A DNA stretch of 64,000 bases from Omnitrophica bacterium GWA2_41_15 (GTDB lineage: Bacteria; Omnitrophota; Gorgyraeia; Ghiorseimicrobiales; Ghiorseimicrobiaceae), in the NCBI GenBank assembly GCA_919902105.1, contig CAKKQO010000035.1:67547-131546 (forward strand). The letters are read 5' to 3'. The notes beneath the pieces are model-generated. The model was not told where the DNA came from. It worked only from the letters and a program-made list of their open reading frames with translations, and did no database searches. Shown piece by piece: positions 1 through 64,000 of this stretch. The translations under genes were made by a program, and so were the position numbers. Position 1 is the first letter of the stretch. Each line of letters starts with the position of its first letter.

Positions 1-783
1 TTGGAGATGGTGAAATTTGCCCAAGGAAAACCTGTAATTATTAAGGCCGAAAAAAAGGATTCTTTTAAGCTAAGTGCTTTAGCCTTAAGCAAAAATATCA
101 CTAAAAAAAGCAAACTCCTTATCTTGAATTCCCCATCGAACCCCGCGGGATATATTTATACAAAAAAAGAATTAGAGGCTCTCGCCGAAGTATGCGTAAA
201 AAATAAGCTCTTTGTTATCAGCGACGAGATATACGAAAAACTTATTTATGGGAATAACCGGCATGTCTCTATTGCCAGCCTAAACAAGGATATATATAGG
301 CTTACTTTTGTGGTAAACGGAGTCTCTAAGGCTTATTCCATGACCGGCTGGCGTATTGGATACCTTGCTGGAGATAAAGAGATAGTTGAGGCAACAGCGC
401 GGCTGCAAGACCACTCTACTTCTTGTCCTTCTTCTATTTCTCAGAAGGCGGCCCTCGCAGCGCTCTCATCGGGCGACGAATTTATTGATAAAATGCGTTT
501 AGAATTTGAAAGCAGGCGTAATCTAATGCTCGCTGGTTTAGATAAATTAGGGCTAGAGTATATAAAGCCCGAGGGGGCTTTTTATGTTTTTGTTGATATT
601 TCTAAAACAAAGATGCCCTCTTGGGATTTCTGCAATAAGTTTCTGGAAGAAAAATATGTGGCCGCAATCCCTGGGGGTGCCTTCGGTAATGATAATTATG
701 TGCGTTTTAGTTTTGCGACAAGCCCGGAGCAAATTGAAAAAGGCATACAAAGATTAAGGGAGTTTTTGAGCTCGCCCCGTTAG
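1..783 (+). CDS. Class I/II PLP-dependent (aspartate-type) aminotransferase, 5'-truncated by window edge
   Basis: ORF enters from the 5' edge. Motifs LNSPSNPAG, SDEIYEKLIY and NGVSKAYSMTGWRIGY (SKxxxMTGWR PLP-lysine region) fit AspC-family enzymes. The last two codons and the stop lie inside the 775-893 repeat. Confidence 0.85.
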   Translation: MEMVKFAQGKPVIIKAEKKDSFKLSALALSKNITKKSKLLILNSPSNPAGYIYTKKELEALAEVCVKNKLFVISDEIYEKLIYGNNRHVSIASLNKDIYRLTFVVNGVSKAYSMTGWRIGYLAGDKEIVEATARLQDHSTSCPSSISQKAALAALSSGDEFIDKMRLEFESRRNLMLAGLDKLGLEYIKPEGAFYVFVDISKTKMPSWDFCNKFLEEKYVAAIPGGAFGNDNYVRFSFATSPEQIEKGIQRLREFLSSPR

Positions 784-893
784 AGATAACCTCTGAACTA
801 TTTATGGCTACTAAGCAAATTATGGAAGCGCTGTTTGTTATTACGCCTCTGCCCAGATAGACGGTCGTCTCTGACGACCTATCTCTAACGGGG
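775..893 (+). repeat. 119-bp element with perfect 14-bp terminal inverted repeats (CCCCGTTAGAGATA / TATCTCTAACGGGG), copy 1; MITE-like or structured RNA element
   Basis: TIRs at 775-788 and 880-893. Internal 7-bp hairpin ggtcgtc-tct-gacgacc at 863-879. A second copy of identical length lies at 3346-3464 in inverted orientation. Confidence 0.7.
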
Positions 894-903
894 TAAAATT
901 AAC

Positions 904-2163
904 ATGGGTAAGACTATCGTTGAAAAGATATTAAGTGCGCACGCCGGCCGTGATTTAATCGCGGGCGACTTTGCTATTTGCGAGGTAGATTTTTGTTTTG
1001 GCCAGGATGGAACAAGCGCCATTATTATCGATAGGATTAAAGCGCTCGGCGTAACCAAGCTCGCTAATAAAGATAAATTCTGTATGGTTATAGACCATAG
1101 TTCTCCCAGCCCGAATACGGGGGTATCTAAAGTGCATAGTAAAATGCGCAGCTTTGCCGCGGAATTTAACTTGAAGATTTATGACATTGGCTGCGGTGTC
1201 TGCCATGAAGTAGTCCCTACTGAGGGAAATGTGTTACCCGGAGATTTGGTGCTCGGTGCAGATTCGCATACTTGCACCTATGGAGCAATAGGCGCATTAT
1301 CTTGCGGTGTTGGTTCAACAGATTTAGCTGTTAGCTTAGCCAGCGGTAAAAATTGGTTTAGGGTGCCTGAGACAATAAAAATCGAGATAAATGGAAAATT
1401 ACCCAAGGGAGTATATGCTAAAGACCTTATTCTTTATATTATCGGCGATTTAGGGGCTAATGGTGCAACTTATAAGGCAGTCGAATTTTACGGCAGCACT
1501 ATCGATAATTTATCTCTTGACGGGCGCTTTACAATGAGTAATATGGTAGTAGAGATGGGGGCGAAATGCGCTTTCTTTCCAGTGGATAAAAAAGTCCTTG
1601 AGTGGGTAAAGGCACGGCGCATAAATCGTAAAGCAAAAGTTTATAAGGCGGATTCCGATGTAAAATATTGCTTAGTGAAAAAATATGATGCAGAAAAAGT
1701 TACTCCGCAGGTTGCCAGGCCCCATACAGTAGATAATGTGGTTAGCTTAAAAGAAGTAAAGGGGAAACGGATCGACGAAGCATTTTTAGGGACTTGCACT
1801 AACGGAAGGTTAGATGACTTAAAAGTTGCGGCTAAAATATTAAAAGGGAGAAAGATAAATCCCGGAGTTAAGTTTATAGTTGCGCCTGCTTCGCGCCGGA
1901 TTTATTTAGAAGCATTAAAATTAGGCTTAATTGATATTTTTATAAAAGCAGAGGCAGTAGTAATTAGCCCGGGCTGCGGGCCGTGTGTAGGCACGCATAT
2001 GGGGATACCATCCGATAAAGAAGTAGTAATATCCACGGCAAATAGAAATTTTAAAGGCAGGATGGGTAATCCTGAGTCGGAAATTTATCTTGCTTCTCCG
2101 GCTACTGTTTGCGCTTCAGCCGTAACCGGTAAAATAACCGATCCGAGGGGATTTTTAAAATGA
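904..2163 (+). CDS. leuC: 3-isopropylmalate / homoaconitate-type dehydratase large subunit (aconitase family, short ~420-aa type)
   Basis: 419 aa. Aconitase-family motifs GADSHTCTYGA, GTCTNGR and SPGCGPCVG (Fe-S cysteines). The matching small subunit is at 3469-3969. Confidence 0.85.
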   Translation: MGKTIVEKILSAHAGRDLIAGDFAICEVDFCFGQDGTSAIIIDRIKALGVTKLANKDKFCMVIDHSSPSPNTGVSKVHSKMRSFAAEFNLKIYDIGCGVCHEVVPTEGNVLPGDLVLGADSHTCTYGAIGALSCGVGSTDLAVSLASGKNWFRVPETIKIEINGKLPKGVYAKDLILYIIGDLGANGATYKAVEFYGSTIDNLSLDGRFTMSNMVVEMGAKCAFFPVDKKVLEWVKARRINRKAKVYKADSDVKYCLVKKYDAEKVTPQVARPHTVDNVVSLKEVKGKRIDEAFLGTCTNGRLDDLKVAAKILKGRKINPGVKFIVAPASRRIYLEALKLGLIDIFIKAEAVVISPGCGPCVGTHMGIPSDKEVVISTANRNFKGRMGNPESEIYLASPATVCASAVTGKITDPRGFLK

Positions 2164-2168
2164 GTTTG

Positions 2169-2287
2169 TCCCGCCTCGTAAAATGTGTGAAAATTCTATC
2201 CTACAATTTTCACACACTCGGCGGGATCAATTCCGACATATAATTTACGTAAAACTTGTTTACGTAAATTATGTCGTCATTGAGGAG
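2169..2287 (+). repeat. Bipartite hairpin cassette: hairpin1 - ATCAATTC - hairpin2 - TCATTGAGGAG, then 8 nt and ATG; copy 1
   Basis: Hairpin 1 spans 2169-2226 (tcccgcc/ggcggga plus gtgtgaaaatt/aattttcacac). Hairpin 2 spans 2234-2277 (cgacatataatttacgtaaa/tttacgtaaattatgtcg). The conserved linkers and Shine-Dalgarno spacing recur at 12890-13006. Confidence 0.55.
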
Positions 2288-2295
2288 AAATAAAA

Positions 2296-3345
2296 ATGTT
2301 AGATTTAAGGACTTTACTTATGGTTACCATAGATAGGAAAGCCTCGGATTTACACATTACCGAGGGTGCTTCTCCGATATTGCGTATTTACGGAAGATTA
2401 GTCCATACCGACTTTCCGAAATTGACCAAAGAGGATACCAAAAAATTAATTTATAGCATGCTCACAGAAGCGCAGAAAGAGGCATTTGAGAAAGATTTAG
2501 AGTTAGACCTTTCGCTTGCCCTTCCCGGGCTTGACCGTTTCCGGGTAAATGTGCATATCCAGCGGGGTGCGGTGGAAGCAGCATTTCGCAGGATTCCGCT
2601 GCTTATCCCTACCGTCGATGAATTAGGCCTGCCGCAAATAGTATTGGAATTATCCAGAAAACCTAATGGCTTAGTTTTAGTAACCGGCCCTACGGGCGTA
2701 GGAAAGACTACTACGCTGGCAGCCATGGTAAATTTAATTAATTCTGAGCGGGAAAATATAATTATCTGCATTGAGGACCCGATAGAATTCTTACATTACA
2801 ACAAAAAGAGTATTGTTAAACAGCGTGAGGTTTTTTCTGATACAAAATCTTTTGCTGAAGCTTTACGCCATGCTTTAAGGCAGGATCCTAATGTGATTGT
2901 GGTCGGTGAGATGCGCGATTTAGAGACTATCTCTACGGCTTTGACGGCTGCAGAAACCGGGCATTTAGTTTTGGCAACCTTGCACACTCCCGATGCCCCT
3001 CAGACAGTACAAAGAATTATTGATGTTTTTCCTCCGCATCAGCAACAGCAGGTGCGCCTGCAGTTATCCGACTGCCTGCAGGGAGTTGTATCGCAGCTAC
3101 TTTTGTCTCGCGCCACAGGGGAAGGCAGGGTTTTAGCAACGGAGGTGATGATCGGAACAAGCGGCATTAAAAATTTAATTCGTGAGCAAGAAGTAGAACA
3201 AATTCCGACCTTAATCCAGACAGGCGCGCAATATGGCATGAGGACGATGGATAAGTCTTTAAAAGAGATGTATAAGGCAGGGATTATCTCCTATGATACA
3301 GCGTTATCCAGGGTAAAAAACCCGCAAGATTTCAGGAATCTCTAG
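2296..3345 (+). CDS. pilT: Type IV pilus retraction (twitching motility) ATPase PilT
   Basis: 349 aa. Walker A GPTGVGKTTT, Walker B/Asp-box IVVGEMRD, His-box LVLATLHT; length and N-terminus are typical of PilT. Confidence 0.9.
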   Translation: MLDLRTLLMVTIDRKASDLHITEGASPILRIYGRLVHTDFPKLTKEDTKKLIYSMLTEAQKEAFEKDLELDLSLALPGLDRFRVNVHIQRGAVEAAFRRIPLLIPTVDELGLPQIVLELSRKPNGLVLVTGPTGVGKTTTLAAMVNLINSERENIIICIEDPIEFLHYNKKSIVKQREVFSDTKSFAEALRHALRQDPNVIVVGEMRDLETISTALTAAETGHLVLATLHTPDAPQTVQRIIDVFPPHQQQQVRLQLSDCLQGVVSQLLLSRATGEGRVLATEVMIGTSGIKNLIREQEVEQIPTLIQTGAQYGMRTMDKSLKEMYKAGIISYDTALSRVKNPQDFRNL

Positions 3346-3464
3346 CCCCGTTAGAGATAGGCCATCATAGATGGCCGTCTATTACGGGATAGGTAATAAC
3401 AAAACAATATCTTCCATAAGTAAGCAGTTAGTTTTAAGTAGTAGATAAGTTATCTCTAACGGGG
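3346..3464 (-). repeat. 119-bp TIR-bounded element, copy 2 (inverted relative to copy 1)
   Basis: Same 14-bp TIRs at 3346-3359 and 3451-3464. The interior aligns to the reverse complement of copy 1 (shared gtctat, aataacaaa, cttccataa blocks). Hairpin ggccatc-ata-gatggcc at 3360-3376 carries two compensatory base-pair changes versus copy 1. Confidence 0.7.
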
Positions 3465-3468
3465 TAAA

Positions 3469-3969
3469 ATGAATATTAAAGGCACTGCAATAAAGTTAGG
3501 TAATGATATAAATACTGACCTGATCATTTCCGGCAGGTATAAATTTTCCATAACCGATATAAAGGAACTTTCCAAGCATATCTTCGAGGATCTAGATGTT
3601 GGTTTTGCCGCAAAGATAACTCCGGGCGAATCTATTATTGTGGCGGGTGAAAATTTCGGCATGGGCTCATCGCGGGAACAGGCGCCTTTAGCGATAAAAG
3701 AGGCGGGGATAAAGGCTATAGTCGCGAAAAGTTTTGCTCGTATTTTTTACCGTAATGCCTTTAATATTGGTTTTCCTCTCATCGAAGCAGACACTGACAA
3801 GATATCCGAATACGAAAGAATAGAGATAGATTTAGAGGCAGGCTTCATTAAGAATGAAGCCAACGGCTCTAAAATACAAACAAAGCCCATACCAAGCGTA
3901 CTTAAGACGCTGCTCGCTGACGGCGGCTTGGTGAATCATTTTAAAAAAAATCAGGGATTAAAACTGTAG
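3469..3969 (+). CDS. leuD: 3-isopropylmalate / homoaconitate-type dehydratase small subunit
   Basis: 166 aa. Swivel-domain motifs GENFGMGSSREQAP and FARIFYRNAFNIG. Partner of the 904-2163 large subunit. Confidence 0.85.
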   Translation: MNIKGTAIKLGNDINTDLIISGRYKFSITDIKELSKHIFEDLDVGFAAKITPGESIIVAGENFGMGSSREQAPLAIKEAGIKAIVAKSFARIFYRNAFNIGFPLIEADTDKISEYERIEIDLEAGFIKNEANGSKIQTKPIPSVLKTLLADGGLVNHFKKNQGLKL

Positions 3970-3977
3970 GCCAGTAG

Positions 3978-4015
3978 ATTCTTTCTTAGCAGTAAAAAGA
4001 AAGAATTTATTTTTG
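3978..4015 (+). terminator. Candidate rho-independent terminator after leuD (AT-rich stem)
   Basis: attctttctt (3978-3987) pairs with aagaaagaat (3997-4006), followed by ttatttttg. Confidence 0.5.
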
Positions 4016-4021
4016 CCTATA

Positions 4022-4053
4022 TTGTTAACTTAATTGATTTATGAAGTTGACAA
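4022..4053. promoter_or_regulatory. Candidate BirA operator (bioO-like inverted repeat) upstream of the biotin operon
   Basis: TTGTTAAC-N16-GTTGACAA resembles the E. coli bioO half sites TTGTAAAC...GTTTACAA. It lies upstream of bioB. Confidence 0.45.
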
Positions 4054-4072
4054 TACTAAACTAATAGGGTCA

Positions 4073-4251
4073 TTCGTAATTATTGTGGGATTATTTGAAA
4101 ATGAGTTATGAAAAATAGTCCAGATTTTATACGAAAGAACCTAAAACTTTGCAGTCATCTGCCAAAAAATTTCTAATTGTGTGCGAACAATGCTTTCATC
4201 TATCTTGTAGTTTATCAACTACTTACCTAAATAATCTACAATAATTACGAA
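4073..4251. repeat. ~180-bp segment bounded by a 14-bp perfect inverted repeat (TTCGTAATTATTGT / ACAATAATTACGAA) in the bioB leader
   Basis: Inverted repeats at 4073-4086 and 4238-4251, extendable to ~22 bp with mismatches. The TACGAAAG motif is shared with the ends of the 6541-6737 element. Confidence 0.4.
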
Positions 4252-4264
4252 AGAATCAAAGAAT

Positions 4265-5260
4265 ATGAACGATAAATTTTTATCACACATAGAGAAGAAG
4301 GTATTGCGAGGTGAAGAGATTACTTTTTCCGAAGCAGAGGAGCTATATCGTATCGATGACAATAACATTATGCCTATTTTATCCAGTGCCTCAGCCATTA
4401 CCAGAAAATATAGGAAGGATATCGTAAATTTATGCGCTATTACGGCTGCCCGTTCGGGGCTATGCCCTGAAGATTGCGCTTTCTGTGCTCAGTCCATGCG
4501 TCATCATACCGGACTTAGCGTATATCCGCTTATCTCTGAAGGAGAAATGTTAAAAAAAGCAGAGGAGGCGCAAAAATATTCGGCTAACCGATTTTGTATT
4601 GTTACCAGCGGAAGAAGCGTAAATGAAAAAGAGTTGGAAGTAATCACCCGCGCAATCAAAAAAATTAAAAATAAATTTCCAAATCTTAAAGTAGATGCTT
4701 CATTAGGGATATTAAAAGCACCAGAGATAGAAAAACTAAAAGCAGCTGGTTTAGACCGCTATAACCATAATTTAGAAACTGCCGAGAGTTACTTCCCTAG
4801 GATATGCACTACGCATACCTATGCCGAAAGGATGTCGACCATAAAACTGATTAAAAAAGCGGGCATTGAAATCTGCTGCGGCGGCATCATCGGCTTAGGT
4901 GAGAGTAACGCGCAAAGGATAGAACTTGCCTTTACCTTAGCCGAATTAGATATCGACAGCCTGCCTTTAAATTTCTTAAATCCTGTTCCTGGAACCTCCC
5001 TTAAAGATATTCATCCGCCCTCTCCGTTTAATATCCTTAAAACTATTGCGCTCTTTCGTTTCATCATCCCTAAAAAAGAAATAAGAATTTGCGCTGGTCG
5101 GCAGGTTAACTTAAGGAGCATACAGCCGTTTATTTTTATGGCTGGCGCTGATGCAATTATCATCGGAAATTACCTGACTACTAAAGGAAGCGAGCCCCAA
5201 GACGACCTAAAGATGCTCGACGATTTAGGGCTAAGTAGAATAAGGGGACACTCCTTGTAA
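4265..5260 (+). CDS. bioB: Biotin synthase (radical SAM)
   Basis: 331 aa. CPEDCAFCAQS radical SAM motif and overall BioB-like sequence; first gene of the bio cluster. Confidence 0.95.
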   Translation: MNDKFLSHIEKKVLRGEEITFSEAEELYRIDDNNIMPILSSASAITRKYRKDIVNLCAITAARSGLCPEDCAFCAQSMRHHTGLSVYPLISEGEMLKKAEEAQKYSANRFCIVTSGRSVNEKELEVITRAIKKIKNKFPNLKVDASLGILKAPEIEKLKAAGLDRYNHNLETAESYFPRICTTHTYAERMSTIKLIKKAGIEICCGGIIGLGESNAQRIELAFTLAELDIDSLPLNFLNPVPGTSLKDIHPPSPFNILKTIALFRFIIPKKEIRICAGRQVNLRSIQPFIFMAGADAIIIGNYLTTKGSEPQDDLKMLDDLGLSRIRGHSL

Positions 5261-5353
5261 CTATTTGTTGCACAAATAGTTATGAATAGTTTATGCTGAT
5301 TAAATTCAGCCTTAAAAATAATTGGTTCTTAACATATTGAAAATAGAGGTGTT

Positions 5354-6535
5354 ATGAAGAGTGTCCCCCTTGAAGATATTAGCGAAGAACTTGCCGGCCT
5401 AAAAGCGCAAAATCTTCTTCGAAGCCTTAAAATCGTTGATGGTCCTCAAGAATCTCACATCTCTTTAGGCGGCAGGCGCCTCGTAAACCTTTCTTCTAAT
5501 AATTATCTCGGCCTATCTAACGATAAGCGCCTGAAGAATGCCGCTATCTCCGCGATAAAGAAATACGGTTTAGGCGCGGGCGCTTCCCGCTTAATCTGCG
5601 GCAATATGCTGCTGCATAAAAAACTTGAAGATAGAATTGCCGCGTTTAAAAAGACAGAGGCGGCCTTATTGTTTAACAGCGGTTATTGCGCTAACTTAGC
5701 CGTTCTTTCCAGCCTCTGCGGTAGAGATGATGTTGTTTTTTCAGATAAGTTAAATCATGCCTCAATCATAGATGCGATTATCCTTTCCCGAGCAGAATTC
5801 AGACGTTATCCGCATAAAGATATCAAAAACCTCGAATCGTTGCTTAAAAACTCTAATGGTTTCAGAAGGCGTTTGATTGTTACCGATAGTGTCTTTAGTA
5901 TGGACGGTGATTTAGCCCCACTGCCCGAATTGACTTATCTGGCTAAAAAATACAATTGTTTATTATATATCGATGAAGCGCATGCAACCGGCATATTAGG
6001 TAAAACAGGCAAAGGAGCCTTAGAATATTTTGGCATAGAAGATGAGGCTATTATTCAAATGGGGACCTTAAGCAAGGCAGTAGGCGCCTTTGGCGCCTAT
6101 GTCTGCGGCGCAAAAATATTGATTGATTATCTGATAAATAAGGCAAGGCCGTTTATCTATACCACAGCGCTTCCTGTTTCTGTTTGCGCCGGCGCAATTG
6201 CCGCTCTGGATATAATTGAAAGTGACGGCTTATTGCGCAGTGGTCTTTCCGAAAATATAAAATTTTTCCGGCAGGCTTTAAGGTCGTTAGGTTTTAAGAA
6301 CTCTCTCGATCCTACCCCGGTTATTCCTTTATTAATTGGAGATGCCGTAAAGACAATGGAATTCAGCAGGCGGTTATTCTCTAAGGGCGTGTTTGTGCAG
6401 GGGATAAGGCCGCCGACAGTTCCTGCGGGCACATCGCGCCTGCGTATAACTCTAATGGCGACACATAAGAAAAAAGATTTAGAGTTTGCTTTAGATAAGA
6501 TTGCAGAAATAGGAAGGCAACTAGGGATTATCTGA
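5354..6535 (+). CDS. bioF: 8-amino-7-oxononanoate synthase
   Basis: 393 aa. Alpha-oxoamine synthase motifs SNNYLGL, DSVFSMDGD, DEAHATG and GTLSKA (PLP lysine); bio operon context. Confidence 0.9.
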   Translation: MKSVPLEDISEELAGLKAQNLLRSLKIVDGPQESHISLGGRRLVNLSSNNYLGLSNDKRLKNAAISAIKKYGLGAGASRLICGNMLLHKKLEDRIAAFKKTEAALLFNSGYCANLAVLSSLCGRDDVVFSDKLNHASIIDAIILSRAEFRRYPHKDIKNLESLLKNSNGFRRRLIVTDSVFSMDGDLAPLPELTYLAKKYNCLLYIDEAHATGILGKTGKGALEYFGIEDEAIIQMGTLSKAVGAFGAYVCGAKILIDYLINKARPFIYTTALPVSVCAGAIAALDIIESDGLLRSGLSENIKFFRQALRSLGFKNSLDPTPVIPLLIGDAVKTMEFSRRLFSKGVFVQGIRPPTVPAGTSRLRITLMATHKKKDLEFALDKIAEIGRQLGII

Positions 6536-6540
6536 ATATG

Positions 6541-6737
6541 AACTTTCGTATTTTTTCGCTCAAAATTGCAATTCTTCACGCAGCTTCTCGGTATTTTAAG
6601 GCGCCTGCGGAACTCGTCCGCCACTTAATCAATGGCGGACTCGAACAGTCCTCGGCGTCCCGCTCTTTGAGCGGGAGACCTTAAAATACCTACGACTCCT
6701 GACTAAATTGCAAATTCGCTCAAATAATACGAAAGTC
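6541..6737. repeat. ~197-bp nested inverted-repeat element with a GC-richer hairpin core; MITE-like or structured RNA
   Basis: Outer IR aactttcgtatt (6541-6552) / aatacgaaagt (6727-6737). Inner 12-bp IR ggtattttaagg / ccttaaaatacc. Core hairpins gtccgcca-N9-tggcggac and tcccgctc-tttg-agcggga. Confidence 0.5.
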
Positions 6738-6762
6738 CATATTTATCAAATAGAAAAGAGAT

Positions 6763-7443
6763 ATGATTAAAAACATAGTTTTTCTTCCGGGCTGGAGTTT
6801 TAGCGCAGGAATTTGGGAGCGTCAGAAAGATTATTTTTCGCGCTTAGGGTTTAATATAATTTTATGCCAGTTAGAGGACCTAGGGGAATGCCTTAAAGCC
6901 ATTGAGTTAGAGGAAACCATATTTATTGCCTGGTCTTTGGGTTGGTTTAGATTATTAGATATTTTAAAAGACAAGAAATCTCTGCCGCAGGCGATAGTAG
7001 GCATATCAGCCGCAATAAAATTTAAAAATTCCCTAATTCGCCTTATTATTCAAAGTTTTAAGAAAAATCATAAAAAATTATTAACTGATTTTGATTCGTG
7101 GCTATTTAGCGAAAGAGAGAATAAATCGGCCAATTTTAATAAGTGGAATGAGTTAATTTTACGTTATAAAATTAAAGCTAGGGATAGTTTGCTCGAGGAT
7201 TTATTGTTCCTGGAAAATATTGATTTAACGCCGTATTTGCATAGATTTAATACTCCTATTTTATTCATCGCAGGCAAAGAAGATATAATTTGCCCTCTGG
7301 ATGAAAGCGTTAAGTTATCTAATGCTCTCTCTAAGAGCAAAATAGAGATAATGGATACGGGCCATATCCCATTTTTAACCAAGTCAGGCGAATTTAATAA
7401 AATAGTAGAGAGATATATCAGGAAAGTCAGCGATGATTCCTAA
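6763..7443 (+). CDS. Alpha/beta hydrolase, probable pimeloyl-ACP methyl ester esterase (BioH-like)
   Basis: 226 aa. Nucleophile-elbow-like AWSLGW, plus a later Asp (CPLDE) and His (DTGHIPF). Sits between bioF and bioC, as bioH does in many bio operons. Confidence 0.6.
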   Translation: MIKNIVFLPGWSFSAGIWERQKDYFSRLGFNIILCQLEDLGECLKAIELEETIFIAWSLGWFRLLDILKDKKSLPQAIVGISAAIKFKNSLIRLIIQSFKKNHKKLLTDFDSWLFSERENKSANFNKWNELILRYKIKARDSLLEDLLFLENIDLTPYLHRFNTPILFIAGKEDIICPLDESVKLSNALSKSKIEIMDTGHIPFLTKSGEFNKIVERYIRKVSDDS

Positions 7444-8206
7444 AAAACTAATAGAGCAAGGCTTTTCCAAGGCCGCAGACGATTATGATAAATATACTTT
7501 TTTGCAGAAAAAGGTTGGCGCAGAACTCATCAGGCTGCTCGACGAGGATAGAAAAGAATACAATTTAATTTTAGATATTGGCACAGGAACGGGGTATTTA
7601 TTGCGGCAGTTATCGCTAAGGTATCCTTGCGCTTTGCTCTTCGGCTTAGACATTTCTTTTCAGATGTTACTGAAGGCAAAGGCCGCCAGAATAAAAGGAC
7701 ATTTAATGCAGGCCGATGCCGAAGAACTTACGTTTAAAAAAGGCAGGTTTGATTTAGCAGTTTCCAATCTGGTTTATCAGTGGTTATCAGACTTGGATAA
7801 GGCTTTTATTCAGGTATGGCAAGTATTAGACAAAAGGGGGAAGTTTTATTTTACTTTCTTTGGACGGGATACGCTTAGCGAATTGAAGGAGTGTCTTAAG
7901 GCAGTAAAAAGTGAGGGCAGTTTTAAAAACCTGCCTTCGGAAGAGCTCGTTTACCGCAAATTAAATGCATCCGGATTTAAAGGTATAGAGATTGTTTCTT
8001 TAAGAGAAGAAGAATTATTCTCTGATTTTTTTAGCCTGCTTAAATGGTTAAAATTATCAGGGGTTAATAGGGCTGGTGTCAGATTCAGAGGCCTGGAGGC
8101 AAAAGGCGTGCTTAACAAAATGGATAAAATATATGCGCATAATTTTAGGCATAATGGTAAAGTCTTTGCCTCGTTTGAAAAAGTTATAGTTAAAGCAGAA
8201 AAATGA
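7433..8206 (+). CDS. bioC: Malonyl-ACP O-methyltransferase
   Basis: 257 aa. Class I SAM motif LDIGTGTGYL; BioC-like N-terminus (FSKAADDYD); position in the bio operon. Confidence 0.8.
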   Translation: MIPKKLIEQGFSKAADDYDKYTFLQKKVGAELIRLLDEDRKEYNLILDIGTGTGYLLRQLSLRYPCALLFGLDISFQMLLKAKAARIKGHLMQADAEELTFKKGRFDLAVSNLVYQWLSDLDKAFIQVWQVLDKRGKFYFTFFGRDTLSELKECLKAVKSEGSFKNLPSEELVYRKLNASGFKGIEIVSLREEELFSDFFSLLKWLKLSGVNRAGVRFRGLEAKGVLNKMDKIYAHNFRHNGKVFASFEKVIVKAEK

Positions 8207-8868
8207 AAAAAGGCATTTTTGTAACTGGTACAGATACGGGTATTGGTAAGACCGTGGCCGCTTGCTGTATTTTAGGGGCTCTTAGGTTAAAAGGAGTTGA
8301 TTGCGGCGTGATGAAGCCTGTTCAATGCGGCGGCGATGATAGCCGCAGGCTTATGCGCGCAGCTGGCGTCAACGATCCAATGGAGCTGATAAATCCTTTT
8401 TATTCGAAGTATCCCTATGCCCCTCTTACGGCATTTAAAAAAGAAAAGATAAGGTTTAATAAAAATAAAATCATTGCGGCCTTGCGACGATTATCCCAAA
8501 GGCATCAATTTATGGTGGTGGAGGGAGCGGGAGGCTTACTTGCCCCTATAACAGAAAATTATTTTATCAGCGATTTGGTTTTAGACTTAGGGCTGGCGCT
8601 GGTAATTACGGCCTCTTCTGGCTTAGGCACGATAAATCATACGCTGCTTAGTGTTGAGTATGCTAGAGCCAGAAAGATAAAAATAGCAGGAATTATTTTT
8701 AATAATCTATCTAAAGATAAATCTATATCAGAGAAGACAAACCCAAAGATTATCCAGAAAATTTGCGGCTTAGCGGTATTGGGCGTTATTCCGTATCTAA
8801 GCGATGCGGCAAGAGAAAACAAATTTTGCGGCGTAAAAATAGATATAGATAAGATCCTCAATGGCTAA
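8203..8868 (+). CDS. bioD: Dethiobiotin synthetase
   Basis: 221 aa. P-loop GTDTGIGKT and EGAGG motifs. ATGA overlap with bioC. Confidence 0.9.
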   Translation: MKKGIFVTGTDTGIGKTVAACCILGALRLKGVDCGVMKPVQCGGDDSRRLMRAAGVNDPMELINPFYSKYPYAPLTAFKKEKIRFNKNKIIAALRRLSQRHQFMVVEGAGGLLAPITENYFISDLVLDLGLALVITASSGLGTINHTLLSVEYARARKIKIAGIIFNNLSKDKSISEKTNPKIIQKICGLAVLGVIPYLSDAARENKFCGVKIDIDKILNG

Positions 8869-10147
8869 AAATTTAGAACGATTAGACAAGGAATATAGCT
8901 GGCATCCCTTTACCCAGATGCAGGACTGGTTAAAAGAAGAACCCTTGATTATCTCAGAAGCCAAAGGTTCTTATTTAAAGGATATTAGAGGCAGGTGGTA
9001 TTTAGACGGTATATCTTCTTTGTGGGTCAACGTGCACGGCCATCGAAAAAAAGAGATTGATAGCGCGATAAATAAACAGTTAGGGAAGGTGGCGCATTCT
9101 ACATTTCTGGGGTTAACCCATCAGCCGGCGATTGAACTCTCAGAAAAATTGATTAAAATTGCCCCTCAAGGATTAAAGAAGGTATTCTATTCGGATAACG
9201 GCTCAACCAGCGTTGAGATAGCGCTAAAGATGTGCTTTCAATATTGGCAGCAAAAGGGCCAAAGTAAAAAAACCAAGTTTATCTATTTTAAAAATTCTTA
9301 TCACGGAGACACCATCGGTTCAGTCAGCGTCGGGGGGATAGATTTATTCCATAGGTTATACCGCCCTCTGCTTTTTAAGGCATATTGTTTACCATTTTCT
9401 ATAAAGCGCCTAAAAGAGGTGATACAAAAATATAATTCTCAGGTTGCCGGTTTAATTATCGAGCCGCTGATTCAGGGGGCGGGCGGTATGTTATTTGCGC
9501 CTAAAGGGTTTTTAAGTAAAGCGCGCGATTTATGTTTGCGCTATAAAATATTATTTATTGCTGATGAGGTAGCTACGGGTTTTGGCAGGACCGGCAAGAT
9601 GTTTGCCTGTGAACATGAAAAGGTAAATCCGGATATAATGTGTTTAGGTAAAGGAATTACCGGAGGTTATCTTCCTTTAGCCGCCACTTTAACTACGAAT
9701 GAAATTTATTCTGCCTTTTTAGGCGAATATAAAGATAAAAAAACTTTTTTTCATGGCCATAGTTATACTGCTAATCCTCTATCCTGCGCTGCCGCAATAG
9801 CTAATCTTAAGTTGTTTAAAAAAGAAAAAACTTTGGAAAAGTTACAGCCCAAGATAAGATTCCTTAAAGCAAGCCTTGAAAGTTTTAAAAAGCTAAAACA
9901 GGTAGGCGATGTAAGACAATTAGGTTTTATGGCAGGAATTGAGCTGATAAAAGATAAAGCCAAAAACCAGCCTTATCTCTGGGAAGAAAAAATCGGTATC
10001 CGCGTAATAAAAGAGGCAAGGAAAAGAGGGGTGATTTTGCGGCCGTTAGGCAATGTAATCGTGCTTATGCCGCCTCTATCTATAACTATTAACGAGTTAA
10101 GAAAACTACTTAAAATTACATACCAGTCAATTTCTGAAGTAACCTAA
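8861..10147 (+). CDS. bioA: Adenosylmethionine-8-amino-7-oxononanoate aminotransferase
   Basis: 428 aa. Class III aminotransferase motifs DEVATGFGRTGKMFA and LGKGITGGYLPL. Confidence 0.9.
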   Translation: MAKNLERLDKEYSWHPFTQMQDWLKEEPLIISEAKGSYLKDIRGRWYLDGISSLWVNVHGHRKKEIDSAINKQLGKVAHSTFLGLTHQPAIELSEKLIKIAPQGLKKVFYSDNGSTSVEIALKMCFQYWQQKGQSKKTKFIYFKNSYHGDTIGSVSVGGIDLFHRLYRPLLFKAYCLPFSIKRLKEVIQKYNSQVAGLIIEPLIQGAGGMLFAPKGFLSKARDLCLRYKILFIADEVATGFGRTGKMFACEHEKVNPDIMCLGKGITGGYLPLAATLTTNEIYSAFLGEYKDKKTFFHGHSYTANPLSCAAAIANLKLFKKEKTLEKLQPKIRFLKASLESFKKLKQVGDVRQLGFMAGIELIKDKAKNQPYLWEEKIGIRVIKEARKRGVILRPLGNVIVLMPPLSITINELRKLLKITYQSISEVT

Positions 10148-10171
10148 TGGTTTTTTACTGGAGTAATTTAC

Positions 10172-10200
10172 TTGCTATTTTGGATAAATTTTGATAATAT
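10172..10200 (+). promoter_or_regulatory. Candidate sigma70-type promoter for ugd
   Basis: TTGCTA (10172-10177), 17-nt spacer, TAATAT (10195-10200). A GAGGGAGGG Shine-Dalgarno precedes the ATG at 10227. Confidence 0.5.
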
Positions 10201-10226
10201 TAAATCTTCAACTTTGAGGGAGGGTT

Positions 10227-11528
10227 ATGGATATTGCAGTTATAGGCACAGGATATGTAGGTTTAGTTACTGGGGCATGTTTTTCTGAATTGGGCAATAA
10301 GGTTATCTGTGTTGATAATAATAAGAAAAAAATAGATAGCCTTAGAAACCTCATTATGCCTATCTATGAGCCGGGCTTAGAAGATTTAGTCAGAAGAAAC
10401 GTCAAAGAAAAAAGGCTAAGTTTTTCAACCAGCATAAAACAGGCAGTTAGCGGCTCTGAAGTTATTTTTATTTGTGTAAGTACGCCCCCTAAAGAAAACG
10501 GCGAGGCAGATTTAACCTTTGTGGAAAATGTAGCCCGCGAAATTGCGCTTTGTATGTCAACTTATCGCCTGATAGTGGATAAGTCTACAGTGCCGGTGGA
10601 AACAGGAAAATGGGTTGAGCATACGGTAAGAATAAATTTAAAAGCTAAGAGAGATATAAAATTTGATGTCGCCTCGAGCCCGGAATTTTTAAGGGAGGGC
10701 AGCGCAATCCATGATTTTATGCATCCAGACAGGATCGTTATCGGCGTAGAAACGAAATCTGCAAAGGATATACTAAGCAAACTCTATAAGCCGCTTAACG
10801 CTCCTTTGGTGGTTACGGATATAAAGAGCGCGGAATTGATAAAGCATGCCTCCAACTCATACTTAGCCACAAAGATTTCTTTTATTAATGCTCTCAGCCG
10901 CCTCTGTGAGAAAGTCGGCGCGGATATCGCTAAAGTTGCAGAAGGTATGGGGCTGGATAAACGCATCGGCAGAAGTTTTCTCGATGCCGGGATTGGTTAC
11001 GGCGGCAGCTGTTTTCCTAAGGATGTATCAGCATTTATCAAGATTGCCGAAAGAAACGGCTGTGATTTATCTATATTAAGAGAAACAGAGCGTATCAATA
11101 GAGAACAGAAAGGCTTATTTATAAAAAAGATCGAAGATTCTCTTTGGATAATAAAAGATAAAGTTATCGGGGTGCTGGGGCTTTCTTTTAAGCCGGGCAC
11201 CGATGACTTAAGAAACGCCCCTGCTTTAGAGATAGTGAATGCGTTAATTTCCGAAGGCGCACAGATTAAGGTATTTGACCCTCAGGCGATGGAAAAGGCA
11301 AAAGAATTTTTTGGCAGCAAGGTTAAATTTTGTAAGAATGTTTATGAGGCAGCCGCAGGCTGTGATTGTTTAGTTATTGCTACTGAATGGGATGAGTTTA
11401 AAGAAATGGATTTGGCACGGATTAAAAAATTGATGAAGCAGCCTTTAATTATTGACGGCAGGAACATTTTTGAGCCGCAGGAGATGAAAAAGATGGGGAT
11501 TAAATACTTATCCATAGGAAGGAATTAG
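10227..11528 (+). CDS. ugd: UDP-glucose 6-dehydrogenase
   Basis: 433 aa. N-terminal IAVIGTGYVGLVTG and catalytic GGSCFPKD motif. Confidence 0.9.
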   Translation: MDIAVIGTGYVGLVTGACFSELGNKVICVDNNKKKIDSLRNLIMPIYEPGLEDLVRRNVKEKRLSFSTSIKQAVSGSEVIFICVSTPPKENGEADLTFVENVAREIALCMSTYRLIVDKSTVPVETGKWVEHTVRINLKAKRDIKFDVASSPEFLREGSAIHDFMHPDRIVIGVETKSAKDILSKLYKPLNAPLVVTDIKSAELIKHASNSYLATKISFINALSRLCEKVGADIAKVAEGMGLDKRIGRSFLDAGIGYGGSCFPKDVSAFIKIAERNGCDLSILRETERINREQKGLFIKKIEDSLWIIKDKVIGVLGLSFKPGTDDLRNAPALEIVNALISEGAQIKVFDPQAMEKAKEFFGSKVKFCKNVYEAAAGCDCLVIATEWDEFKEMDLARIKKLMKQPLIIDGRNIFEPQEMKKMGIKYLSIGRN

Positions 11529-11575
11529 ACCCATCCTCTTAAGGGTATTAGGATGGTCTATCCTTGTAGGATTAG

Positions 11576-12880
11576 ATGAGCTATAGGCAGTTAAAAGCTA
11601 AATTTAGCGAAAAGCGCGCAAAAATCTGCGTTATCGGTTTAGGCTATGTCGGCCTTCCTTTGGCGGTTGAGTTTGCCAAAGGCGGGTTTTATGTTACGGG
11701 TATAGATACTGATACAGGCAGGGTAAGGAATGTAAGGGAGTCTATACCATATATTCTTGATGTCCCAATTAAAGAAATTACCGCGGTTGTAAAATCAGGC
11801 CGGCTTTATCCAACAAACAGCTTTGAGGCACTTAAGACGGCAGATGCCGTGATTATTTGCGTGCCTACCCCGCTTAAGCGGCGTAACCAGCCGAACATAT
11901 CCTATATTGTCAGCGCGGTAAAAGAGATTGCTAAATATTTGCATAAAGACGAACTGATTGTGCTGGAAAGCACCACTTATCCCGGTACAACCGATGAGGT
12001 GATTTTGCCGACCTTGGAAAAAAGCGGCCTATCTGCTGGCCGCGATTTTTATCTGGCTTTTTCACCGGAGAGGATTGACCCCGGGAATGAAAAATACCCG
12101 TTTAAGAAAATTCCCAAAGTCGTCGGCGGCATTACCAAAGAAGCCACAGATTTAGTAAAAACACTTTATGAAAAAGTAATAGTCCGAGTGGTGCCGGTTT
12201 CTTCAGCGCGCGTAGCGGAGACAGTCAAACTTCTTGAGAATACCTTCCGCCTGATTAACATCGGTTTAGTTAACGAATTGGCAATGATGGCGCATAAGAT
12301 GGGTATCGATATCTGGGAAGTTATAACTGCCGCCGCTACCAAGCCCTTTGGCTTTATGCCGTTTTATCCCGGCCCCGGGGTGGGCGGCCACTGCATCCCA
12401 AAAGATCCATTATACCTTTACTGGAAGGCAAAGCATCACGGTTTTACTTCAAAATTTATAAAGCTGGCATCACAAATAAATTCAAGAATGCCCGAATATG
12501 TTGTCACACGAGCAAAAGAGATACTATCAAGACGCAGCCTATCTTTTGCTAAATCGCATATACTGGTTTTAGGCGCAACCTATAAAAAAGACGTAAAAGA
12601 CCTGCGCAAGTCGCCTGCCCTAGAGATAATTGACTTATTATTAAGAGAAGTAAAGAGAGTTTCTTATTCAGACCCTCTCATCCCTTATCTGAAATTTAAT
12701 TCTATTGATTTAAGATCAAAACCTATCAATCAGGCAACATTGGCAGACTCTGACTGCGTAGTCCTTGCCACTGACCATTCTGAATTTAACTATGATTTGA
12801 TTAGAAAATATGCTACAGTTATTTTGGATACGCGTAATATATACAAGGGCGTAAGCGATGATAAAATTTTCAGGTTATAA
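11576..12880 (+). CDS. UDP-N-acetyl-hexosamine 6-dehydrogenase (WbpA/WecC/Cap5O family)
   Basis: 434 aa. VIGLGYVGLPLA and GGHCIPKDP motifs; nucleotide-sugar dehydrogenase family with a WbpA/WecC-like N-terminus. Confidence 0.8.
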   Translation: MSYRQLKAKFSEKRAKICVIGLGYVGLPLAVEFAKGGFYVTGIDTDTGRVRNVRESIPYILDVPIKEITAVVKSGRLYPTNSFEALKTADAVIICVPTPLKRRNQPNISYIVSAVKEIAKYLHKDELIVLESTTYPGTTDEVILPTLEKSGLSAGRDFYLAFSPERIDPGNEKYPFKKIPKVVGGITKEATDLVKTLYEKVIVRVVPVSSARVAETVKLLENTFRLINIGLVNELAMMAHKMGIDIWEVITAAATKPFGFMPFYPGPGVGGHCIPKDPLYLYWKAKHHGFTSKFIKLASQINSRMPEYVVTRAKEILSRRSLSFAKSHILVLGATYKKDVKDLRKSPALEIIDLLLREVKRVSYSDPLIPYLKFNSIDLRSKPINQATLADSDCVVLATDHSEFNYDLIRKYATVILDTRNIYKGVSDDKIFRL

Positions 12881-12889
12881 AAAAGTTGT

Positions 12890-13006
12890 ACCGACAGCAA
12901 AGCGCGGCGTAGATTTCTTGCGAAATCTACTTGCAGCTGTTGGTATCAATTCCGGCTGATAACTTATGTCGCCTCTGGCTCCATAAGTTATGCCGTCATT
13001 GAGGAG
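12890..13006 (+). repeat. Bipartite hairpin cassette, copy 2 (hairpin1 - ATCAATTC - hairpin2 - TCATTGAGGAG, then 8 nt and ATG)
   Basis: Hairpin 1 spans 12890-12944 (accgacagc/gctgttggt plus gtagatttc/gaaatctac). Hairpin 2 spans 12953-12995 (cggctgataacttatg/cataagttatgccg). Linkers and SD-to-ATG spacing match 2169-2287, but the stems differ in sequence. Confidence 0.55.
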
Positions 13007-13014
13007 AGTTTATT

Positions 13015-13968
13015 ATGCATAAATTTTTAGTTACCGGAGGAGCGGGTTTTATCGGTTCGCATATAGTAGAGCGGCTGCTTAAGGATGAGCACTCGGTATG
13101 TGTTTTAGATAATTTTTCTTCAGGTAAAGAAGAAAATTTATCGTTTATTGGGACTAATCCGCTCTACGCTAAACGCTATACGCTAATAAAAGGTGACATT
13201 TGCAATTATGATGATTGTTTAAAAGCCGCCCGCGGCATGGATTATTGCCTGCACCAGGCGGCGTTACGTTCAGTACCTAAGTCTTTGTTAAACCCGTATG
13301 ATTATAATCGAGTCAATATTGACGGCATCTTAAATATGCTAAGAGCATCTCATGAGGTAGGCGTAAAGCGCTTTGTTTTTGCCTCATCCAGTTCTGTTTA
13401 TGGGGATACAGATGTATTTCCGCAAAAGGAAGAGCATCTGCCGCGGCTTATTTCGCCCTATGCTCTTACCAAATTGGCCGGTGAATATTACTGCCGGATT
13501 TTTTCTATGAATTATGGCTTAGAGACGGTTAGTTTACGTTATTTTAACGTCTTTGGCCCAAGGCAGGCGTTGGATGATGAATACGCGGTGGTTATTCCGA
13601 GGTTTATTACGAATATGCTGAAAGATATGCCTGCGCCCGTGCATGGCGATGGCAGGCAGTCGCGAGATTTTACCTATATTGATAATGTCGTAGAAGCGAA
13701 TATCTTAGCCGCTCTTGCCCCAGATGTTAAGTGTGAAGTTTTTAATGTGGCTATTGGCAGGGATAATTCGATACTGGAATTGGTGAATACGTTAAATAAA
13801 ATTATGGGGAAAGAAATTAAACCGGTATTTGAGCCTGCGCGGATAGGAGATGTGAGGCGGACTTTAGCGGATATTCGGCGCATAAAGAAGGCGATAAATT
13901 ATAGGCCCAGAGTAGATTTTGAAGAGGGGTTACGACGCACGGTAGATTGGTTTAAAATAAAAACATAA
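13015..13968 (+). CDS. NAD-dependent nucleotide-sugar 4-epimerase (WbpP/TviC-like SDR)
   Basis: 317 aa. [10 protein letters not shown] Rossmann motif, YxxxK (YALTKLAGE), extended-SDR layout. Confidence 0.75.
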   Translation: MHKFLVTGGAGFIGSHIVERLLKDEHSVCVLDNFSSGKEENLSFIGTNPLYAKRYTLIKGDICNYDDCLKAARGMDYCLHQAALRSVPKSLLNPYDYNRVNIDGILNMLRASHEVGVKRFVFASSSSVYGDTDVFPQKEEHLPRLISPYALTKLAGEYYCRIFSMNYGLETVSLRYFNVFGPRQALDDEYAVVIPRFITNMLKDMPAPVHGDGRQSRDFTYIDNVVEANILAALAPDVKCEVFNVAIGRDNSILELVNTLNKIMGKEIKPVFEPARIGDVRRTLADIRRIKKAINYRPRVDFEEGLRRTVDWFKIKT

Positions 13969-13995
13969 CTTTATAAATCACATATAGTTATATAA

Positions 13996-14030
13996 AAACA
14001 GCCCAGACTAAATCTGGGCTGTTTTCGTTA
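13996..14030 (+). terminator. Rho-independent terminator
   Basis: aacagcccaga / tctgggctgtt 11-bp stem with a 5-nt loop, followed by a T-run (gttttcgtt). Confidence 0.7.
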
Positions 14031-14053
14031 TAGGGAGGGCTGGCAAAAATTTC

Positions 14054-14081
14054 TTGACTTTGTTCTGAAATATGGTAACAT
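14054..14081 (+). promoter_or_regulatory. Candidate sigma70-type promoter heading the glycan cluster
   Basis: TTGACT (14054-14059), 16-nt spacer, extended -10 TGgTAACAT (14073-14081). Lies immediately after the terminator and before the 14110 ORF. Confidence 0.5.
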
Positions 14082-14109
14082 TTTACTTGTTGTTTATGGG
14101 GGGATAATT

Positions 14110-14349
14110 ATGGGGAATAATCATTTAACTTCACGCCAGGCGCAGACTTATGAATTTTTGAAGGCATATTTTGTCCAGAATAGGCGTGCTCCCTACCTTA
14201 GGGAAATTCAGGAAGGTTGCCAGATTAGGTCCCATAAATCAGTAATTGATAAATTAGTCGCCTTGGAGAGAAAGGGTTATATCAGGCGAAAGATAAACAA
14301 ACACAGGAGCATTAGGTTATTATCGCCTCGAGACAAAATAAACGTATGA
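14110..14349 (+). CDS. Stand-alone LexA-type winged-helix DNA-binding domain protein (no S24 peptidase domain)
   Basis: 79 aa. [32 protein letters not shown]...[20 protein letters not shown] matches the LexA N-terminal domain pattern (LTxRQ...PSxREI...LxxLExKGxI). ATGA overlap with the next gene. Confidence 0.6.
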
Positions 14350-15278
14350 TTAAGAAAACAGCTTTAGTAACCGGCGGTGCAGGCTTTATCGGTTCACATC
14401 TATGCGGCCGGCTGATAGGGGATGGTTTTAAGGTAATTTGTATGGATAATCTCCTTACCGGCAGGCTATCCAATATAAAGCATTTATTTAAAGACAAAAA
14501 TTTTAAGTTTATTAAACATAATGTTTGCCAATACATAAATCTTCGCCAAAAGATTGATTATATCCTGCATTTTGCTTCGCCTGCCAGCCCTGCTGATTAT
14601 CTGAATTATCCCATCCAAACGTTAAAAGTTGGTTCCTTGGGTACGCACAACGCCTTAGGTTTAGCCAAACAAAAAAAAGCAGTTTTCCTTTTGGCATCTA
14701 CTTCGGAAGTTTACGGCGATCCTCTAGTGCATCCTCAGCCTGAAAGCTATTGGGGCAATGTAAACCCGGTGGGCCCGCGGGGGGTGTACGACGAAAGCAA
14801 GCGCTTTGCCGAAGCGATTACCTTGGCTTATCACCGCACTCATAAAATTGATACCAAGATTGCAAGGATATTCAACACCTACGGTCCACAAATGAGAAAC
14901 AATGATGGCCGCGCCATCCCCAATTTTATCTCTCAAGCATTAGCTAACCGCGATATCACTGTTTACGGCAAGGGAACCCAGACGCGCAGTTTTTGTTACA
15001 TCGATGATTTAGTGGAAGGTATAGTCAGATTGATGTTATCAAAAGTTAATGAGCCGGTTAATTTGGGAAACCCTGATGAATATACAGTACTAAGTCTGGC
15101 GAAAAAGATTATAACATTAACTAAAAGCAAGAGTAGGATAATTTTTAAGCCCCTGCCGCAGGATGACCCTAAAGTCCGATGCCCGGATATATCGAAGGCA
15201 AGAAGAATATTAAAATGGCAGCCTAAGGTTGGGCTTGATGAGGGACTGAGGCGAACTATAGAATATTTTGAGGAGTAA
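14346..15278 (+). CDS. UDP-glucuronate decarboxylase (UDP-xylose synthase, UXS family)
   Basis: 310 aa. [10 protein letters not shown] and [37 protein letters not shown] are highly UXS-like. Confidence 0.85.
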
Positions 15279-15283
15279 TTAAA

Positions 15284-16405
15284 ATGCATGTGCCCTTGCT
15301 AGATTTAAAAAAACAATATCAAAGCATCAAACCAGAAATTGATAAAGCAATTCAGGATGTTTTAGACAGCGGTTCCTTTATCTTAGGAGAAAACGTCCGT
15401 CTTTTGGAAGAAGAGATAGCGGCATTCACCGGGGTAAAACTCGCCGTTGGCGTCGCCTCAGGCACTGACGCTCTGGAGTTGTCTCTTATGGCGCTTGGCA
15501 TAGGGCAGGGCGATGAGGTAATTACTACGCCTTTTACCTTTATCGCAACTGCTGAGGCAATTTGCGCTGTAGGCGCAAAGCCAGTTTTTTGCGATATTAA
15601 ATTAGACGACTATAATATAGACCCAAAAGAGGTGCGGAAAAAGATTAGTAAAAAAACCAAAGCGATTATTCCCGTGCATTTATACGGGCATCCTTGCCGT
15701 ATGGATGAACTGTTGGAAATTGCCAAGGAATACAATTTGAAAGTAATTGAAGACTGCGCTCAGGCAATCGGCAGCGAATACAAGGGGAAAAAAGTCGGCT
15801 CTTTCGGAGACTGCGGGGCTTTTAGCTTTTTCCCGAGCAAGAACTTAGGCGCTTATGGCGATGGCGGAATAGCCGTAACAAGCAATAAAGAATTAGCGGA
15901 TAAGATGCGGATATTAAGAGTGCATGGGGCAGTTGATAAATATCATCATTCTTTTAAAGGACGCAACAGCCGCCTTGATGAACTGCAGGCCGCGATACTG
16001 CGGGTTAAGCTGAAATATTTAGACAAATGGAATGAGGCAAGGCGTAAAAATGCCGCGATTTACAACAAATTATTTTTAAAAACCGGGCTGGAAAAGAAAT
16101 TAGTTTTACCTAAAGAACTGCCTGATTGTAAGCATACCTACCATGTGTATGCGGTGAGGTCTAAAAAAAGAGATAAACTACAAGAATTTTTAAAAACGCA
16201 GGGTGTTGCCACACTTATGCATTATCCGATTCCCATACACATAGAAGAAGTTTATAAATATTTAGGATATAAGAAAGGCGATTTTCCGAATGCAGAACTT
16301 GTAGCTTCAACCATTATTTCTCTTCCGATGTACCCCGAGTTAAAAGAAGAGGAGATTGAATACGTGGTTGAGGCGATAAAAAGATTTTATAACTCAATTT
16401 CTTAA
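15284..16405 (+). CDS. DegT/DnrJ/EryC1/StrS-family sugar aminotransferase (WbpE-like)
   Basis: 373 aa. GENVRLLEEE, ASGTDALELSL and FSFFPSKNLGAYGDGG (PLP lysine) motifs. Confidence 0.85.
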   Translation: MHVPLLDLKKQYQSIKPEIDKAIQDVLDSGSFILGENVRLLEEEIAAFTGVKLAVGVASGTDALELSLMALGIGQGDEVITTPFTFIATAEAICAVGAKPVFCDIKLDDYNIDPKEVRKKISKKTKAIIPVHLYGHPCRMDELLEIAKEYNLKVIEDCAQAIGSEYKGKKVGSFGDCGAFSFFPSKNLGAYGDGGIAVTSNKELADKMRILRVHGAVDKYHHSFKGRNSRLDELQAAILRVKLKYLDKWNEARRKNAAIYNKLFLKTGLEKKLVLPKELPDCKHTYHVYAVRSKKRDKLQEFLKTQGVATLMHYPIPIHIEEVYKYLGYKKGDFPNAELVASTIISLPMYPELKEEEIEYVVEAIKRFYNSIS

Positions 16406-16460
16406 CTGGAGAATTTATAGCGGGCTTAAATGGACAATAGCGAATAAAGGAGCAACTTTA

Positions 16461-17483
16461 ATGATAAAGGTTGCCGTAATCGGTTGCGGTTATTGGGGGC
16501 CTAATTTAATTAGGAACCTTTTCGAAATAAAAGAGGCCGAGGTTTCATACTGCTGTGATTTGCAGGCGTCTCAGTTGCAGTCTGCCAAGGATAGGTATCC
16601 GACATTAAAGATCACAAAAGATTATAAAGATATATTGAGAGACGCTGACATTGACGCGGTTGTCATTGCCACGCCGGCAGATACTCATTATGGAATTGCT
16701 AAGGAATTTTTATTGGCGGGTAAGCATGTCATGGTCGAGAAGCCCCTCACATTCGATCTTGGGCAAGCAGAAGAATTAGTTGATATCTCTAAAAAAGCCG
16801 GGAAAATTCTTATGGTTGGCCACACATTCGAATATAATCCGGCGGTTATTAAGGCAAGGGAATACATAGAAAAGGGGGAGTTGGGGAAAGTTTACTATCT
16901 AGCTTCGAGAAGAGTGAATTTAGGGATTGTCAGGAGCGATATCAACGCCTTATGGAATCTGGCTCCGCATGATATCTCCATATTGATTTATCTTATAGGG
17001 TCAATGCCGGAAGTCGTTAAAGCCTGGGGCTCGGCATTTATTCAGGATGATATAGAAGATGTCGTTTTTTTATATTTGCATTTTCCCGGAAACATTACAG
17101 CGCATGTTCAAGTAAGCTGGCTGGATCCTAATAAAATTAGAGAGACAGTTATTGTTGGAAGTAAAAAAATGATTGTTTATGATGACATAGATAATGACGG
17201 AAAGATAAAAATTTATGATAAAGGGGTTGATAAAATAGAATATAATAATTTTCAAAGCCCGGTGTATGCGGATTATCAATTAAGATTGCGGACAGGCGAC
17301 CTTCTAATTCCCAAAATAGATTCTTATGAACCATTGAAGAAAGAGTGTCAGCATTTTATAGACTGCATAAGGCAAAATAAGATTCCCTTAACAGATGGAG
17401 AGAATGGGTTAAGAGTAGTAAAGGTATTAGCCGCTGCTCAAAAATCCCTTAAAAATAACGGTACTATTGTGCATATAAAATGA
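16461..17483 (+). CDS. Gfo/Idh/MocA-family NAD-dependent sugar oxidoreductase (WbpB-like)
   Basis: 340 aa. N-terminal VAVIGCGYWGPN Rossmann motif and the EKP motif (MVEKPL). Confidence 0.75.
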   Translation: MIKVAVIGCGYWGPNLIRNLFEIKEAEVSYCCDLQASQLQSAKDRYPTLKITKDYKDILRDADIDAVVIATPADTHYGIAKEFLLAGKHVMVEKPLTFDLGQAEELVDISKKAGKILMVGHTFEYNPAVIKAREYIEKGELGKVYYLASRRVNLGIVRSDINALWNLAPHDISILIYLIGSMPEVVKAWGSAFIQDDIEDVVFLYLHFPGNITAHVQVSWLDPNKIRETVIVGSKKMIVYDDIDNDGKIKIYDKGVDKIEYNNFQSPVYADYQLRLRTGDLLIPKIDSYEPLKKECQHFIDCIRQNKIPLTDGENGLRVVKVLAAAQKSLKNNGTIVHIK

Positions 17484-18433
17484 TTACCAACAAACGGATA
17501 TTCATGACAGGGGGAGGCGGATTTATCGGCAGCTGGTTATGCTATAAATTGGCTGATAGTAATGAGATTATTGTCTATGATAACTCAAGAAGAGACGCCC
17601 TTTCAAAAAGAAGTTTTAAGGGGAATAAAAATATCAGGTTTATTTCAGGAGACATATTAGATAAGAGGTTCCTTAAAAAATCCGTTCCCTCTGTAGATAT
17701 TGTCATCCATCTCGCGGCTATTGCAGGAGTTACCTCGTATTATAAAATTCCCAAGGAAACGATGGAAGTTAATATTGTGGGGACATATAATTTATTAGAG
17801 GTTATAAAAGATAGAAATATCGAACGTTATATCTATTTTTCTACGAGTGAGGTATATGGAAGTTATAGCTTTCGGTCTCGCGAGGATGGCGATACGAGTC
17901 AAGGCAATATCTCTGACCCACGCTGGACATATTCAATCAGTAAATTGGCAGCCGAGAAGTTGGGTTATTGTTATTATATGGAACATCAATTGCCTATGGC
18001 CTCAATAAGGCCTTTTAACATTTACGGGCCATGGCAGGTCGGAGAAGGGGCTATTCAGAGTTTTCTTACAAAAGCAATTAATAATATAGATATTCCTATC
18101 ACAGGTGATGGAAGTCAGATTAGGGCATGGTGCTATATAGAAGACCTTTTGGACGCGGTTATTTTATGTCTAGAAAAAGAGAAGGCAGCAGGGAACACCT
18201 TTAATATTGGAAATCCCGAAGGGGCCATAACTATTTTAGGATTGGCAAAAAAGATAATAGAGATGACTAATTCAAAATCGAAGCTCTTCTTTAGGGAGCA
18301 TATAGGGACTGATATAGAATTAAGAGTTCCGGATATTGCTAAAGCCAGAAAAATATTGGGTTACTCCCCAAAAACAGGGATCGAAGAAGGGTTAACGTTT
18401 ACTATAGATGCATATAAGCAGAATCCATGGTGA
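17480..18433 (+). CDS. NAD-dependent nucleotide-sugar epimerase/dehydratase (extended SDR)
   Basis: 317 aa. TGGGGFIGSW and YSISKLAAE (YxxxK). ATGA overlap with the upstream gene. Confidence 0.7.
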   Translation: MITNKRIFMTGGGGFIGSWLCYKLADSNEIIVYDNSRRDALSKRSFKGNKNIRFISGDILDKRFLKKSVPSVDIVIHLAAIAGVTSYYKIPKETMEVNIVGTYNLLEVIKDRNIERYIYFSTSEVYGSYSFRSREDGDTSQGNISDPRWTYSISKLAAEKLGYCYYMEHQLPMASIRPFNIYGPWQVGEGAIQSFLTKAINNIDIPITGDGSQIRAWCYIEDLLDAVILCLEKEKAAGNTFNIGNPEGAITILGLAKKIIEMTNSKSKLFFREHIGTDIELRVPDIAKARKILGYSPKTGIEEGLTFTIDAYKQNPW

Positions 18434-19572
18434 AAACAAAAAAACATATCCCTCTTGCCAGACCATATTTCGATAAAGAGGAAGAAACGGTCATATCTTC
18501 TGTTATTCGGTCTAAGTGGGTCATGCAGGGGCCGAGGGTGGCAGAATTTGAAGAGAAATTCGCTAATTATATAGGTTCAAAGTATGCGGTAGCCGTCTCT
18601 TCAGGAACAGCGGCTTTACATCTTAGCTTGCTTGCGATTGGAATTAGCGAGACAGATGAAGTTATTATCCCGTCATTTTCTTTTATCGCTACAGCAAATG
18701 CTGTAATCTATTGCAGGGCCACCCCTGTTTTTATCGATATAGATCTCAGGACATATAATATAAGTCCGGAAAAAATTGAGAATTATATTACTAATGCGAT
18801 TAAAAAGGGGAACAAGAATATAAGAGCAATCATGCCTGTTCATCAATTCGGAATGCCCGCGGATATGGATAGAATAACGGCTATTGCAAAAAAATATAAT
18901 CTTCCTGTCATAGAAGATGCGGCTTGTGCCCTTGGCTCGAAGTATAAAGGGCGGAAAACAGGCAGTATCGGGGATATAGGCTGTTTTAGCTTTCACCCAA
19001 GGAAAATTATTACCACAGGCGAAGGCGGGATGATAACCACAAATAATAAAGAGGTTGCAGAAAAGATAAGACTTTTAAGAAATCACGGGATGAATAAGGA
19101 AGATTACCCTATTGTTGGCTATAATTACAGAATGACCGATCTCCAGGGAGCGATAGGAATTGTCCAAATGAAAAAGCTTAAATATATTTTAGAAACAAGA
19201 AGAACTATAGCCAAAAGGTATGATAGGTTATTGGAAAAGATAGACTGGCTTGAGCGGTCTTATGTTCCTGATTATGTAACCACTAATTATCAATCGTATC
19301 CTATCAGGATTAAAAAAAATAACTATAAAATAAGAGATTATGTTATAGCTAAATTGAAAAAGAGGGGAATATTTTGTAAGTATGGCGCGCAAGCGATACA
19401 TTTAGAGAAATGTTATAAAGGGCGGTATAAGCGCCCAGATGCGTTGATTAATACGGAGCGGGCATTTCATTCAACGGTTTTATTGCCGCTATACCATGAA
19501 CTTAAGGAAGAAGAACAGGGTAAAGTAGTAGAGAATTTAAGAAAATTTTATCTAATGGCTGATAGAGTATGA
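18427..19572 (+). CDS. DegT/DnrJ/EryC1/StrS-family sugar aminotransferase
   Basis: 381 aa. SSGTAALHLSL and FSFHPRKIITTGEGG (PLP lysine) motifs. Confidence 0.85.
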   Translation: MVKTKKHIPLARPYFDKEEETVISSVIRSKWVMQGPRVAEFEEKFANYIGSKYAVAVSSGTAALHLSLLAIGISETDEVIIPSFSFIATANAVIYCRATPVFIDIDLRTYNISPEKIENYITNAIKKGNKNIRAIMPVHQFGMPADMDRITAIAKKYNLPVIEDAACALGSKYKGRKTGSIGDIGCFSFHPRKIITTGEGGMITTNNKEVAEKIRLLRNHGMNKEDYPIVGYNYRMTDLQGAIGIVQMKKLKYILETRRTIAKRYDRLLEKIDWLERSYVPDYVTTNYQSYPIRIKKNNYKIRDYVIAKLKKRGIFCKYGAQAIHLEKCYKGRYKRPDALINTERAFHSTVLLPLYHELKEEEQGKVVENLRKFYLMADRV

Positions 19573-20108
19573 AGGACTATAAGCAGAAAGTAAAAAAAAG
19601 CCATGGCGACGGCGGTTTTTCGTTATCTCAATTCAAAAAAATCGGCGAAAATGTAATTTTTGAGAAAGAGGTAATGGTATTTCATCCTGAAAATATAGAG
19701 ATCGGCCATAATGTCTATATTGGCCATAGGAGTATCTTAAAAGGGTATTATAAAAATTTAATGAAAATTGGAGACAATTCATGGATTGGACAAGGTTGCT
19801 TCTTTCACAGCGGCGGAGGGTTATCCATCGGTAATACTGTCGGCGTAGGGCCGTTTGTAAAAATTTTCACCCACGAGCATATTGAAGAAGAACTAGGAAA
19901 GCCTATTCTTTTATGTGAACAAGCTTTTAAAGAGGTTGTAATTGAAGATAATTGCGATATCGGTATCGGAAGCATTATTCTGCCGGGCATAAGAATAGGC
20001 AAGGGGAGCATAATCGGCGCCGGCGCAGTGGTTACAAAAGATGTGGAGCCGTTTACCGTTGTTGTCGGCAATCCAGCGCGATTTTTAAGAAAAAGGAAAG
20101 GGGCTTAA
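19569..20108 (+). CDS. Hexapeptide-repeat (left-handed beta-helix) sugar N-acetyltransferase (WbpD/PglD-like)
   Basis: 179 aa. Hexapeptide repeats IGIGSIILPGIRIGKGSIIGAGAVV and the C-terminal GNPARF motif. Confidence 0.8.
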   Translation: MKDYKQKVKKSHGDGGFSLSQFKKIGENVIFEKEVMVFHPENIEIGHNVYIGHRSILKGYYKNLMKIGDNSWIGQGCFFHSGGGLSIGNTVGVGPFVKIFTHEHIEEELGKPILLCEQAFKEVVIEDNCDIGIGSIILPGIRIGKGSIIGAGAVVTKDVEPFTVVVGNPARFLRKRKGA

Positions 20109-20207
20109 TTATGCCAAAGAGATGCAGTCTAAGCCCCAAAAATGTATTACACAAAATAAACCAGTATTGTTAAGAACCCTAAGTTGTTTTTATACGAAAG
20201 GAAAATT

Positions 20208-21695
20208 ATGAGTCAGGTTCTTTTAGTATTTCCTGTACCGTCGGAAGAGCAAACAAAACTTGTGCCGCCTTTAGCCATACTTTATGTCGGCTCATACCTT
20301 GAAAGGGCTGGCGTATCTGTGTCTTATATAGATCTTCGCATTCATTCTTATGACGATTTGGGAAAAGAATTGGAGGATGTTCCTTTGATAGTAGGAGTGT
20401 CTTCGATGACCGGTATCCAGATCGAAGGCGCAATAAAAGTTCTAGAGATGTCCAAAGAGAAAGCGCCTGAAGCTGTTAGAGTTATGGGGGGCGTACATCC
20501 ATCCCTGCTTCCATTAGAGACTCTATCCGATCCGCTGGTCGACTTTGTTGTCATAGGAGAAGGAGAGAATACCTTATTAGAGCTTTTTGAGTTTATAGCG
20601 GAAGGAAAGACTGATTTTACCAAAATATTAGGTCTGGCTTGGAAAAAAAGAGGTGGACAGATAAGTATAAATGCTAATAGGCCGTTTATGGAGCTCGCCG
20701 ATTCTTGTCCTCCTATAACGGAGGCATCTAGGGCTCTGTACGCCTACTATCCTCTTGGCAAAGTTCAGGTCTCACGTGGGTGCCCCTATCGTTGTGCATT
20801 CTGTTATAATTTGAGTTTTAATAGAAGAAAATATCGCATAAAACCTTTGGAGGTAATTGATAGAGAGATCCATACTATCATGAAATTCGTTCCACGCATT
20901 AAACACTTTACGTTGCTTTCAGATAACGTGGGCAGGGATGTTGATAGACTTTTGGAAATGGGCAAGATATGTTCAAAGTATGGATTCACATTTCATACTG
21001 CCATAAGGCCGGAATATATTAATGAACGGCTTATCTCAGAATTGGAGGGGGTATGCGGATCTTTTCTTATCGGTGTTGAGTCTGTTGTCCCCAGAATACG
21101 TCGTATGATATACAAAGATAACGACGTTGAAGATACCAGAAGAGCTGCGCATTTACTTAAGAATTCTTCCATAAAGATGTATTACTCATTTATGACGGCC
21201 TTTCCAGATGAATCAAGAGAAGAGACCATCGCCTCCATGGATTTCGCCGATGAATTACGGGAAATAGATCCTACTTCGATAATAACCCCCTTTTTCTTGC
21301 TGACCCCATTTCCGGGAACTGAGCTATATGAATATGCATTAAGGCGGGGTTTTAAAAAGTCAGCCAATCTCAAGGATTGGAGCCAGTTTGCTCTGGGTAA
21401 AGTATCAACACCATGGATTGATCCCGATAATGAATATTTTACCGATTTATATCAAATGAGTATGTTGATTTATACCGACCCCAAAGAATACGAGAACAAT
21501 GATTTTGAAAAGGATTTTTTTGGTCATTTTCAGAGAATTGCTTGGGATAGATGGAGAGCTCGGACATTTGAATTTAGACGTGAATATGAATTGTTTAAAT
21601 CATATAATCGGAAGTTTAAGCAAGCTGGACTTATTAACTATGAAGAAGAGATGCAAAAGGCCTATTCTAAAAGTCAAACCAATAACGTAGATTAA
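20208..21695 (+). CDS. Cobalamin-binding-domain (class B) radical SAM enzyme #1
   Basis: N-terminal VGVSSMTG...VMGGVHPS...VVIGEGENT (B12-domain-like) plus SRGCPYRCAFCYN (CxxxCxxC). Start moved from the track TTG (20184) to the ATG at 20208, which follows GAAAGGAAAA. Confidence 0.85.
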   Translation: MSQVLLVFPVPSEEQTKLVPPLAILYVGSYLERAGVSVSYIDLRIHSYDDLGKELEDVPLIVGVSSMTGIQIEGAIKVLEMSKEKAPEAVRVMGGVHPSLLPLETLSDPLVDFVVIGEGENTLLELFEFIAEGKTDFTKILGLAWKKRGGQISINANRPFMELADSCPPITEASRALYAYYPLGKVQVSRGCPYRCAFCYNLSFNRRKYRIKPLEVIDREIHTIMKFVPRIKHFTLLSDNVGRDVDRLLEMGKICSKYGFTFHTAIRPEYINERLISELEGVCGSFLIGVESVVPRIRRMIYKDNDVEDTRRAAHLLKNSSIKMYYSFMTAFPDESREETIASMDFADELREIDPTSIITPFFLLTPFPGTELYEYALRRGFKKSANLKDWSQFALGKVSTPWIDPDNEYFTDLYQMSMLIYTDPKEYENNDFEKDFFGHFQRIAWDRWRARTFEFRREYELFKSYNRKFKQAGLINYEEEMQKAYSKSQTNNVD

Positions 21696-21725
21696 AAACT
21701 ATAGAATTTACCATAAATAAAGATA

Positions 21726-22862
21726 ATGAAAATTAATATGTGTGGGAGTATATTGACAATACCTTACCAATTGTCAAAGCATCTTCGGAAAAAAGGTATA
21801 GAGGTAAAGCTTTTTATCGATTCTTTATCAGAAGAGAAATCATACTTACCAGAATGGGAAGATGAAGATATTGAAGAAAATGGGTTGCCAAACTGGATTT
21901 ATAAAGAAAGAGTTAGCTTATATCGGTATTTTGGCGGGTTCAAAGAAGAACGAGAGTTTCTTAATTGTTTATCTGATTGCGATTTGATTCATACTCATGG
22001 AGAAGCAAGTATTTGGGGGAGTTTTACTAAAAAACCATATGTGTTTCAAAGCTATGGCTTTGATTTGTGCTATATGCCATTTTTAAAAGGTTCTTTGAAA
22101 CAGAGAATATTATCGTCTCTTATGCGAAGGGGGATAAGAAAGGCTTCTAAGATACTTATTCTGCCATATCAGATTCCTGCTATTAAGAGGCTAGGAATTT
22201 CATATGATAGGTATTCAAACCTATATTGCGGCATAGATACTCAAAAATATAAGAGAGCGGATGCTTCACTTGGAAATGAACTAAGGGAAAAATTCAAAGT
22301 AGATCTAATTTTATTTTCTCCAACAAGACATCAGTGGACAAATTCAGAAATTACAAATAAAGGCAATGATAGTTTAATTCGTGCAATCCATAAATTTTTG
22401 AAGGGCACTAAACAAAAATCTCTGTTTATATTTGTGGAAAAAGGGTCTGATGTAGCAAAAAGTAAAAGTTTGATTGATGAGATGGGAATAAAAGATAATA
22501 TTTTATGGATAGAGCCTGTCAACAAAAAAAAACTTATTGAATATTATAGTAATTCCGATATTGTGTTAGACCAATTTGTAGAGCCGGGAGAGCTGGGGCA
22601 GATAACCTTGGAGGCTATGTCTGTAGGGGTTCCGACGTTTATTTATTTGACCAATCCCAAAGGTTACTTTGAAGAGTCTCCACCTGTAGTTAATGTATCA
22701 ACTACTGATGAGATTGCTTCTGAGATGCTCAGGTTTGCAGATAATCCTGAGTTGAGAATTGAAGTAGGCAATAAATCGAGAGAGTGGATATTAAAGTATC
22801 GCGATTGGAATATAGTAGTAGATAAATATATATCTCTTTATAAAGAGATATTAGGCTTCTGA
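21726..22862 (+). CDS. GT-B fold glycosyltransferase (GT4-like)
   Basis: 378 aa. C-terminal EPGELGQITLEAMSVGVPTF resembles the GT4 E-x7-E region. Confidence 0.65.
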   Translation: MKINMCGSILTIPYQLSKHLRKKGIEVKLFIDSLSEEKSYLPEWEDEDIEENGLPNWIYKERVSLYRYFGGFKEEREFLNCLSDCDLIHTHGEASIWGSFTKKPYVFQSYGFDLCYMPFLKGSLKQRILSSLMRRGIRKASKILILPYQIPAIKRLGISYDRYSNLYCGIDTQKYKRADASLGNELREKFKVDLILFSPTRHQWTNSEITNKGNDSLIRAIHKFLKGTKQKSLFIFVEKGSDVAKSKSLIDEMGIKDNILWIEPVNKKKLIEYYSNSDIVLDQFVEPGELGQITLEAMSVGVPTFIYLTNPKGYFEESPPVVNVSTTDEIASEMLRFADNPELRIEVGNKSREWILKYRDWNIVVDKYISLYKEILGF

Positions 22863-22898
22863 AGATCATATTTATAAAATGAGTTACAAATAAAAAAA

Positions 22899-24392
22899 TT
22901 GGCAAATCTATCAGTTTATTTAAAAAAAATTGCTAATCATTCTGTTATTTATGGTGTAAGCAATTCTGTTACTGCGGCAGTCGGATATGTATTATTACCT
23001 ATATATGCAAGATTGCTTCTGCCGGAAGAGTTCGGAATATTTTCAACGATTAATATAACGGGAGCCGTATTGGGTATTATTTATGATATGGGATTGATCG
23101 CGGCGCTTTTTCGCTGGTATTTCGATTATTCTCAATCAGAAGAAGATAAAAGGAAAATAATAGTCTCCACAGTTTTGATATTCTATTTTATTACGTCTTC
23201 GATTGCGACAGTTATTATATTTTTCTTTTCACGCAGCCTATCGGGATTATTATTTAAAGGCCAGTATCAGCATTCGCCTCTCGTTCAGTTGATGATAGTA
23301 ACCACATATATAAATTTATTGCTCGGTGTCCCTCTAACAATTTTGAGATTAAAGGAAAAGGCATATTTATATATGAAAGTTTCTATCTTAAGAGGGATAG
23401 GGATATTAGCTATCACATTATTATATTTGGCTGTTTTGAAGGGCGGCTTGCTGGGGATATATAAAGGAGGGCTGTTGGTCTCTTTTATAATAGCAGCCGT
23501 ATTGTTTGGAGTAACATATAATGATTATATATTTAAATTCTCGGCTCCTGAGATTAAAAAGATGCTTATATTTGGTCTTATGTATTTGCCCACCATCATT
23601 TTTATGTGGATAATTAATTTTTCAGACAGGTACTTTCTAAACTATTATTCTACTCTCGAAGATGTGGGAATTTATTCCTTTGGCTATAAAATAGGGCAAA
23701 TTATTTTTTTAATGGTAACTGCGTTTTCTACTGCATGGACGCCGATATTGTTCTCAATTATTAAGGAAGATAACGCTAAAGCAATTCTTTCAACTATTAT
23801 GACTTACTTTTTTCTAACATTGTTTTCAATTGCATTATTAATGACGATATTTAGCGAAGATATAGTTAAATTGGTGTCTGTTGGAAAATATATAGAATCA
23901 TATAAGGTGGTATCTCTTATTTCTTTTTCATACTTTTTATATGGAATCTATGTGTTCTTGTTCAATGGCCTTATGATAACAAAGAGAATTGGAAGCCAGC
24001 CTATTATAATAGGACTCTCAGCGCTCCTGAACATTCTTCTAAATATATATTTAATACCGAGGTTTGGATATATTGGCGCCGCATACTCAACCCTTTTTAC
24101 CTATGCTGCGGTAGTGTTCGGAACATACGTAATGTCACAGCGGTGCTACTATATTAATTATGAAAAGGTAAGATTGTTTAAAATTACTGCTGCCGGGGCG
24201 TTAATTTATTTTATAAGCAATTATGACTTATTTGGAGATATGGCGGTTATAAAAATATTTTGGAAGCCCTTTTTGTTTATGATGTTTTTTTATATGTTGT
24301 ATATATGGAAGTTTTTTAATTTAAAAGAGTTGAATAAAGTAAAATCTTTATTTTTAGGTAAGTGCGAAGAACCATATTATGTCAGACATTAA
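22899..24392 (+). CDS. Wzx-type polysaccharide flippase (MOP superfamily)
   Basis: 497 aa with roughly 12-14 hydrophobic segments. N-terminus (SVIYGVSNSVTAAVGYVLLPIYARLL) is typical of polysaccharide biosynthesis/flippase proteins. TTG start. Confidence 0.75.
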   Translation: MANLSVYLKKIANHSVIYGVSNSVTAAVGYVLLPIYARLLLPEEFGIFSTINITGAVLGIIYDMGLIAALFRWYFDYSQSEEDKRKIIVSTVLIFYFITSSIATVIIFFFSRSLSGLLFKGQYQHSPLVQLMIVTTYINLLLGVPLTILRLKEKAYLYMKVSILRGIGILAITLLYLAVLKGGLLGIYKGGLLVSFIIAAVLFGVTYNDYIFKFSAPEIKKMLIFGLMYLPTIIFMWIINFSDRYFLNYYSTLEDVGIYSFGYKIGQIIFLMVTAFSTAWTPILFSIIKEDNAKAILSTIMTYFFLTLFSIALLMTIFSEDIVKLVSVGKYIESYKVVSLISFSYFLYGIYVFLFNGLMITKRIGSQPIIIGLSALLNILLNIYLIPRFGYIGAAYSTLFTYAAVVFGTYVMSQRCYYINYEKVRLFKITAAGALIYFISNYDLFGDMAVIKIFWKPFLFMMFFYMLYIWKFFNLKELNKVKSLFLGKCEEPYYVRH

Positions 24393-25146
24393 AAAAGATT
24401 TGGCTAATCTTATTTGTTTAACCATTGACGTTGAGTGGGCCTCTCCTGAAGTGCTCCAAGATATTATAACTCTACTAGATGAAAGAGAGTTACGTGCGAC
24501 TTTTTTTTGTACCCATGCCGATATTGATGTGGATGGCCATGAGCAGGCGATTCATCCGAACTTTCGACGTAATGGTGATACCATGCGGAAATTGAGTCAA
24601 GAAATGGGCGATACATTAAACCACTATACGGATAAGATGGTATATGAGTATGTTGTGCGACATACTAAGACCTTTTGTCCGGCGGCAGTAGGCGTGCGTT
24701 CTCATAGTCTATTTTATGATTCTGAACTTTTACCTATCTACCGACAGGCAGGAATAGAATATGATAGTTCTCATTCATTACCTTTAGCGTCCGGACTGTC
24801 TCCGACCTGGAAAGAGCATGATATTTTAGAGATGCCTATTTATTATGTAGATCACATTGATTTAATTAATCAAATGTCGGGATTCCGTTTGGAAGGATTG
24901 CGTATGGAACAACCAGGAATGAAGGTATTTGATTTTCATCCTAATATGGTTTTCCTTAATGCTGCAACGGAAGCTGATTATTTGGAAAGCAAATCCCATT
25001 ATCATGATTTTGAAAAATTGCTTAGCCTCCGCCGTTCGGGCCCGGGAATACGCAACTTGTTTCTCGATTTACTAGATTTTATAAAAAGTGAAAAACTGAT
25101 TACAACTACGTTGGCTGATGTTAATACTGCATACAGAGGAATATGA
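24379..25146 (+). CDS. Putative polysaccharide deacetylase-fold protein (CE4/ArnD/WbmS-like)
   Basis: 255 aa. LTIDVEWASPEVL...ATFFCTH and VRSHSLFYDS resemble deacetylase-fold proteins. Assignment is by pattern only. Confidence 0.4.
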   Translation: MSDIKKDLANLICLTIDVEWASPEVLQDIITLLDERELRATFFCTHADIDVDGHEQAIHPNFRRNGDTMRKLSQEMGDTLNHYTDKMVYEYVVRHTKTFCPAAVGVRSHSLFYDSELLPIYRQAGIEYDSSHSLPLASGLSPTWKEHDILEMPIYYVDHIDLINQMSGFRLEGLRMEQPGMKVFDFHPNMVFLNAATEADYLESKSHYHDFEKLLSLRRSGPGIRNLFLDLLDFIKSEKLITTTLADVNTAYRGI

Positions 25147-25175
25147 GACGAATAACGATTTAGACGAAAAAAAAG

Positions 25176-26111
25176 ATGGAACATAGTGAAGAATTTGAAA
25201 TCTTGGTTAGCCCAGAGACTGGTTTGCCTCTTAGGTATATCAATAGCCGCTTAGAAACGGAAACGGGAACTGAAAGTTTTCCTGTTCATAATGGAATTGC
25301 CTGTCTTGCAAGTGTTCAAAATCTGAGCGAAATTAAAAGGTATGAGATGGGTATATTTAACAGCATCCCTATTCAGGGTATCCCATATTTCAGAACATGC
25401 TTATTGAGAGATATAATGAAAGTGGTAAAGTCGGTTATAAGAAGTTTGAGAGGAGATCTTGGAAAATTTGTAGTTGCGGAAATGGGCGGCGGAGAAGGTT
25501 ACTGGGCAAGGTTTATAAAAGAAGATTTACGGGATGCTATAGTTTTTGTTTGCGATTTAAGTATGGATGCCCTTGCTAGAGCGCCGGACCATTTAAAAAA
25601 GGTTTGCGCGGATATATCCCGCCCAATTTTTAAGAAAAAATCTATTCACTTGGCTTCATTCTGGGTGAGTTTGCATCATCTCGAAAAAGCTGATATGAGA
25701 AACGCATTATTTGAGATTAGCAAGGTATTGGATGATGATGGCGTGCTGCTTATATTTGAGCCAAATTATGCATTCCTTCCACGAAAAATTATGTACAGAA
25801 CGAGGCTGGGTAAAGATGTATATTTCGATAAGCATGAGCAGGCAATAGATTTCTCCAAGATTAATAAAATAGCGGAAAGCTTTAATCTCGTTGAGGTCGT
25901 TACTCATTTCATGAATCCTCCATATAATTATGATTTCATTAGAAGACTTAGAAGAGGGGGCATATATTTGCCGGTCGTAGAGGCGCTTCATCGAATCGAT
26001 AAATGTTTATTAAGTCCAATAGTCGGCGATATGTTTTCCGCCAAACAGTCTCGGCTTAAAAAATATTTTTCGTTATATGGACTTTCTATTTACAGAAAAA
26101 GAAAGGTATAA
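25176..26111 (+). CDS. Class I SAM methyltransferase with an N-terminal Trm112-like segment
   Basis: 311 aa. N-terminal LVSPETGLPL...VHNGIACL, then VAEMGGGEGYW (motif I) and SLHHLE. Confidence 0.7.
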   Translation: MEHSEEFEILVSPETGLPLRYINSRLETETGTESFPVHNGIACLASVQNLSEIKRYEMGIFNSIPIQGIPYFRTCLLRDIMKVVKSVIRSLRGDLGKFVVAEMGGGEGYWARFIKEDLRDAIVFVCDLSMDALARAPDHLKKVCADISRPIFKKKSIHLASFWVSLHHLEKADMRNALFEISKVLDDDGVLLIFEPNYAFLPRKIMYRTRLGKDVYFDKHEQAIDFSKINKIAESFNLVEVVTHFMNPPYNYDFIRRLRRGGIYLPVVEALHRIDKCLLSPIVGDMFSAKQSRLKKYFSLYGLSIYRKRKV

Positions 26112-26121
26112 ATCTGGTTTT

Positions 26122-26982
26122 ATGTCTCAAAGTTGTTTCGTTTGTAAAAATGATGAATTGTTATTAAAAGGCTCTGTGAAATCATATTCTCTCATCGAAT
26201 GTTCTCGCTGCGGTTTACAGTTTCTTGATCCTATCCCCCGCAAAAAGGACTTAGATCAGATTTATTCTAATTATTATAAAGCATGGGGTATCGAGCAATG
26301 GGGGCATGAAGTATCTGCCATGAAAAGAAAAACCTTCCGGGGGTATTTATCGCAAGTGGCTAAATTCATATCTTGTGGTAAATTGCTTGATATAGGATGT
26401 GCGACGGGCGAATTGATGGAGGTTGCGCAAGAGATGGGGTTTGATGTTTACGGAGTTGAAATATCGCAAGAAGGAATACGCCGCTGTAAAAAGAAGTTCG
26501 GAGGGAAGAAAATAATAGACACTGAGTTGGAATACGGGAATTTCCCGCCCGATTTTTTTGATGTTATTACTCTTTCTGATGTGTTGGAACATATGCCTGT
26601 CCCGCGACCTTTCTTAGATATTTTATGGACTATGCTTAAACCCGATGGCATTCTAATGACTGTTACTCCTGATACGTGTTCGTTCGCCAGAAGATTAATG
26701 GGAATGAAATGGCTGCATTATAAAGAAGAGCATATTTTTTACTACAATCGCTCTAATATAGCGCGGCTTTTTGCTCCTAAATTCAAAGTATTGACACAAA
26801 AAACCGCATATAAAAATTTGACTCTTACTTATTGCGCGAGCGTGATTAACGGATATATAGACCACGGCTATAAACGGTTTTTTACTTATTTAATAACGCT
26901 TCTTCCTTTCCGTATAAGGCATTTTCCGTTCCTTTTTAACATTGGCGAGATGTTTATTTTGTGCAGAAAGGGAAAAGAGTAA
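26122..26982 (+). CDS. Class I SAM methyltransferase with an N-terminal Cys4 zinc ribbon
   Basis: CFVCKN...CSRCGLQFLDP followed by LLDIGCATGEL. Paralogous in layout to 44520 and 61124. The track start 26077 overlaps the upstream gene by 35 nt; the ATG at 26122 avoids this. Either start is possible. Confidence 0.7.
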   Translation: MSQSCFVCKNDELLLKGSVKSYSLIECSRCGLQFLDPIPRKKDLDQIYSNYYKAWGIEQWGHEVSAMKRKTFRGYLSQVAKFISCGKLLDIGCATGELMEVAQEMGFDVYGVEISQEGIRRCKKKFGGKKIIDTELEYGNFPPDFFDVITLSDVLEHMPVPRPFLDILWTMLKPDGILMTVTPDTCSFARRLMGMKWLHYKEEHIFYYNRSNIARLFAPKFKVLTQKTAYKNLTLTYCASVINGYIDHGYKRFFTYLITLLPFRIRHFPFLFNIGEMFILCRKGKE

Positions 26983-26984
26983 AG

Positions 26985-28019
26985 ATGTTTTTAAACCTGA
27001 TGGAAATTGCTTTAAGCACTTTTAGGTATAAATTATTTAAACATAGAACGCCGTTAGTTTTATCGATGAGTGTTACAAGCAGGTGTAATTTAAAGTGTGT
27101 ATATTGCTATTCCGCAGAAGATAACCTTAAGGCTAAAGATGTTCCTCTTGAAGATGTTACTTCCATAATAGACGAGTTTTACAAGTTAGGCACTAGAGTA
27201 ATTATGCTGCAGGGCGGAGAACCTTTAGTCCATAAAAATATCGTTGATATTGTCAATCACGTTAAATCTAAACAGATGTATTGCGCAGTCACCACTAATA
27301 GCGTCAATTTTGAGAGATATCTTGATGCTTTGATAAAGGTTGATCAAGTGCAATTAAGTATCGACGGAAACAGGGAAATAACCGATGGTTATAGGGGAAA
27401 AGGCGTATATGAGTCTGTTGTTTCTGCGGCAAGGCTATGCCATGAAAACAAAATTCCATTCCATTTGCACACAGTTGTAACAAATACTACGACGGAGGAA
27501 AATACTCTTAAGCCATTAAAGGAATTCGCGAATAAATATAGGACCTATCTTAATTTTTGCATGCCAGTACCTACCGGATCAGCCAGAGACAAGCATTTGG
27601 CGGATAATAAACAAATAATAGAGTTTTATAAATTAATCAAAAAAGGTAAAAAAGACGGTATGCCTACGAATAATTCTTATCATGGCATTGACAGTGTAAT
27701 TAAGTGGTGTGAAAAATATTCATATAATGACTTTATTTCTTCGGAAGATAAAGAGGAGTTGGCAAAATACCCGAAATGTATAATGGGTAATCTTGTTTGT
27801 TGGCTAGACTCAGCGGGAATGCTGCATCCCTGCGCCGTACATTTTGGCCAAAAAGATTTTTCCTACTCGATAAAAGAGTTCGGCGCGAAGGGAGCGTGGG
27901 AAAAATTAAAAAATGTTCCATGTCATTACTGTGGATGTTCGTCAGAGTTTAATAACCTGTTTAATTTAAAAATGGAACCGATCATAAACGCTCTTAAATT
28001 TGTATTGAAAAGGAAATAA
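26985..28019 (+). CDS. Radical SAM enzyme with a SPASM/twitch-like C-terminal Cys-rich domain (type I; paralog of 46475)
   Basis: SRCNLKCVYCY motif; GGEPLVHKNI; C-terminal KCIMGNLVCWLDSAGMLHPC...PCHYCGCS. Start taken at the ATG 26985 rather than the track GTG 26961. Confidence 0.8.
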   Translation: MFLNLMEIALSTFRYKLFKHRTPLVLSMSVTSRCNLKCVYCYSAEDNLKAKDVPLEDVTSIIDEFYKLGTRVIMLQGGEPLVHKNIVDIVNHVKSKQMYCAVTTNSVNFERYLDALIKVDQVQLSIDGNREITDGYRGKGVYESVVSAARLCHENKIPFHLHTVVTNTTTEENTLKPLKEFANKYRTYLNFCMPVPTGSARDKHLADNKQIIEFYKLIKKGKKDGMPTNNSYHGIDSVIKWCEKYSYNDFISSEDKEELAKYPKCIMGNLVCWLDSAGMLHPCAVHFGQKDFSYSIKEFGAKGAWEKLKNVPCHYCGCSSEFNNLFNLKMEPIINALKFVLKRK

Positions 28020-28025
28020 AGCGCA

Positions 28026-29090
28026 ATGTTACAGAAATTAAAACATTTTGCCTATCACACAAATGTCATTAAGCGGCGGTATAAATTGCTGCCCAAGATA
28101 CTTTCAGGTTATGCAAAAACTCTTCTGCTGAAAAAAAATGCGTTGCGAACCATTGAACTTGCTTTATTGGCGGAATGTAATTCTAAATGTGTAAGTTGTT
28201 ACGCGACAAAAATTAAAAAGGCGGATGATTCCTATCTAACTGTGGAAGAGTATCGGCGCATCTGGAAGGAGGCATCATCATTGGGGGCATTTTCGGTGAT
28301 TTTGTCTGGCGGTGAGCCTACTTTAAGGAAGGATATTTTTGATATTATTTCTGTAATGGATCCCCGGAATACTATTTTTGCCCTGGTAACTAATTCCCTT
28401 AACCTTAATGCCTCATATCTCGCTGATTTGAAAAAAGCAGGCGTAGAAACAATCCACTTTAGTTTGGATAGCACGGATGAAGCGGCTAACGACCAATTTA
28501 GAGGAACCCACGGACACTTCAAAAAAGTTATTGAGTCAATCCAAGAAGCTAAAAAGCTTAATATGGCTATCTGCCTTTCCACAATTATAATGCACAATGG
28601 CCTTGATAAAATGAAAGAGATGGTTCGGTTCGCAAAGGAATATCAGATTGGAATTGTGTTTTCATTAGCCTGTGTTTCAGGGAACTGGTCAACAGAAAAA
28701 GACGTTTTGTTAACAAATGAAGAATGGCGGGATGTTCAACGCTTTATGAAAGATAACCCGCATATCCGCTCAGACTGGACTATAAATTTTTCTATGAAGC
28801 AGGAATGCCCTGGGGGACGGGAAAAAGTCTCAATATCCTGCTATGGCGAAGTAACGGGCTGCGGAATGAATTTTGTCTCTTTTGGAAATGTAAGACAGGA
28901 ACCATTGAAAGTAATTTGGAAGAGAATGGGAAACTTCCCTGATTTCAAACGTAAAAGTCCCGACTGTTTAATTGGAGCAGACCTTCAATATATTGAAAGA
29001 TATATAAGGCCATTGTCGGGATTGGATGTGCCGATTAGTATAGATAAGCATCCGACAAACCCTATTTCTTTCAAAGAGTTAGAGAGATGA
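28026..29090 (+). CDS. Radical SAM enzyme with a Cys-rich C-terminal (SPASM/twitch-like) domain
   Basis: 354 aa. AECNSKCVSCY, SGGEPTLRKDI, C-terminal ECPGGREKVSISCYGEVTGCG...SPDC. Confidence 0.8.
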   Translation: MLQKLKHFAYHTNVIKRRYKLLPKILSGYAKTLLLKKNALRTIELALLAECNSKCVSCYATKIKKADDSYLTVEEYRRIWKEASSLGAFSVILSGGEPTLRKDIFDIISVMDPRNTIFALVTNSLNLNASYLADLKKAGVETIHFSLDSTDEAANDQFRGTHGHFKKVIESIQEAKKLNMAICLSTIIMHNGLDKMKEMVRFAKEYQIGIVFSLACVSGNWSTEKDVLLTNEEWRDVQRFMKDNPHIRSDWTINFSMKQECPGGREKVSISCYGEVTGCGMNFVSFGNVRQEPLKVIWKRMGNFPDFKRKSPDCLIGADLQYIERYIRPLSGLDVPISIDKHPTNPISFKELER

Positions 29091-30595
29091 ATAATCAGTT
29101 TGAAATAATAATGATTCAACCCAAAACGTCTTTGACAGGCTCGGTTATTAAGATGCTGCCTATAGGGTTACTTTACGCTTCATATAAGGTTGTCAAGTCC
29201 GGTTTTACCGTCCATATTTTTGACGCGAGAATTAAACCGCATAGATGGGAAAAAGACCTAAGGGAGTTGATTAATGCCAAGACATTGATCGTCGGCCTTA
29301 CGGTAATGAGCGGGGTATCGGTGGAAGAAAGCATAAAAATATCGCGATACATAAAAACTAAATGGCCGAGCATTAAAGTTGTATGGGGCGGGCCGCATCC
29401 TACTTTCAGCCCGAATGATGTCTTGAGTGAAAATTCGGTTGATTATTCAATCAGCGGCTATGGGTCTGAATCTTTTTTTGAACTGGTTTGTAATATCGCG
29501 GTGATACAAGATGCGCCGGATTTAAAAAAAATAAACGGACTATCCTGGAAAGATAAAGGAAAAATAATTACCAATACTCAATCTTTCGATTTTGAATTTT
29601 TATATTATAAAGATATACCCTATCATCTAATAAAAAACTTTTCCGATTATAAATACGTTGATACCAATGAAAGGATTTTTCCTATGTATAGCGTAATGGG
29701 CTGTCCTTATAAATGCACTTTTTGTAGTTCGCCGGCCCAGTATGCCAGTCTTAAGAAAAAATGGATGCCGTATTCCGTTTCGGATGTTATAGAACACATC
29801 AAAATGGTTAAGGAGGAACATGGAGCGACTTTTATTTATTTCATAGATGACGATTCCTTTGTTGACTTAAAACACGTTGAAAATATCATTGATGAGATCA
29901 ATAGGCTTAAAATTAAAATTAAATTAGGTTTTAGGGGGGCGCGCATCAATGAAGTCGCAAAAATGAGCGATGATTTTATTAAAAAAATTGCCGACGCCGG
30001 GACTAATAACATGCATATCGGGATAGAGTCGGGCTCGGATCGTATTTTATCGCTAATTAAGAAAAATACGACAACTAAGCAAATCTTAGAAGTTAATAGA
30101 AAACTCGCGCGGCATAAAAATATTAAAGTATTCTATAATTTTATCGTCGGTTTTCCCACCGAAACAATAGAGGAAACAAAAATGACAAGAGATTTAATAT
30201 TGCGCCTTATAGAAGAAAATCCGTCATGCTTTGTCATCCCGCTGAATAAACCGAGGCCGCTGCCCAATACGGAATTATTTGATTTGGCGGTTAATTATGG
30301 TTATAAGCCTCCAAAAACACTTAAGGATTGGGGTAAATATGATGTGGAGTCTTCTGACTATAATCCTGTTTGGCTGTCGGACGCACATAACAAATTTATC
30401 AGGATGATGTTTCTTTGTATGTATTTTATAGACGATAAAATTATACGGATTTCAGAAGGAAACAGCCTTCGATTTATCTTTATGAGAATATTGTCTTTTT
30501 TTTATAAGCCGATTGCTGTTTTTCGTTTTAAAAGAGGATTTTATCGGTTTCTTCTTGAGGACAAAGCTTATAGTTTTTTGAAATCAATCGTTTAG
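29087..30595 (+). CDS. Cobalamin-binding-domain (class B) radical SAM enzyme #2
   Basis: 502 aa. VGLTVMSG...VWGGPHPT...ISGYGSESF, then MGCPYKCTFCSS. The C-terminal LKDW region is shared with 20208. Confidence 0.85.
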   Translation: MNNQFEIIMIQPKTSLTGSVIKMLPIGLLYASYKVVKSGFTVHIFDARIKPHRWEKDLRELINAKTLIVGLTVMSGVSVEESIKISRYIKTKWPSIKVVWGGPHPTFSPNDVLSENSVDYSISGYGSESFFELVCNIAVIQDAPDLKKINGLSWKDKGKIITNTQSFDFEFLYYKDIPYHLIKNFSDYKYVDTNERIFPMYSVMGCPYKCTFCSSPAQYASLKKKWMPYSVSDVIEHIKMVKEEHGATFIYFIDDDSFVDLKHVENIIDEINRLKIKIKLGFRGARINEVAKMSDDFIKKIADAGTNNMHIGIESGSDRILSLIKKNTTTKQILEVNRKLARHKNIKVFYNFIVGFPTETIEETKMTRDLILRLIEENPSCFVIPLNKPRPLPNTELFDLAVNYGYKPPKTLKDWGKYDVESSDYNPVWLSDAHNKFIRMMFLCMYFIDDKIIRISEGNSLRFIFMRILSFFYKPIAVFRFKRGFYRFLLEDKAYSFLKSIV

Positions 30596-30623
30596 AGAAT
30601 AGAGTAGAAAGGAAGCATAAACA

Positions 30624-31829
30624 ATGAAATTGTCTTTTATGAGGGATATTGATGATAACCTCGGAGTAGTTATCTGCAAATTCTTATGGTTGATAGTAAA
30701 AATAAAAGGCCTTTTTATTCCTTCTCGGAGAGATGCCGATCCTCGCGCGGTTAAGATGATTCTTTGCCAGAAATATTTTGGCATGGGAACTATTCTCCAT
30801 GCCATACCATTGATAAAGGGATTGAGAAATCATTATCCTAACGCTAAAATCATATTTATGACGCTCAAAGAGCAAGAGAGTGTTGTAAGGGTATGCAATC
30901 TGGCAGATGAAGTTTTAACCATCCGGTTAAATAATATTTTTATATTTATTAAGGATGTAATAACCAATCTCTCCTATCTCGTAAGGATGAATATTGATAT
31001 ATCAATTGACCTTGAGTTTTTTTCCAAGTTCAGCATGATTATCTCTCTATTGAGCATGGCTGATATAAGAGTCGGCCTTCACCAGAAAAGGATACGCCCC
31101 GGTGGCATTATGACGCACAATGTTTACTATAATCATTATAAGCATATTAAGGATATTTATTTTGCGTTTAATACGGTTCTTGGCATAAGCTATGATAAAA
31201 AATATTTTGAATCTACTCTATCGTCTTTTAAAAAATTATATGAAAATAAATTGAGGGAAAGATTTGGCTTAAATGGCGCTACTCCAATTATCGCTATTAA
31301 TGTGAACGCGAGCGACCTTTTTAAATTCAGATGTTGGCCCGCGGAGAACTTTATTGAAATGATCCAACTTTTGTTAAGGCATTACCCCCAAAATTACTAT
31401 ATTCTTATCGGCGGTAAGCATGATTATGAATACGTGCAAGGGGTATACGATAAAATAGAAAATAAAGACGGGCATTTAATTAACTGCGCAGGACAAACAA
31501 ACATAGAAGAACTTTTTGCGCTGATTGAGATGTCAATGTTGGTGATTTCTAATGACAGCGGGCCTATGCATATCGCCTCCCTCTACAATGTCAATCTTGC
31601 GGCTTTTTTTGGCCCAGAGACCCCAGTTGTATTTGGTCCTATTAACAAAAATTCTGTTGTATTTTATTCAAAAGACTTATACTGTTCTCCTTGTCTTTGT
31701 GTTTACGATAGCAAAAAATCATTATATGGCGAAGAATGTTATGAAAATAGCTGTTTGACAAATATTAAGCCAAAAGAAGTTTTTGAAAAAGTTGAAGAAA
31801 GTTTTTTGAAACCCATAAGGAAAACATAA
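30624..31829 (+). CDS. Glycosyltransferase family 9 (heptosyltransferase-like)
   Basis: 401 aa. VISNDSGPMHIASLYNVNLAAFFGPETP is the characteristic GT9 C-terminal motif. Confidence 0.75.
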   Translation: MKLSFMRDIDDNLGVVICKFLWLIVKIKGLFIPSRRDADPRAVKMILCQKYFGMGTILHAIPLIKGLRNHYPNAKIIFMTLKEQESVVRVCNLADEVLTIRLNNIFIFIKDVITNLSYLVRMNIDISIDLEFFSKFSMIISLLSMADIRVGLHQKRIRPGGIMTHNVYYNHYKHIKDIYFAFNTVLGISYDKKYFESTLSSFKKLYENKLRERFGLNGATPIIAINVNASDLFKFRCWPAENFIEMIQLLLRHYPQNYYILIGGKHDYEYVQGVYDKIENKDGHLINCAGQTNIEELFALIEMSMLVISNDSGPMHIASLYNVNLAAFFGPETPVVFGPINKNSVVFYSKDLYCSPCLCVYDSKKSLYGEECYENSCLTNIKPKEVFEKVEESFLKPIRKT

Positions 31830-31841
31830 CATATTAACCCT

Positions 31842-33413
31842 ATGAAGATTTACGCGATTAGCATGGATAGGCATGTAATTGCCATTGGCCTTAGGAGAAT
31901 TGTAGCCAGCGCTAAAAAGGCGGGATATAATGTCAAGTCAGTATATTTTCTTGATGACGCCTGGGGCCCTTCGCAATCCGGGTTTTGGTTAAAACAAAAA
32001 ACAGGGGCAGAGTTTGCCGTAAATTATGCCCATAATGAAGAGGCGATATTACGTTTCGCTGAAATTATTTCAGACGCGGGTGTTTTGGCTTTTTCTCTTA
32101 TGAGCGCTCAGCGCGATATCGCTAAAAAAATTTGTGAAAAAGTTAAAAGTATTAACTCGAAAGTCAAAATTATTATTGGAGGCTATCATCCAACCACAGT
32201 GCCGGAGGACGCTATTTCTTTCGCGGATGTTATTTGTCAGGGTGAAGGGGAAAAAACTTTTGTGGAATTTCTTAGAAGAACAGAAGAGGGGCAGGCCTAT
32301 ATTGGATTGCCGAATACCTGGGTTAATGAAAATGGAAATATCCTGAAGAATCAGAGAAGCCCGGTAATGACGCCAGAAGAAATGGAGTCTATGCCTTTTA
32401 TGGAATATGGGCTTGACGAGCAGTATTTTTTTAGTTATGCCCACGGCGTTTTAATCCCTATCAGTCAACGCGATTTAATCCGGCATGTGGGCACAACTTA
32501 TAGCACGATCTGGACAGTCGGATGCCCGCATATATGCTCTTTTTGTTCGAATGATATGTTTATCGGCCTCGATAAGGGGTATGCGAAATACCGCGGCCCG
32601 TCACCAAGCTATATTATTTCCGAGATTAAGAATGTAATGGGTAAATTCCCATTGGACTATATTGTTTTTTGCGACAGCGATTTTATTGGAAGGAGCTTGG
32701 AGGATATAACGGAATTTTCAGAAAAGTTTAGGACAGAAATCGGTCTCAAGTTCAAAATAAACGGCATGAACCCCGTCTCGGTCTCGGAAGATAAAATTAA
32801 AGTGCTTATAGAAGGAGGGTTAGTGAGAGCTAATATGGGTTTTGAGTCGGGGAGCCGCCAAACATTGAAATTATATAAAAGAGCCGGAGGCATTGAGGGG
32901 TTAAAAAAAGCCTGTGAAATTTTATCTAAATTTAAAGGAAAAATGGTGCCGACTTGTTATGAGATAATTACGGATAACCCTTTTGAAGATAAAGAGCATC
33001 TTTATGAAACAATTGATTTTCTTGATAGCATCACGGGCCCATTTACTATCAGTTTATTTTCTCTTTGTTTGATGCCCGGGACAGCGCTGTCCAGAAACAT
33101 TAAGGACGAAAAATTATTAGAGGAGCATATTGTTAAAGAATACCTTTTTTCGTATAGGCCGACTGCGATTAATATTTTGATCAGTATTTTTGCCGTATTT
33201 AAACCGCCGCATTATATTGTCAAGCTGTTAAAAAGAATGATTAAAGGCAGAGAAAAGATTCCCCATCCTTTGATTAAAAACATTTTTTATAAGTTACATG
33301 TATTGCGAAGGGCTATAGATCAAATTTGGTATAGAGATTTCAGCACTTTTCCATATTGGGTAATGGTGCTGTATTATCGCCTTAAACGATTTTCTATTGC
33401 CTCGAGAAAATAG
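31842..33413 (+). CDS. Cobalamin-binding-domain (class B) radical SAM enzyme #3
   Basis: 523 aa. IIIGGYHPTT...ICQGEGEKT, then VGCPHICSFCSN. Confidence 0.8.
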   Translation: MKIYAISMDRHVIAIGLRRIVASAKKAGYNVKSVYFLDDAWGPSQSGFWLKQKTGAEFAVNYAHNEEAILRFAEIISDAGVLAFSLMSAQRDIAKKICEKVKSINSKVKIIIGGYHPTTVPEDAISFADVICQGEGEKTFVEFLRRTEEGQAYIGLPNTWVNENGNILKNQRSPVMTPEEMESMPFMEYGLDEQYFFSYAHGVLIPISQRDLIRHVGTTYSTIWTVGCPHICSFCSNDMFIGLDKGYAKYRGPSPSYIISEIKNVMGKFPLDYIVFCDSDFIGRSLEDITEFSEKFRTEIGLKFKINGMNPVSVSEDKIKVLIEGGLVRANMGFESGSRQTLKLYKRAGGIEGLKKACEILSKFKGKMVPTCYEIITDNPFEDKEHLYETIDFLDSITGPFTISLFSLCLMPGTALSRNIKDEKLLEEHIVKEYLFSYRPTAINILISIFAVFKPPHYIVKLLKRMIKGREKIPHPLIKNIFYKLHVLRRAIDQIWYRDFSTFPYWVMVLYYRLKRFSIASRK

Positions 33414-33456
33414 TTAATTTTTATTTCGTGAAAGCTTTGATAAACCGATAAAAAAT

Positions 33457-34887
33457 ATGGATCCAAAAGTACTATTATGCCAGTTTGACAACTTAGAGTT
33501 TTACTCTTATATGATATTATCGGCAAAATTAATAGAAAAAGGAGTGAAGCATAATGTGGAAATAATAGAAGACGACGTTTTTTTTCTTAATAAATTATCA
33601 GGGGTATATGACGATTATAAAATAATAGGTTTTTATACCTGTAATACCGATTATATAAGAATTATGTCTCTTATTGATAAAATTAAAAAACTATTTAGTG
33701 ATAGAGTAGTAATTTTAGGCGGGCCCCATCCAACGATTAATTACGAAAAGATTAATTTTGATTTGGTTGATTTTATTTGCGTCGGGGATGGGGAGTTTCA
33801 TTTTGGCGAGTGGGTAAAAAGCGGAAATTATATGGAAAAACGAAATTACTATAATATAGTATGCGATCTTTCTGAGCCTTTTGAGGCCGAATTTGCGCAG
33901 GACCTGAATAAAAGCCCGCTTCCGAATCGCGATATATATTACAGTAAATATCCTTTTTTACGCCATATGGGGATACGCAGGTTTTTGTTGTCAAGCGGCT
34001 GCCCTTTTAAGTGCACTTATTGTTATAATGAAACCTTTAGAAGCAAATTCAAAGATAGCTATTCAAAGGCAGTGTTGTTTAAGTCCCCCGCGAAAGCGGT
34101 GGAAGAGATTGAAGATACGTTGGAAAAATATCCGGCGAAAGCGGTTTCTTTTTCTGATGATAATTTCTGCATTAACCGAGAGTGGCTTTTTTCATTCTTA
34201 GACCTTTATTCTGAAAGAATCGGAAAACCATTTCATGCCGCGACTACTATTACGGCGCTCACAGACGAAGTAATTGAAAAATTAAGCCAAAGCAATTTAA
34301 AAACTATTCGTATAGCTATGGAAACAACCAATTCCAGGATACGGAACGAAATTTTACATCGTCCGAAATACACCAATGAGCAGTTTTCGAAAACCGTGGC
34401 GAAAATACGCAAAAAGAAAATTAAGGTAATAATATTAAATATGTTTTGTCTGCCTACCCAGACACTGCGGGATTGCGTGGATATATTCAATTTCGCCATT
34501 GATTACAATCTTATCATGTGCACAACTATCCTTGTTCCTTATAAAGGAACTGCGATGTATGATTATTGCCTGAAGAACGATCTTTTAATAGACCCATCTG
34601 GCAGGGAAGGCGATCTAAACAGTTCCTGGACGTCCCTAAAAGGAGTAGAAATGGAACGTATGGTAACAATGCAAAATTATACTTTTATTCTAAATTTCAC
34701 CAGATTTATGGTTCCGGTTATTCGATTTATGTCTAAATTTACCTGGTTTAGGGTTCTTTCTTTCAAACTAATATCTCCGGTTAATGTAATAGGCATGAAT
34801 TTCTATGCCTGGACAGGCTTGCTTAGTTTTAAAAAGTTGTTTGAACTTGGCATAAAAACCTTCAGAATTTATAAACGGAAAAAATAA
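33457..34887 (+). CDS. Cobalamin-binding-domain (class B) radical SAM enzyme #4
   Basis: 476 aa. VILGGPHPT...ICVGDGEFH, then SSGCPFKCTYCYN. Confidence 0.8.
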   Translation: MDPKVLLCQFDNLEFYSYMILSAKLIEKGVKHNVEIIEDDVFFLNKLSGVYDDYKIIGFYTCNTDYIRIMSLIDKIKKLFSDRVVILGGPHPTINYEKINFDLVDFICVGDGEFHFGEWVKSGNYMEKRNYYNIVCDLSEPFEAEFAQDLNKSPLPNRDIYYSKYPFLRHMGIRRFLLSSGCPFKCTYCYNETFRSKFKDSYSKAVLFKSPAKAVEEIEDTLEKYPAKAVSFSDDNFCINREWLFSFLDLYSERIGKPFHAATTITALTDEVIEKLSQSNLKTIRIAMETTNSRIRNEILHRPKYTNEQFSKTVAKIRKKKIKVIILNMFCLPTQTLRDCVDIFNFAIDYNLIMCTTILVPYKGTAMYDYCLKNDLLIDPSGREGDLNSSWTSLKGVEMERMVTMQNYTFILNFTRFMVPVIRFMSKFTWFRVLSFKLISPVNVIGMNFYAWTGLLSFKKLFELGIKTFRIYKRKK

Positions 34888-34936
34888 GTTTTTATGATTT
34901 TTTTTCAATAATTCTTTTCAGGGATAGGCAGTGATT

Positions 34937-35935
34937 ATGAAAGATGAAATTGTCCGTTGGTCAGACCAATCTTCTCCAAAGCTTAAGGCTGTAAATTTAG
35001 AGCTTACAGCCCATTGTAATTACAGGTGTGTTTTTTGTTTAAACCCAAGAGCCGAATTCAGGAAAAAGGGGAATATTTCAAATGAACTTATCGAAAAAAT
35101 ATTAAATGAATTGAGCGAAGATATACTTATTTATATCTGTGGAATAGGCGAGCCGTCTTTGCACCCCGACTTTATAAATATTATTAAACGATTATCCGGT
35201 AAGTTTAAAAGGATAAGATTGGTTACTAACGGCTCTCTTTTTAGAAACAATGAATTGATTAACGCCGTCCTCGATGCTAACATAGAAAAAATAACTCTTT
35301 CTTTGAACTATATCAATCCGGTTGATTATGAGAGGGTTCAGGGAGGAAATTTTGAAAAAGTTATAGGTTTTCTTAAAAAATTTGTAGAATTGAGGCGAGG
35401 CCATATTAATAAACCTTCCATCCAAATCAATTATTTGTATGAAAAATGGAAAAATGATTATTTGAGCGCGTATGAATACTTGAAAGGATTTATGGATGAT
35501 CCGTGGGAGATGTATATCCGAAAAATAAAAAATATAGCGGGGCAGATTCAGGTTGATGAAGAAAAAAATGAAGACGTCATTGATAATTTATTAAAGAGAG
35601 ATAATCATTTGGCTCTTGAAAACTGGAATAGATTCTTAAGCGGCACAAATTTTAGAACAGAAAATCCTCAAAATTGCCGTCATATTTATGATTATTACAG
35701 CCTGTTATGGAATGGCGATGCCCTCCCTTGCTGCGTTGATTATAATGGGGAGATGGTCCTTTGCAATGTTTTGTCTGAAAACTTGAATTTGACAGATACG
35801 TTTTACTCTGAAAAATTTGAATCCTTCAGGAGGAAAAGAGAAAAATTAAACTACAAGGAACTTCCATTATGTGAAAAATGCGGCGATTATTATAAATACA
35901 GCACAAGATTAAAAAATCAGAGCCAACAATATTAA
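34937..35935 (+). CDS. Radical SAM enzyme with SPASM-like C-terminal domain (type II; paralog of 51411)
   Basis: AHCNYRCVFCLN; C-terminal NCRHIYDYYSLLWNGDALPCCVDYNGEMVLCN...LCEKCGDYY. The ATG at 34937 is preferred over the track GTG at 34931. Confidence 0.8.
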   Translation: MKDEIVRWSDQSSPKLKAVNLELTAHCNYRCVFCLNPRAEFRKKGNISNELIEKILNELSEDILIYICGIGEPSLHPDFINIIKRLSGKFKRIRLVTNGSLFRNNELINAVLDANIEKITLSLNYINPVDYERVQGGNFEKVIGFLKKFVELRRGHINKPSIQINYLYEKWKNDYLSAYEYLKGFMDDPWEMYIRKIKNIAGQIQVDEEKNEDVIDNLLKRDNHLALENWNRFLSGTNFRTENPQNCRHIYDYYSLLWNGDALPCCVDYNGEMVLCNVLSENLNLTDTFYSEKFESFRRKREKLNYKELPLCEKCGDYYKYSTRLKNQSQQY

Positions 35936-35941
35936 AATGAT

Positions 35942-36940
35942 ATGGCCGATATAGCCTTAGAAGTATTAAATGATAATGAGGAAAGCAGCGAGTTGAATGA
36001 ATTTATTGAACAATCTCTTAATGGAACAATTTTTCACCATCCTAAATTTTTATCTTATCATGGAGAGGAAAAATTTTCTAAGAATGTTTATGCGATTAAT
36101 CATTTCCTTTTTCGGAAGAAAAGCAAAATAATCGCCTTTCTGCCGGGCATTATTTATAAAAGCGAGAAAGGATTGCAGTTTAATTCTCCCTATGGAGCGT
36201 CTTTTGGAGGTTTTGTTTCAAATGAGATTAGCTTCGAGGCGTGTGATGAAATTATGAATATGACTCTGAAATATCTTTTAAGCGAAAGAGGTATGGCGGA
36301 AATCAATATAGTTCCCGTGACAAGTATTTATCATGCCAATATGGTTAATGATTATTTTGAGTTTCTTTATCTAAGCAGAGGGTTTCGGCTTAGGGATAGT
36401 GAATTGACTATTGTTGTACGAGTATCCCAGGATGATGATTATCCGCTAAGTAGTTATGAGCATAGAGTAAAGAAATTTATTAAGCAAGGCGAAAGAAACG
36501 GCATTAATTTTAAAATATGCGATGATATTGATACCGCTTATGAAATAATTGAAAGCAACAGAGTAAGGTTTTCCAAGAAACCTACTCATACCCTTGAGGA
36601 ATTAAAGGCTATCTCAAGATTATTTCCAGGCCGTCTTTTGCAATTTATCGCATTTAAAGACGAGCTTCCCATAGCCGTTTGTTGTTTATTATTATGCAAT
36701 GATTTTGTGGCATATTCTTTTTATATCGATCAGATGGGAACTCATTCCGCGCTAAGGCCGGTAAATTTTATCATAAATCAAGTGTTGATATGGCTAAAAG
36801 AGAATAATTACTCGTATCTTGATTTTGGCCCATCTACATTTGGATTAGAGCCTCATCGTTCTTTGATTTTCTTTAAGGAGGGTTTTGGAGGCAAGGGAAT
36901 AATTAAGCATTTTTATCAGTATAAAATAGAGAATTCATGA
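35942..36940 (+). CDS. FemAB/GNAT-like acyl- or aminoacyl-transferase
   Basis: 332 aa. Two-lobed layout and sequence (FHHPKFLSYHGE...; C-terminal LDFGPS...FKEGFGG) resemble FemAB-family/BioF2-like acetyltransferases. Pattern-level call only. Confidence 0.5.
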   Translation: MADIALEVLNDNEESSELNEFIEQSLNGTIFHHPKFLSYHGEEKFSKNVYAINHFLFRKKSKIIAFLPGIIYKSEKGLQFNSPYGASFGGFVSNEISFEACDEIMNMTLKYLLSERGMAEINIVPVTSIYHANMVNDYFEFLYLSRGFRLRDSELTIVVRVSQDDDYPLSSYEHRVKKFIKQGERNGINFKICDDIDTAYEIIESNRVRFSKKPTHTLEELKAISRLFPGRLLQFIAFKDELPIAVCCLLLCNDFVAYSFYIDQMGTHSALRPVNFIINQVLIWLKENNYSYLDFGPSTFGLEPHRSLIFFKEGFGGKGIIKHFYQYKIENS

Positions 36941-37644
36941 ATAATCGAAATCCATCTGAAATAAAATCTTGGGCTGAATGGTTTGATAGAAGAGCGCGGT
37001 ACTATAGCGATCCCCTCGCTAAAATAGCCTACTATGTGGATGGAAAACTTCTTCCTGTCGAGCTGATGGGGGCTACATTGCAAGACGCGTTTGATAAATT
37101 AAGAGCGGCTTCTGAATGCAGGTTGTTGGACGTGGGGGGGGGCGTTGGCCTTTTCGCTAGTACCTTCCGGTCAAAATTTAAACGAATCATAACTACCGAT
37201 ATTTCTTTTGCCATGGTTAAAGACGGCAAGAGGCTTAGCCCCAATGATAATTTTATAGTTACGAGCGCGGTGGATCTCCCTTTTAAATCTTGTTCTTTTG
37301 AGAGATTACTTTGCTATAGCGTTTTCCAGTATTTTCAAGATTTATATTTTGCCAAAGAAGTTCTGTCGGAATTTATAAGAGTCGTAAAAAAGGGAGGACT
37401 TATCCTCATCGGGGACATTATCCCTTCGCAAGCCCAGCAGAAAAAGGAAATGAAAAAGCAGGATAATAAACAAAATCCGTATTATCCGCCTGTGTTGAAG
37501 CACGATCTTAAGATGCTGGAATTCAAGAATGAATTTTTTCTCGAATTTTGTAATGAAAATGGCATAAGTTTCCGGGTGCTTAAACAAAATATAAAAGGAA
37601 AACCCGCTTCCATATCTCGATACGATGTCCTTATAGAAACTTAA
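36937..37644 (+). CDS. Class I SAM methyltransferase
   Basis: 235 aa. LLDVGGGVGLF motif I. ATGA overlap with the upstream gene. Confidence 0.75.
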   Translation: MNNRNPSEIKSWAEWFDRRARYYSDPLAKIAYYVDGKLLPVELMGATLQDAFDKLRAASECRLLDVGGGVGLFASTFRSKFKRIITTDISFAMVKDGKRLSPNDNFIVTSAVDLPFKSCSFERLLCYSVFQYFQDLYFAKEVLSEFIRVVKKGGLILIGDIIPSQAQQKKEMKKQDNKQNPYYPPVLKHDLKMLEFKNEFFLEFCNENGISFRVLKQNIKGKPASISRYDVLIET

Positions 37645-37648
37645 AATA

Positions 37649-38584
37649 ATGAAAGCGATTAATCTGGATAAGAAATCTGAAATATTTTTTGAGCCTTATC
37701 ATTACGCCTCTCGGGCTGATATTTTTGAAAAATGTGATGGGGAAAAATTACCATCAGTTGAAGATTATTTTGAGGAGTTTTTCGGAAGGAAGGTTATGAT
37801 TACCATTAATGGGCGTATGGCGATTTCCCTTATTCTGCGGTCTCTTGATCTGAAAATTGACGATGAAATTTATATTACTACGACATTCGAAAAACCGAAT
37901 GTATCAAGCTGTGTTACCAGTACTATATTTAATTTTTGCAGGCCGTCGCGTGTTCTTACCGATAAAACCAAAGCCATTTTTTTAATTCACGAATTTGGCG
38001 TGGTTCATCCGCGTATCCATAAACTACGTTTAATAGCCGACGCGAGAAATATTCCGCTTATTGAAGATTGCGCTCATACTATTAATTCCAGGTCCAATGG
38101 TAAAGCAGTGGGAGCAAGCGGTGATTTTGTCGTATGCTCCTTTCCAAAGATTTATCCTATTCAATATGGAGGTCTTTTAATCGGAATGAATACCTCATAT
38201 AAGCCAACTTTAGTTCAGTCTGCGATTATAGAAAAAATTCGGAATATTCTTCCCAAATATATGCGTTTGACAAATGAATATTCCCAAAAAAGGCGGGATA
38301 ATTTCCAATTCCTCGCGGTGAAATTTAAGGAGTTATTGTTGCTGCCGTTTCATCAAATCGATAAAGACGTATCTCCCTCTCTTTTTTTTCCTTTAGTTAC
38401 CGACAGATACGAGGAAGTTATGGAGAAAGCATCCAACTCTAAAATAGAGAACGCCTTATGGCATGGCACTAATATAGTAGTTCTTCCTGTTCATCAGTTT
38501 TTAGTTGAAGAAGAGCTTGAACGTATTTTTCAAGTTGTAAAAAGCGTTTATGAAAAAAATCATTCTGAATCCGTTTGTAGGTAA
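37649..38584 (+). CDS. Divergent, short DegT-like PLP enzyme (aminotransferase or dehydratase fold)
   Basis: 311 aa. INGRMAISLIL, IEDCAHT and CSFPKIYPIQYGGLL parallel the DegT motifs ASGTxAL, EDxAQA and SFxxxKxxxxGEGG. Confidence 0.55.
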   Translation: MKAINLDKKSEIFFEPYHYASRADIFEKCDGEKLPSVEDYFEEFFGRKVMITINGRMAISLILRSLDLKIDDEIYITTTFEKPNVSSCVTSTIFNFCRPSRVLTDKTKAIFLIHEFGVVHPRIHKLRLIADARNIPLIEDCAHTINSRSNGKAVGASGDFVVCSFPKIYPIQYGGLLIGMNTSYKPTLVQSAIIEKIRNILPKYMRLTNEYSQKRRDNFQFLAVKFKELLLLPFHQIDKDVSPSLFFPLVTDRYEEVMEKASNSKIENALWHGTNIVVLPVHQFLVEEELERIFQVVKSVYEKNHSESVCR

Positions 38585-40139
38585 ATTTATAAAATCTAAG
38601 CGTACATTCTTTGCGATTGTGTTCTTGGTTTTTTTTAATTCATTAATACAGGGATATTTTATTAGTCAAATAGATTTTATAAGTCCTCAAGATACAGGGT
38701 TGTTGAGTATCACGAGAAAGATTGTTTCTCCCGGCACCTTTACGGAGGCAGAGCAGGAATTAATGGAGCCTTATAAAATATATCCGCCTATTTATTCGGC
38801 AATCTGCGGAGTTATATACTTTTTTACGGGGGATTTGGATGGGGCTCCTAAAATTTACCACATAATTTTTAGCAGCGCACTTATAATTCCGGTATTTTTA
38901 ATCTCGTTAAGGCTGTATGGAAGAAAAACCGCGGTTATCAGTTCACTTTTATTAACTTTCCTTCCAGCATTATCAATTACCATTTATTATTCGGTAAGGC
39001 ATATAAGTTTTATCTTTTTTCTTTATCTCAGCCTCTATTTTATTTTGGCTGGCGATTTAGACAATAAAATTAAATATTATGGTTTAGGAGGTTTTTTGCT
39101 CGGGATTACATACCTGATTAGAGAAGAAGTCTTAATTATTCTTTTTGCTGTTTTGCTTGTTATATTTCTAAAAGGCCTCTTGAAAAAAAATGGCCGATTT
39201 GAAGGTATCTATAAAAAAGAATTAGTTGTTATATGTTTATTTTTACCTCTTTTCTTGCTTTCCTCTCTCTATACATATAATTCTACAGGCAAATGGTCGC
39301 TAGGAGGCGATAAGAAGTGGAAATATGACCATTTTATAACAGGCCAGGGAATATTGGATGGAATTAAAACCCCAGACATAGAATACGGTTATAAGGTTTA
39401 CGGTTCTGCCGAAGAAAATAATAATAGTATATTAAATGCAATCAAGAAACATCCGAAAGCCTATTTTTCCAGAATTATTAATAATTTTAAAATACTTTTT
39501 GATGTGCTTCCTTCTCCGGCAGTCATTCCTTTTTATCTCTATCTTTTTATGGGAATAGCGTTTTTTGAATTGTTGGGTAATCCGGACAGATTGAAGTGTT
39601 CTATTATATTTATAGCGGTTATTGTTTCATTCATTTCATTATGGACAGTTGTTTTTTTTGTCCAGGCGAAGCATCTAGTTCCTCTCGTGCCAATTTTGGC
39701 AATCTGGATATCGTACGGTATTAAGCTAACGCAGGATAAAATTAGGATGAGAAATTTAATCTATTTTCCGTCGATTATTACATTATTATCTTTAGCCGTT
39801 ATTTTTCTAACTTATACTAAGTCAATTTCTGAAGATATACCAAGGGAAACGAAAGAAATCGGGGGATGGCTCAAAGAAAACACATCATCGGCGGATATAA
39901 TAGTTGTTCCGAACGAATGGTTTGACGAACGGCTTTATCTGCAGTATTACTCCAGAAGAAAGGTTAGAGAAATTCCTGCATGGATGGCAGATTTTAAAAA
40001 TGGTATAAACATAAAAGAATCAATATTTATTTTAAAAGATGACCAATTCAATTCAAATGATAATAAGCTTACAATGGAGATTATTAAAATATTTGAAAAT
40101 ATAAATAAAAAAATAATCGTTTATAGGGGTGTTGGATGA
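38550..40139 (+). CDS. GT-C fold membrane glycosyltransferase (ArnT/PMT_2-like) #1
   Basis: 529 aa, polytopic N-terminal two-thirds plus a soluble C-terminal domain. PPIYSAICGVIYFFTG...LISLRLYGRKTAVISSLLLTFLPAL is ArnT/PMT-like. Confidence 0.7.
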   Translation: MKKIILNPFVGKFIKSKRTFFAIVFLVFFNSLIQGYFISQIDFISPQDTGLLSITRKIVSPGTFTEAEQELMEPYKIYPPIYSAICGVIYFFTGDLDGAPKIYHIIFSSALIIPVFLISLRLYGRKTAVISSLLLTFLPALSITIYYSVRHISFIFFLYLSLYFILAGDLDNKIKYYGLGGFLLGITYLIREEVLIILFAVLLVIFLKGLLKKNGRFEGIYKKELVVICLFLPLFLLSSLYTYNSTGKWSLGGDKKWKYDHFITGQGILDGIKTPDIEYGYKVYGSAEENNNSILNAIKKHPKAYFSRIINNFKILFDVLPSPAVIPFYLYLFMGIAFFELLGNPDRLKCSIIFIAVIVSFISLWTVVFFVQAKHLVPLVPILAIWISYGIKLTQDKIRMRNLIYFPSIITLLSLAVIFLTYTKSISEDIPRETKEIGGWLKENTSSADIIVVPNEWFDERLYLQYYSRRKVREIPAWMADFKNGINIKESIFILKDDQFNSNDNKLTMEIIKIFENINKKIIVYRGVG

Positions 40140-41680
40140 CGCAAATGGCAATGCCGAACAAAAATATAAAAAAGATGCGAGGAAAAGTCAAAAAGATTGC
40201 TCTAATTGAACCGATTAGGAATTTTTCACCTAATATGGGTTTAATTACTTTGGCCGCAATCCCGAAGTTAGCTGGTAAGGAAGTTAAAATCCTATACATG
40301 TTTGACTATGAATACAAAAGTGGTGATCAATTATCAAACTATTCATTAAAAAAAATAAAAGATTTTGATCCGGACATAATTGGGGTCGGATTTTTATCTG
40401 CCGAGTGGCATGCTGCGAAAGTCGTGATCGAAAGATTAGCAACTGCCTTTGATAAAATTATTGTAGCTGGCGGCAGGCACCCATCGTCTTTTCCAAAAGA
40501 TGTTTTAACTTGGGGTGCTGATTTTGTTATAGTTGGAGAAGGTGAGACAGCTTTTGAAGAATTAATCAATTGTATTGAAAATAACGGCGCAGGGCTTGAA
40601 TCTTCGGTAGGAATTGCTTTTTATAAAGAAGATGGGGCATTTCACCTGAATCCACGATTAAAAGAGACCGCAAATCTCGATATTATCCCTGCGTATCATT
40701 TGATACCCTACCAAAATTTTATTAACACAAAACTTGGCGTGGTTGGCAGATATTTGAAATCTGGCTGGCTGGCAACAAGCAGGGGATGCTTTAGCAAATG
40801 TATATATTGTAGAGATAATAATTTTGGCGGTCATTTACGTTTCAGGTCTATGGATGCCGTTTTTGATGATATAAGATTACAACTGAGTAATTATGACCTG
40901 GATTGTTTTTATATCGTTGACGACATGTTCGCTGTGAAAGAAAAACGCGTAATTGAATTTTGTGACAGATTTATAGCGATCCAAAAAGAATTCAATAAGA
41001 TGCTGTATTTTGCTGCAACAGCTAGGACTGACACTTTGACAAAACCAATGGTTAATGCGATGGAAAAGGCAGGATGCACACAATTAACTTTTGGTGTTGA
41101 ATCGGGCAGCCCTAAAATACATGATATTTTAAATACAAATAAAAGTTGCACAACGATTGTCCCTGCTTTTGAAATGTTAAAGGAATCCGAGATTGATACT
41201 TTTGTGAATTTTATTATAGGCGTTCCCGGAGAAAACGAAGACGACATCAACCTAACATTAAAAATAATTGATTCGATAAAACCTACTACAGTTGGCGTTA
41301 CATTTTTAACTCCCTATCCTGGGACAAGATTATACGATTTGGCATGTAACAACAATTGGCTGGATGGAGATATGAAAAAAGAATTTGTTTACCGCCATAA
41401 TTATAAACCTCAGCTTAACGTAGGGATTGATCCATCGCTATTGTTGAATAGGGCAAAACGTATTTATAAGAAAACCTCCCGAAAAACTATCTTAAATGTT
41501 TTTACTCGCCATGAATCTATAGAATTAATATTTGATGTTATCAAGATGATGTTTAAGCACCCTGTTAAGGTATTAGATACGATAAAGAGCATTTTAACAG
41601 GAGATATTGATAAATTTAAAACAAAATATAGGCATCTGTTATATGTAAATACTGGATTAACAATTAATAACGGGTTATAA
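40136..41680 (+). CDS. Cobalamin-binding-domain (class B) radical SAM enzyme #5
   Basis: 514 aa. VGFLSAEW...VAGGRHPS...VIVGEGETA, then SRGCFSKCIYCRD. ATGA overlap with the upstream GT-C gene. Confidence 0.85.
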   Translation: MTQMAMPNKNIKKMRGKVKKIALIEPIRNFSPNMGLITLAAIPKLAGKEVKILYMFDYEYKSGDQLSNYSLKKIKDFDPDIIGVGFLSAEWHAAKVVIERLATAFDKIIVAGGRHPSSFPKDVLTWGADFVIVGEGETAFEELINCIENNGAGLESSVGIAFYKEDGAFHLNPRLKETANLDIIPAYHLIPYQNFINTKLGVVGRYLKSGWLATSRGCFSKCIYCRDNNFGGHLRFRSMDAVFDDIRLQLSNYDLDCFYIVDDMFAVKEKRVIEFCDRFIAIQKEFNKMLYFAATARTDTLTKPMVNAMEKAGCTQLTFGVESGSPKIHDILNTNKSCTTIVPAFEMLKESEIDTFVNFIIGVPGENEDDINLTLKIIDSIKPTTVGVTFLTPYPGTRLYDLACNNNWLDGDMKKEFVYRHNYKPQLNVGIDPSLLLNRAKRIYKKTSRKTILNVFTRHESIELIFDVIKMMFKHPVKVLDTIKSILTGDIDKFKTKYRHLLYVNTGLTINNGL

Positions 41681-41721
41681 CGGTTAATGCAAGATTCAAC
41701 ATAGAAAAAGAGGTTTATTGC

Positions 41722-42240
41722 ATGAAAGTATTGTTTTACGGTTTAACTTTATTTTGTTTAGCTTTCTTTGTGCATTTGGCGGTATGGAGGTATTGTATTC
41801 CTAATAATAGGAAAAAGATGTTGATACAAATATTTATTGGCACTTTGGCAATAGGTATTCTTGCTTTGTGGGAAAAGATACATTTTATAACTATATTTGG
41901 ACTGGATAGTTATGTCAATTTACCTGAAATGATCCATCTCTCTCTTTTTTTCTTATCTCTTACCATTACATATTTTGTCATATATAACGCAATGGTAATA
42001 GGCAGTGTTACGAATACCATAATAACATGTATTATGGATACAGGTTTAAATGGACTTGATAAACATGCACTGGAGCAGAGGATGCGAGATGAGTTGTTAT
42101 TACGAATAAAATGTCTTATCAATGATAAGATTATTTATGATAATTCTGGCAGGTATTTCTTAACATCAAAGGGTATTTTATATTTACGCATAGTTAGGTT
42201 TTATCGGAAATTAATGAATTATACCGATGAGATAGGTTAA
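41722..42240 (+). CDS. Hypothetical membrane protein (about 3 TM helices plus a C-terminal winged-helix-like tail), paralog a
   Basis: 172 aa. Three hydrophobic segments, then ...LLLRIKCLINDKIIYDNSGRYFLTSKGILYL. Same architecture as 42250-42777. Confidence 0.55.
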   Translation: MKVLFYGLTLFCLAFFVHLAVWRYCIPNNRKKMLIQIFIGTLAIGILALWEKIHFITIFGLDSYVNLPEMIHLSLFFLSLTITYFVIYNAMVIGSVTNTIITCIMDTGLNGLDKHALEQRMRDELLLRIKCLINDKIIYDNSGRYFLTSKGILYLRIVRFYRKLMNYTDEIG

Positions 42241-42249
42241 TGATCTTTT

Positions 42250-42777
42250 ATGTCTTTTGAATACGTGCAGATAATTATGCCGGTGTTGGGTTTAATTTTG
42301 AATGCTGTTACTCATATTACCAGCATGAGGATTGTTTTCAATTTAGGAGTAGCTGCTTCCATATGTTTAGGATTTATAGCCGGTTTTTTTAGTATACTAA
42401 TATTTGAGGTTTCTTTTTTAATATATATGCATGGCTCAGTAAAAGAGTTTCTTTCTATTACTATTGTTAATTTAATAAGTTACTCATCGTTAGGATTTTT
42501 GTATTGTAATTTTGTTGGGCTTGGAATATCGGCTCTGAGAACCAGATTTCTTATAGAAATGGATAAATCTGTTGGAGGCATTACCATAGAGAGATGTATA
42601 GAACGTTATTCTCCGGAAGAGATATTAGCAAGGAGGACAAAAAGATTGATTAATAGCGGCCAAATAATTTTAAAGGATGGAAGATATTATATTTGCAAAT
42701 CATACTTGTTCGTAATAGCGAAAATTATAAAGGTTATGACATTAATAGTTTTTGGTAACAAAAAAGTTGATTTATAA
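42250..42777 (+). CDS. Hypothetical membrane protein (about 3 TM helices plus a C-terminal winged-helix-like tail), paralog b
   Basis: 175 aa. Three hydrophobic segments, then ...ILARRTKRLINSGQIILKDGRYYICKSYLF. Confidence 0.55.
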   Translation: MSFEYVQIIMPVLGLILNAVTHITSMRIVFNLGVAASICLGFIAGFFSILIFEVSFLIYMHGSVKEFLSITIVNLISYSSLGFLYCNFVGLGISALRTRFLIEMDKSVGGITIERCIERYSPEEILARRTKRLINSGQIILKDGRYYICKSYLFVIAKIIKVMTLIVFGNKKVDL

Positions 42778-42778
42778 A

Positions 42779-43591
42779 ATGGATTCCAGATCGGCTGATA
42801 TATCACCGGAAGAAATTAGAAGAATTATTCTTATGCAGGCAAAACGGGCCGGAGTTGGGCATATTGGTTCTGCCCTGTCGATTGTTGATATTATAGCGGT
42901 ATTATATTCTAACATTTTACGAATTAATGATCCCAATGATCCTGATCGGGACCGTTTTATTTTATCTAAAGGCCATGCGGCAATGGCAATCTACGGGGTT
43001 CTTTTTTTGAAAGGCTGGTTAACAAAAAAGGAACTCAATACCTATTGTGCCGATGAGAGCTTGTTAGGTGTTCATCCTGAACATACCCTTAGAGGCATAG
43101 ATTTTTCAACAGGATCGCTTGGGCATGGCTTGTCAATAGGTATTGGATCGGCGTTAGCGGCAAAAAAACAGAAGTCTTCACGCCGTGTGTTTGTCTTGTT
43201 AAGCGATGCTGAGTGCAATGAAGGTTCTATCTGGGAGGCAATTATGTTTGCAGCCCACCACAAAATATCTAACTTAGTAGCTATTATTGATCTTAATGGG
43301 CAACAAGCATTCGGTTACACCAAGAACGTCTTAAATATATCTCCAATGGCAGAACGATGGCGGGTATTTGGGTGGGATGCGCATGAAGTTGACGGGCACA
43401 ATCCGCATGAGATTACAAAAACTATAAACGGTTTAGATACTGATAGTTACTCTTTTCCTCATGTAATAATTGCGCATACTACATTTGGCAAAGGGGTATC
43501 CTACATGGAAAATAAAATTAAATGGCATTACTCTTCTATGTCAGAAGAAGAGTATCAATTAGCTTTGAAGGAAAATGAAGGATTGTTATGA
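42779..43591 (+). CDS. Transketolase, N-terminal (ThDP pyrophosphate-binding) subunit
   Basis: GHIGSALSIVDI, SKGHAAMAIYG, GSLGHGLS and LLSDAECNEGSIWEA motifs. ATG at 42779 chosen over the track TTG at 42752. Confidence 0.9.
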   Translation: MDSRSADISPEEIRRIILMQAKRAGVGHIGSALSIVDIIAVLYSNILRINDPNDPDRDRFILSKGHAAMAIYGVLFLKGWLTKKELNTYCADESLLGVHPEHTLRGIDFSTGSLGHGLSIGIGSALAAKKQKSSRRVFVLLSDAECNEGSIWEAIMFAAHHKISNLVAIIDLNGQQAFGYTKNVLNISPMAERWRVFGWDAHEVDGHNPHEITKTINGLDTDSYSFPHVIIAHTTFGKGVSYMENKIKWHYSSMSEEEYQLALKENEGLL

Positions 43592-44523
43592 GAAAGGCTT
43601 TTATTGCTACGCTTGAAAAATTGGCTGAAGATAATGAACGCGTGATGCTCTTGACAGCTGATGTTGGATATTCGGTTCTAGAATCTTTTGCTGAAAAATT
43701 TCCGGATAGGTTTTATAATGTTGGAGTGGCAGAGCAGAATATGGTGGGCATTGCTACAGGCCTGGCTGAAGCAGGTTTTATCCCATTTGTCTATTCTATC
43801 GCTACATTTGTTTCTCTCAGGGCCTATGAATTTATTCGCAATGGGCCAATCTTGCATAAATATCCCGTTCGTATTATTGGCGCAGGCGGGGGGTTTGAGT
43901 ATGGACATGCTGGAATAACTCATCATGCCTTGGAAGATATAGGAGTTATGCGTTTACAGCATGGGATTACAGTAATAGCGCCCGCGGATTATAAACAAGC
44001 CAGCAATGCTTTGTTGGGCACATGGAATTTAGACGGCCCGGTTTATTACAGAATAGGCAAAGATGATAAACTTACGGTTCCCGGATTAAACGGCCGTTTT
44101 GAATTGGGCCATACCCAGCTACTTTCCAAAGGAGATGATTTGTTGTTTATAGCAATGGGGAGTATTGCTATTGAAGTGGTTAGGGCCGCGGAGATATTAA
44201 AGGGGCATGATATCAGTTGCACCGTGGTAATAGTGGCAAGCTTAGAGCCTTCGCCTATTGATGATCTGATTGAGGTTTTATCGCGTTTCAGGTTAGTATT
44301 TACGGTTGAAGCCCATTATGTTAAAGGAGGATTGGGGTCTTTGATTTCAGAGATAGTGGCTGATAATAACATTAATTGTAAGGTTAAACGATGCGGAGTA
44401 AATACAATGCCGACTGGCAGCTCAGGCAGCCAGGCCTATTATTATAAAAAATATGCGTTATCCGGCGAGATGTTGGCTGATATCGCGCTGAGAGATTTTT
44501 TACATGAAGGGAAAGAGGAGTGA
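43588..44523 (+). CDS. Transketolase, C-terminal (pyrimidine-binding) subunit
   Basis: 311 aa. VGVAEQNMVGIATGLAEAGFIPFVYSIATF motif. ATGA overlap with the N-terminal subunit gene. Confidence 0.9.
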   Translation: MRKAFIATLEKLAEDNERVMLLTADVGYSVLESFAEKFPDRFYNVGVAEQNMVGIATGLAEAGFIPFVYSIATFVSLRAYEFIRNGPILHKYPVRIIGAGGGFEYGHAGITHHALEDIGVMRLQHGITVIAPADYKQASNALLGTWNLDGPVYYRIGKDDKLTVPGLNGRFELGHTQLLSKGDDLLFIAMGSIAIEVVRAAEILKGHDISCTVVIVASLEPSPIDDLIEVLSRFRLVFTVEAHYVKGGLGSLISEIVADNNINCKVKRCGVNTMPTGSSGSQAYYYKKYALSGEMLADIALRDFLHEGKEE

Positions 44524-45470
44524 AAGATTATAGTAATGATTTAAAAAATCAACATATTGATAAAAAGGGAATCTATACTGTTCGTTTTATTTCTACTGAC
44601 TGTTTATTTTGCAAAGAAAAAAGAGAGCATGTTCTTTATCCCGCCCGTTTATATAATAATAGTTTTACTGATTATACTTTTAGCGCTAGGCGTTCACGTA
44701 AGCGGGAACATTACAGAATAGTTAAATGCAGCACTTGCCAATTGGTAAGATCGAATCCAGTGGTAAGCGAAGATATGATAGATAGTTTATATGCTCATAG
44801 CAAATTTATATTTTCAGACGAAGCGCCGTATGTTGCCAGTACTTACGCTATCTTGCTAAAAAGACTTATGAATAAGTATAATATCAAGCTAAATAGTTTA
44901 TTAGAGCTTGGATGCAGCAGCGGTTTTTTCTTGAATGAAGCCCTTTCCATTGGATTTAATGACGTTGTTGGATTTGAGCCAAGCAGAGACTGTTATCAAC
45001 GCGCGGAAGATCGTATTAAAGGGCGTATTATTAATGATATTTATAAACCTGAACTTTTAAAAGATAAAAAATTTGATTTGGTTTGTATTTTTCATCTCAT
45101 TGATCATTTATATAACCCTCAAGCTGTTATATCTTCATTAACGCAAGCCTTAAACGTTCCTCATGGATATTTACTTATAATATGCCATGATGTTGAAAGT
45201 TGGAGCGTCAAATTACTCGGTGGACAAAATCCAATGTTTGATATTGAGCATATTTATTTATTTTCTAAAAAAACAATAGCTATGCTTTTAGAAGGCGCGG
45301 GATTCAGAGTTTTAGAGGTAGAGTCGCTTCCTAATACCTATCCTTTTGGATATTGGCTGCGTATGTTACCTGCGGGGAATAAGATTGTCAGTGTATTGCC
45401 TAAGTGCATGCAAAATATACCGATAAAAATAAAAGCGGGTAATTTATATATTTTTTGCAAGAAAGGATAA
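44520..45470 (+). CDS. Class I SAM methyltransferase with an N-terminal Cys4 zinc ribbon
   Basis: 316 aa. CLFCKE...CSTCQLVRSNP, then LLELGCSSGFF. GTG start overlapping the upstream stop; the start is uncertain. Confidence 0.7.
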   Translation: MKDYSNDLKNQHIDKKGIYTVRFISTDCLFCKEKREHVLYPARLYNNSFTDYTFSARRSRKREHYRIVKCSTCQLVRSNPVVSEDMIDSLYAHSKFIFSDEAPYVASTYAILLKRLMNKYNIKLNSLLELGCSSGFFLNEALSIGFNDVVGFEPSRDCYQRAEDRIKGRIINDIYKPELLKDKKFDLVCIFHLIDHLYNPQAVISSLTQALNVPHGYLLIICHDVESWSVKLLGGQNPMFDIEHIYLFSKKTIAMLLEGAGFRVLEVESLPNTYPFGYWLRMLPAGNKIVSVLPKCMQNIPIKIKAGNLYIFCKKG

Positions 45471-45474
45471 TTTT

Positions 45475-46464
45475 ATGTTAACTGATAGATGTATTTCAGT
45501 GGTAGTTGTTTGCTATAATGATGAAGGCAGCATAGTTGAATTATTGCGGCGTCTTTCTGTGGTTATGGATAAGATTACCCCGAACTGGGAAGTAATTTAT
45601 GTTAACGATGACAGTCCGGATAACTCAGAAAAATTACTTTTGGAGTTGGCTAAAAGTAATCAGAGGTTAACGGTAATATCGCATGCGCGAAATTTTGGCG
45701 CGCAGACCGCGTTTACAACAGGGATGTCACAGGCAAGCGGAGATTCAGTAGTGATTATGGATGGTGATTTACAGGATCCTCCTGAGTTGATTGAGAAGTT
45801 TTGCGAAAAATGGTTAGAAGGATACCAAGTAGTATTCGGTATTAGGGCCAAGAGACATGAAGGTTGGTTTCGTAATTTTGGATATAGGCTTTTTTATAGG
45901 ATTTTTCAAAAGATTTCATATTTGGATATTCCACTGGATGCGGGCGAATTTTCTTTAATGGAGAGAGTAGTCATTGATGTTATTCTTGCGTGTCCGGAGC
46001 ATGATAGGCTTATCCGGGGACTCCGTGCTTATGCCGGTTTTAAGCAGGTCGGCATAGAATTTGAGAGGCCCGAGAGGTATAGCGGCCAATCCACACAGGG
46101 CCTGTTTGATTATTTTATGTGGGCGTATAAATCATTTACCTCCTTTTCACTTGTGCCGCTGCGTTTAATCTCATTACTGGCTTTTGCGACAACCATTGTA
46201 ACATTAGGGCTTTTGCTGTATCACATCTCCAATTATTTTATGGGGGTCGCGTCTCCCAAGGGGGTTATGACTATTGTCATTTTAATATTATCAATTGGTT
46301 CTATTACCATGTTTTCTCTTGGTGTAATTGGAGAATATCTGGGTAGGCTTTTTATAGAAATTAAGAATAGGCCTGAGCCCATAATTCGCACTATAGTAAA
46401 TGACCATCGTTCGGCCCCAAGGGAATGGTTGGGGCGTAAAAATTCAATTCACAGAAAGGAATAA
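45475..46464 (+). CDS. GT2 polyprenyl-phosphate glycosyltransferase (GtrB/ArnC/DPM1-like) with C-terminal TM helices
   Basis: 329 aa. VSVVVVCYNDE, YVNDDSPDNS and MDGDLQDPPELI motifs, then two C-terminal hydrophobic helices. Confidence 0.85.
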   Translation: MLTDRCISVVVVCYNDEGSIVELLRRLSVVMDKITPNWEVIYVNDDSPDNSEKLLLELAKSNQRLTVISHARNFGAQTAFTTGMSQASGDSVVIMDGDLQDPPELIEKFCEKWLEGYQVVFGIRAKRHEGWFRNFGYRLFYRIFQKISYLDIPLDAGEFSLMERVVIDVILACPEHDRLIRGLRAYAGFKQVGIEFERPERYSGQSTQGLFDYFMWAYKSFTSFSLVPLRLISLLAFATTIVTLGLLLYHISNYFMGVASPKGVMTIVILILSIGSITMFSLGVIGEYLGRLFIEIKNRPEPIIRTIVNDHRSAPREWLGRKNSIHRKE

Positions 46465-46474
46465 GACAGGCGAT

Positions 46475-47584
46475 ATGATGAACAGATCTATTAGAAGGGC
46501 GAATATACTTACCAAATTAGTATCAAAAATTTTATATGCTAAGTTAACACGGCAGAGATGCCCGATTTTTATGGGGCTATATATTACGAATAGGTGTAAT
46601 CTTCGATGTTCTTATTGCTTTGTTAACGTTGACAATCGCATGGACAATCCTTGTAGAAGGGGATTTACCAAAGATGAGATTTTTAAGCAAGTAGATGAAT
46701 TGTATGCGATGGGCATGCGATGGGTATTTATGTTGGGTGGAGAGCCGCTGGAACATGAAAATATTGGAGAGATAGTGAAATATATAACTGATAAGGGGAT
46801 ACTCCTTCATCTTCTTACTAATGGAACGCTGATTGAGCAAAAAATAGACGCAATTGAAGCAGCTGACGGGGTTTGCGTTAGTATAGATGGAGGGGAAGAA
46901 GCTACTGATAAGTTGAGGGGGAAAGGTGTTTTTCGCCGCGCGCTTAGGGGAGCAGAGATTGCGTTGTCTAGAGGTATGAATACCAGAATCCATGCTGTCC
47001 TTAATAAATACAGTTTTAATGATATGGAAATGCTTGCTAATATAGCAAGGGAAAAGGGCTTGACCATTACTCTTTCGCCTATAAATGATGCTGAGTGCAA
47101 AAATGATCCTAATAGTGAATTTGTAATGACAGATGAAGAATATAGAAATTTTTATATACAATACCGCAAACTTAAAGAAAAGGGCTATCCAATCGCAAAT
47201 TCTTATTATGCTATTGATAAGGTGATCAATTGGCCTATTGGGTATCATGAGCGCATTGCCCCTGAACAGAGCTTTCACGGTTATAAAGTCATCCCCTGTG
47301 TTATGGCAGAAACACATGCCTGCATTGATGCTGAAGGAGCAATGTTTACTTGTATTCAACAATTTATGGACGGGCTAAACATTAAAGAAGTGGGTATCAA
47401 AGAAGCATGGGATTATTTGCCCAATAAGCGTAAAAGATGTAATAGCTGCGCTTCAATGAATACTATTGAGACCGCGGCATATCTAAGGTTACGCCCTGAA
47501 ATTATCATGGAAGGGATAAAATTCTTTTTTGGGCGCAGGAAAAGCATAAGTAATGAAAAGCTCTGCCAAAAGTTACATAAGTAA
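46475..47584 (+). CDS. Radical SAM enzyme with SPASM-like C-terminal domain (type I; paralog of 26985)
   Basis: NRCNLRCSYCF, GGEPLEHENI, SIDGGEEATDKLRGKGV; C-terminal PCVMAETHACIDAEGAMFTC...CNSCAS. The ATG at 46475 is preferred over the track start 46400, which overlaps the GT2 gene. Confidence 0.8.
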   Translation: MMNRSIRRANILTKLVSKILYAKLTRQRCPIFMGLYITNRCNLRCSYCFVNVDNRMDNPCRRGFTKDEIFKQVDELYAMGMRWVFMLGGEPLEHENIGEIVKYITDKGILLHLLTNGTLIEQKIDAIEAADGVCVSIDGGEEATDKLRGKGVFRRALRGAEIALSRGMNTRIHAVLNKYSFNDMEMLANIAREKGLTITLSPINDAECKNDPNSEFVMTDEEYRNFYIQYRKLKEKGYPIANSYYAIDKVINWPIGYHERIAPEQSFHGYKVIPCVMAETHACIDAEGAMFTCIQQFMDGLNIKEVGIKEAWDYLPNKRKRCNSCASMNTIETAAYLRLRPEIIMEGIKFFFGRRKSISNEKLCQKLHK

Positions 47585-48316
47585 ATGTTAAAAAATCAAG
47601 ATATTAATTCCGCTTTTGATCAAGATGTTGAGCGTTTTGGATCCTATCAATATACAAAAGGAACACGCTATAGTACTATCATTGCGAACGAACGTTATAC
47701 GCAGATGATATTATCATCTGTTGATTTTACCGGAAAATCGGTTGTTGATATTGGCTCCGGGGATGGCACTTATACCGCTCATTTGGCCAAACGGTCTAAT
47801 GCCGCGTCTATTTTAGGCATTGAGCCGGCGCCTAAGGCTGTTGAGCGGGCGCGAGCTGTTTACGGTAATATATTTTCCAATTTGAATTTTGTTTGCGGAT
47901 ACCCCGATATATTAATAAAACAGAAAAAGAGGTTTGATATTGCTGTATATAGAGGAGTAATTCATCATATGGCCAGTCCTCGTGATGAGCTTTCAAAAGC
48001 GTTTTTATTAGCGGATACTTTGATTGTTTTAGAGCCAAATGGGCTTAATCCGCTTATGAAAATAGTTGAAAAGCTATCAAGTTATCACAAACAGCATCAG
48101 GAACGATCATTTTTGCATTATTCAATAAGCAGATGGATTACCGAGGGGGGCGGGGTAATAAAAAAAATATGTTTTTTTGGTATGGTGCCGTATTTTTGTC
48201 CTTATATCATTGCGATAGCAGGCAAATTTATAGAGCCATTTGTTGAATCGCTTCCTGTGTTACGTTCTATCTGTTGCGGGCAGTATCTCGTTGTCGCGAC
48301 AAGGGGAGGGGGATAA
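47585..48316 (+). CDS. Class I SAM methyltransferase
   Basis: 243 aa. VVDIGSGDGTY motif I and VIHHMA. Confidence 0.7.
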   Translation: MLKNQDINSAFDQDVERFGSYQYTKGTRYSTIIANERYTQMILSSVDFTGKSVVDIGSGDGTYTAHLAKRSNAASILGIEPAPKAVERARAVYGNIFSNLNFVCGYPDILIKQKKRFDIAVYRGVIHHMASPRDELSKAFLLADTLIVLEPNGLNPLMKIVEKLSSYHKQHQERSFLHYSISRWITEGGGVIKKICFFGMVPYFCPYIIAIAGKFIEPFVESLPVLRSICCGQYLVVATRGGG

Positions 48317-48320
48317 AAAA

Positions 48321-49121
48321 TTGTTTAAGGGTATTTGTGTAATAATTGGCTGTTCACGAGGGCTTGGCGCCGCATTAGTGGATGAGTTGATTAATGATGG
48401 GTGTCCTATGGTTATCGGTGTGGCTCGAACCAAATTAGAAGATATAGAACAGGGGAAAGAGTGGTTAGCCTCTAATCGCTATAAACATGTGATTGCTGAT
48501 ATTGGAGCTGAAAGTTCTGTTAATATTTTAACGAAGATATCTTTAGAATTACCTATGGAGCCGTTACTCATAATATTTAATGCCGCTTGTCTTACTTCTG
48601 ATGTTACAGCCGATAAAAGAATTAATTATGATGTTTTTAAAAAAGTCAATCGCGTTGGAGTTGATGGATTAGGTTATGTTCTTCAGTCATTTGAGGAGCA
48701 TTTATGCTTTTATGGAGGGATTTTTGTTGGAATATCTTCTACCAATGCGATTAAGCCCCCTGTTTTTGAATATAGATTGGCATATGGAGCTTCTAAGGCA
48801 TATCTTGATATGGCATTGCGAAATCTTTCTTTTTTATGGCCGCCTAAAATAAAGGTTATTAATTTTCATTTGGGGCATATAGGCGGAGGCCATGACCTTG
48901 GTTATTTACCTGTTTTCCTAAAAGCGACTTACAATTCGGCCGCAAAAAAAATTATTAGAGAAGTATCTCGTCAAAGAGTTCCTTCAGAAGTTACCTATCC
49001 AGTTATCTATCGGATAGCATACCAGTATATTTTAAAAATTATCCCCGATTCAGTTTATATCAATTGCAGCAAGTTTTTTTGTTTTTTGTTAAAGAGAGGC
49101 GCAAATAATAAGAACCGCTAA
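48321..49121 (+). CDS. Short-chain dehydrogenase/reductase (classical SDR)
   Basis: VIIGCSRGLGAAL (TGxxxGxG-like) and YGASKAYLD (YxxxK). In-frame TTG at 48321, preceded by AAGGGGAGGGGG, is chosen over the track start 48240, which overlaps the upstream gene. Confidence 0.7.
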   Translation: MFKGICVIIGCSRGLGAALVDELINDGCPMVIGVARTKLEDIEQGKEWLASNRYKHVIADIGAESSVNILTKISLELPMEPLLIIFNAACLTSDVTADKRINYDVFKKVNRVGVDGLGYVLQSFEEHLCFYGGIFVGISSTNAIKPPVFEYRLAYGASKAYLDMALRNLSFLWPPKIKVINFHLGHIGGGHDLGYLPVFLKATYNSAAKKIIREVSRQRVPSEVTYPVIYRIAYQYILKIIPDSVYINCSKFFCFLLKRGANNKNR

Positions 49122-49135
49122 CATCATAATGTCCA

Positions 49136-50584
49136 ATGAATTTAACGGATATTTTTAAATCTCAAAATAATCATATTCAAATTTTATTGATATTATCCAT
49201 AACAATAGGATTGATATATTGTTTATTTTTTCCTTCCGGCAAAATAGACGGGGATGAATTTGAGTATAATATTATAGCAAAAAATTTAGCAGAACATAAT
49301 GCCTTCTCTATGGCAGAATATCCTCCTTTTGATCCAACCAATAAGCGCGAACCTCTTTATCCATTTTTTTTATCTTTGATTTATAGGGTTTTTAGAGGCT
49401 CATTTTTTGCTGTAATGATTGCTCAAGCATTTATTTTTTCATTAACAGTCATTTTTATTTATTCATTTATTTCAAAAATAGCTGATAATAAGTCCGCGTT
49501 TTATTCATCCATATTCGTAACGGTTTGTCCGCCATTGGCAAATTATACATCCTATATTTTATCGGAAGCCCTCTTCATTTTCCTGCTGGTAGTTTTTGTA
49601 TATATATCCACTATGATGAGAGCTCATCAGACGAATAAATTATTTGTTGCCAGCGGTGTTATGTTGGGATTATTAACATTATGCAAGGCGCATATGTTAT
49701 ATTTTTTCCCTTTCTTAATCTTATGTATTATCATTTCAAAATGGGGAAAAAATATTATTCTTCCTATTCTCCTTGTCACGGTTGCTTTTTTAATTACCCT
49801 GGCGCCATGGTTAGGCAGGAATTATTATTTATTCAATACATGGAAGATAACATCGCAAAGAGCGGGTATGACGCTAAATGTTAGGGCAATGAAGGCTTCT
49901 TATAACGGGAATGATTATAAAAATGCGGCAATCTATTATTTTTCTGAGGAATTGGGAAAGATCATCTATCCTGATGCGATTATTAAAAGTGAGGCTTTTA
50001 TGAGCCAGTTCAACGTTGTTGTTGAAGGAAGAGAAGATGAAAAATATTGGAGAGATTATATAAAGGAAAAAAATTTTACTCTTAGAGAAGGCGCAATCAT
50101 AGACCTTAAAACGCAAAAGTTTACGAGAGATGGATTGTCGGAGGTTGAGATAGATAAAATACTCACCACTGAAGCCTTGCAGAAAATTAAAGCCCATCCC
50201 TTTAAATATCTGCTGCAAACCCCTTTTGAGTTAATAAAAATGACTACTTTCACATACCTGCCTTTATTAAATGAAGAATATGTGAGTTCACGAATAAATG
50301 CTGCTAATAAAAGTTTAGTTTTTTTAATAAGAAGCATAATCCGTTTAATCGCTTATCCAATTTTAGCGTTAGCTATTTATGGTATATATCGATATCGCGA
50401 TAGATGGAGAGAATTTTTGCCGATCCTATTTATTATTATATTTTTTAATTTATTCTATGGCTTAACGTTTGGTTATGCTCCCTACGCTCTTCCTCTTATG
50501 CCATTTTATATTATGTTTGCAACCATGGGATGGTTTAAATTAAGGGAGCGTAAGAATATTATCTCAGTTCAACAAAATTTGTGA
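49136..50584 (+). CDS. GT-C fold membrane glycosyltransferase (ArnT/PMT_2-like) #2
   Basis: 482 aa, polytopic. First-loop acidic motif DGDEFEY; REPLYPFFLSLIYRVF...FIYSFISKIADNKSAFYSSIFVTVCPPL is ArnT-like. Confidence 0.7.
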   Translation: MNLTDIFKSQNNHIQILLILSITIGLIYCLFFPSGKIDGDEFEYNIIAKNLAEHNAFSMAEYPPFDPTNKREPLYPFFLSLIYRVFRGSFFAVMIAQAFIFSLTVIFIYSFISKIADNKSAFYSSIFVTVCPPLANYTSYILSEALFIFLLVVFVYISTMMRAHQTNKLFVASGVMLGLLTLCKAHMLYFFPFLILCIIISKWGKNIILPILLVTVAFLITLAPWLGRNYYLFNTWKITSQRAGMTLNVRAMKASYNGNDYKNAAIYYFSEELGKIIYPDAIIKSEAFMSQFNVVVEGREDEKYWRDYIKEKNFTLREGAIIDLKTQKFTRDGLSEVEIDKILTTEALQKIKAHPFKYLLQTPFELIKMTTFTYLPLLNEEYVSSRINAANKSLVFLIRSIIRLIAYPILALAIYGIYRYRDRWREFLPILFIIIFFNLFYGLTFGYAPYALPLMPFYIMFATMGWFKLRERKNIISVQQNL

Positions 50585-51414
50585 GTTATATGATTGCACT
50601 TTATATTTTGATTTTGTTAGTTTTTTTATATTCTTTATTTATTGAGCCTCGCCATATCCTAATAAAAGAAGTATCTATTGCGGTTGATAATATTCATAAT
50701 GGCTTAGATAAAATTAAGATCATTCATATTACAGACCTGCATATTAAAAAGCTGGGTTATTTAGAAAGAAAGGTCGTAGATAGGATTAATCAGCTATCGC
50801 CTGATATATTGTTTGTTACCGGCGACTTCATCAAGAATGATGCTGGAATAAAACATTGCGCTGAAATGTTTAAAAATATAAATGCGAAGTATGGAATATA
50901 TGGAGTATTGGGGAATAATGATTATAGAAAGTTTTATATATTTCCTATAAATACTGCTGAATTAAAAAGGTCTCTTGCGGACAGTGGCGTAAAGTTACTG
51001 TTCAATGAAAGCTATACTATTAATATAGATGGAACTAATATCAACATATTTGGGGTTGAGGATTCGATTTATGGTAGTCTTGATATATCAAGATTGAGGG
51101 ATAGTGTTTTAAATAAGCATATAAACATTCTCCTTTCTCATTCTCCAGCTATCCTTAGAAATCTCAATGGTTTTAGTCCAGATTTGATTTTGACAGGGCA
51201 TACACACGGCGGCCAGGTGAGAGTTCCACTCATAGAATATTTATGGGCCCCTCTTCCCATAGGTTCTCCTCGGAAATATTGCAGAGGTTTATTTAAATTA
51301 TCAAATAAAACGAAGATTTATGTCAATCAAGGCATTGGGACGAGTTTATTGCCTGTTAGATTTTTATGTCCGCCGGAGATTTCTGTGATTAAATTAGGAA
51401 ATAATTCTCTATGA
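50581..51414 (+). CDS. Membrane-anchored calcineurin-like metallophosphoesterase
   Basis: 277 aa. N-terminal TM helix, then ITDLHI, TGDF, GNNDY, LSHSP and TGHTHGGQV motifs. Confidence 0.8.
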   Translation: MSYMIALYILILLVFLYSLFIEPRHILIKEVSIAVDNIHNGLDKIKIIHITDLHIKKLGYLERKVVDRINQLSPDILFVTGDFIKNDAGIKHCAEMFKNINAKYGIYGVLGNNDYRKFYIFPINTAELKRSLADSGVKLLFNESYTINIDGTNINIFGVEDSIYGSLDISRLRDSVLNKHINILLSHSPAILRNLNGFSPDLILTGHTHGGQVRVPLIEYLWAPLPIGSPRKYCRGLFKLSNKTKIYVNQGIGTSLLPVRFLCPPEISVIKLGNNSL

Positions 51415-52388
51415 TAGATGATTTGGAGAAAAGAAAAATGTTATTAAGCAAATATCCACTTCTTTTAATATATCGTTTGATTAGCGGTATATTTAGCTAT
51501 GATAGCAGAATAGCAAGAAGGCTTCCAAATTATTTTCCTGCATATCGGTCTTTCGGTGTGGAATTCTTAAATCAATTTCTACGATTAATCCACTCTCCTA
51601 AATCATTTTTGCCTCAAGGTATAGTAATTGAACCAACAAGCTATTGCAACCTTAGATGTAAACATTGCATTCCTCAGGCAATTAATGAAGATAGGGGTTA
51701 CATAGATTATGAACTTTACAAATACATACTTGACGATAATCCTCAGTTAACATGTTTAATACTTGCCAGAAATGGCGAACCCTTTCTTCACCCCAGAATC
51801 TTTGATTTGATCTCTTTAGCTAAAAGTAAGAATATTTATGTTTCGTTATATACGAATGGTATATTGGTGTCTGATGAAAAAGCCAATCGAATATTATCAA
51901 CAGGTTTAGATGAAATAAATTTTTCTATGGAGGATATAGAAAATGGGTATGAAAAAAATAGAGGCATTTCATATCATAAATTAAAACACAACATGGGACT
52001 TCTCATAAAAAAAAGGAATCAGATAAGGTCTTCATTAAAAATTGGAATCAATATTGCTGTTATTGAAAAGGATGACTATGCCGTAAGAGCAATACAAAAA
52101 GAATGGGATAGTCAAGTTGACCATATTGATGTTGAGCCGCTAATGGGTGAAAAGATATCGTTGAGAACAAAAAGCTGTCATACTCTGTGGAGGAATTTAG
52201 TTGTCCGGTGGAATGGAATTGTACTCCCCTGTTGTATTGATATGAATAGCACTCTTGTTATGGGAGATATTAAAAATAATTCACTTAAGGAAATTTTTAA
52301 TAGTTCAAATGCTAAAGCAATAAGGGAAAGCCATATAAAAAATAAATTTCCACCAGTATGTAAATATTGCGATGAATTTTTTGGGTGA
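51411..52388 (+). CDS. Radical SAM enzyme with SPASM-like C-terminal domain (type II; paralog of 34937)
   Basis: 325 aa. SYCNLRCKHCIP; C-terminal SCHTLWRNLVVRWNGIVLPCCIDMN...PPVCKYCDEFFG. Confidence 0.8.
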   Translation: MIDDLEKRKMLLSKYPLLLIYRLISGIFSYDSRIARRLPNYFPAYRSFGVEFLNQFLRLIHSPKSFLPQGIVIEPTSYCNLRCKHCIPQAINEDRGYIDYELYKYILDDNPQLTCLILARNGEPFLHPRIFDLISLAKSKNIYVSLYTNGILVSDEKANRILSTGLDEINFSMEDIENGYEKNRGISYHKLKHNMGLLIKKRNQIRSSLKIGINIAVIEKDDYAVRAIQKEWDSQVDHIDVEPLMGEKISLRTKSCHTLWRNLVVRWNGIVLPCCIDMNSTLVMGDIKNNSLKEIFNSSNAKAIRESHIKNKFPPVCKYCDEFFG

Positions 52389-52411
52389 TAGAACGGTTAA
52401 TTTAATCTATA

Positions 52412-53047
52412 ATGAACAGGTTTGATGGTATGGCTAAGAAAATTATCACATTTCTATCAGTTTATATATATAACTTTTTAAGATATATATTAGAAAATGG
52501 CTTTAAAAAGCAGGAACAAATTATACAAAATATATTGTTAAATAATAATCATATTGAACCAAAAATATTAGATGTGGGGTGTGGTACCGGAACTTACGCT
52601 AGTTTTTTTAAGGCAAACAATTATTTTGGCATAGAGATCGATCCAGCCTATATTAAATATGCAAAGCAACATAAGAACGGAAACTTCCTATGCGCAAATG
52701 CGCGTTATATGCCATTTAAAAGTAATACATTTGGCGCGGTATATGTTATCGCAATATTTCATCATCTATCCGCGTCTCATATAACCGATATTTTAAAGGA
52801 GCTTAAAAGAATCACTTTACCAAGGGGATTAATTCTGATTATGGACCAAAGCAATATAAAAATTAATCTTGGAGTAGATTGGTTGTTCCAGATAATCCGT
52901 TATTTTGATAAAGGAAAATTTATTCGAAAACCAAAAGAAAATCTGGATATTGTATCCATGGAACCCGATCTTACCATTACAGATGAATGGACATTTAGAA
53001 GCGGCCTGATTACCTATCAGGCGATGTTTATAAAAAAAGATGGTTGA
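52412..53047 (+). CDS. Class I SAM methyltransferase
   Basis: 211 aa. ILDVGCGTGTY motif I and IFHHLS. Confidence 0.75.
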   Translation: MNRFDGMAKKIITFLSVYIYNFLRYILENGFKKQEQIIQNILLNNNHIEPKILDVGCGTGTYASFFKANNYFGIEIDPAYIKYAKQHKNGNFLCANARYMPFKSNTFGAVYVIAIFHHLSASHITDILKELKRITLPRGLILIMDQSNIKINLGVDWLFQIIRYFDKGKFIRKPKENLDIVSMEPDLTITDEWTFRSGLITYQAMFIKKDG

Positions 53048-53783
53048 TTCTAAACTTTTAAAAATCCCCGATTATTCTATAGTGATTTTGTGTTATCAGG
53101 CAGAAGAATATTGTAGAGTATTTGTTGCCGAAGTTATTGAGAATATTAGCAAGTTGAATATAGATTATGAACTTATTTTGGTAGCAAACTATTGGGAAAA
53201 TTCAAATGATCAAACGCCGCGGATAGCACAAGAATTGAGAAATGATAATGAATATATTAAGGTGGTAGCGCTTGCTAAAAAGGGCGGCATGAGTTGGGAT
53301 ATGATAAGCGGTTTAAAGGCATGTACTGGGAGAGTAATTGCAGTTATCGATGGGGATGGGCAGATGCCAGCTTATGATTTGGTTCGTGTCTATAAAAAGT
53401 TAAAAGATGAAAACTTGGATTTTGTTAAGACATATAGAACAAAAAGAGAAGATAATTGCTATAGAAACTCCATATCAGTAGTATACAATTTTATATTTAG
53501 AATATTATTTCCAGGCCTATCAGTTCGTGATGTAAATTCTAAACCTAAAATATTTACAAGGGAGGTATATCAAAAATTAAATTTAACTTCATCTGGTTGG
53601 TTTGTTGATGCTGAAATAATGATTCAAGTCAGAAGATTGCATTTAAAAATAGGAGAAATTTCAACATTTTTTAAGCTTAATACGCGGTCATCTTATGTTA
53701 AATTTGAAGCTATATGGGAGTTTATAAAAAATCTTATTAAAGTAAGAATTTGTGAATTCAAAACAGACAAAAAGGTAAAATGA
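53040..53783 (+). CDS. GT2 glycosyltransferase (DPM1/GtrB-like catalytic domain, no C-terminal TM)
   Basis: 247 aa. YSIVILCYQAEE and IDGDGQMP motifs. Confidence 0.8.
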   Translation: MVDSKLLKIPDYSIVILCYQAEEYCRVFVAEVIENISKLNIDYELILVANYWENSNDQTPRIAQELRNDNEYIKVVALAKKGGMSWDMISGLKACTGRVIAVIDGDGQMPAYDLVRVYKKLKDENLDFVKTYRTKREDNCYRNSISVVYNFIFRILFPGLSVRDVNSKPKIFTREVYQKLNLTSSGWFVDAEIMIQVRRLHLKIGEISTFFKLNTRSSYVKFEAIWEFIKNLIKVRICEFKTDKKVK

Positions 53784-53808
53784 ATATATTGCTGACAAGA
53801 GCATGTTT

Positions 53809-55254
53809 ATGAAAATACTTTATGTCGTTAAAGATATGTCATATATTGAATTGCATGGCATTATGCAGCTTTCTGCCCTTTCAAAACAAAGGGGGCATAA
53901 GAGTTGTTTAGGGATAATTAATGAACATGATATATTAAAGGTGATTGAAAAGGAAAATCCAGATATTGTAGCATTTAGCATGCTTACTTTAGATGCGAGT
54001 TCATTTGAGAATTTGGCAAGAGATATTAAAAATAAACATAAAAATCTTACTATAATAGCGGGAGGGCCGCATGCAACCTTCAATCCTGAGATTGTAGATA
54101 CTTGGGAGGTTGATGCAATAATTTGTGGAGAAGGCGATGATGCTTTTGTAGATTTTTTAAATGCAGCTGAAGGAGGACATGATTATTCAGATATTAAAAA
54201 TTTACATACAAAGGCAAAAAAGAATCCATTACGCCCATTAATAGATAGCTTAGACAAACTTCCATTTCCTGATAGAGAATTAGTTTATTTTGAGGGCGGA
54301 CATTTACTTAATCTGAATGTTAGAACATTTATGACATCAAGAGGATGCGCCTATAGGTGCACATACTGTTTTAATAATAAATATAATATGCTATATCGCA
54401 ATAAGGGCAAAATTTTCAGAAAACGCTCTGTTGATAATGTTATTGAAGAAATCTTAAAAGTTAAAGAGAAATATCCTTTTGATTTTATTAGATTTGGAGA
54501 TGATAATTTTATATACGGAGTAGACAAATGGATGGAAGAATTTTCTGTAAAATATAAAAAAATGGTTAATCTGCCTTTTTATTGCCTAATAAGGCCAAAT
54601 CTAATTAATAATGAAGTGGTTAGGCTCTTGAGATCAACCGGATGTCATTCTATAGGCATGTCAATTGAGGCAGGTTCTGAGAGTATTAGGGAGAAGATAT
54701 TAAAGAGAGGAATGACAGATGAAGAGTTAATGAAAGCTTTTGACATCGTTCAAGGAAGCGGAATTAAGGTTTTTGCAAATAGTATAGCAGGAATTCCATT
54801 TGCAACGATTAAGGACGAAATGAAATCCATAGAATTAGCTATTAAATGCAAGCCCGCTTACCCCAATTTTACAATCTTTACCCCTTTTCCTGGTGTTGAA
54901 TTAAGTGATGTAGCTTACAAAAATAATTTAGTAAATGGTGACTTGCCTCAAAGAACAACCGATAGGTCAGTTTTGAATTGTTTTACGAAGAAAGAAAAAG
55001 ACATTCAAGAAAATATTGTTACCTTAGGCCCTCTGATTGTTAGATTTCCATTTTTAAAATTGTTTATTTTAAATCTTATAATGCACTTGCCACCGAATAG
55101 ATTATTTAGATATATTTGGGTTGTTAATAAAGGCTATTTAGGGAGTAAATATATCTGGCCTATTAAAATGGCTTTTTTATTAAAGATAAAATTGTTTTTA
55201 AAATCTTTTTTATTTGAAATACCAGAAAAACGTATTACTGAAACTCGCAGGTAG
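53809..55254 (+). CDS. Cobalamin-binding-domain (class B) radical SAM enzyme #6 (close paralog of 57037)
   Basis: MKILYVVKD... N-terminus parallels MKILFVLKE of 57037, so the ATG at 53809 is preferred over 53803. IAGGPHATF...IICGEGDDA; LPFPDREL; SRGCAYRCTYCFN. Confidence 0.85.
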   Translation: MKILYVVKDMSYIELHGIMQLSALSKQRGHKSCLGIINEHDILKVIEKENPDIVAFSMLTLDASSFENLARDIKNKHKNLTIIAGGPHATFNPEIVDTWEVDAIICGEGDDAFVDFLNAAEGGHDYSDIKNLHTKAKKNPLRPLIDSLDKLPFPDRELVYFEGGHLLNLNVRTFMTSRGCAYRCTYCFNNKYNMLYRNKGKIFRKRSVDNVIEEILKVKEKYPFDFIRFGDDNFIYGVDKWMEEFSVKYKKMVNLPFYCLIRPNLINNEVVRLLRSTGCHSIGMSIEAGSESIREKILKRGMTDEELMKAFDIVQGSGIKVFANSIAGIPFATIKDEMKSIELAIKCKPAYPNFTIFTPFPGVELSDVAYKNNLVNGDLPQRTTDRSVLNCFTKKEKDIQENIVTLGPLIVRFPFLKLFILNLIMHLPPNRLFRYIWVVNKGYLGSKYIWPIKMAFLLKIKLFLKSFLFEIPEKRITETRR

Positions 55255-55265
55255 GAGTATTAAAA

Positions 55266-57032
55266 GTGGTTACTAATAAAAGCTCAGGAATTTTGTTAAT
55301 TATTTTACTAATTTTTATATCGTTCTTATTAAGGATATGGCATATAGACTGGGGATTGCCATATATCCATAATCATGATGAGTTGAACCATATAGAACAG
55401 TCACTACAGGTCGGCTCCGGCAAACTCGAGCCTCAAGGGTTAATGCATGGTACCCTTATAACATATCTATTATCTATAGAATATGGAATTCTTTATATTT
55501 TAGGAAAAATTATAGGCAGATATTTATCAACAGATGGTTTTCTCTTATCCTATTTAACTGATCCGACAATATTTTTTATAATAGGGAGGGTTACAATAGT
55601 ATTATTGAGCGTGGGCTCTATTTTTGTTACATATTTAATAGGTAAGAAACTGTTTAATGAAAGGGTTGGAATAATATCTGCCCTATTTATAGCTTTTTCC
55701 CCTACACATTTCATAAATTCCACATGCATTAAAGATGATATACCGGCAACCTTTTTTTGCACCCTGTTCTTTTACTTTACATCTTTATATCTTTTAGCTG
55801 ACAATAGTACTTTAAAAAGGAATAGATTTTACTACGCATCCGGTTTTTTTCTTGGGTTAGCTATTGCAGCAAAATTGACCGCTATTCCGGGGATTGTTAC
55901 CTTTTGTTTGGCATTTTCCTTAAAAGAACTATCTGACTCAGAAGGATATAAAAAATATCTTATCTTTTTGTGGGATAGAAGATTTTTAAAGGGGATGCTT
56001 TTTGTCCTTACAGGTTTTTTTATAGCTGACCCTTATGCGGTCATTAATTATAAAAAATTTATCTATGGTATATTATTCATGAAAAATCAGTATATGGAAA
56101 ATGTGATAACAGTAAAAAATACTCAGATTTTCTATTTTACAAATCACCTGCCGGATATGATTGGTATCCCACTGACTATATTTTTCTGTATAAGTGTAAT
56201 ATATTTTGTTTTTAAACCTTCTAATAAATTGATTTTATTATTATCTTTTCCAGCAGTTTATTATCTGATATTTAACAAATCTACGGGTTTTGCACACCAT
56301 ATTTTAACCGCACTTCCATTTATTGTTATCCTAATCAGTGTATTTTTAGATAAAATATATTTTATTATAAATAAATGGAATATGGTCAAATCGGCAGTTG
56401 TTTTGCCTTTTTTGCTTATCTTGTTTATTACTCCCGAAGCTTTAAATACTATCAGATATATATATGTGCTTGGTAGTGCAGATACAAGGATATTGGCAAA
56501 AAAATGGATTGAAGATAATATTCCTTCCAATAAGTCTATTTTTATAGAGGGAGGGATAAAAAATCTAATTGTTTTGGGGCCTCAATTGAGAGGGAATTTA
56601 GATACCTTAAAGGATGATTTTAATTTTGTTGTTTCTAGAGGTGGAAGTGGAAAGTTACAAAAATTGCTTATTAATAGTTATAAGGATGGTGGGAAAACTT
56701 ATATGCTATATAAGGCATCACCAGAAATAAGACAAGAAGATATAGATAAATTTAATGCCGATTATATAATAACAAATGGTTTTGTAGATTTGGATGTCGG
56801 GGAATTAGAGTATTGGAGAGATGAAGGATATTATATAAGAAGAGAGGCAGTGCATAGAAAAATTAATGAAAGATATGAATTGATAAAACAGTTTAAGCCT
56901 TTTCCAAGTTTTAGCATGTATTTTCCTTTCGCAAGCCGGGATTATAATGAATTAAAGAGTATTAACTTATTTGATTGTCAGAAGGAAATAATACCAGGAC
57001 CAGAGATAAAGATATTTAAAAGGAAGACTTAA
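55266..57032 (+). CDS. GT-C fold membrane glycosyltransferase (ArnT/PMT_2-like) #3
   Basis: 588 aa. GTG start 8 nt after AGGAG. HNHDELNHIE first-loop acidic motif; GRVTIVLLSVGSIFVTYLIGKKLFNERVGIISALFIAFSPTHF. Confidence 0.7.
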   Translation: MVTNKSSGILLIILLIFISFLLRIWHIDWGLPYIHNHDELNHIEQSLQVGSGKLEPQGLMHGTLITYLLSIEYGILYILGKIIGRYLSTDGFLLSYLTDPTIFFIIGRVTIVLLSVGSIFVTYLIGKKLFNERVGIISALFIAFSPTHFINSTCIKDDIPATFFCTLFFYFTSLYLLADNSTLKRNRFYYASGFFLGLAIAAKLTAIPGIVTFCLAFSLKELSDSEGYKKYLIFLWDRRFLKGMLFVLTGFFIADPYAVINYKKFIYGILFMKNQYMENVITVKNTQIFYFTNHLPDMIGIPLTIFFCISVIYFVFKPSNKLILLLSFPAVYYLIFNKSTGFAHHILTALPFIVILISVFLDKIYFIINKWNMVKSAVVLPFLLILFITPEALNTIRYIYVLGSADTRILAKKWIEDNIPSNKSIFIEGGIKNLIVLGPQLRGNLDTLKDDFNFVVSRGGSGKLQKLLINSYKDGGKTYMLYKASPEIRQEDIDKFNADYIITNGFVDLDVGELEYWRDEGYYIRREAVHRKINERYELIKQFKPFPSFSMYFPFASRDYNELKSINLFDCQKEIIPGPEIKIFKRKT

Positions 57033-57036
57033 CAAA

Positions 57037-58482
57037 ATGAAAATCTTATTTGTTCTTAAAGAAACAACTATGTATGAGAGGATGGGTGTAATGTATTTAA
57101 GTTCTGCACTAAAATCCCAAGGTAATAAGGTAAAACTTGTTTTGGCTGAAAGCATGGGTATCGAAAGATTAAAGGATTTTGTTAGAAGTTATTCTCCTGA
57201 GATTATAGGTTATAGTGCAATGACGGGTGAATATAATAGGCTGGTTGAAATAAATAAGCATTTAAAAAATAATCATGATTTCTTGGCTGTCTTCGGTGGT
57301 CCACATCCAACTTTTTATCCAAAAATAATTGAAGACGAAGGATGTGATGCGATCTTTATAGGGGAAGGAGATATAACGTTTCCAGAGTTTTGCCGCAGGA
57401 TAGAACAAAAAGAAAACTACTGGGAAACACCGGGCACTATCGTAAAATATGCCGGACAAATTATCAGAAATCCGCTCATGCCTTTGGTTGAGGATCTAGA
57501 TTCGCTTCCTTTTCCGGACCGTGACCTAATGTATAGCGCAGATCAATTTTTGATGGAGGGATCCAGCAAAATATTTTTTTCAACTCGTGGATGTCCATCT
57601 AAGTGTACTTATTGTTTTAACGAAAAATATAACGAAATTTTTAAGGGGAAGGGGCGCATTCTTCGCCATCGTTCACCTGAAAATTTGGTTGAAGAAATTT
57701 CTGAAGTAAAAAAGAAGTATCCATTAGATATAGTTTATTTGCTGGATGATACATTTCTTTATAAACCTGTAGATTGGTTTAACAAATTTAAGGAGCTTTA
57801 TAAAGAGAATATAAATCTTCCTTTTTCTTGTAATGTTCGTCCTAATGCGGTCACCGAACAAAATATCTCTCTGTTAAAGGATGTGGGGTTAGTATCGGTA
57901 AATATTGGCATTGAATGTGGGAATGAAGATGTGGCTAACACTGTTCTTCAGCGACATATTAGTAATAGTCAGATTATTAATGCTTGCCGGATATTACAAA
58001 AATACGGTATTAAAATCAGTACATTGAATATAGTCGGTTTGCCGGTTAAGAATAGTTATCAGGTAGATCTGGAAACACTTGACCTTAACATAAAGATTAA
58101 ACCCACCTTTGCGTTGGCTTCAATTCTATGCCCATATCCCGGAACGCCCATTGAAACCTATTCAAGAGAGAATGGCTTTATTGCCAATAACAGTGTGTTT
58201 TTGGAAACGAATAAACGCGCTTCAGTTCTTAATTTTTCTTCAAAAATGGAAAAAAGGAGAATCGAGAATCTTCATAAATTATTCGGGATTATCGTAGAGT
58301 TTAGTTTCTTGCGAAAGTTTACCACTTTTTTATCTAGTTTACCATTAACCCGAGTATATACAAGCCTCTTTTATCTTTGGTATGGATATAACTATAAGAT
58401 AAGGCTATTTCCTTTTAGATCCATCAGAAAAGAATTAGGTAGCTACTTAAGATTTTGGTGGAAAATGATTCAAAAAAATTAA
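57037..58482 (+). CDS. Cobalamin-binding-domain (class B) radical SAM enzyme #7 (close paralog of 53809)
   Basis: 481 aa. VFGGPHPTF...IFIGEGDIT; LPFPDRDL; TRGCPSKCTYCFN. Confidence 0.85.
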   Translation: MKILFVLKETTMYERMGVMYLSSALKSQGNKVKLVLAESMGIERLKDFVRSYSPEIIGYSAMTGEYNRLVEINKHLKNNHDFLAVFGGPHPTFYPKIIEDEGCDAIFIGEGDITFPEFCRRIEQKENYWETPGTIVKYAGQIIRNPLMPLVEDLDSLPFPDRDLMYSADQFLMEGSSKIFFSTRGCPSKCTYCFNEKYNEIFKGKGRILRHRSPENLVEEISEVKKKYPLDIVYLLDDTFLYKPVDWFNKFKELYKENINLPFSCNVRPNAVTEQNISLLKDVGLVSVNIGIECGNEDVANTVLQRHISNSQIINACRILQKYGIKISTLNIVGLPVKNSYQVDLETLDLNIKIKPTFALASILCPYPGTPIETYSRENGFIANNSVFLETNKRASVLNFSSKMEKRRIENLHKLFGIIVEFSFLRKFTTFLSSLPLTRVYTSLFYLWYGYNYKIRLFPFRSIRKELGSYLRFWWKMIQKN

Positions 58483-58499
58483 GATACCTCAGTTCAAAA

Positions 58500-59915
58500 A
58501 TGAAGCTGGTTAAAGATATATCATTCTTGATTATCGCGGGGATTATATTAGGAATTGTTATTACATTTTCAGCCGGTGGTATTTTTTTGAGTTTATTGAT
58601 TTTTCTGTCAGGCTTTTTGATATGGAAGTGCAGCAAAGAAGAGGATAGAAAATTTTTAACATATATTTTCATTAGCGGTATAGCCATAAGAATGATTATT
58701 TATTTAAGCTATACCGATATCTCTCTTCTGTTTGGAAAAGGTGGTTGGTTTGGAGGTGATGCTTATGGAATTTATAACTATGCATGGTTATATGTTCAAA
58801 AGCTTGAAGGCAGCAGAAGATTTTTAATAAATAGTTTGGATAATGGCATGGCATATGATATGAGTCAAGATTTTTATAATTATTATGGCGGTAGTTATGA
58901 AAAACTAATCAACAGCTTTCATTACGGAAATTATGGTTTTCATGGTTTCACAATGTTATTGGCATATTTATTTTATATCTTTGGGCCTATAAAATTCTCC
59001 GGGAGGCTTATAAATATTCTCTTTGGCGCACTAAGCGGGATCTTTATTTATTATCTTGTAAAAAGAATTTATGGACAAAAATCCGCCAAAATAGCCGCTG
59101 TATTAGTAACTTTCTTTCCTTCAATGTTTATTTGGTCATTGGATTTTTTTAAAGACCCGCTTTATATATTGTTCTCTATCGTAGCGTTCTGGTCATTTAT
59201 AATGTACTGGGATACAAAAAAAATTTTATATATTATACTAATTTTTATTGCCGTAATTATTCAAAGCACGATTAGAGAGGATTTGTGGCTTATAGGATTG
59301 ATTCCCTTTACGTTAGGATTTTTTCTGGTTTTAAAGCCCACAGCGATAAAAAAGATTGTATTTATTTCGATCATAGGGATAATGCTAATATTTTTTATAC
59401 ATAACAGAGGAAGTATTTATACATATATTAGTAACAAGATAGCATTGGCCCTTCAAATTCATGTAGGTAATGTTAACACTAGCGATCTTTCCGGTGGTTA
59501 TGCTTATAGGATTTTAGACGATAGATACTATATTCCTGTAAATTACAGTGTCAATAATATAACCCTCTACGAAGGATTAGGAGCATTTTTAAAGGGATGG
59601 TGGCATTTTTTATTTCAACCTTTTATATGGAGCATTAAATCAAAATCTATGTTAATGGCATTTCCACAAATGGTTTTATGGTATATGCTGCTTATGTTTG
59701 CTTTTGTAGGAATCATCTTTGGGCTTCGTTATAAGTGGAAATATGCGATAGTAATGGTGAGTTATCTTTTTTTAGTATCATCGATCATTGCTTTATCCAG
59801 TGGAAACATTGGAACTTTATTCCGCCATAGAGATATGATAACGCCGTTTTATCTGATATTTAGTGCGGTAGGGATTAGGCATTTGCTGAAAATTCCTCGC
59901 GAAACCAAATTTTGA
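58500..59915 (+). CDS. Polytopic membrane protein, probably a fourth GT-C/ArnT-like transferase (Wzy-like role not excluded)
   Basis: RLINILFGALSGIFIYYLVKRIYGQKSAKIAAVLVTFFPSMFIWS resembles the ArnT/PMT loop-helix region. The ATG at 58500 avoids the overlap created by the track TTG start at 58455; the start is uncertain. Confidence 0.55.
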   Translation: MKLVKDISFLIIAGIILGIVITFSAGGIFLSLLIFLSGFLIWKCSKEEDRKFLTYIFISGIAIRMIIYLSYTDISLLFGKGGWFGGDAYGIYNYAWLYVQKLEGSRRFLINSLDNGMAYDMSQDFYNYYGGSYEKLINSFHYGNYGFHGFTMLLAYLFYIFGPIKFSGRLINILFGALSGIFIYYLVKRIYGQKSAKIAAVLVTFFPSMFIWSLDFFKDPLYILFSIVAFWSFIMYWDTKKILYIILIFIAVIIQSTIREDLWLIGLIPFTLGFFLVLKPTAIKKIVFISIIGIMLIFFIHNRGSIYTYISNKIALALQIHVGNVNTSDLSGGYAYRILDDRYYIPVNYSVNNITLYEGLGAFLKGWWHFLFQPFIWSIKSKSMLMAFPQMVLWYMLLMFAFVGIIFGLRYKWKYAIVMVSYLFLVSSIIALSSGNIGTLFRHRDMITPFYLIFSAVGIRHLLKIPRETKF

Positions 59916-59922
59916 TTATTAA

Positions 59923-61131
59923 ATGAAGGCATTATATATCTCTTACGACGGAATGACAGATCCTTTGGGGCAGGCGCAGGTTATTCCATATTTAATCGGT
60001 CTGACAAAGAAAGGTCATAATTTTACCATCTTAAGCTATGAAAAATATGATAAATATATTCAATTTGGGGAAAAGGTTAGGAAGCAATTAAAAGATAATT
60101 CTATTGTATGGAGGCCTTTTCGTTACCATAAGAGATTTTCCGTGGTCGCGACTTCTTATGATATTTTTTCCGGGTTTATTTATTTATTATTTTTTATACC
60201 AGCGCAAAAAATCAAAATTTTGCATTGCAGAAGTTATATAACCTCTATCTTGGGGTTGTTATTCCATAAGATATACGGGACAAAATTTATTTTTGATATG
60301 CGCGGTTTCTGGGCTGATGAGAGATTGGAAGGGGGTATATTTAAAAAAAATTATATATATTACTTTTTTAAATATTTGGAGAAACAGTTTATAAAAAATT
60401 CCGATGCAATCATTGCTTTGACTGTAAATTCAATTGAGGAAATGAAAACTTGGCATTATGTTTCCGAAAAATATAATAACAAATTCTATCATATAACCAC
60501 CTGTTGCGATATTGATAAGTTTAGGCAAACTTATAACTCCAGATTACAAAAAAAAGTTGATATTAATCATCTTAATTTTGTTTACATAGGTTCAATTGGA
60601 CCATGGCATTCTTTAAAGGATGTATCTGATTTTATTGTGTTTACATATGAGTATCTACCTGCATCACGCTTTAAAATTATTGTCAATTCTGGCAAAGAAC
60701 AACTCTCCCAATTTATCGGATCGAAAGGGTTGAATAGTAACCGATTTATTGTTGATTCTGTACCGCACAATAAAATACCTGAGGCTTTGATGGGTGCAGA
60801 TATAGGTCTTTTTTTTATACCTCCGGTATATGCAAAAAAGGCATCTTCACCTACTAAATTGGGTGAAATGTTATCAGCTGGTATTCCTGTTATAACTGGT
60901 CATTCTGTTGGAGATGTTGACCAATTAATAAGTGGTAATAGGGTGGGCTATATTATTAAAGAAGGTGGTATAACGGAATACAAAAAAGCGATTGATTATG
61001 TCATTAATTTAATTAAAGAAAATAGAGAAAAACTGCTTGAAAGATGTCTTGTTGTAGCAAATGATTATTTTTCTCTTGAGAAGGGGATAGAAAAATATCA
61101 TAGAATATATGAGAGATTAACGAATGGGTAG
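59923..61131 (+). CDS. GT4 glycosyltransferase
   Basis: 402 aa. N-terminal MKALYISYDGMTDPLGQAQVIPY and C-terminal SPTKLGEMLSAGIPVI (E-x7-E-like). Confidence 0.75.
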   Translation: MKALYISYDGMTDPLGQAQVIPYLIGLTKKGHNFTILSYEKYDKYIQFGEKVRKQLKDNSIVWRPFRYHKRFSVVATSYDIFSGFIYLLFFIPAQKIKILHCRSYITSILGLLFHKIYGTKFIFDMRGFWADERLEGGIFKKNYIYYFFKYLEKQFIKNSDAIIALTVNSIEEMKTWHYVSEKYNNKFYHITTCCDIDKFRQTYNSRLQKKVDINHLNFVYIGSIGPWHSLKDVSDFIVFTYEYLPASRFKIIVNSGKEQLSQFIGSKGLNSNRFIVDSVPHNKIPEALMGADIGLFFIPPVYAKKASSPTKLGEMLSAGIPVITGHSVGDVDQLISGNRVGYIIKEGGITEYKKAIDYVINLIKENREKLLERCLVVANDYFSLEKGIEKYHRIYERLTNG

Positions 61132-62044
61132 TAAAAATAAATCTTGGTCTAAAGAAAATATTAATTGTCCTATTTGTGGTGCAAGTCAATCAAGAAAATT
61201 AGGTATTAGGGGAAATAGGGAATATTTTGGTGCTGACCAATCTGCTGAACCTCACATATTTACTGATGTTGTTCAATGTATTATTTGCGATTTTATATAT
61301 ACAAATCCAATGATTAGAGGCTTAGAGTTTATTGATAAAGAACATTATAACAATTCTGAAAAGTATCAGGCTACGCAAGACAATCCATCAATAATGTTTC
61401 AAAAAAGACTTTCCTTTATTGCTAAATATAAAAAATATGGTTGTTTGCTGGATGTTGGTGCAGGTAAGGGTGAATTTTTATGGGAAGCGAGAAAAAATGG
61501 GTGGGAGGCAATAGGAGTTGAACCCTCCCCAAACTTATGTCAATTTGCGAGGGAACATTATAAATTAACTATTTATGAAGGCTTTCTGGGGCAAGTTCTT
61601 GATATACCAAAATCCTATTTTGATATAGTTGCGATTAATCATGTTCTTGAGCATGTGGATCGCCCTTATGAACTGTTAAAACTGATTGCTGAATACCTTG
61701 CTGATAATGGGCTTGTTTTCATTGAAGTGCCAAATGCAGATTCTTATTTTCTGCGGATTATTGATTTTTACTTTAAAATGAAAGGCTTGAATTGGTCCAG
61801 CAGATTATCCCCATTGCATCCCCCATATCATAAATATGGTTTTACCGAAAAATCACTTACATATCTTTTAAAACAATGCAATTATCAGATTATAGAATTA
61901 AAGACATTCTCTGGAAGAGATAGAGGGTATCAAAAAAAAAATGATTCAATTGTCGGAGCGTTTCTGCCAGATATTATTTCAATGCTTATTAACTTTTTAG
62001 GAAATAAAGAGCTATTGTGTGTTATTGCTAAACCGATTAAATGA
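61124..62044 (+). CDS. Class I SAM methyltransferase with an N-terminal Cys4 zinc ribbon
   Basis: 306 aa. CPICGA...CIICDFIYTNP, then LLDVGAGKGEF. Confidence 0.75.
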   Translation: MGSKNKSWSKENINCPICGASQSRKLGIRGNREYFGADQSAEPHIFTDVVQCIICDFIYTNPMIRGLEFIDKEHYNNSEKYQATQDNPSIMFQKRLSFIAKYKKYGCLLDVGAGKGEFLWEARKNGWEAIGVEPSPNLCQFAREHYKLTIYEGFLGQVLDIPKSYFDIVAINHVLEHVDRPYELLKLIAEYLADNGLVFIEVPNADSYFLRIIDFYFKMKGLNWSSRLSPLHPPYHKYGFTEKSLTYLLKQCNYQIIELKTFSGRDRGYQKKNDSIVGAFLPDIISMLINFLGNKELLCVIAKPIK

Positions 62045-62130
62045 TTTTTAATGTTTAAAAAGTTTGATTTAATGCAAATCTATTATGAACTTCCTTAATC
62101 TGAATATTCTATCTAGGAAGAGGAGGAAAG

Positions 62131-63015
62131 ATGAAATGTATTGTTACTGGTGCTAATGGAATGTTGGGGAATGCATTATGCCCTTTGTTGTCTGAAAAAG
62201 GATATGAGGTGTTTGCAACAGATATTAATATATCCAATATAAATATAGAATTACTTGATGTAAGAGATTTTGAGAATGTCAAGAAATATATAAGCAGAGT
62301 AAATCCAGATATAATATTTCATCTGGCGGCTGAAACAGATGTGGATAAATGCGAAATAGAGGTTAAGCATGCTTATAAAACAAATGTATTAGGCACTGAA
62401 AATATTGTATTCAATTGCATGTCCTATGATATTCCGTTGGTATATATAAGCACTTGCAGTGTTTTTGATGGGAAAAAGAGAGAACCTTATAATGAATTTG
62501 ATATTCCCAATCCAATTAGTGTATACAGCAAAACAAAACATAAAGGAGAACAAATTGTATCTCAATTGTTAAATAGATTTTTTATTTTTCGTGCCGGTTG
62601 GATGATAGGGGGAGGAATAAAGGATAAGAAGTTTGTAGCCAAAATAATAGAGCTTTTAAAAGATAAAAAGGAACTTTCTGTTGTTAATGATAAATTCGGG
62701 TCCCCTACCTTTACAAATGATTTTTCGCGAAAAATTGCTCAGGTTATTGATACTGAGAGATATGGGCTGTATCATGTAACCAATAAAGGTGTTGCTTCGA
62801 GATTTGACATTGCTTGCAAGATTGTCGAGATATTAAATAAAAATGAGGTAGCAGTAAAGCCAATCAGTTCTGCCGCTTTTCCATTACCTGCACCAAGACC
62901 TGATTCTGAGGCTTCAAATAATTTCAAACTGCAATTGTTGGAAATGGATGACCTCCCGCATTGGGAAAAAGCATTGAGAGATTATATCTCAAAATTGATA
63001 GTTCAAGAAAACTAA
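62131..63015 (+). CDS. RmlD-like (dTDP-4-dehydrorhamnose reductase family) SDR
   Basis: 294 aa. VTGANGMLG, LDVRD, HLAAETDVDKCE and YSKTKHKGE (YxxxK). GGAAGAGGAGGAAAG Shine-Dalgarno upstream. Confidence 0.8.
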   Translation: MKCIVTGANGMLGNALCPLLSEKGYEVFATDINISNINIELLDVRDFENVKKYISRVNPDIIFHLAAETDVDKCEIEVKHAYKTNVLGTENIVFNCMSYDIPLVYISTCSVFDGKKREPYNEFDIPNPISVYSKTKHKGEQIVSQLLNRFFIFRAGWMIGGGIKDKKFVAKIIELLKDKKELSVVNDKFGSPTFTNDFSRKIAQVIDTERYGLYHVTNKGVASRFDIACKIVEILNKNEVAVKPISSAAFPLPAPRPDSEASNNFKLQLLEMDDLPHWEKALRDYISKLIVQEN

Positions 63016-63020
63016 ATATA

Positions 63021-64000
63021 ATGAAGATCCTTTTTTTAACACCTCACCCGGAGGAAGGGGCAAGCACGCGTTATAGGGTGAAACAATTTTTCCCATACTT
63101 TAATCATAATGGAATTGAATGTGTTTTTCATCCATTTTTTTTATCTGACTGTTATAGCATATTATATAAAAAAGGGCGAACATTAAGAAAAGGGCTGAAT
63201 CTGTTAAAAGGCATATTTCATCGCACCATTGATTTGGTTAATAGCAGTGATACAGATATTGTATTTGTTCATTTAGAAGCTTCACCGCTAGGTTTGCCGA
63301 TATTTGAAAAAATTTTTACATTATTAAACAAACCAATTATCTATGATTTGGATGATGCAATATACATAAAAGAAGTTAGTCCTGCAAATTGGTTGGCATA
63401 TTTTTTAAAGAGCTCATCTAAGATACCGAAAATTATCACCATGAGTAATTATATTGTTGTATGTAATGAATATCTTGAAACATATGCGAGAAGATTTAAT
63501 CAAAGGATAAAGATGATTCCTACATCAGTAGATACCAATAAATTTACAGTAAAGGATTATAATATGCGAAACGAAGTAATGGTTATTGGGTGGATAGGTT
63601 CTCATACTACTGCTCATTATCTTATGCTTTTGACTGAGGTATTCAAACGGTTATCTAAAAGGCATAAATTTGTTTTGAAAATTATAGGCGCTGATAAAAA
63701 GAATTATTTTCCAGGTATAGATGTTATTTATAGTGATTGGTCATTAGAAAAAGATGTTTATGAATTTCAAAGTTTAGATATAGGAATATATCCTTTGCCT
63801 GATAATGAATGGGTAAAGGGTAAAACAGGTTTTAAAACAGTCCAATATATGTCTGTAGGTGTCCCGTGCATTGTTTCAAGAGTTGGGAGAAATATGACCA
63901 TTGTAGAAGATGGAGTAAATGGTTTTTTAGCTTCGTTGGAAGACGAATGGGTTGAAAAACTTTCCTTGCTTATTGAGAATCCTGAACTCCGAAAGAGGAT
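63021..64000 (+). CDS. GT-B fold (GT4-like) glycosyltransferase, 3'-truncated by window edge
   Basis: ATG at 63021, open to the window end, absent from the ORF track. Translation MKILFLTPHPEEGASTRYRV...GKTGFKTVQYMSVGVPCIVSRVG is GT4/GT1-like. Confidence 0.7.
   Translation, partial: MKILFLTPHPEEGASTRYRVKQFFPYFNHNGIECVFHPFFLSDCYSILYKKGRTLRKGLNLLKGIFHRTIDLVNSSDTDIVFVHLEASPLGLPIFEKIFTLLNKPIIYDLDDAIYIKEVSPANWLAYFLKSSSKIPKIITMSNYIVVCNEYLETYARRFNQRIKMIPTSVDTNKFTVKDYNMRNEVMVIGWIGSHTTAHYLMLLTEVFKRLSKRHKFVLKIIGADKKNYFPGIDVIYSDWSLEKDVYEFQSLDIGIYPLPDNEWVKGKTGFKTVQYMSVGVPCIVSRVGRNMTIVEDGVNGFLASLEDEWVEKLSLLIENPELRKR

Follow-up and report, generated by a model that had tools for sequence, protein, structure and literature searches.

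Two independent gene cassettes in an Omnitrophota surface-glycan locus suggest a new form of Gtr/Arn-like periplasmic glycosylation

A surface-glycan locus of an uncultivated Candidatus Omnitrophota bacterium, whose genome was assembled from Hainich groundwater, contains two gene cassettes that, judging by genomic context, most likely represent a new form of three-component (Gtr/Arn-like) periplasmic glycosylation. Each combines a GT2 of the polyprenyl-phosphate glycosyltransferase subtype with radical SAM (rSAM) enzymes, methyltransferases and GT-C proteins. The cassettes did not arise by duplication, and their enzyme classes show conserved co-occurrence, in shuffled order, across phyla. We lean toward a reading in which each cassette provides a ThDP-, rSAM- and SAM-tailored sugar that would be loaded on undecaprenyl phosphate and then transferred by a GT-C enzyme.

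The window, that is, the whole stretch of DNA analyzed, comprises 64,000 nt. From 10227 to its end at 64000, at least 54 kb are taken up by one continuous, operon-like locus; the genes from 38550 to 63021 overlap or are separated by gaps of at most 86 nt, which we counted as an operon-like layout. The array encodes 12 rSAM enzymes, seven of them B12-type, at least nine methyltransferases and several GT4 and GT9 proteins. Cassette 1 spans ~38550-51414 and cassette 2 spans 51411 to ~62044, with all cassette genes described here on the + strand. The eleven genes named in a preliminary description of part of this region were all recovered with Pfam, each as the type and at the position reported, and its four GT-C proteins have PMT_2 matches (38550, 49136, 55266 and 58455). 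All four exceed the Pfam gathering score and contain 7-10 predicted TM helices; no sequence relative of these GT-Cs was detected among solved structures. The modules had been delimited too narrowly, as the same gene classes extend well beyond them: left out of the first were its most tightly linked partners, namely a GT-C and a B12-rSAM on the upstream side, the split transketolase and the methyltransferase at 44520, and the second was ended at 57032.

The GT2 of cassette 1 (45475..46464, 329 aa) is predicted to be a full-length polyprenyl-phosphate glycosyltransferase of the GtrB/ArnC, more precisely GtrB, type. It matches Pfam Glycos_transf_2 (3.8e-30), carries a DGDLQDPP motif and aligns over its full length with GtrB sll0501 (5EKP; E 1.4e-63, residues 7-304), including the C-terminal TM helices noted earlier, of which there are two (residues 231-274). 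Solved ArnC structures match at 1e-40, and the NCBIfam models PgfS (3e-60) and ArnC (7e-47) both score under their equivalog cutoffs. Homologs with 64-68% identity occur in Magnetococcales (L007) and on metagenome contigs of unknown taxonomy (L107, L113-L115). Of the two GT-Cs, one forms the upstream edge of the cassette (38550..40139, 529 aa; PMT_2 5.6e-8, 33.6 bits vs a cutoff of 26.1; 10 predicted TM segments). The other (49136..50584, 482 aa; PMT_2 1.9e-12, 48 bits vs 26; eight predicted TM segments) shows an acidic DGDEFEY motif after TM1, and its full-length homologs adjoin the transketolase in L117 (E 6e-21) and in L005/L092. Two small membrane proteins of 172 and 175 aa (41722..42777), each with three predicted N-terminal TM helices, a soluble tail of ~70 aa and a shared C-terminal motif, LIN..I....GRY, matched no Pfam or NCBIfam family and had no homologs in foreign cassettes; they are weak candidates for a flippase or a regulator. 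At the downstream end lies a membrane-anchored, LpxG/YaeI-like calcineurin-type phosphoesterase with an N-terminal TM helix (50581..51414, 277 aa; Pfam Metallophos 1.9e-11; NCBIfam LpxG 1.1e-44 and YaeI 5.3e-33, both under cutoff). A Metallophos gene is also found beside the cassette in L114 but has no detectable similarity to it.

Among the tailoring enzymes, a transketolase-like ThDP enzyme split into an N subunit (42779-43591) and a C subunit (43588-44523) matches Pfam Transketolase_N (1.6e-38), Transket_pyr (6.6e-30) and Transketolase_C, with the split TK 6YAJ as best solved relative (1.8e-51). The canonical THAG..GEDG is altered to GGGF..GHAG, as in 11 of 11 cassette homologs. The Mg/ThDP residues Asp and Asn are conserved, and the TktC proteins of the cassettes retain the cofactor Glu but no longer possess the canonical residues for sugar-phosphate binding. 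As read from the sequence, the substrate pocket is non-canonical. Directly 5′ of the GT2, the start of a class I SAM methyltransferase gene (44520..45470, 316 aa; Methyltransf_23 3e-22) overlaps the preceding stop. Its family comprises 62 members, each found in a metagenome-assembled genome and sharing its contig with rSAM1, and adjoins the GT2 in L007, L107, L113, L114, L115 and L117. The radical SAM enzyme rSAM1 (46475..47584, 369 aa; Radical_SAM 8.1e-24) combines a CxxxCxxC motif with a 4-Cys auxiliary-cluster domain. A SPASM rSAM had been proposed for each module, which holds for the enzyme at 51411; rSAM1 does not match Pfam SPASM. Because only four C-terminal cysteines are conserved besides CxxxCxxC, its sequence suggests a single, twitch-type auxiliary cluster. 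The nearest solved structure, both by sequence and by fold, is the sugar-nucleoside decarboxylase BlsE (7VOB; E 7e-15 with an AF2 model of pLDDT 89), followed in Foldseek by SuiB, SkfB, MoaA, DesII, which acts on TDP-sugars, and anSME. Searching 1.84 billion representatives yielded 165 rSAM1 clusters at E<=1e-30. Next come the class I SAM methyltransferase MT-1 (47585..48316, 243 aa; Methyltransf_25/12/23), with 51-58% identical homologs directly 3′ of rSAM1 in L006, L091, L098 and L101, and a short-chain dehydrogenase/reductase (SDR; 48321..49121, 266 aa; adh_short 9.4e-13), a putative sugar ketoreductase with 41% identical homologs after MT-1 in L006 and L091. Further upstream, a class B B12-binding rSAM and putative C-methylase (40136..41680; B12-binding 8.1e-15, Radical_SAM 6.3e-16) has a 52% identical homolog directly adjoining the rSAM1 homolog in L110; B12-rSAMs are present in 13 of 22 rSAM1 loci.

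The conserved set of cassette 1, consisting of split transketolase, methyltransferase, GtrB-like GT2, twitch-type rSAM, second methyltransferase, SDR or B12-rSAM, and GT-C, reappears with its genes rearranged in genome assemblies that are annotated as Elusimicrobia, Magnetococcales, Nitrospirota and Pseudomonadota. Its families were found in L005/L092 (Elusimicrobia), L006 and L007 (Magnetococcales) and L008 (Pseudomonadota), and likewise in L091, L093-L096, L107, L113, L115 and L117. The association of the TM-containing GT2 (GT2-TM) with rSAM1 exceeds chance, because the two are neighbors in 9 of the 11 long loci from other genomes but in none of 61 control loci, which surround unrelated rSAM genes (Fisher 6e-10) and are general rSAM loci, not glycan loci. 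Against the same controls, transketolase was linked with rSAM1 in 7/11 vs 2/61 loci (Fisher 7e-6) and the 44520-type methyltransferase was present in at least 8/11 vs 0/61 (Fisher 1e-8). RmlB-RmlA-RmlC genes stand directly 5′ of the transketolase in L115, epimerase/dehydratase genes adjoin the cassette in L008, L093, L092 and L117, and in L008 a YerE-like acetolactate-synthase-type ThDP enzyme replaces the transketolase. Other features of these loci speak against our reading. The polytopic partner varies: L005/L092, L093/L095 and L117 have a PMT_2 protein, L007 a DUF6044-like one to which that of L107 is related, and L006, L091, L104 and L115 a protein without family. Moreover, no GT2-TM is within reach in L091 and L104, and in L114 a Tkt-MT-GT2-MT unit stands alone, >10 kb from rSAM1.

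Cassette 2 begins with the radical SAM/SPASM enzyme SPASM2 (51411..52388, 325 aa; SPASM 2.2e-15, Radical_SAM 1.5e-12), from a family of 33 members, and the class I SAM methyltransferase MT-2 (52430..53047, 205 aa; Methyltransf_11 1.8e-17), whose start follows the gene caller on L001 (earlier listed as 52412). Its GT2 (53040..53783, 247 aa; Pfam Glycos_transf_2) is short, lacks TM helices and appears to be a DPM1/PpgS-like polyprenyl-phosphate glycosyltransferase catalytic domain. All seven of its solved-structure matches at E<=0.001 are DPMS, ArnC or GtrB, with P. furiosus DPMS best (2e-10, residues 13-246), then ArnC (5e-9) and GtrB (4e-6); NCBIfam ArnC, PgfS, AglJ and PpgS all stay under cutoff. 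The motif DGDGQMP conforms to the DxDxQxP common to both GT2s. A B12-binding rSAM (53809..55254; B12-binding 2.8e-15, Radical_SAM 4.1e-22) and a GT-C with an HDE motif after TM1 (55266..57032, 588 aa; PMT_2 4.1e-9, PMT 3.2e-6) follow. Beyond the previous limit, Pfam identified a second B12-rSAM (57037-58482; 35% identical to the first over the full length), a GT-C (58455-59915), a GT4 (59923-61131) and a methyltransferase (61124-62044). Cassette 2 is syntenic in three relatives, P0133, P0125 and P0130. SPASM2 adjoins a GtrB-like GT2 in each, and all three share the order GT2-TM / (MT) / SPASM2 / B12-rSAM / SPASM rSAM, continued by GT-C, B12-rSAM and GT4 in P0133 and P0125. These two contexts also preserve the run B12-rSAM / GT-C / B12-rSAM / GT4, with PMT_2/PMT proteins of comparable length (577 and 591 aa) in the position of 55266. 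ThDP enzymes occur near SPASM2 in L116 (acetolactate-synthase type) and L088 (PDH-E1 alpha/beta pair). The latter, a Saganbacteria locus, has neither GT2 nor GT-C within 8 kb, which again speaks against our reading.

The preliminary description had taken the modules for two iterations of one unit. The GT2s, GT-Cs and rSAM/methyltransferase pairs are unrelated or alike only at the level of fold; gene classes are repeated but sequences are not, and the two cassettes are evolutionarily independent within one glycan locus. The proposal that each makes a tailored polyprenyl-phosphate-sugar donor fared better apart from duplication and module limits: solved-structure matches place both GT2s among polyprenyl-phosphate glycosyltransferases rather than among processive or soluble-acceptor enzymes, and GT2, rSAM and methyltransferase form a conserved unit elsewhere for both modules, with a GT-C or other large polytopic membrane protein close by.

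From these gene contents we infer the substrates, step order, lipid carrier, flipping step and acceptor of a possible route. The product of cassette 1 would probably be a heavily modified sugar. Rml- or epimerase-type enzymes encoded nearby would supply a nucleotide-activated keto-deoxy-hexose, to which the non-canonical split transketolase would add a two-carbon branch. After reduction by the SDR, the SAM methyltransferases, twitch-type rSAM and B12-rSAM could remodel or methylate the branched product further. The GtrB-type GT2 would transfer the finished or nearly finished sugar to undecaprenyl phosphate, a flippase would move it across the membrane, and the GT-C would attach it to a periplasmic acceptor, such as O-antigen, core or another envelope glycan. 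For a different sugar, cassette 2 may follow the same route, using its SPASM rSAM, methyltransferase and DPM1-like soluble GT2 together with its two B12-rSAMs and its two GT-Cs. Counting against the flipping step, none of the known flippase families (GtrA, SMR/ArnEF or MATE) is represented; the sole Wzx-like gene of the locus lies far upstream at 22899.

The adjacency might instead reflect mere operon packing of genes from more than one pathway, with nucleotide sugars from the rSAM, methyltransferase and ThDP enzymes feeding the cytoplasmic Leloir glycosyltransferases (GT4, GT9) that this O-antigen locus also encodes and the GT2/GT-C pairs attaching an ordinary hexose side branch. The rSAM-, methyltransferase- and GT4/GT9-rich array that makes up the entire 54-kb locus would fit this, as would L088 and the changing polytopic partner. 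We nevertheless regard it as unlikely: the 64-68% identical GT2-TM keeps company with Tkt, methyltransferase and rSAM1 despite extensive shuffling and even in small islands without Leloir glycosyltransferases (L007, L114), and the enrichment over general rSAM, not glycan, loci points the same way. Still far less probable is a coincidental presence of rSAM/methyltransferase pairs that serve peptide or cofactor maturation (SPASM-maturase-like) or membrane-lipid modification (HpnH/HpnJ-like). Such roles are hinted at by weak NCBIfam matches, which link rSAM1 to HpnH, MftC, NirJ and AhbC/D, and the B12-rSAMs to HpnJ/HpnR as well as to lipid B12-rSAM families, and by the RiPP maturases SuiB, SkfB and CteB among the Foldseek matches of rSAM1. 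However, those NCBIfam scores are all far under the family cutoffs, neither short precursor-like ORFs nor hopanoid genes were seen, the conserved neighbors are all carbohydrate enzymes, and BlsE outranks the maturases.

A possible, although doubtful, variant concerns the stage of tailoring: the GT2 would load a common sugar on polyprenyl phosphate, and transketolase, rSAM, methyltransferases and SDR would remodel it at the cytoplasmic membrane face before flipping and GT-C transfer. This would suit the isolated L007 island, beside which nucleotide-sugar genes are absent, the overlapping starts and stops of Tkt, methyltransferase and GT2, the small YdjM-like membrane protein kept between methyltransferase and rSAM1 in layout-B loci, and the SDR, which belongs to the fold class of DprE2. 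Conversely, the tailoring enzymes have no convincing predicted membrane anchors, and Rml genes lie directly 5′ of the cassette in L115. Tailoring at the nucleotide-sugar stage appears somewhat more likely because the characterized precedents, ThDP sugar-branching enzymes as well as the rSAM enzymes BlsE and DesII, all act on soluble substrates. The known route to C-4-branched octoses employs a ThDP enzyme and a ketoreductase (PMC4753412). Lipid-stage remodeling has precedents in the epimerization of undecaprenyl-phosphate-ribofuranose and in the DprE1/E2 system (PMC11127046); here it would be a counterpart of DprE1/DprE2 or ArnD that uses radical chemistry.

We lean, by a modest margin of confidence, towards reading the distal glycan genes as two independent three-component cassettes, at ~38550-51414 (cassette 1) and 51411 to ~62044 (cassette 2). 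Each would combine a polyprenyl-phosphate-sugar synthase and GT-C glycosyltransferases with a private tailoring set. The entire window is a single-strand (+) gene array. It is contained identically in a 142,877-bp contig from a Hainich groundwater metagenome (by its name, of the 0.1 µm fraction), and identical proteins carry the NCBI annotation Candidatus Omnitrophota bacterium. Housekeeping genes at 1-10147 encode aminotransferases, aconitase-type subunits, a PilT-like ATPase and a biotin-synthesis cluster (BioB-like radical SAM (rSAM) protein, class I/II aminotransferase, hydrolase, methyltransferase, BioD-like protein and class III aminotransferase), and a continuous surface-glycan locus extends from 10227 to the window end. 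This locus contains UDP-glucose dehydrogenases, epimerase/dehydratases, DegT aminotransferases, an acetyltransferase, a Wzx-like flippase, GT4 and GT9 glycosyltransferases, RmlD, seven B12-binding rSAM proteins, five SPASM/twitch rSAM proteins, at least nine methyltransferases and four GT-Cs of the PMT_2 type. Between 38550 and 63021, genes overlap or are separated by gaps of up to 86 nt, and a promoter and terminator scan yielded counts not above those of shuffled sequence and did not resolve sub-operons; nothing visible therefore sets the modules apart as transcription units of their own. GC content drops steadily along the window, starting at ~0.42 among housekeeping and early glycan genes and ending at ~0.32 over the final 14 kb, a trend compatible with a distal part of the glycan locus that is mosaic or was exchanged horizontally.

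Both GT2 proteins carry a D-x-D-x-Q-x-P(P) motif (IMDGDLQDPP at residue 96 of 45475, IDGDGQMP at residue 104 of 53040) and match Pfam Glycos_transf_2 (3.8e-30 and 6.3e-17, respectively). Residues 7-304 of 45475 align to residues 28-326 of Synechocystis GtrB (5EKP; 1.4e-63), covering the juxtamembrane and TM helices, and residues 6-309 align to ArnC structures (1e-40); two C-terminal TM helices are predicted at residues 231-274. The PgfS and ArnC NCBIfam models are matched end to end at scores under their equivalog cutoffs (203.9 bits against 500 for PgfS, 159.9 bits against 529 for ArnC), so that 45475 belongs to the same family yet is an orthologue of neither. GT2 53040, at 247 aa and with no TM helix, falls short of the full GtrB-type length that includes these helices. 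Its only relatives among solved structures are the archaeal Pyrococcus furiosus DPMS (residues 13-246, the catalytic part), ArnC and GtrB, and its NCBIfam matches, including ArnC, PgfS, AglJ and PpgS, all score below cutoff; it looks like a soluble catalytic subunit of the DPM1/PpgS type. For both proteins, the predicted activity is sugar transfer from an NDP-sugar to undecaprenyl or polyprenyl phosphate. Clustering with processive or soluble-acceptor GT2s was not seen in the solved-structure and NCBIfam comparisons, in line with the polyprenyl-phosphate type proposed in the preliminary description.

The four GT-Cs score 48.1, 37.3, 44.2 and 33.6 bits against PMT_2 (cutoff, 26.1) and have 7-10 predicted TM helices each. 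Those at 38550 and 49136 flank GT2 45475, and those at 55266 and 58455 come after GT2 53040. An acidic motif follows TM1 in 49136 (DGDEFEY) and in 55266 (HDE). Sequence searches of the window GT-Cs against solved structures returned zero matches. The pairing of synthase and GT-C recurs in five foreign loci around homologues of the cassette rSAM enzymes (L005, L093, L117, P0133 and P0125). In phmmer comparisons, the polytopic proteins of L005/L092 and L117 were the only foreign ones linkable to the window GT-Cs; those of L006, L007, L091, L104 and L107, which are large and match no Pfam family, gave nothing significant. Among the ORFs at 38-63 kb, no match was found to the flippase families GtrA, SMR/ArnEF, MATE or Wzx-like. 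An LPG_synthase_TM protein (8998-9963) sits between GT2 and the rSAM gene in the pseudomonadotal locus L008, together with a YerE-like thiamine diphosphate (ThDP) enzyme (7092-8873); with its MprF-like flippase domain, this protein is a plausible flippase candidate and has no counterpart in the window.

Several smaller proteins accompany these genes. Two adjacent products at 41722-42777 (172 and 175 aa) resemble paralogues, with three N-terminal TM helices each and soluble tails of ~70 aa that share an LIN..I....GRY motif; apart from one very weak winged-helix match, no family was found for them, nor any homologue in the foreign cassettes. Conversely, an unrelated family of ~150-aa membrane proteins with DxDH...H.YE...DE(I/V)GNR motifs, absent from the window and with only weak YdjM-like matches, lies beside the rSAM gene or a B12-rSAM gene in foreign cassettes (L005:11127-11582, L007:7540-8004, L107:8845-, L109:1408-, L113:3469-, L115:14970-15461 and L117:12555-13034, the last assigned by size and position alone). 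It could represent a metal-dependent membrane hydrolase for a lipid-linked intermediate. Between the two cassettes, an LpxG/YaeI-like phosphoesterase with an N-terminal TM anchor (50581-51414) could likewise dephosphorylate or cleave such an intermediate; the transketolase-methyltransferase-GT2 unit of L114 is also flanked by a Metallophos gene, unrelated to 50581. The glycan locus also includes a FemAB-like protein (35942-36940; NCBIfam pepcterm_femAB 3e-9, no Pfam match) and a short, partial DegT-like protein of 311 aa (37649-38584), the domain being matched in its central part only. Attachment of an aminoacyl group to a sugar is a possible role for the two.

Excluding BioB at 4265, 12 rSAM genes lie within ~40 kb (20184-58482), an unusual density: 20184, 26961, 28026, 29087, 31842, 33457, 34931, 40136, 46475, 51411, 53809 and 57037. 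The upstream set at 26961-34931 is interspersed with methyltransferases and GT9. All eleven gene types named in the preliminary description were borne out at their positions, with one qualification concerning the first of its two SPASM proteins. The protein at 51411 (SPASM2) combines a CNLRCKHC motif with a Pfam SPASM domain (2.2e-15). That at 46475 (rSAM1) has CNLRCSYC and four C-terminal cysteines invariant in 18/18 aligned family members; with no Pfam SPASM match, it is consistent with a twitch-like protein, not a full SPASM enzyme, that would hold one auxiliary cluster. Its AlphaFold model (mean pLDDT 89) is closest in fold to BlsE (E 7e-15, TM-score 0.63/0.70), which is also its best sequence match among solved structures; further fold matches were SuiB, SkfB, MoaA, CteB, DesII, anSME and viperin. 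BlsE is a radical decarboxylase of a glucuronic-acid nucleoside and DesII a TDP-sugar enzyme. The modeled likeness to BlsE would fit a sugar substrate for rSAM1 and does not pin down the reaction. The proteins at 40136, 53809 and 57037 contain B12-binding and Radical_SAM Pfam domains (class B architecture), and their NCBIfam matches are all under family cutoffs. A peptide, cofactor or lipid-maturase role for the rSAM proteins was considered and given low weight.

The preliminary description had treated 45475-57032 as two iterations of a Gtr/Arn-like module, each with a SPASM rSAM-methyltransferase dyad. BLASTP of all 58 window proteins against one another ruled out tandem duplication of a module. 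GT2 45475 and GT2 53040 did not match at E 1e-3, and neither did GT-Cs 49136 and 55266 match each other. Between rSAM1 and SPASM2, identity reached 28% over 115 core residues only, and the methyltransferase at 47585 (MT-1) and its counterpart MT-2 shared 24% over 96 aa. The closest paralogues of both rSAM enzymes belong instead to the upstream rSAM set, 26961 for rSAM1 (28%, full length) and 34931 for SPASM2. Only the B12-rSAMs 53803/53809 and 57037 form a fairly close pair (35% over full length). As the module counterparts are not closest paralogues, the iterations do not hold as duplicates, and the repetition is, by these alignments, one of enzyme classes and not of descent.

To place cassette 1 among other genomes, we collected rSAM1 relatives. 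A word-indexed search gave ~90 proteins at ≥30% identity, annotated as Nitrospirota, Elusimicrobia, Magnetococcales, Omnitrophica, Methanoperedens, Asgard archaea and Paceibacterota from assembled genomes, and an exhaustive search gave 165 clusters at E≤1e-30 among 1.84 billion representatives. The family is thus small and, wherever annotated, from uncultured sources. The methyltransferase at 44520 (MT-44520) belongs to a family of 62 members, whose annotated sources are all assembled metagenome genomes and several of which share contigs with rSAM1. Annotated homologues of rSAM1, SPASM2 and MT-44520 are all from assembled or uncultured sources, most matches being unannotated, and none came from a cultured host with known glycan structure. 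Neighborhoods of rSAM1 were taken from the encoding contigs, one genome locus (L008) and 24 metagenome loci obtained with a C-terminal family alignment, and annotated by BLASTP against the window proteins and by Pfam. In a genome-collection scan with the rSAM1 alignment, generic CxxxCxxC sequences swamped the degenerate patterns, leaving L008 as the one true member among 80 loci; the other 79 served as background control, 61 of them (≥10 kb) forming the control set.

The same families recurred in shuffled order around rSAM1: the N and C subunits of a split transketolase (TktN and TktC), a 44520-type methyltransferase, a 45475-type GT2 with TM helices (GT2-TM), a 47585-type methyltransferase, an SDR, a B12-rSAM and a large polytopic protein. 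L117, for example, reads GT-C, TktN, TktC, rSAM1, B12-rSAM, small protein, GT2-TM and two methyltransferases (MTs), and L115 reads RmlB, RmlA, RmlC, TktN, TktC, MT, GT2-TM, MT, B12-rSAM, MT, small protein, rSAM1 and a 723-aa protein. The Magnetococcales locus L006 has GT2-TM, rSAM1, MT-1 and SDR, and the Elusimicrobia locus L005 has rSAM1, MT, B12-rSAM, small protein, MT-1, GT-C, GT2, TktN, TktC and GT2-TM. Once dereplicated at 90% identity, the loci included 11 long ones with ~7 kb or more of flanking sequence; GT2-TM occurred in 9/11, the transketolase in 7/11 and the 44520-type MT in at least 8/11, compared to 0/61, 2/61 and 0/61 control loci around unrelated rSAM genes. The corresponding Fisher P values are 6e-10, 7e-6 and 1e-8, with controls that represent rSAM loci generally, not glycan loci. 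GT2 + rSAM + MT with a GT-C or another large polytopic protein, thus, recurs as a conserved unit in shuffled form. The conserved neighbors in foreign loci therefore define the cassette 1 unit as ~38550-51414: the genes initially assigned to the first module belong to it, and its most tightly linked partners had been missed. The nearest relatives of the window GT2-TM and MT-44520 lie in 'layout B' loci (64-68% and 50-55% identity), those of its transketolase, rSAM1, MT-1 and SDR in 'layout A' loci; judged by these relationships, window cassette 1 is a mosaic.

Prominent among the newly added partners is the split transketolase (TktN, 42779-43591; TktC, 43588-44523), with Pfam domains Transketolase_N, Transket_pyr and Transketolase_C and the functional split transketolase 6YAJ as its best solved relative (1.8e-51). 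The cofactor glutamate in VAEQN and the Mg-binding Asp/Asn in SDAECNEGS...DLNG are kept. In the window TktC and in 10/10 foreign cassette homologues (L005, L007, L091, L093, L102, L105, L113-L115 and L117), however, the canonical ATHAG...GEDGxSHQ is replaced by GxGGG(F/Y)...G..G.(T/S)H and the canonical DLSxS by D(L/V)G(Y/F). As a result, the His of THxG and the Ser of DLSxS are both Gly, and the Asp position of GEDG is variable. We take the lost residues to correspond to Escherichia coli His461, Asp469 and Ser385, which bind sugar-phosphate substrates. Because substrate-binding residues are altered, the sequences point to a changed acceptor or donor. They suggest a distinct transketolase subfamily with a non-sugar-phosphate substrate and characterize the enzyme as other than a housekeeping transketolase; we know of no sugar-branching role described for a split transketolase of this type.

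ThDP enzymes appear, from locus comparison, to be interchangeable: in L008, the transketolase is replaced by the YerE-like enzyme of acetolactate-synthase type, and near SPASM2 homologues an acetolactate-synthase-type enzyme occurs in L116 and an E1 alpha/beta pair in L088. In L115, RmlB, RmlA and RmlC, without RmlD, immediately precede the transketolase, and the three would yield dTDP-4-keto-6-deoxyhexose. The cassettes of L008, L092, L093 and L117 adjoin epimerase/dehydratase genes, and the window has three such genes upstream and RmlD downstream. A ThDP enzyme (YerE; AviB1/AviB2) followed by a ketoreductase is an established route to C-4 two-carbon-branched octoses of O-antigens and antibiotics (PMC4753412).

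The SPASM2 family, marking cassette 2, has 33 members. In 3/5 foreign contexts (P0133, P0130/L116 and P0125), a GT2 of 309-315 aa precedes SPASM2 with one gene at most between them; the L116 protein, the one inspected directly, carries a DDDFQNPPEE motif along with two C-terminal TM helices. In all three contexts, a B12-rSAM and a SPASM rSAM come after SPASM2, and two of the contexts continue with a GT-C of ~580-590 aa (PMT_2), another B12-rSAM and a GT4. The P0133/P0125-type gene order corresponds to 51411-61131 of the window, and the second module continues past 57032. In the Saganbacteria locus L088, neither GT2 nor GT-C occurs within 8 kb of the SPASM2 homologue, and the L089 context is interrupted by a contig end. 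With three of five contexts, cassette 2 is, therefore, more narrowly conserved than cassette 1. The P0125 context also contains a 903-aa protein (14272-16983) with B12-binding and radical SAM matches and weak GT4 (Glycos_transf_1) matches. It may be a fusion, in which case radical tailoring would be physically tied to glycosyl transfer. A protein of the Pfam LIC12162 family (L088:8998-10725) adjoins the SPASM2 homologue of L088, and two window GT-Cs weakly match the NCBIfam family LA_3751/LA_3752; these Leptospira-style locus-tag names hint at enzyme families common to these loci and Leptospira.

For cassette 1, we infer substrates, step order, carrier lipid, flippase and acceptor as follows. 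An NDP-4-keto-6-deoxyhexose would receive a C2 branch from the transketolase, its ketone would be reduced by the SDR, and two methyltransferases, rSAM1 and a B12-rSAM would perform methylation and radical remodeling. The GtrB-like GT2 would then move the sugar onto undecaprenyl phosphate, the lipid-linked sugar would be flipped over the membrane and a GT-C would transfer it to an acceptor. Tailoring might alternatively follow loading, with radical SAM, B12-rSAM and transketolase-type enzymes acting on the polyprenyl-phosphate-linked sugar. DprE1/E2, ORF13 and ArnD provide precedents for tailoring at the lipid stage (PMC11127046), and the L007 island, which stands alone without nucleotide-sugar genes, leaves some room for it. 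Our analysis favors tailoring before loading because of the characterized ThDP and rSAM sugar-enzyme precedents, and we regard the lipid-stage order as rather unlikely. If true, radical and ThDP chemistry would for the first time be seen to act on a sugar bound to a lipid carrier, giving a branched, C-methylated sugar new to envelope glycans, installed periplasmically by GT-Cs, in a class that spans Omnitrophota, Elusimicrobia, Magnetococcales and Nitrospirota.

Three-component (Gtr/Arn-type) systems are a known route for extracytoplasmic decoration of bacterial surface glycans. To our knowledge, their donors are simple sugars or are tailored only by formylation/deformylation or epimerization. 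Here, sequence comparison links a GtrB-type synthase to an apparently re-purposed transketolase, twitch rSAM, B12-rSAMs and methyltransferases in several uncultivated lineages. This linkage suggests a chemically elaborate sugar donor that has not been described, and perhaps new enzyme chemistry. Compact cassettes (L117 and L007) and defined enzyme families offer assayable material. With 12 rSAM genes in one locus, envelope-glycan diversity in anaerobic 'dark-matter' phyla would seem to lean heavily on radical chemistry.

Literature on radical SAM, GtrB/GT-C, transketolase, O-antigen and Omnitrophota described no such cassette, and the searches found no account of radical SAM or transketolase genes associated with a GtrB/GT-C pair, which agrees with the earlier view of an undescribed module type. 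The cassettes would operate in the manner of Gtr, Arn and pentofuranose systems; they carry tailoring enzymes unreported there and lack a recognizable flippase. Gtr systems (GtrA flippase, GtrB Und-P-glucose synthase and GtrC GT-C), CsbB/YfhO and PgfS are resembled in the full-length GtrB/PgfS alignment of 45475 and the adjacent GT-Cs, and the expected logic would be as in Gtr, with cytoplasmic loading on polyprenyl phosphate and periplasmic transfer. Gtr systems add plain glucose and have no ThDP, rSAM, B12-rSAM, methyltransferase or SDR genes; the window cassettes, in contrast, lack a GtrA-like flippase and set the GT2 among genes of all these types. The Arn system (ArnA/B/C/D/E/F/T), which adds L-Ara4N to lipid A and tailors its sugar before loading (ArnA/ArnB) and on the lipid (ArnD), is similar in its ArnC, to which the GT2 aligns at 1e-40, and in its ArnT, a PMT_2 GT-C; the L008 row of epimerase/dehydratase, GT2 and DegT also recalls ArnA/C/B. 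Unlike Arn, however, the cassettes contain no ArnA, ArnD, ArnE or ArnF homologues, their GT2 misses the ArnC equivalog score and the tailoring chemistry differs. Among rSAM sugar-tailoring enzymes (BlsE, DesII and BtrN), rSAM1 is nearest to BlsE and also matches DesII, at identities of only 15-20%, and the window B12-rSAMs share the class B domain architecture of the methylases GenK/GenD1. These enzymes belong to antibiotic pathways, and we know of none from three-component envelope glycosylation.

Pentofuranose three-component systems and mycobacterial DPA synthesis comprise a PPPRS, a phosphatase, a DprE1/E2 or ORF13 epimerase and a GT-C (Kelly et al. 2024, PMC11127046). Dedicated auxiliary enzymes diversify the lipid-linked donor in them (PMC11127046), and would do so in the window, which also has an SDR and a phosphoesterase. 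Unlike the window GT2, their synthase is UbiA-like and uses PRPP, and epimerization is the sole tailoring, with no rSAM, B12 or ThDP enzymes (PMC11127046); Kelly et al. state that, among systems for O-polysaccharide side-chain glycosylation, they are aware of no further epimerases (PMC11127046). Lastly, C-4-branched octose pathways (YerE/YerF for yersiniose; AviB1/AviB2; Pau11 with the ketoreductase Pau7; PMC4753412) similarly place a ThDP enzyme, a ketoreductase and methyltransferases beside NDP-4-keto-6-deoxyhexose genes, and related loci share their ThDP types, YerE-type in L008 and L116 and E1 alpha/beta in L088. In the window, by contrast, a split transketolase whose pocket is altered takes the place of these ThDP enzymes, and whereas octose pathways feed Leloir glycosyltransferases, the window cassettes have a GtrB/GT-C pair.
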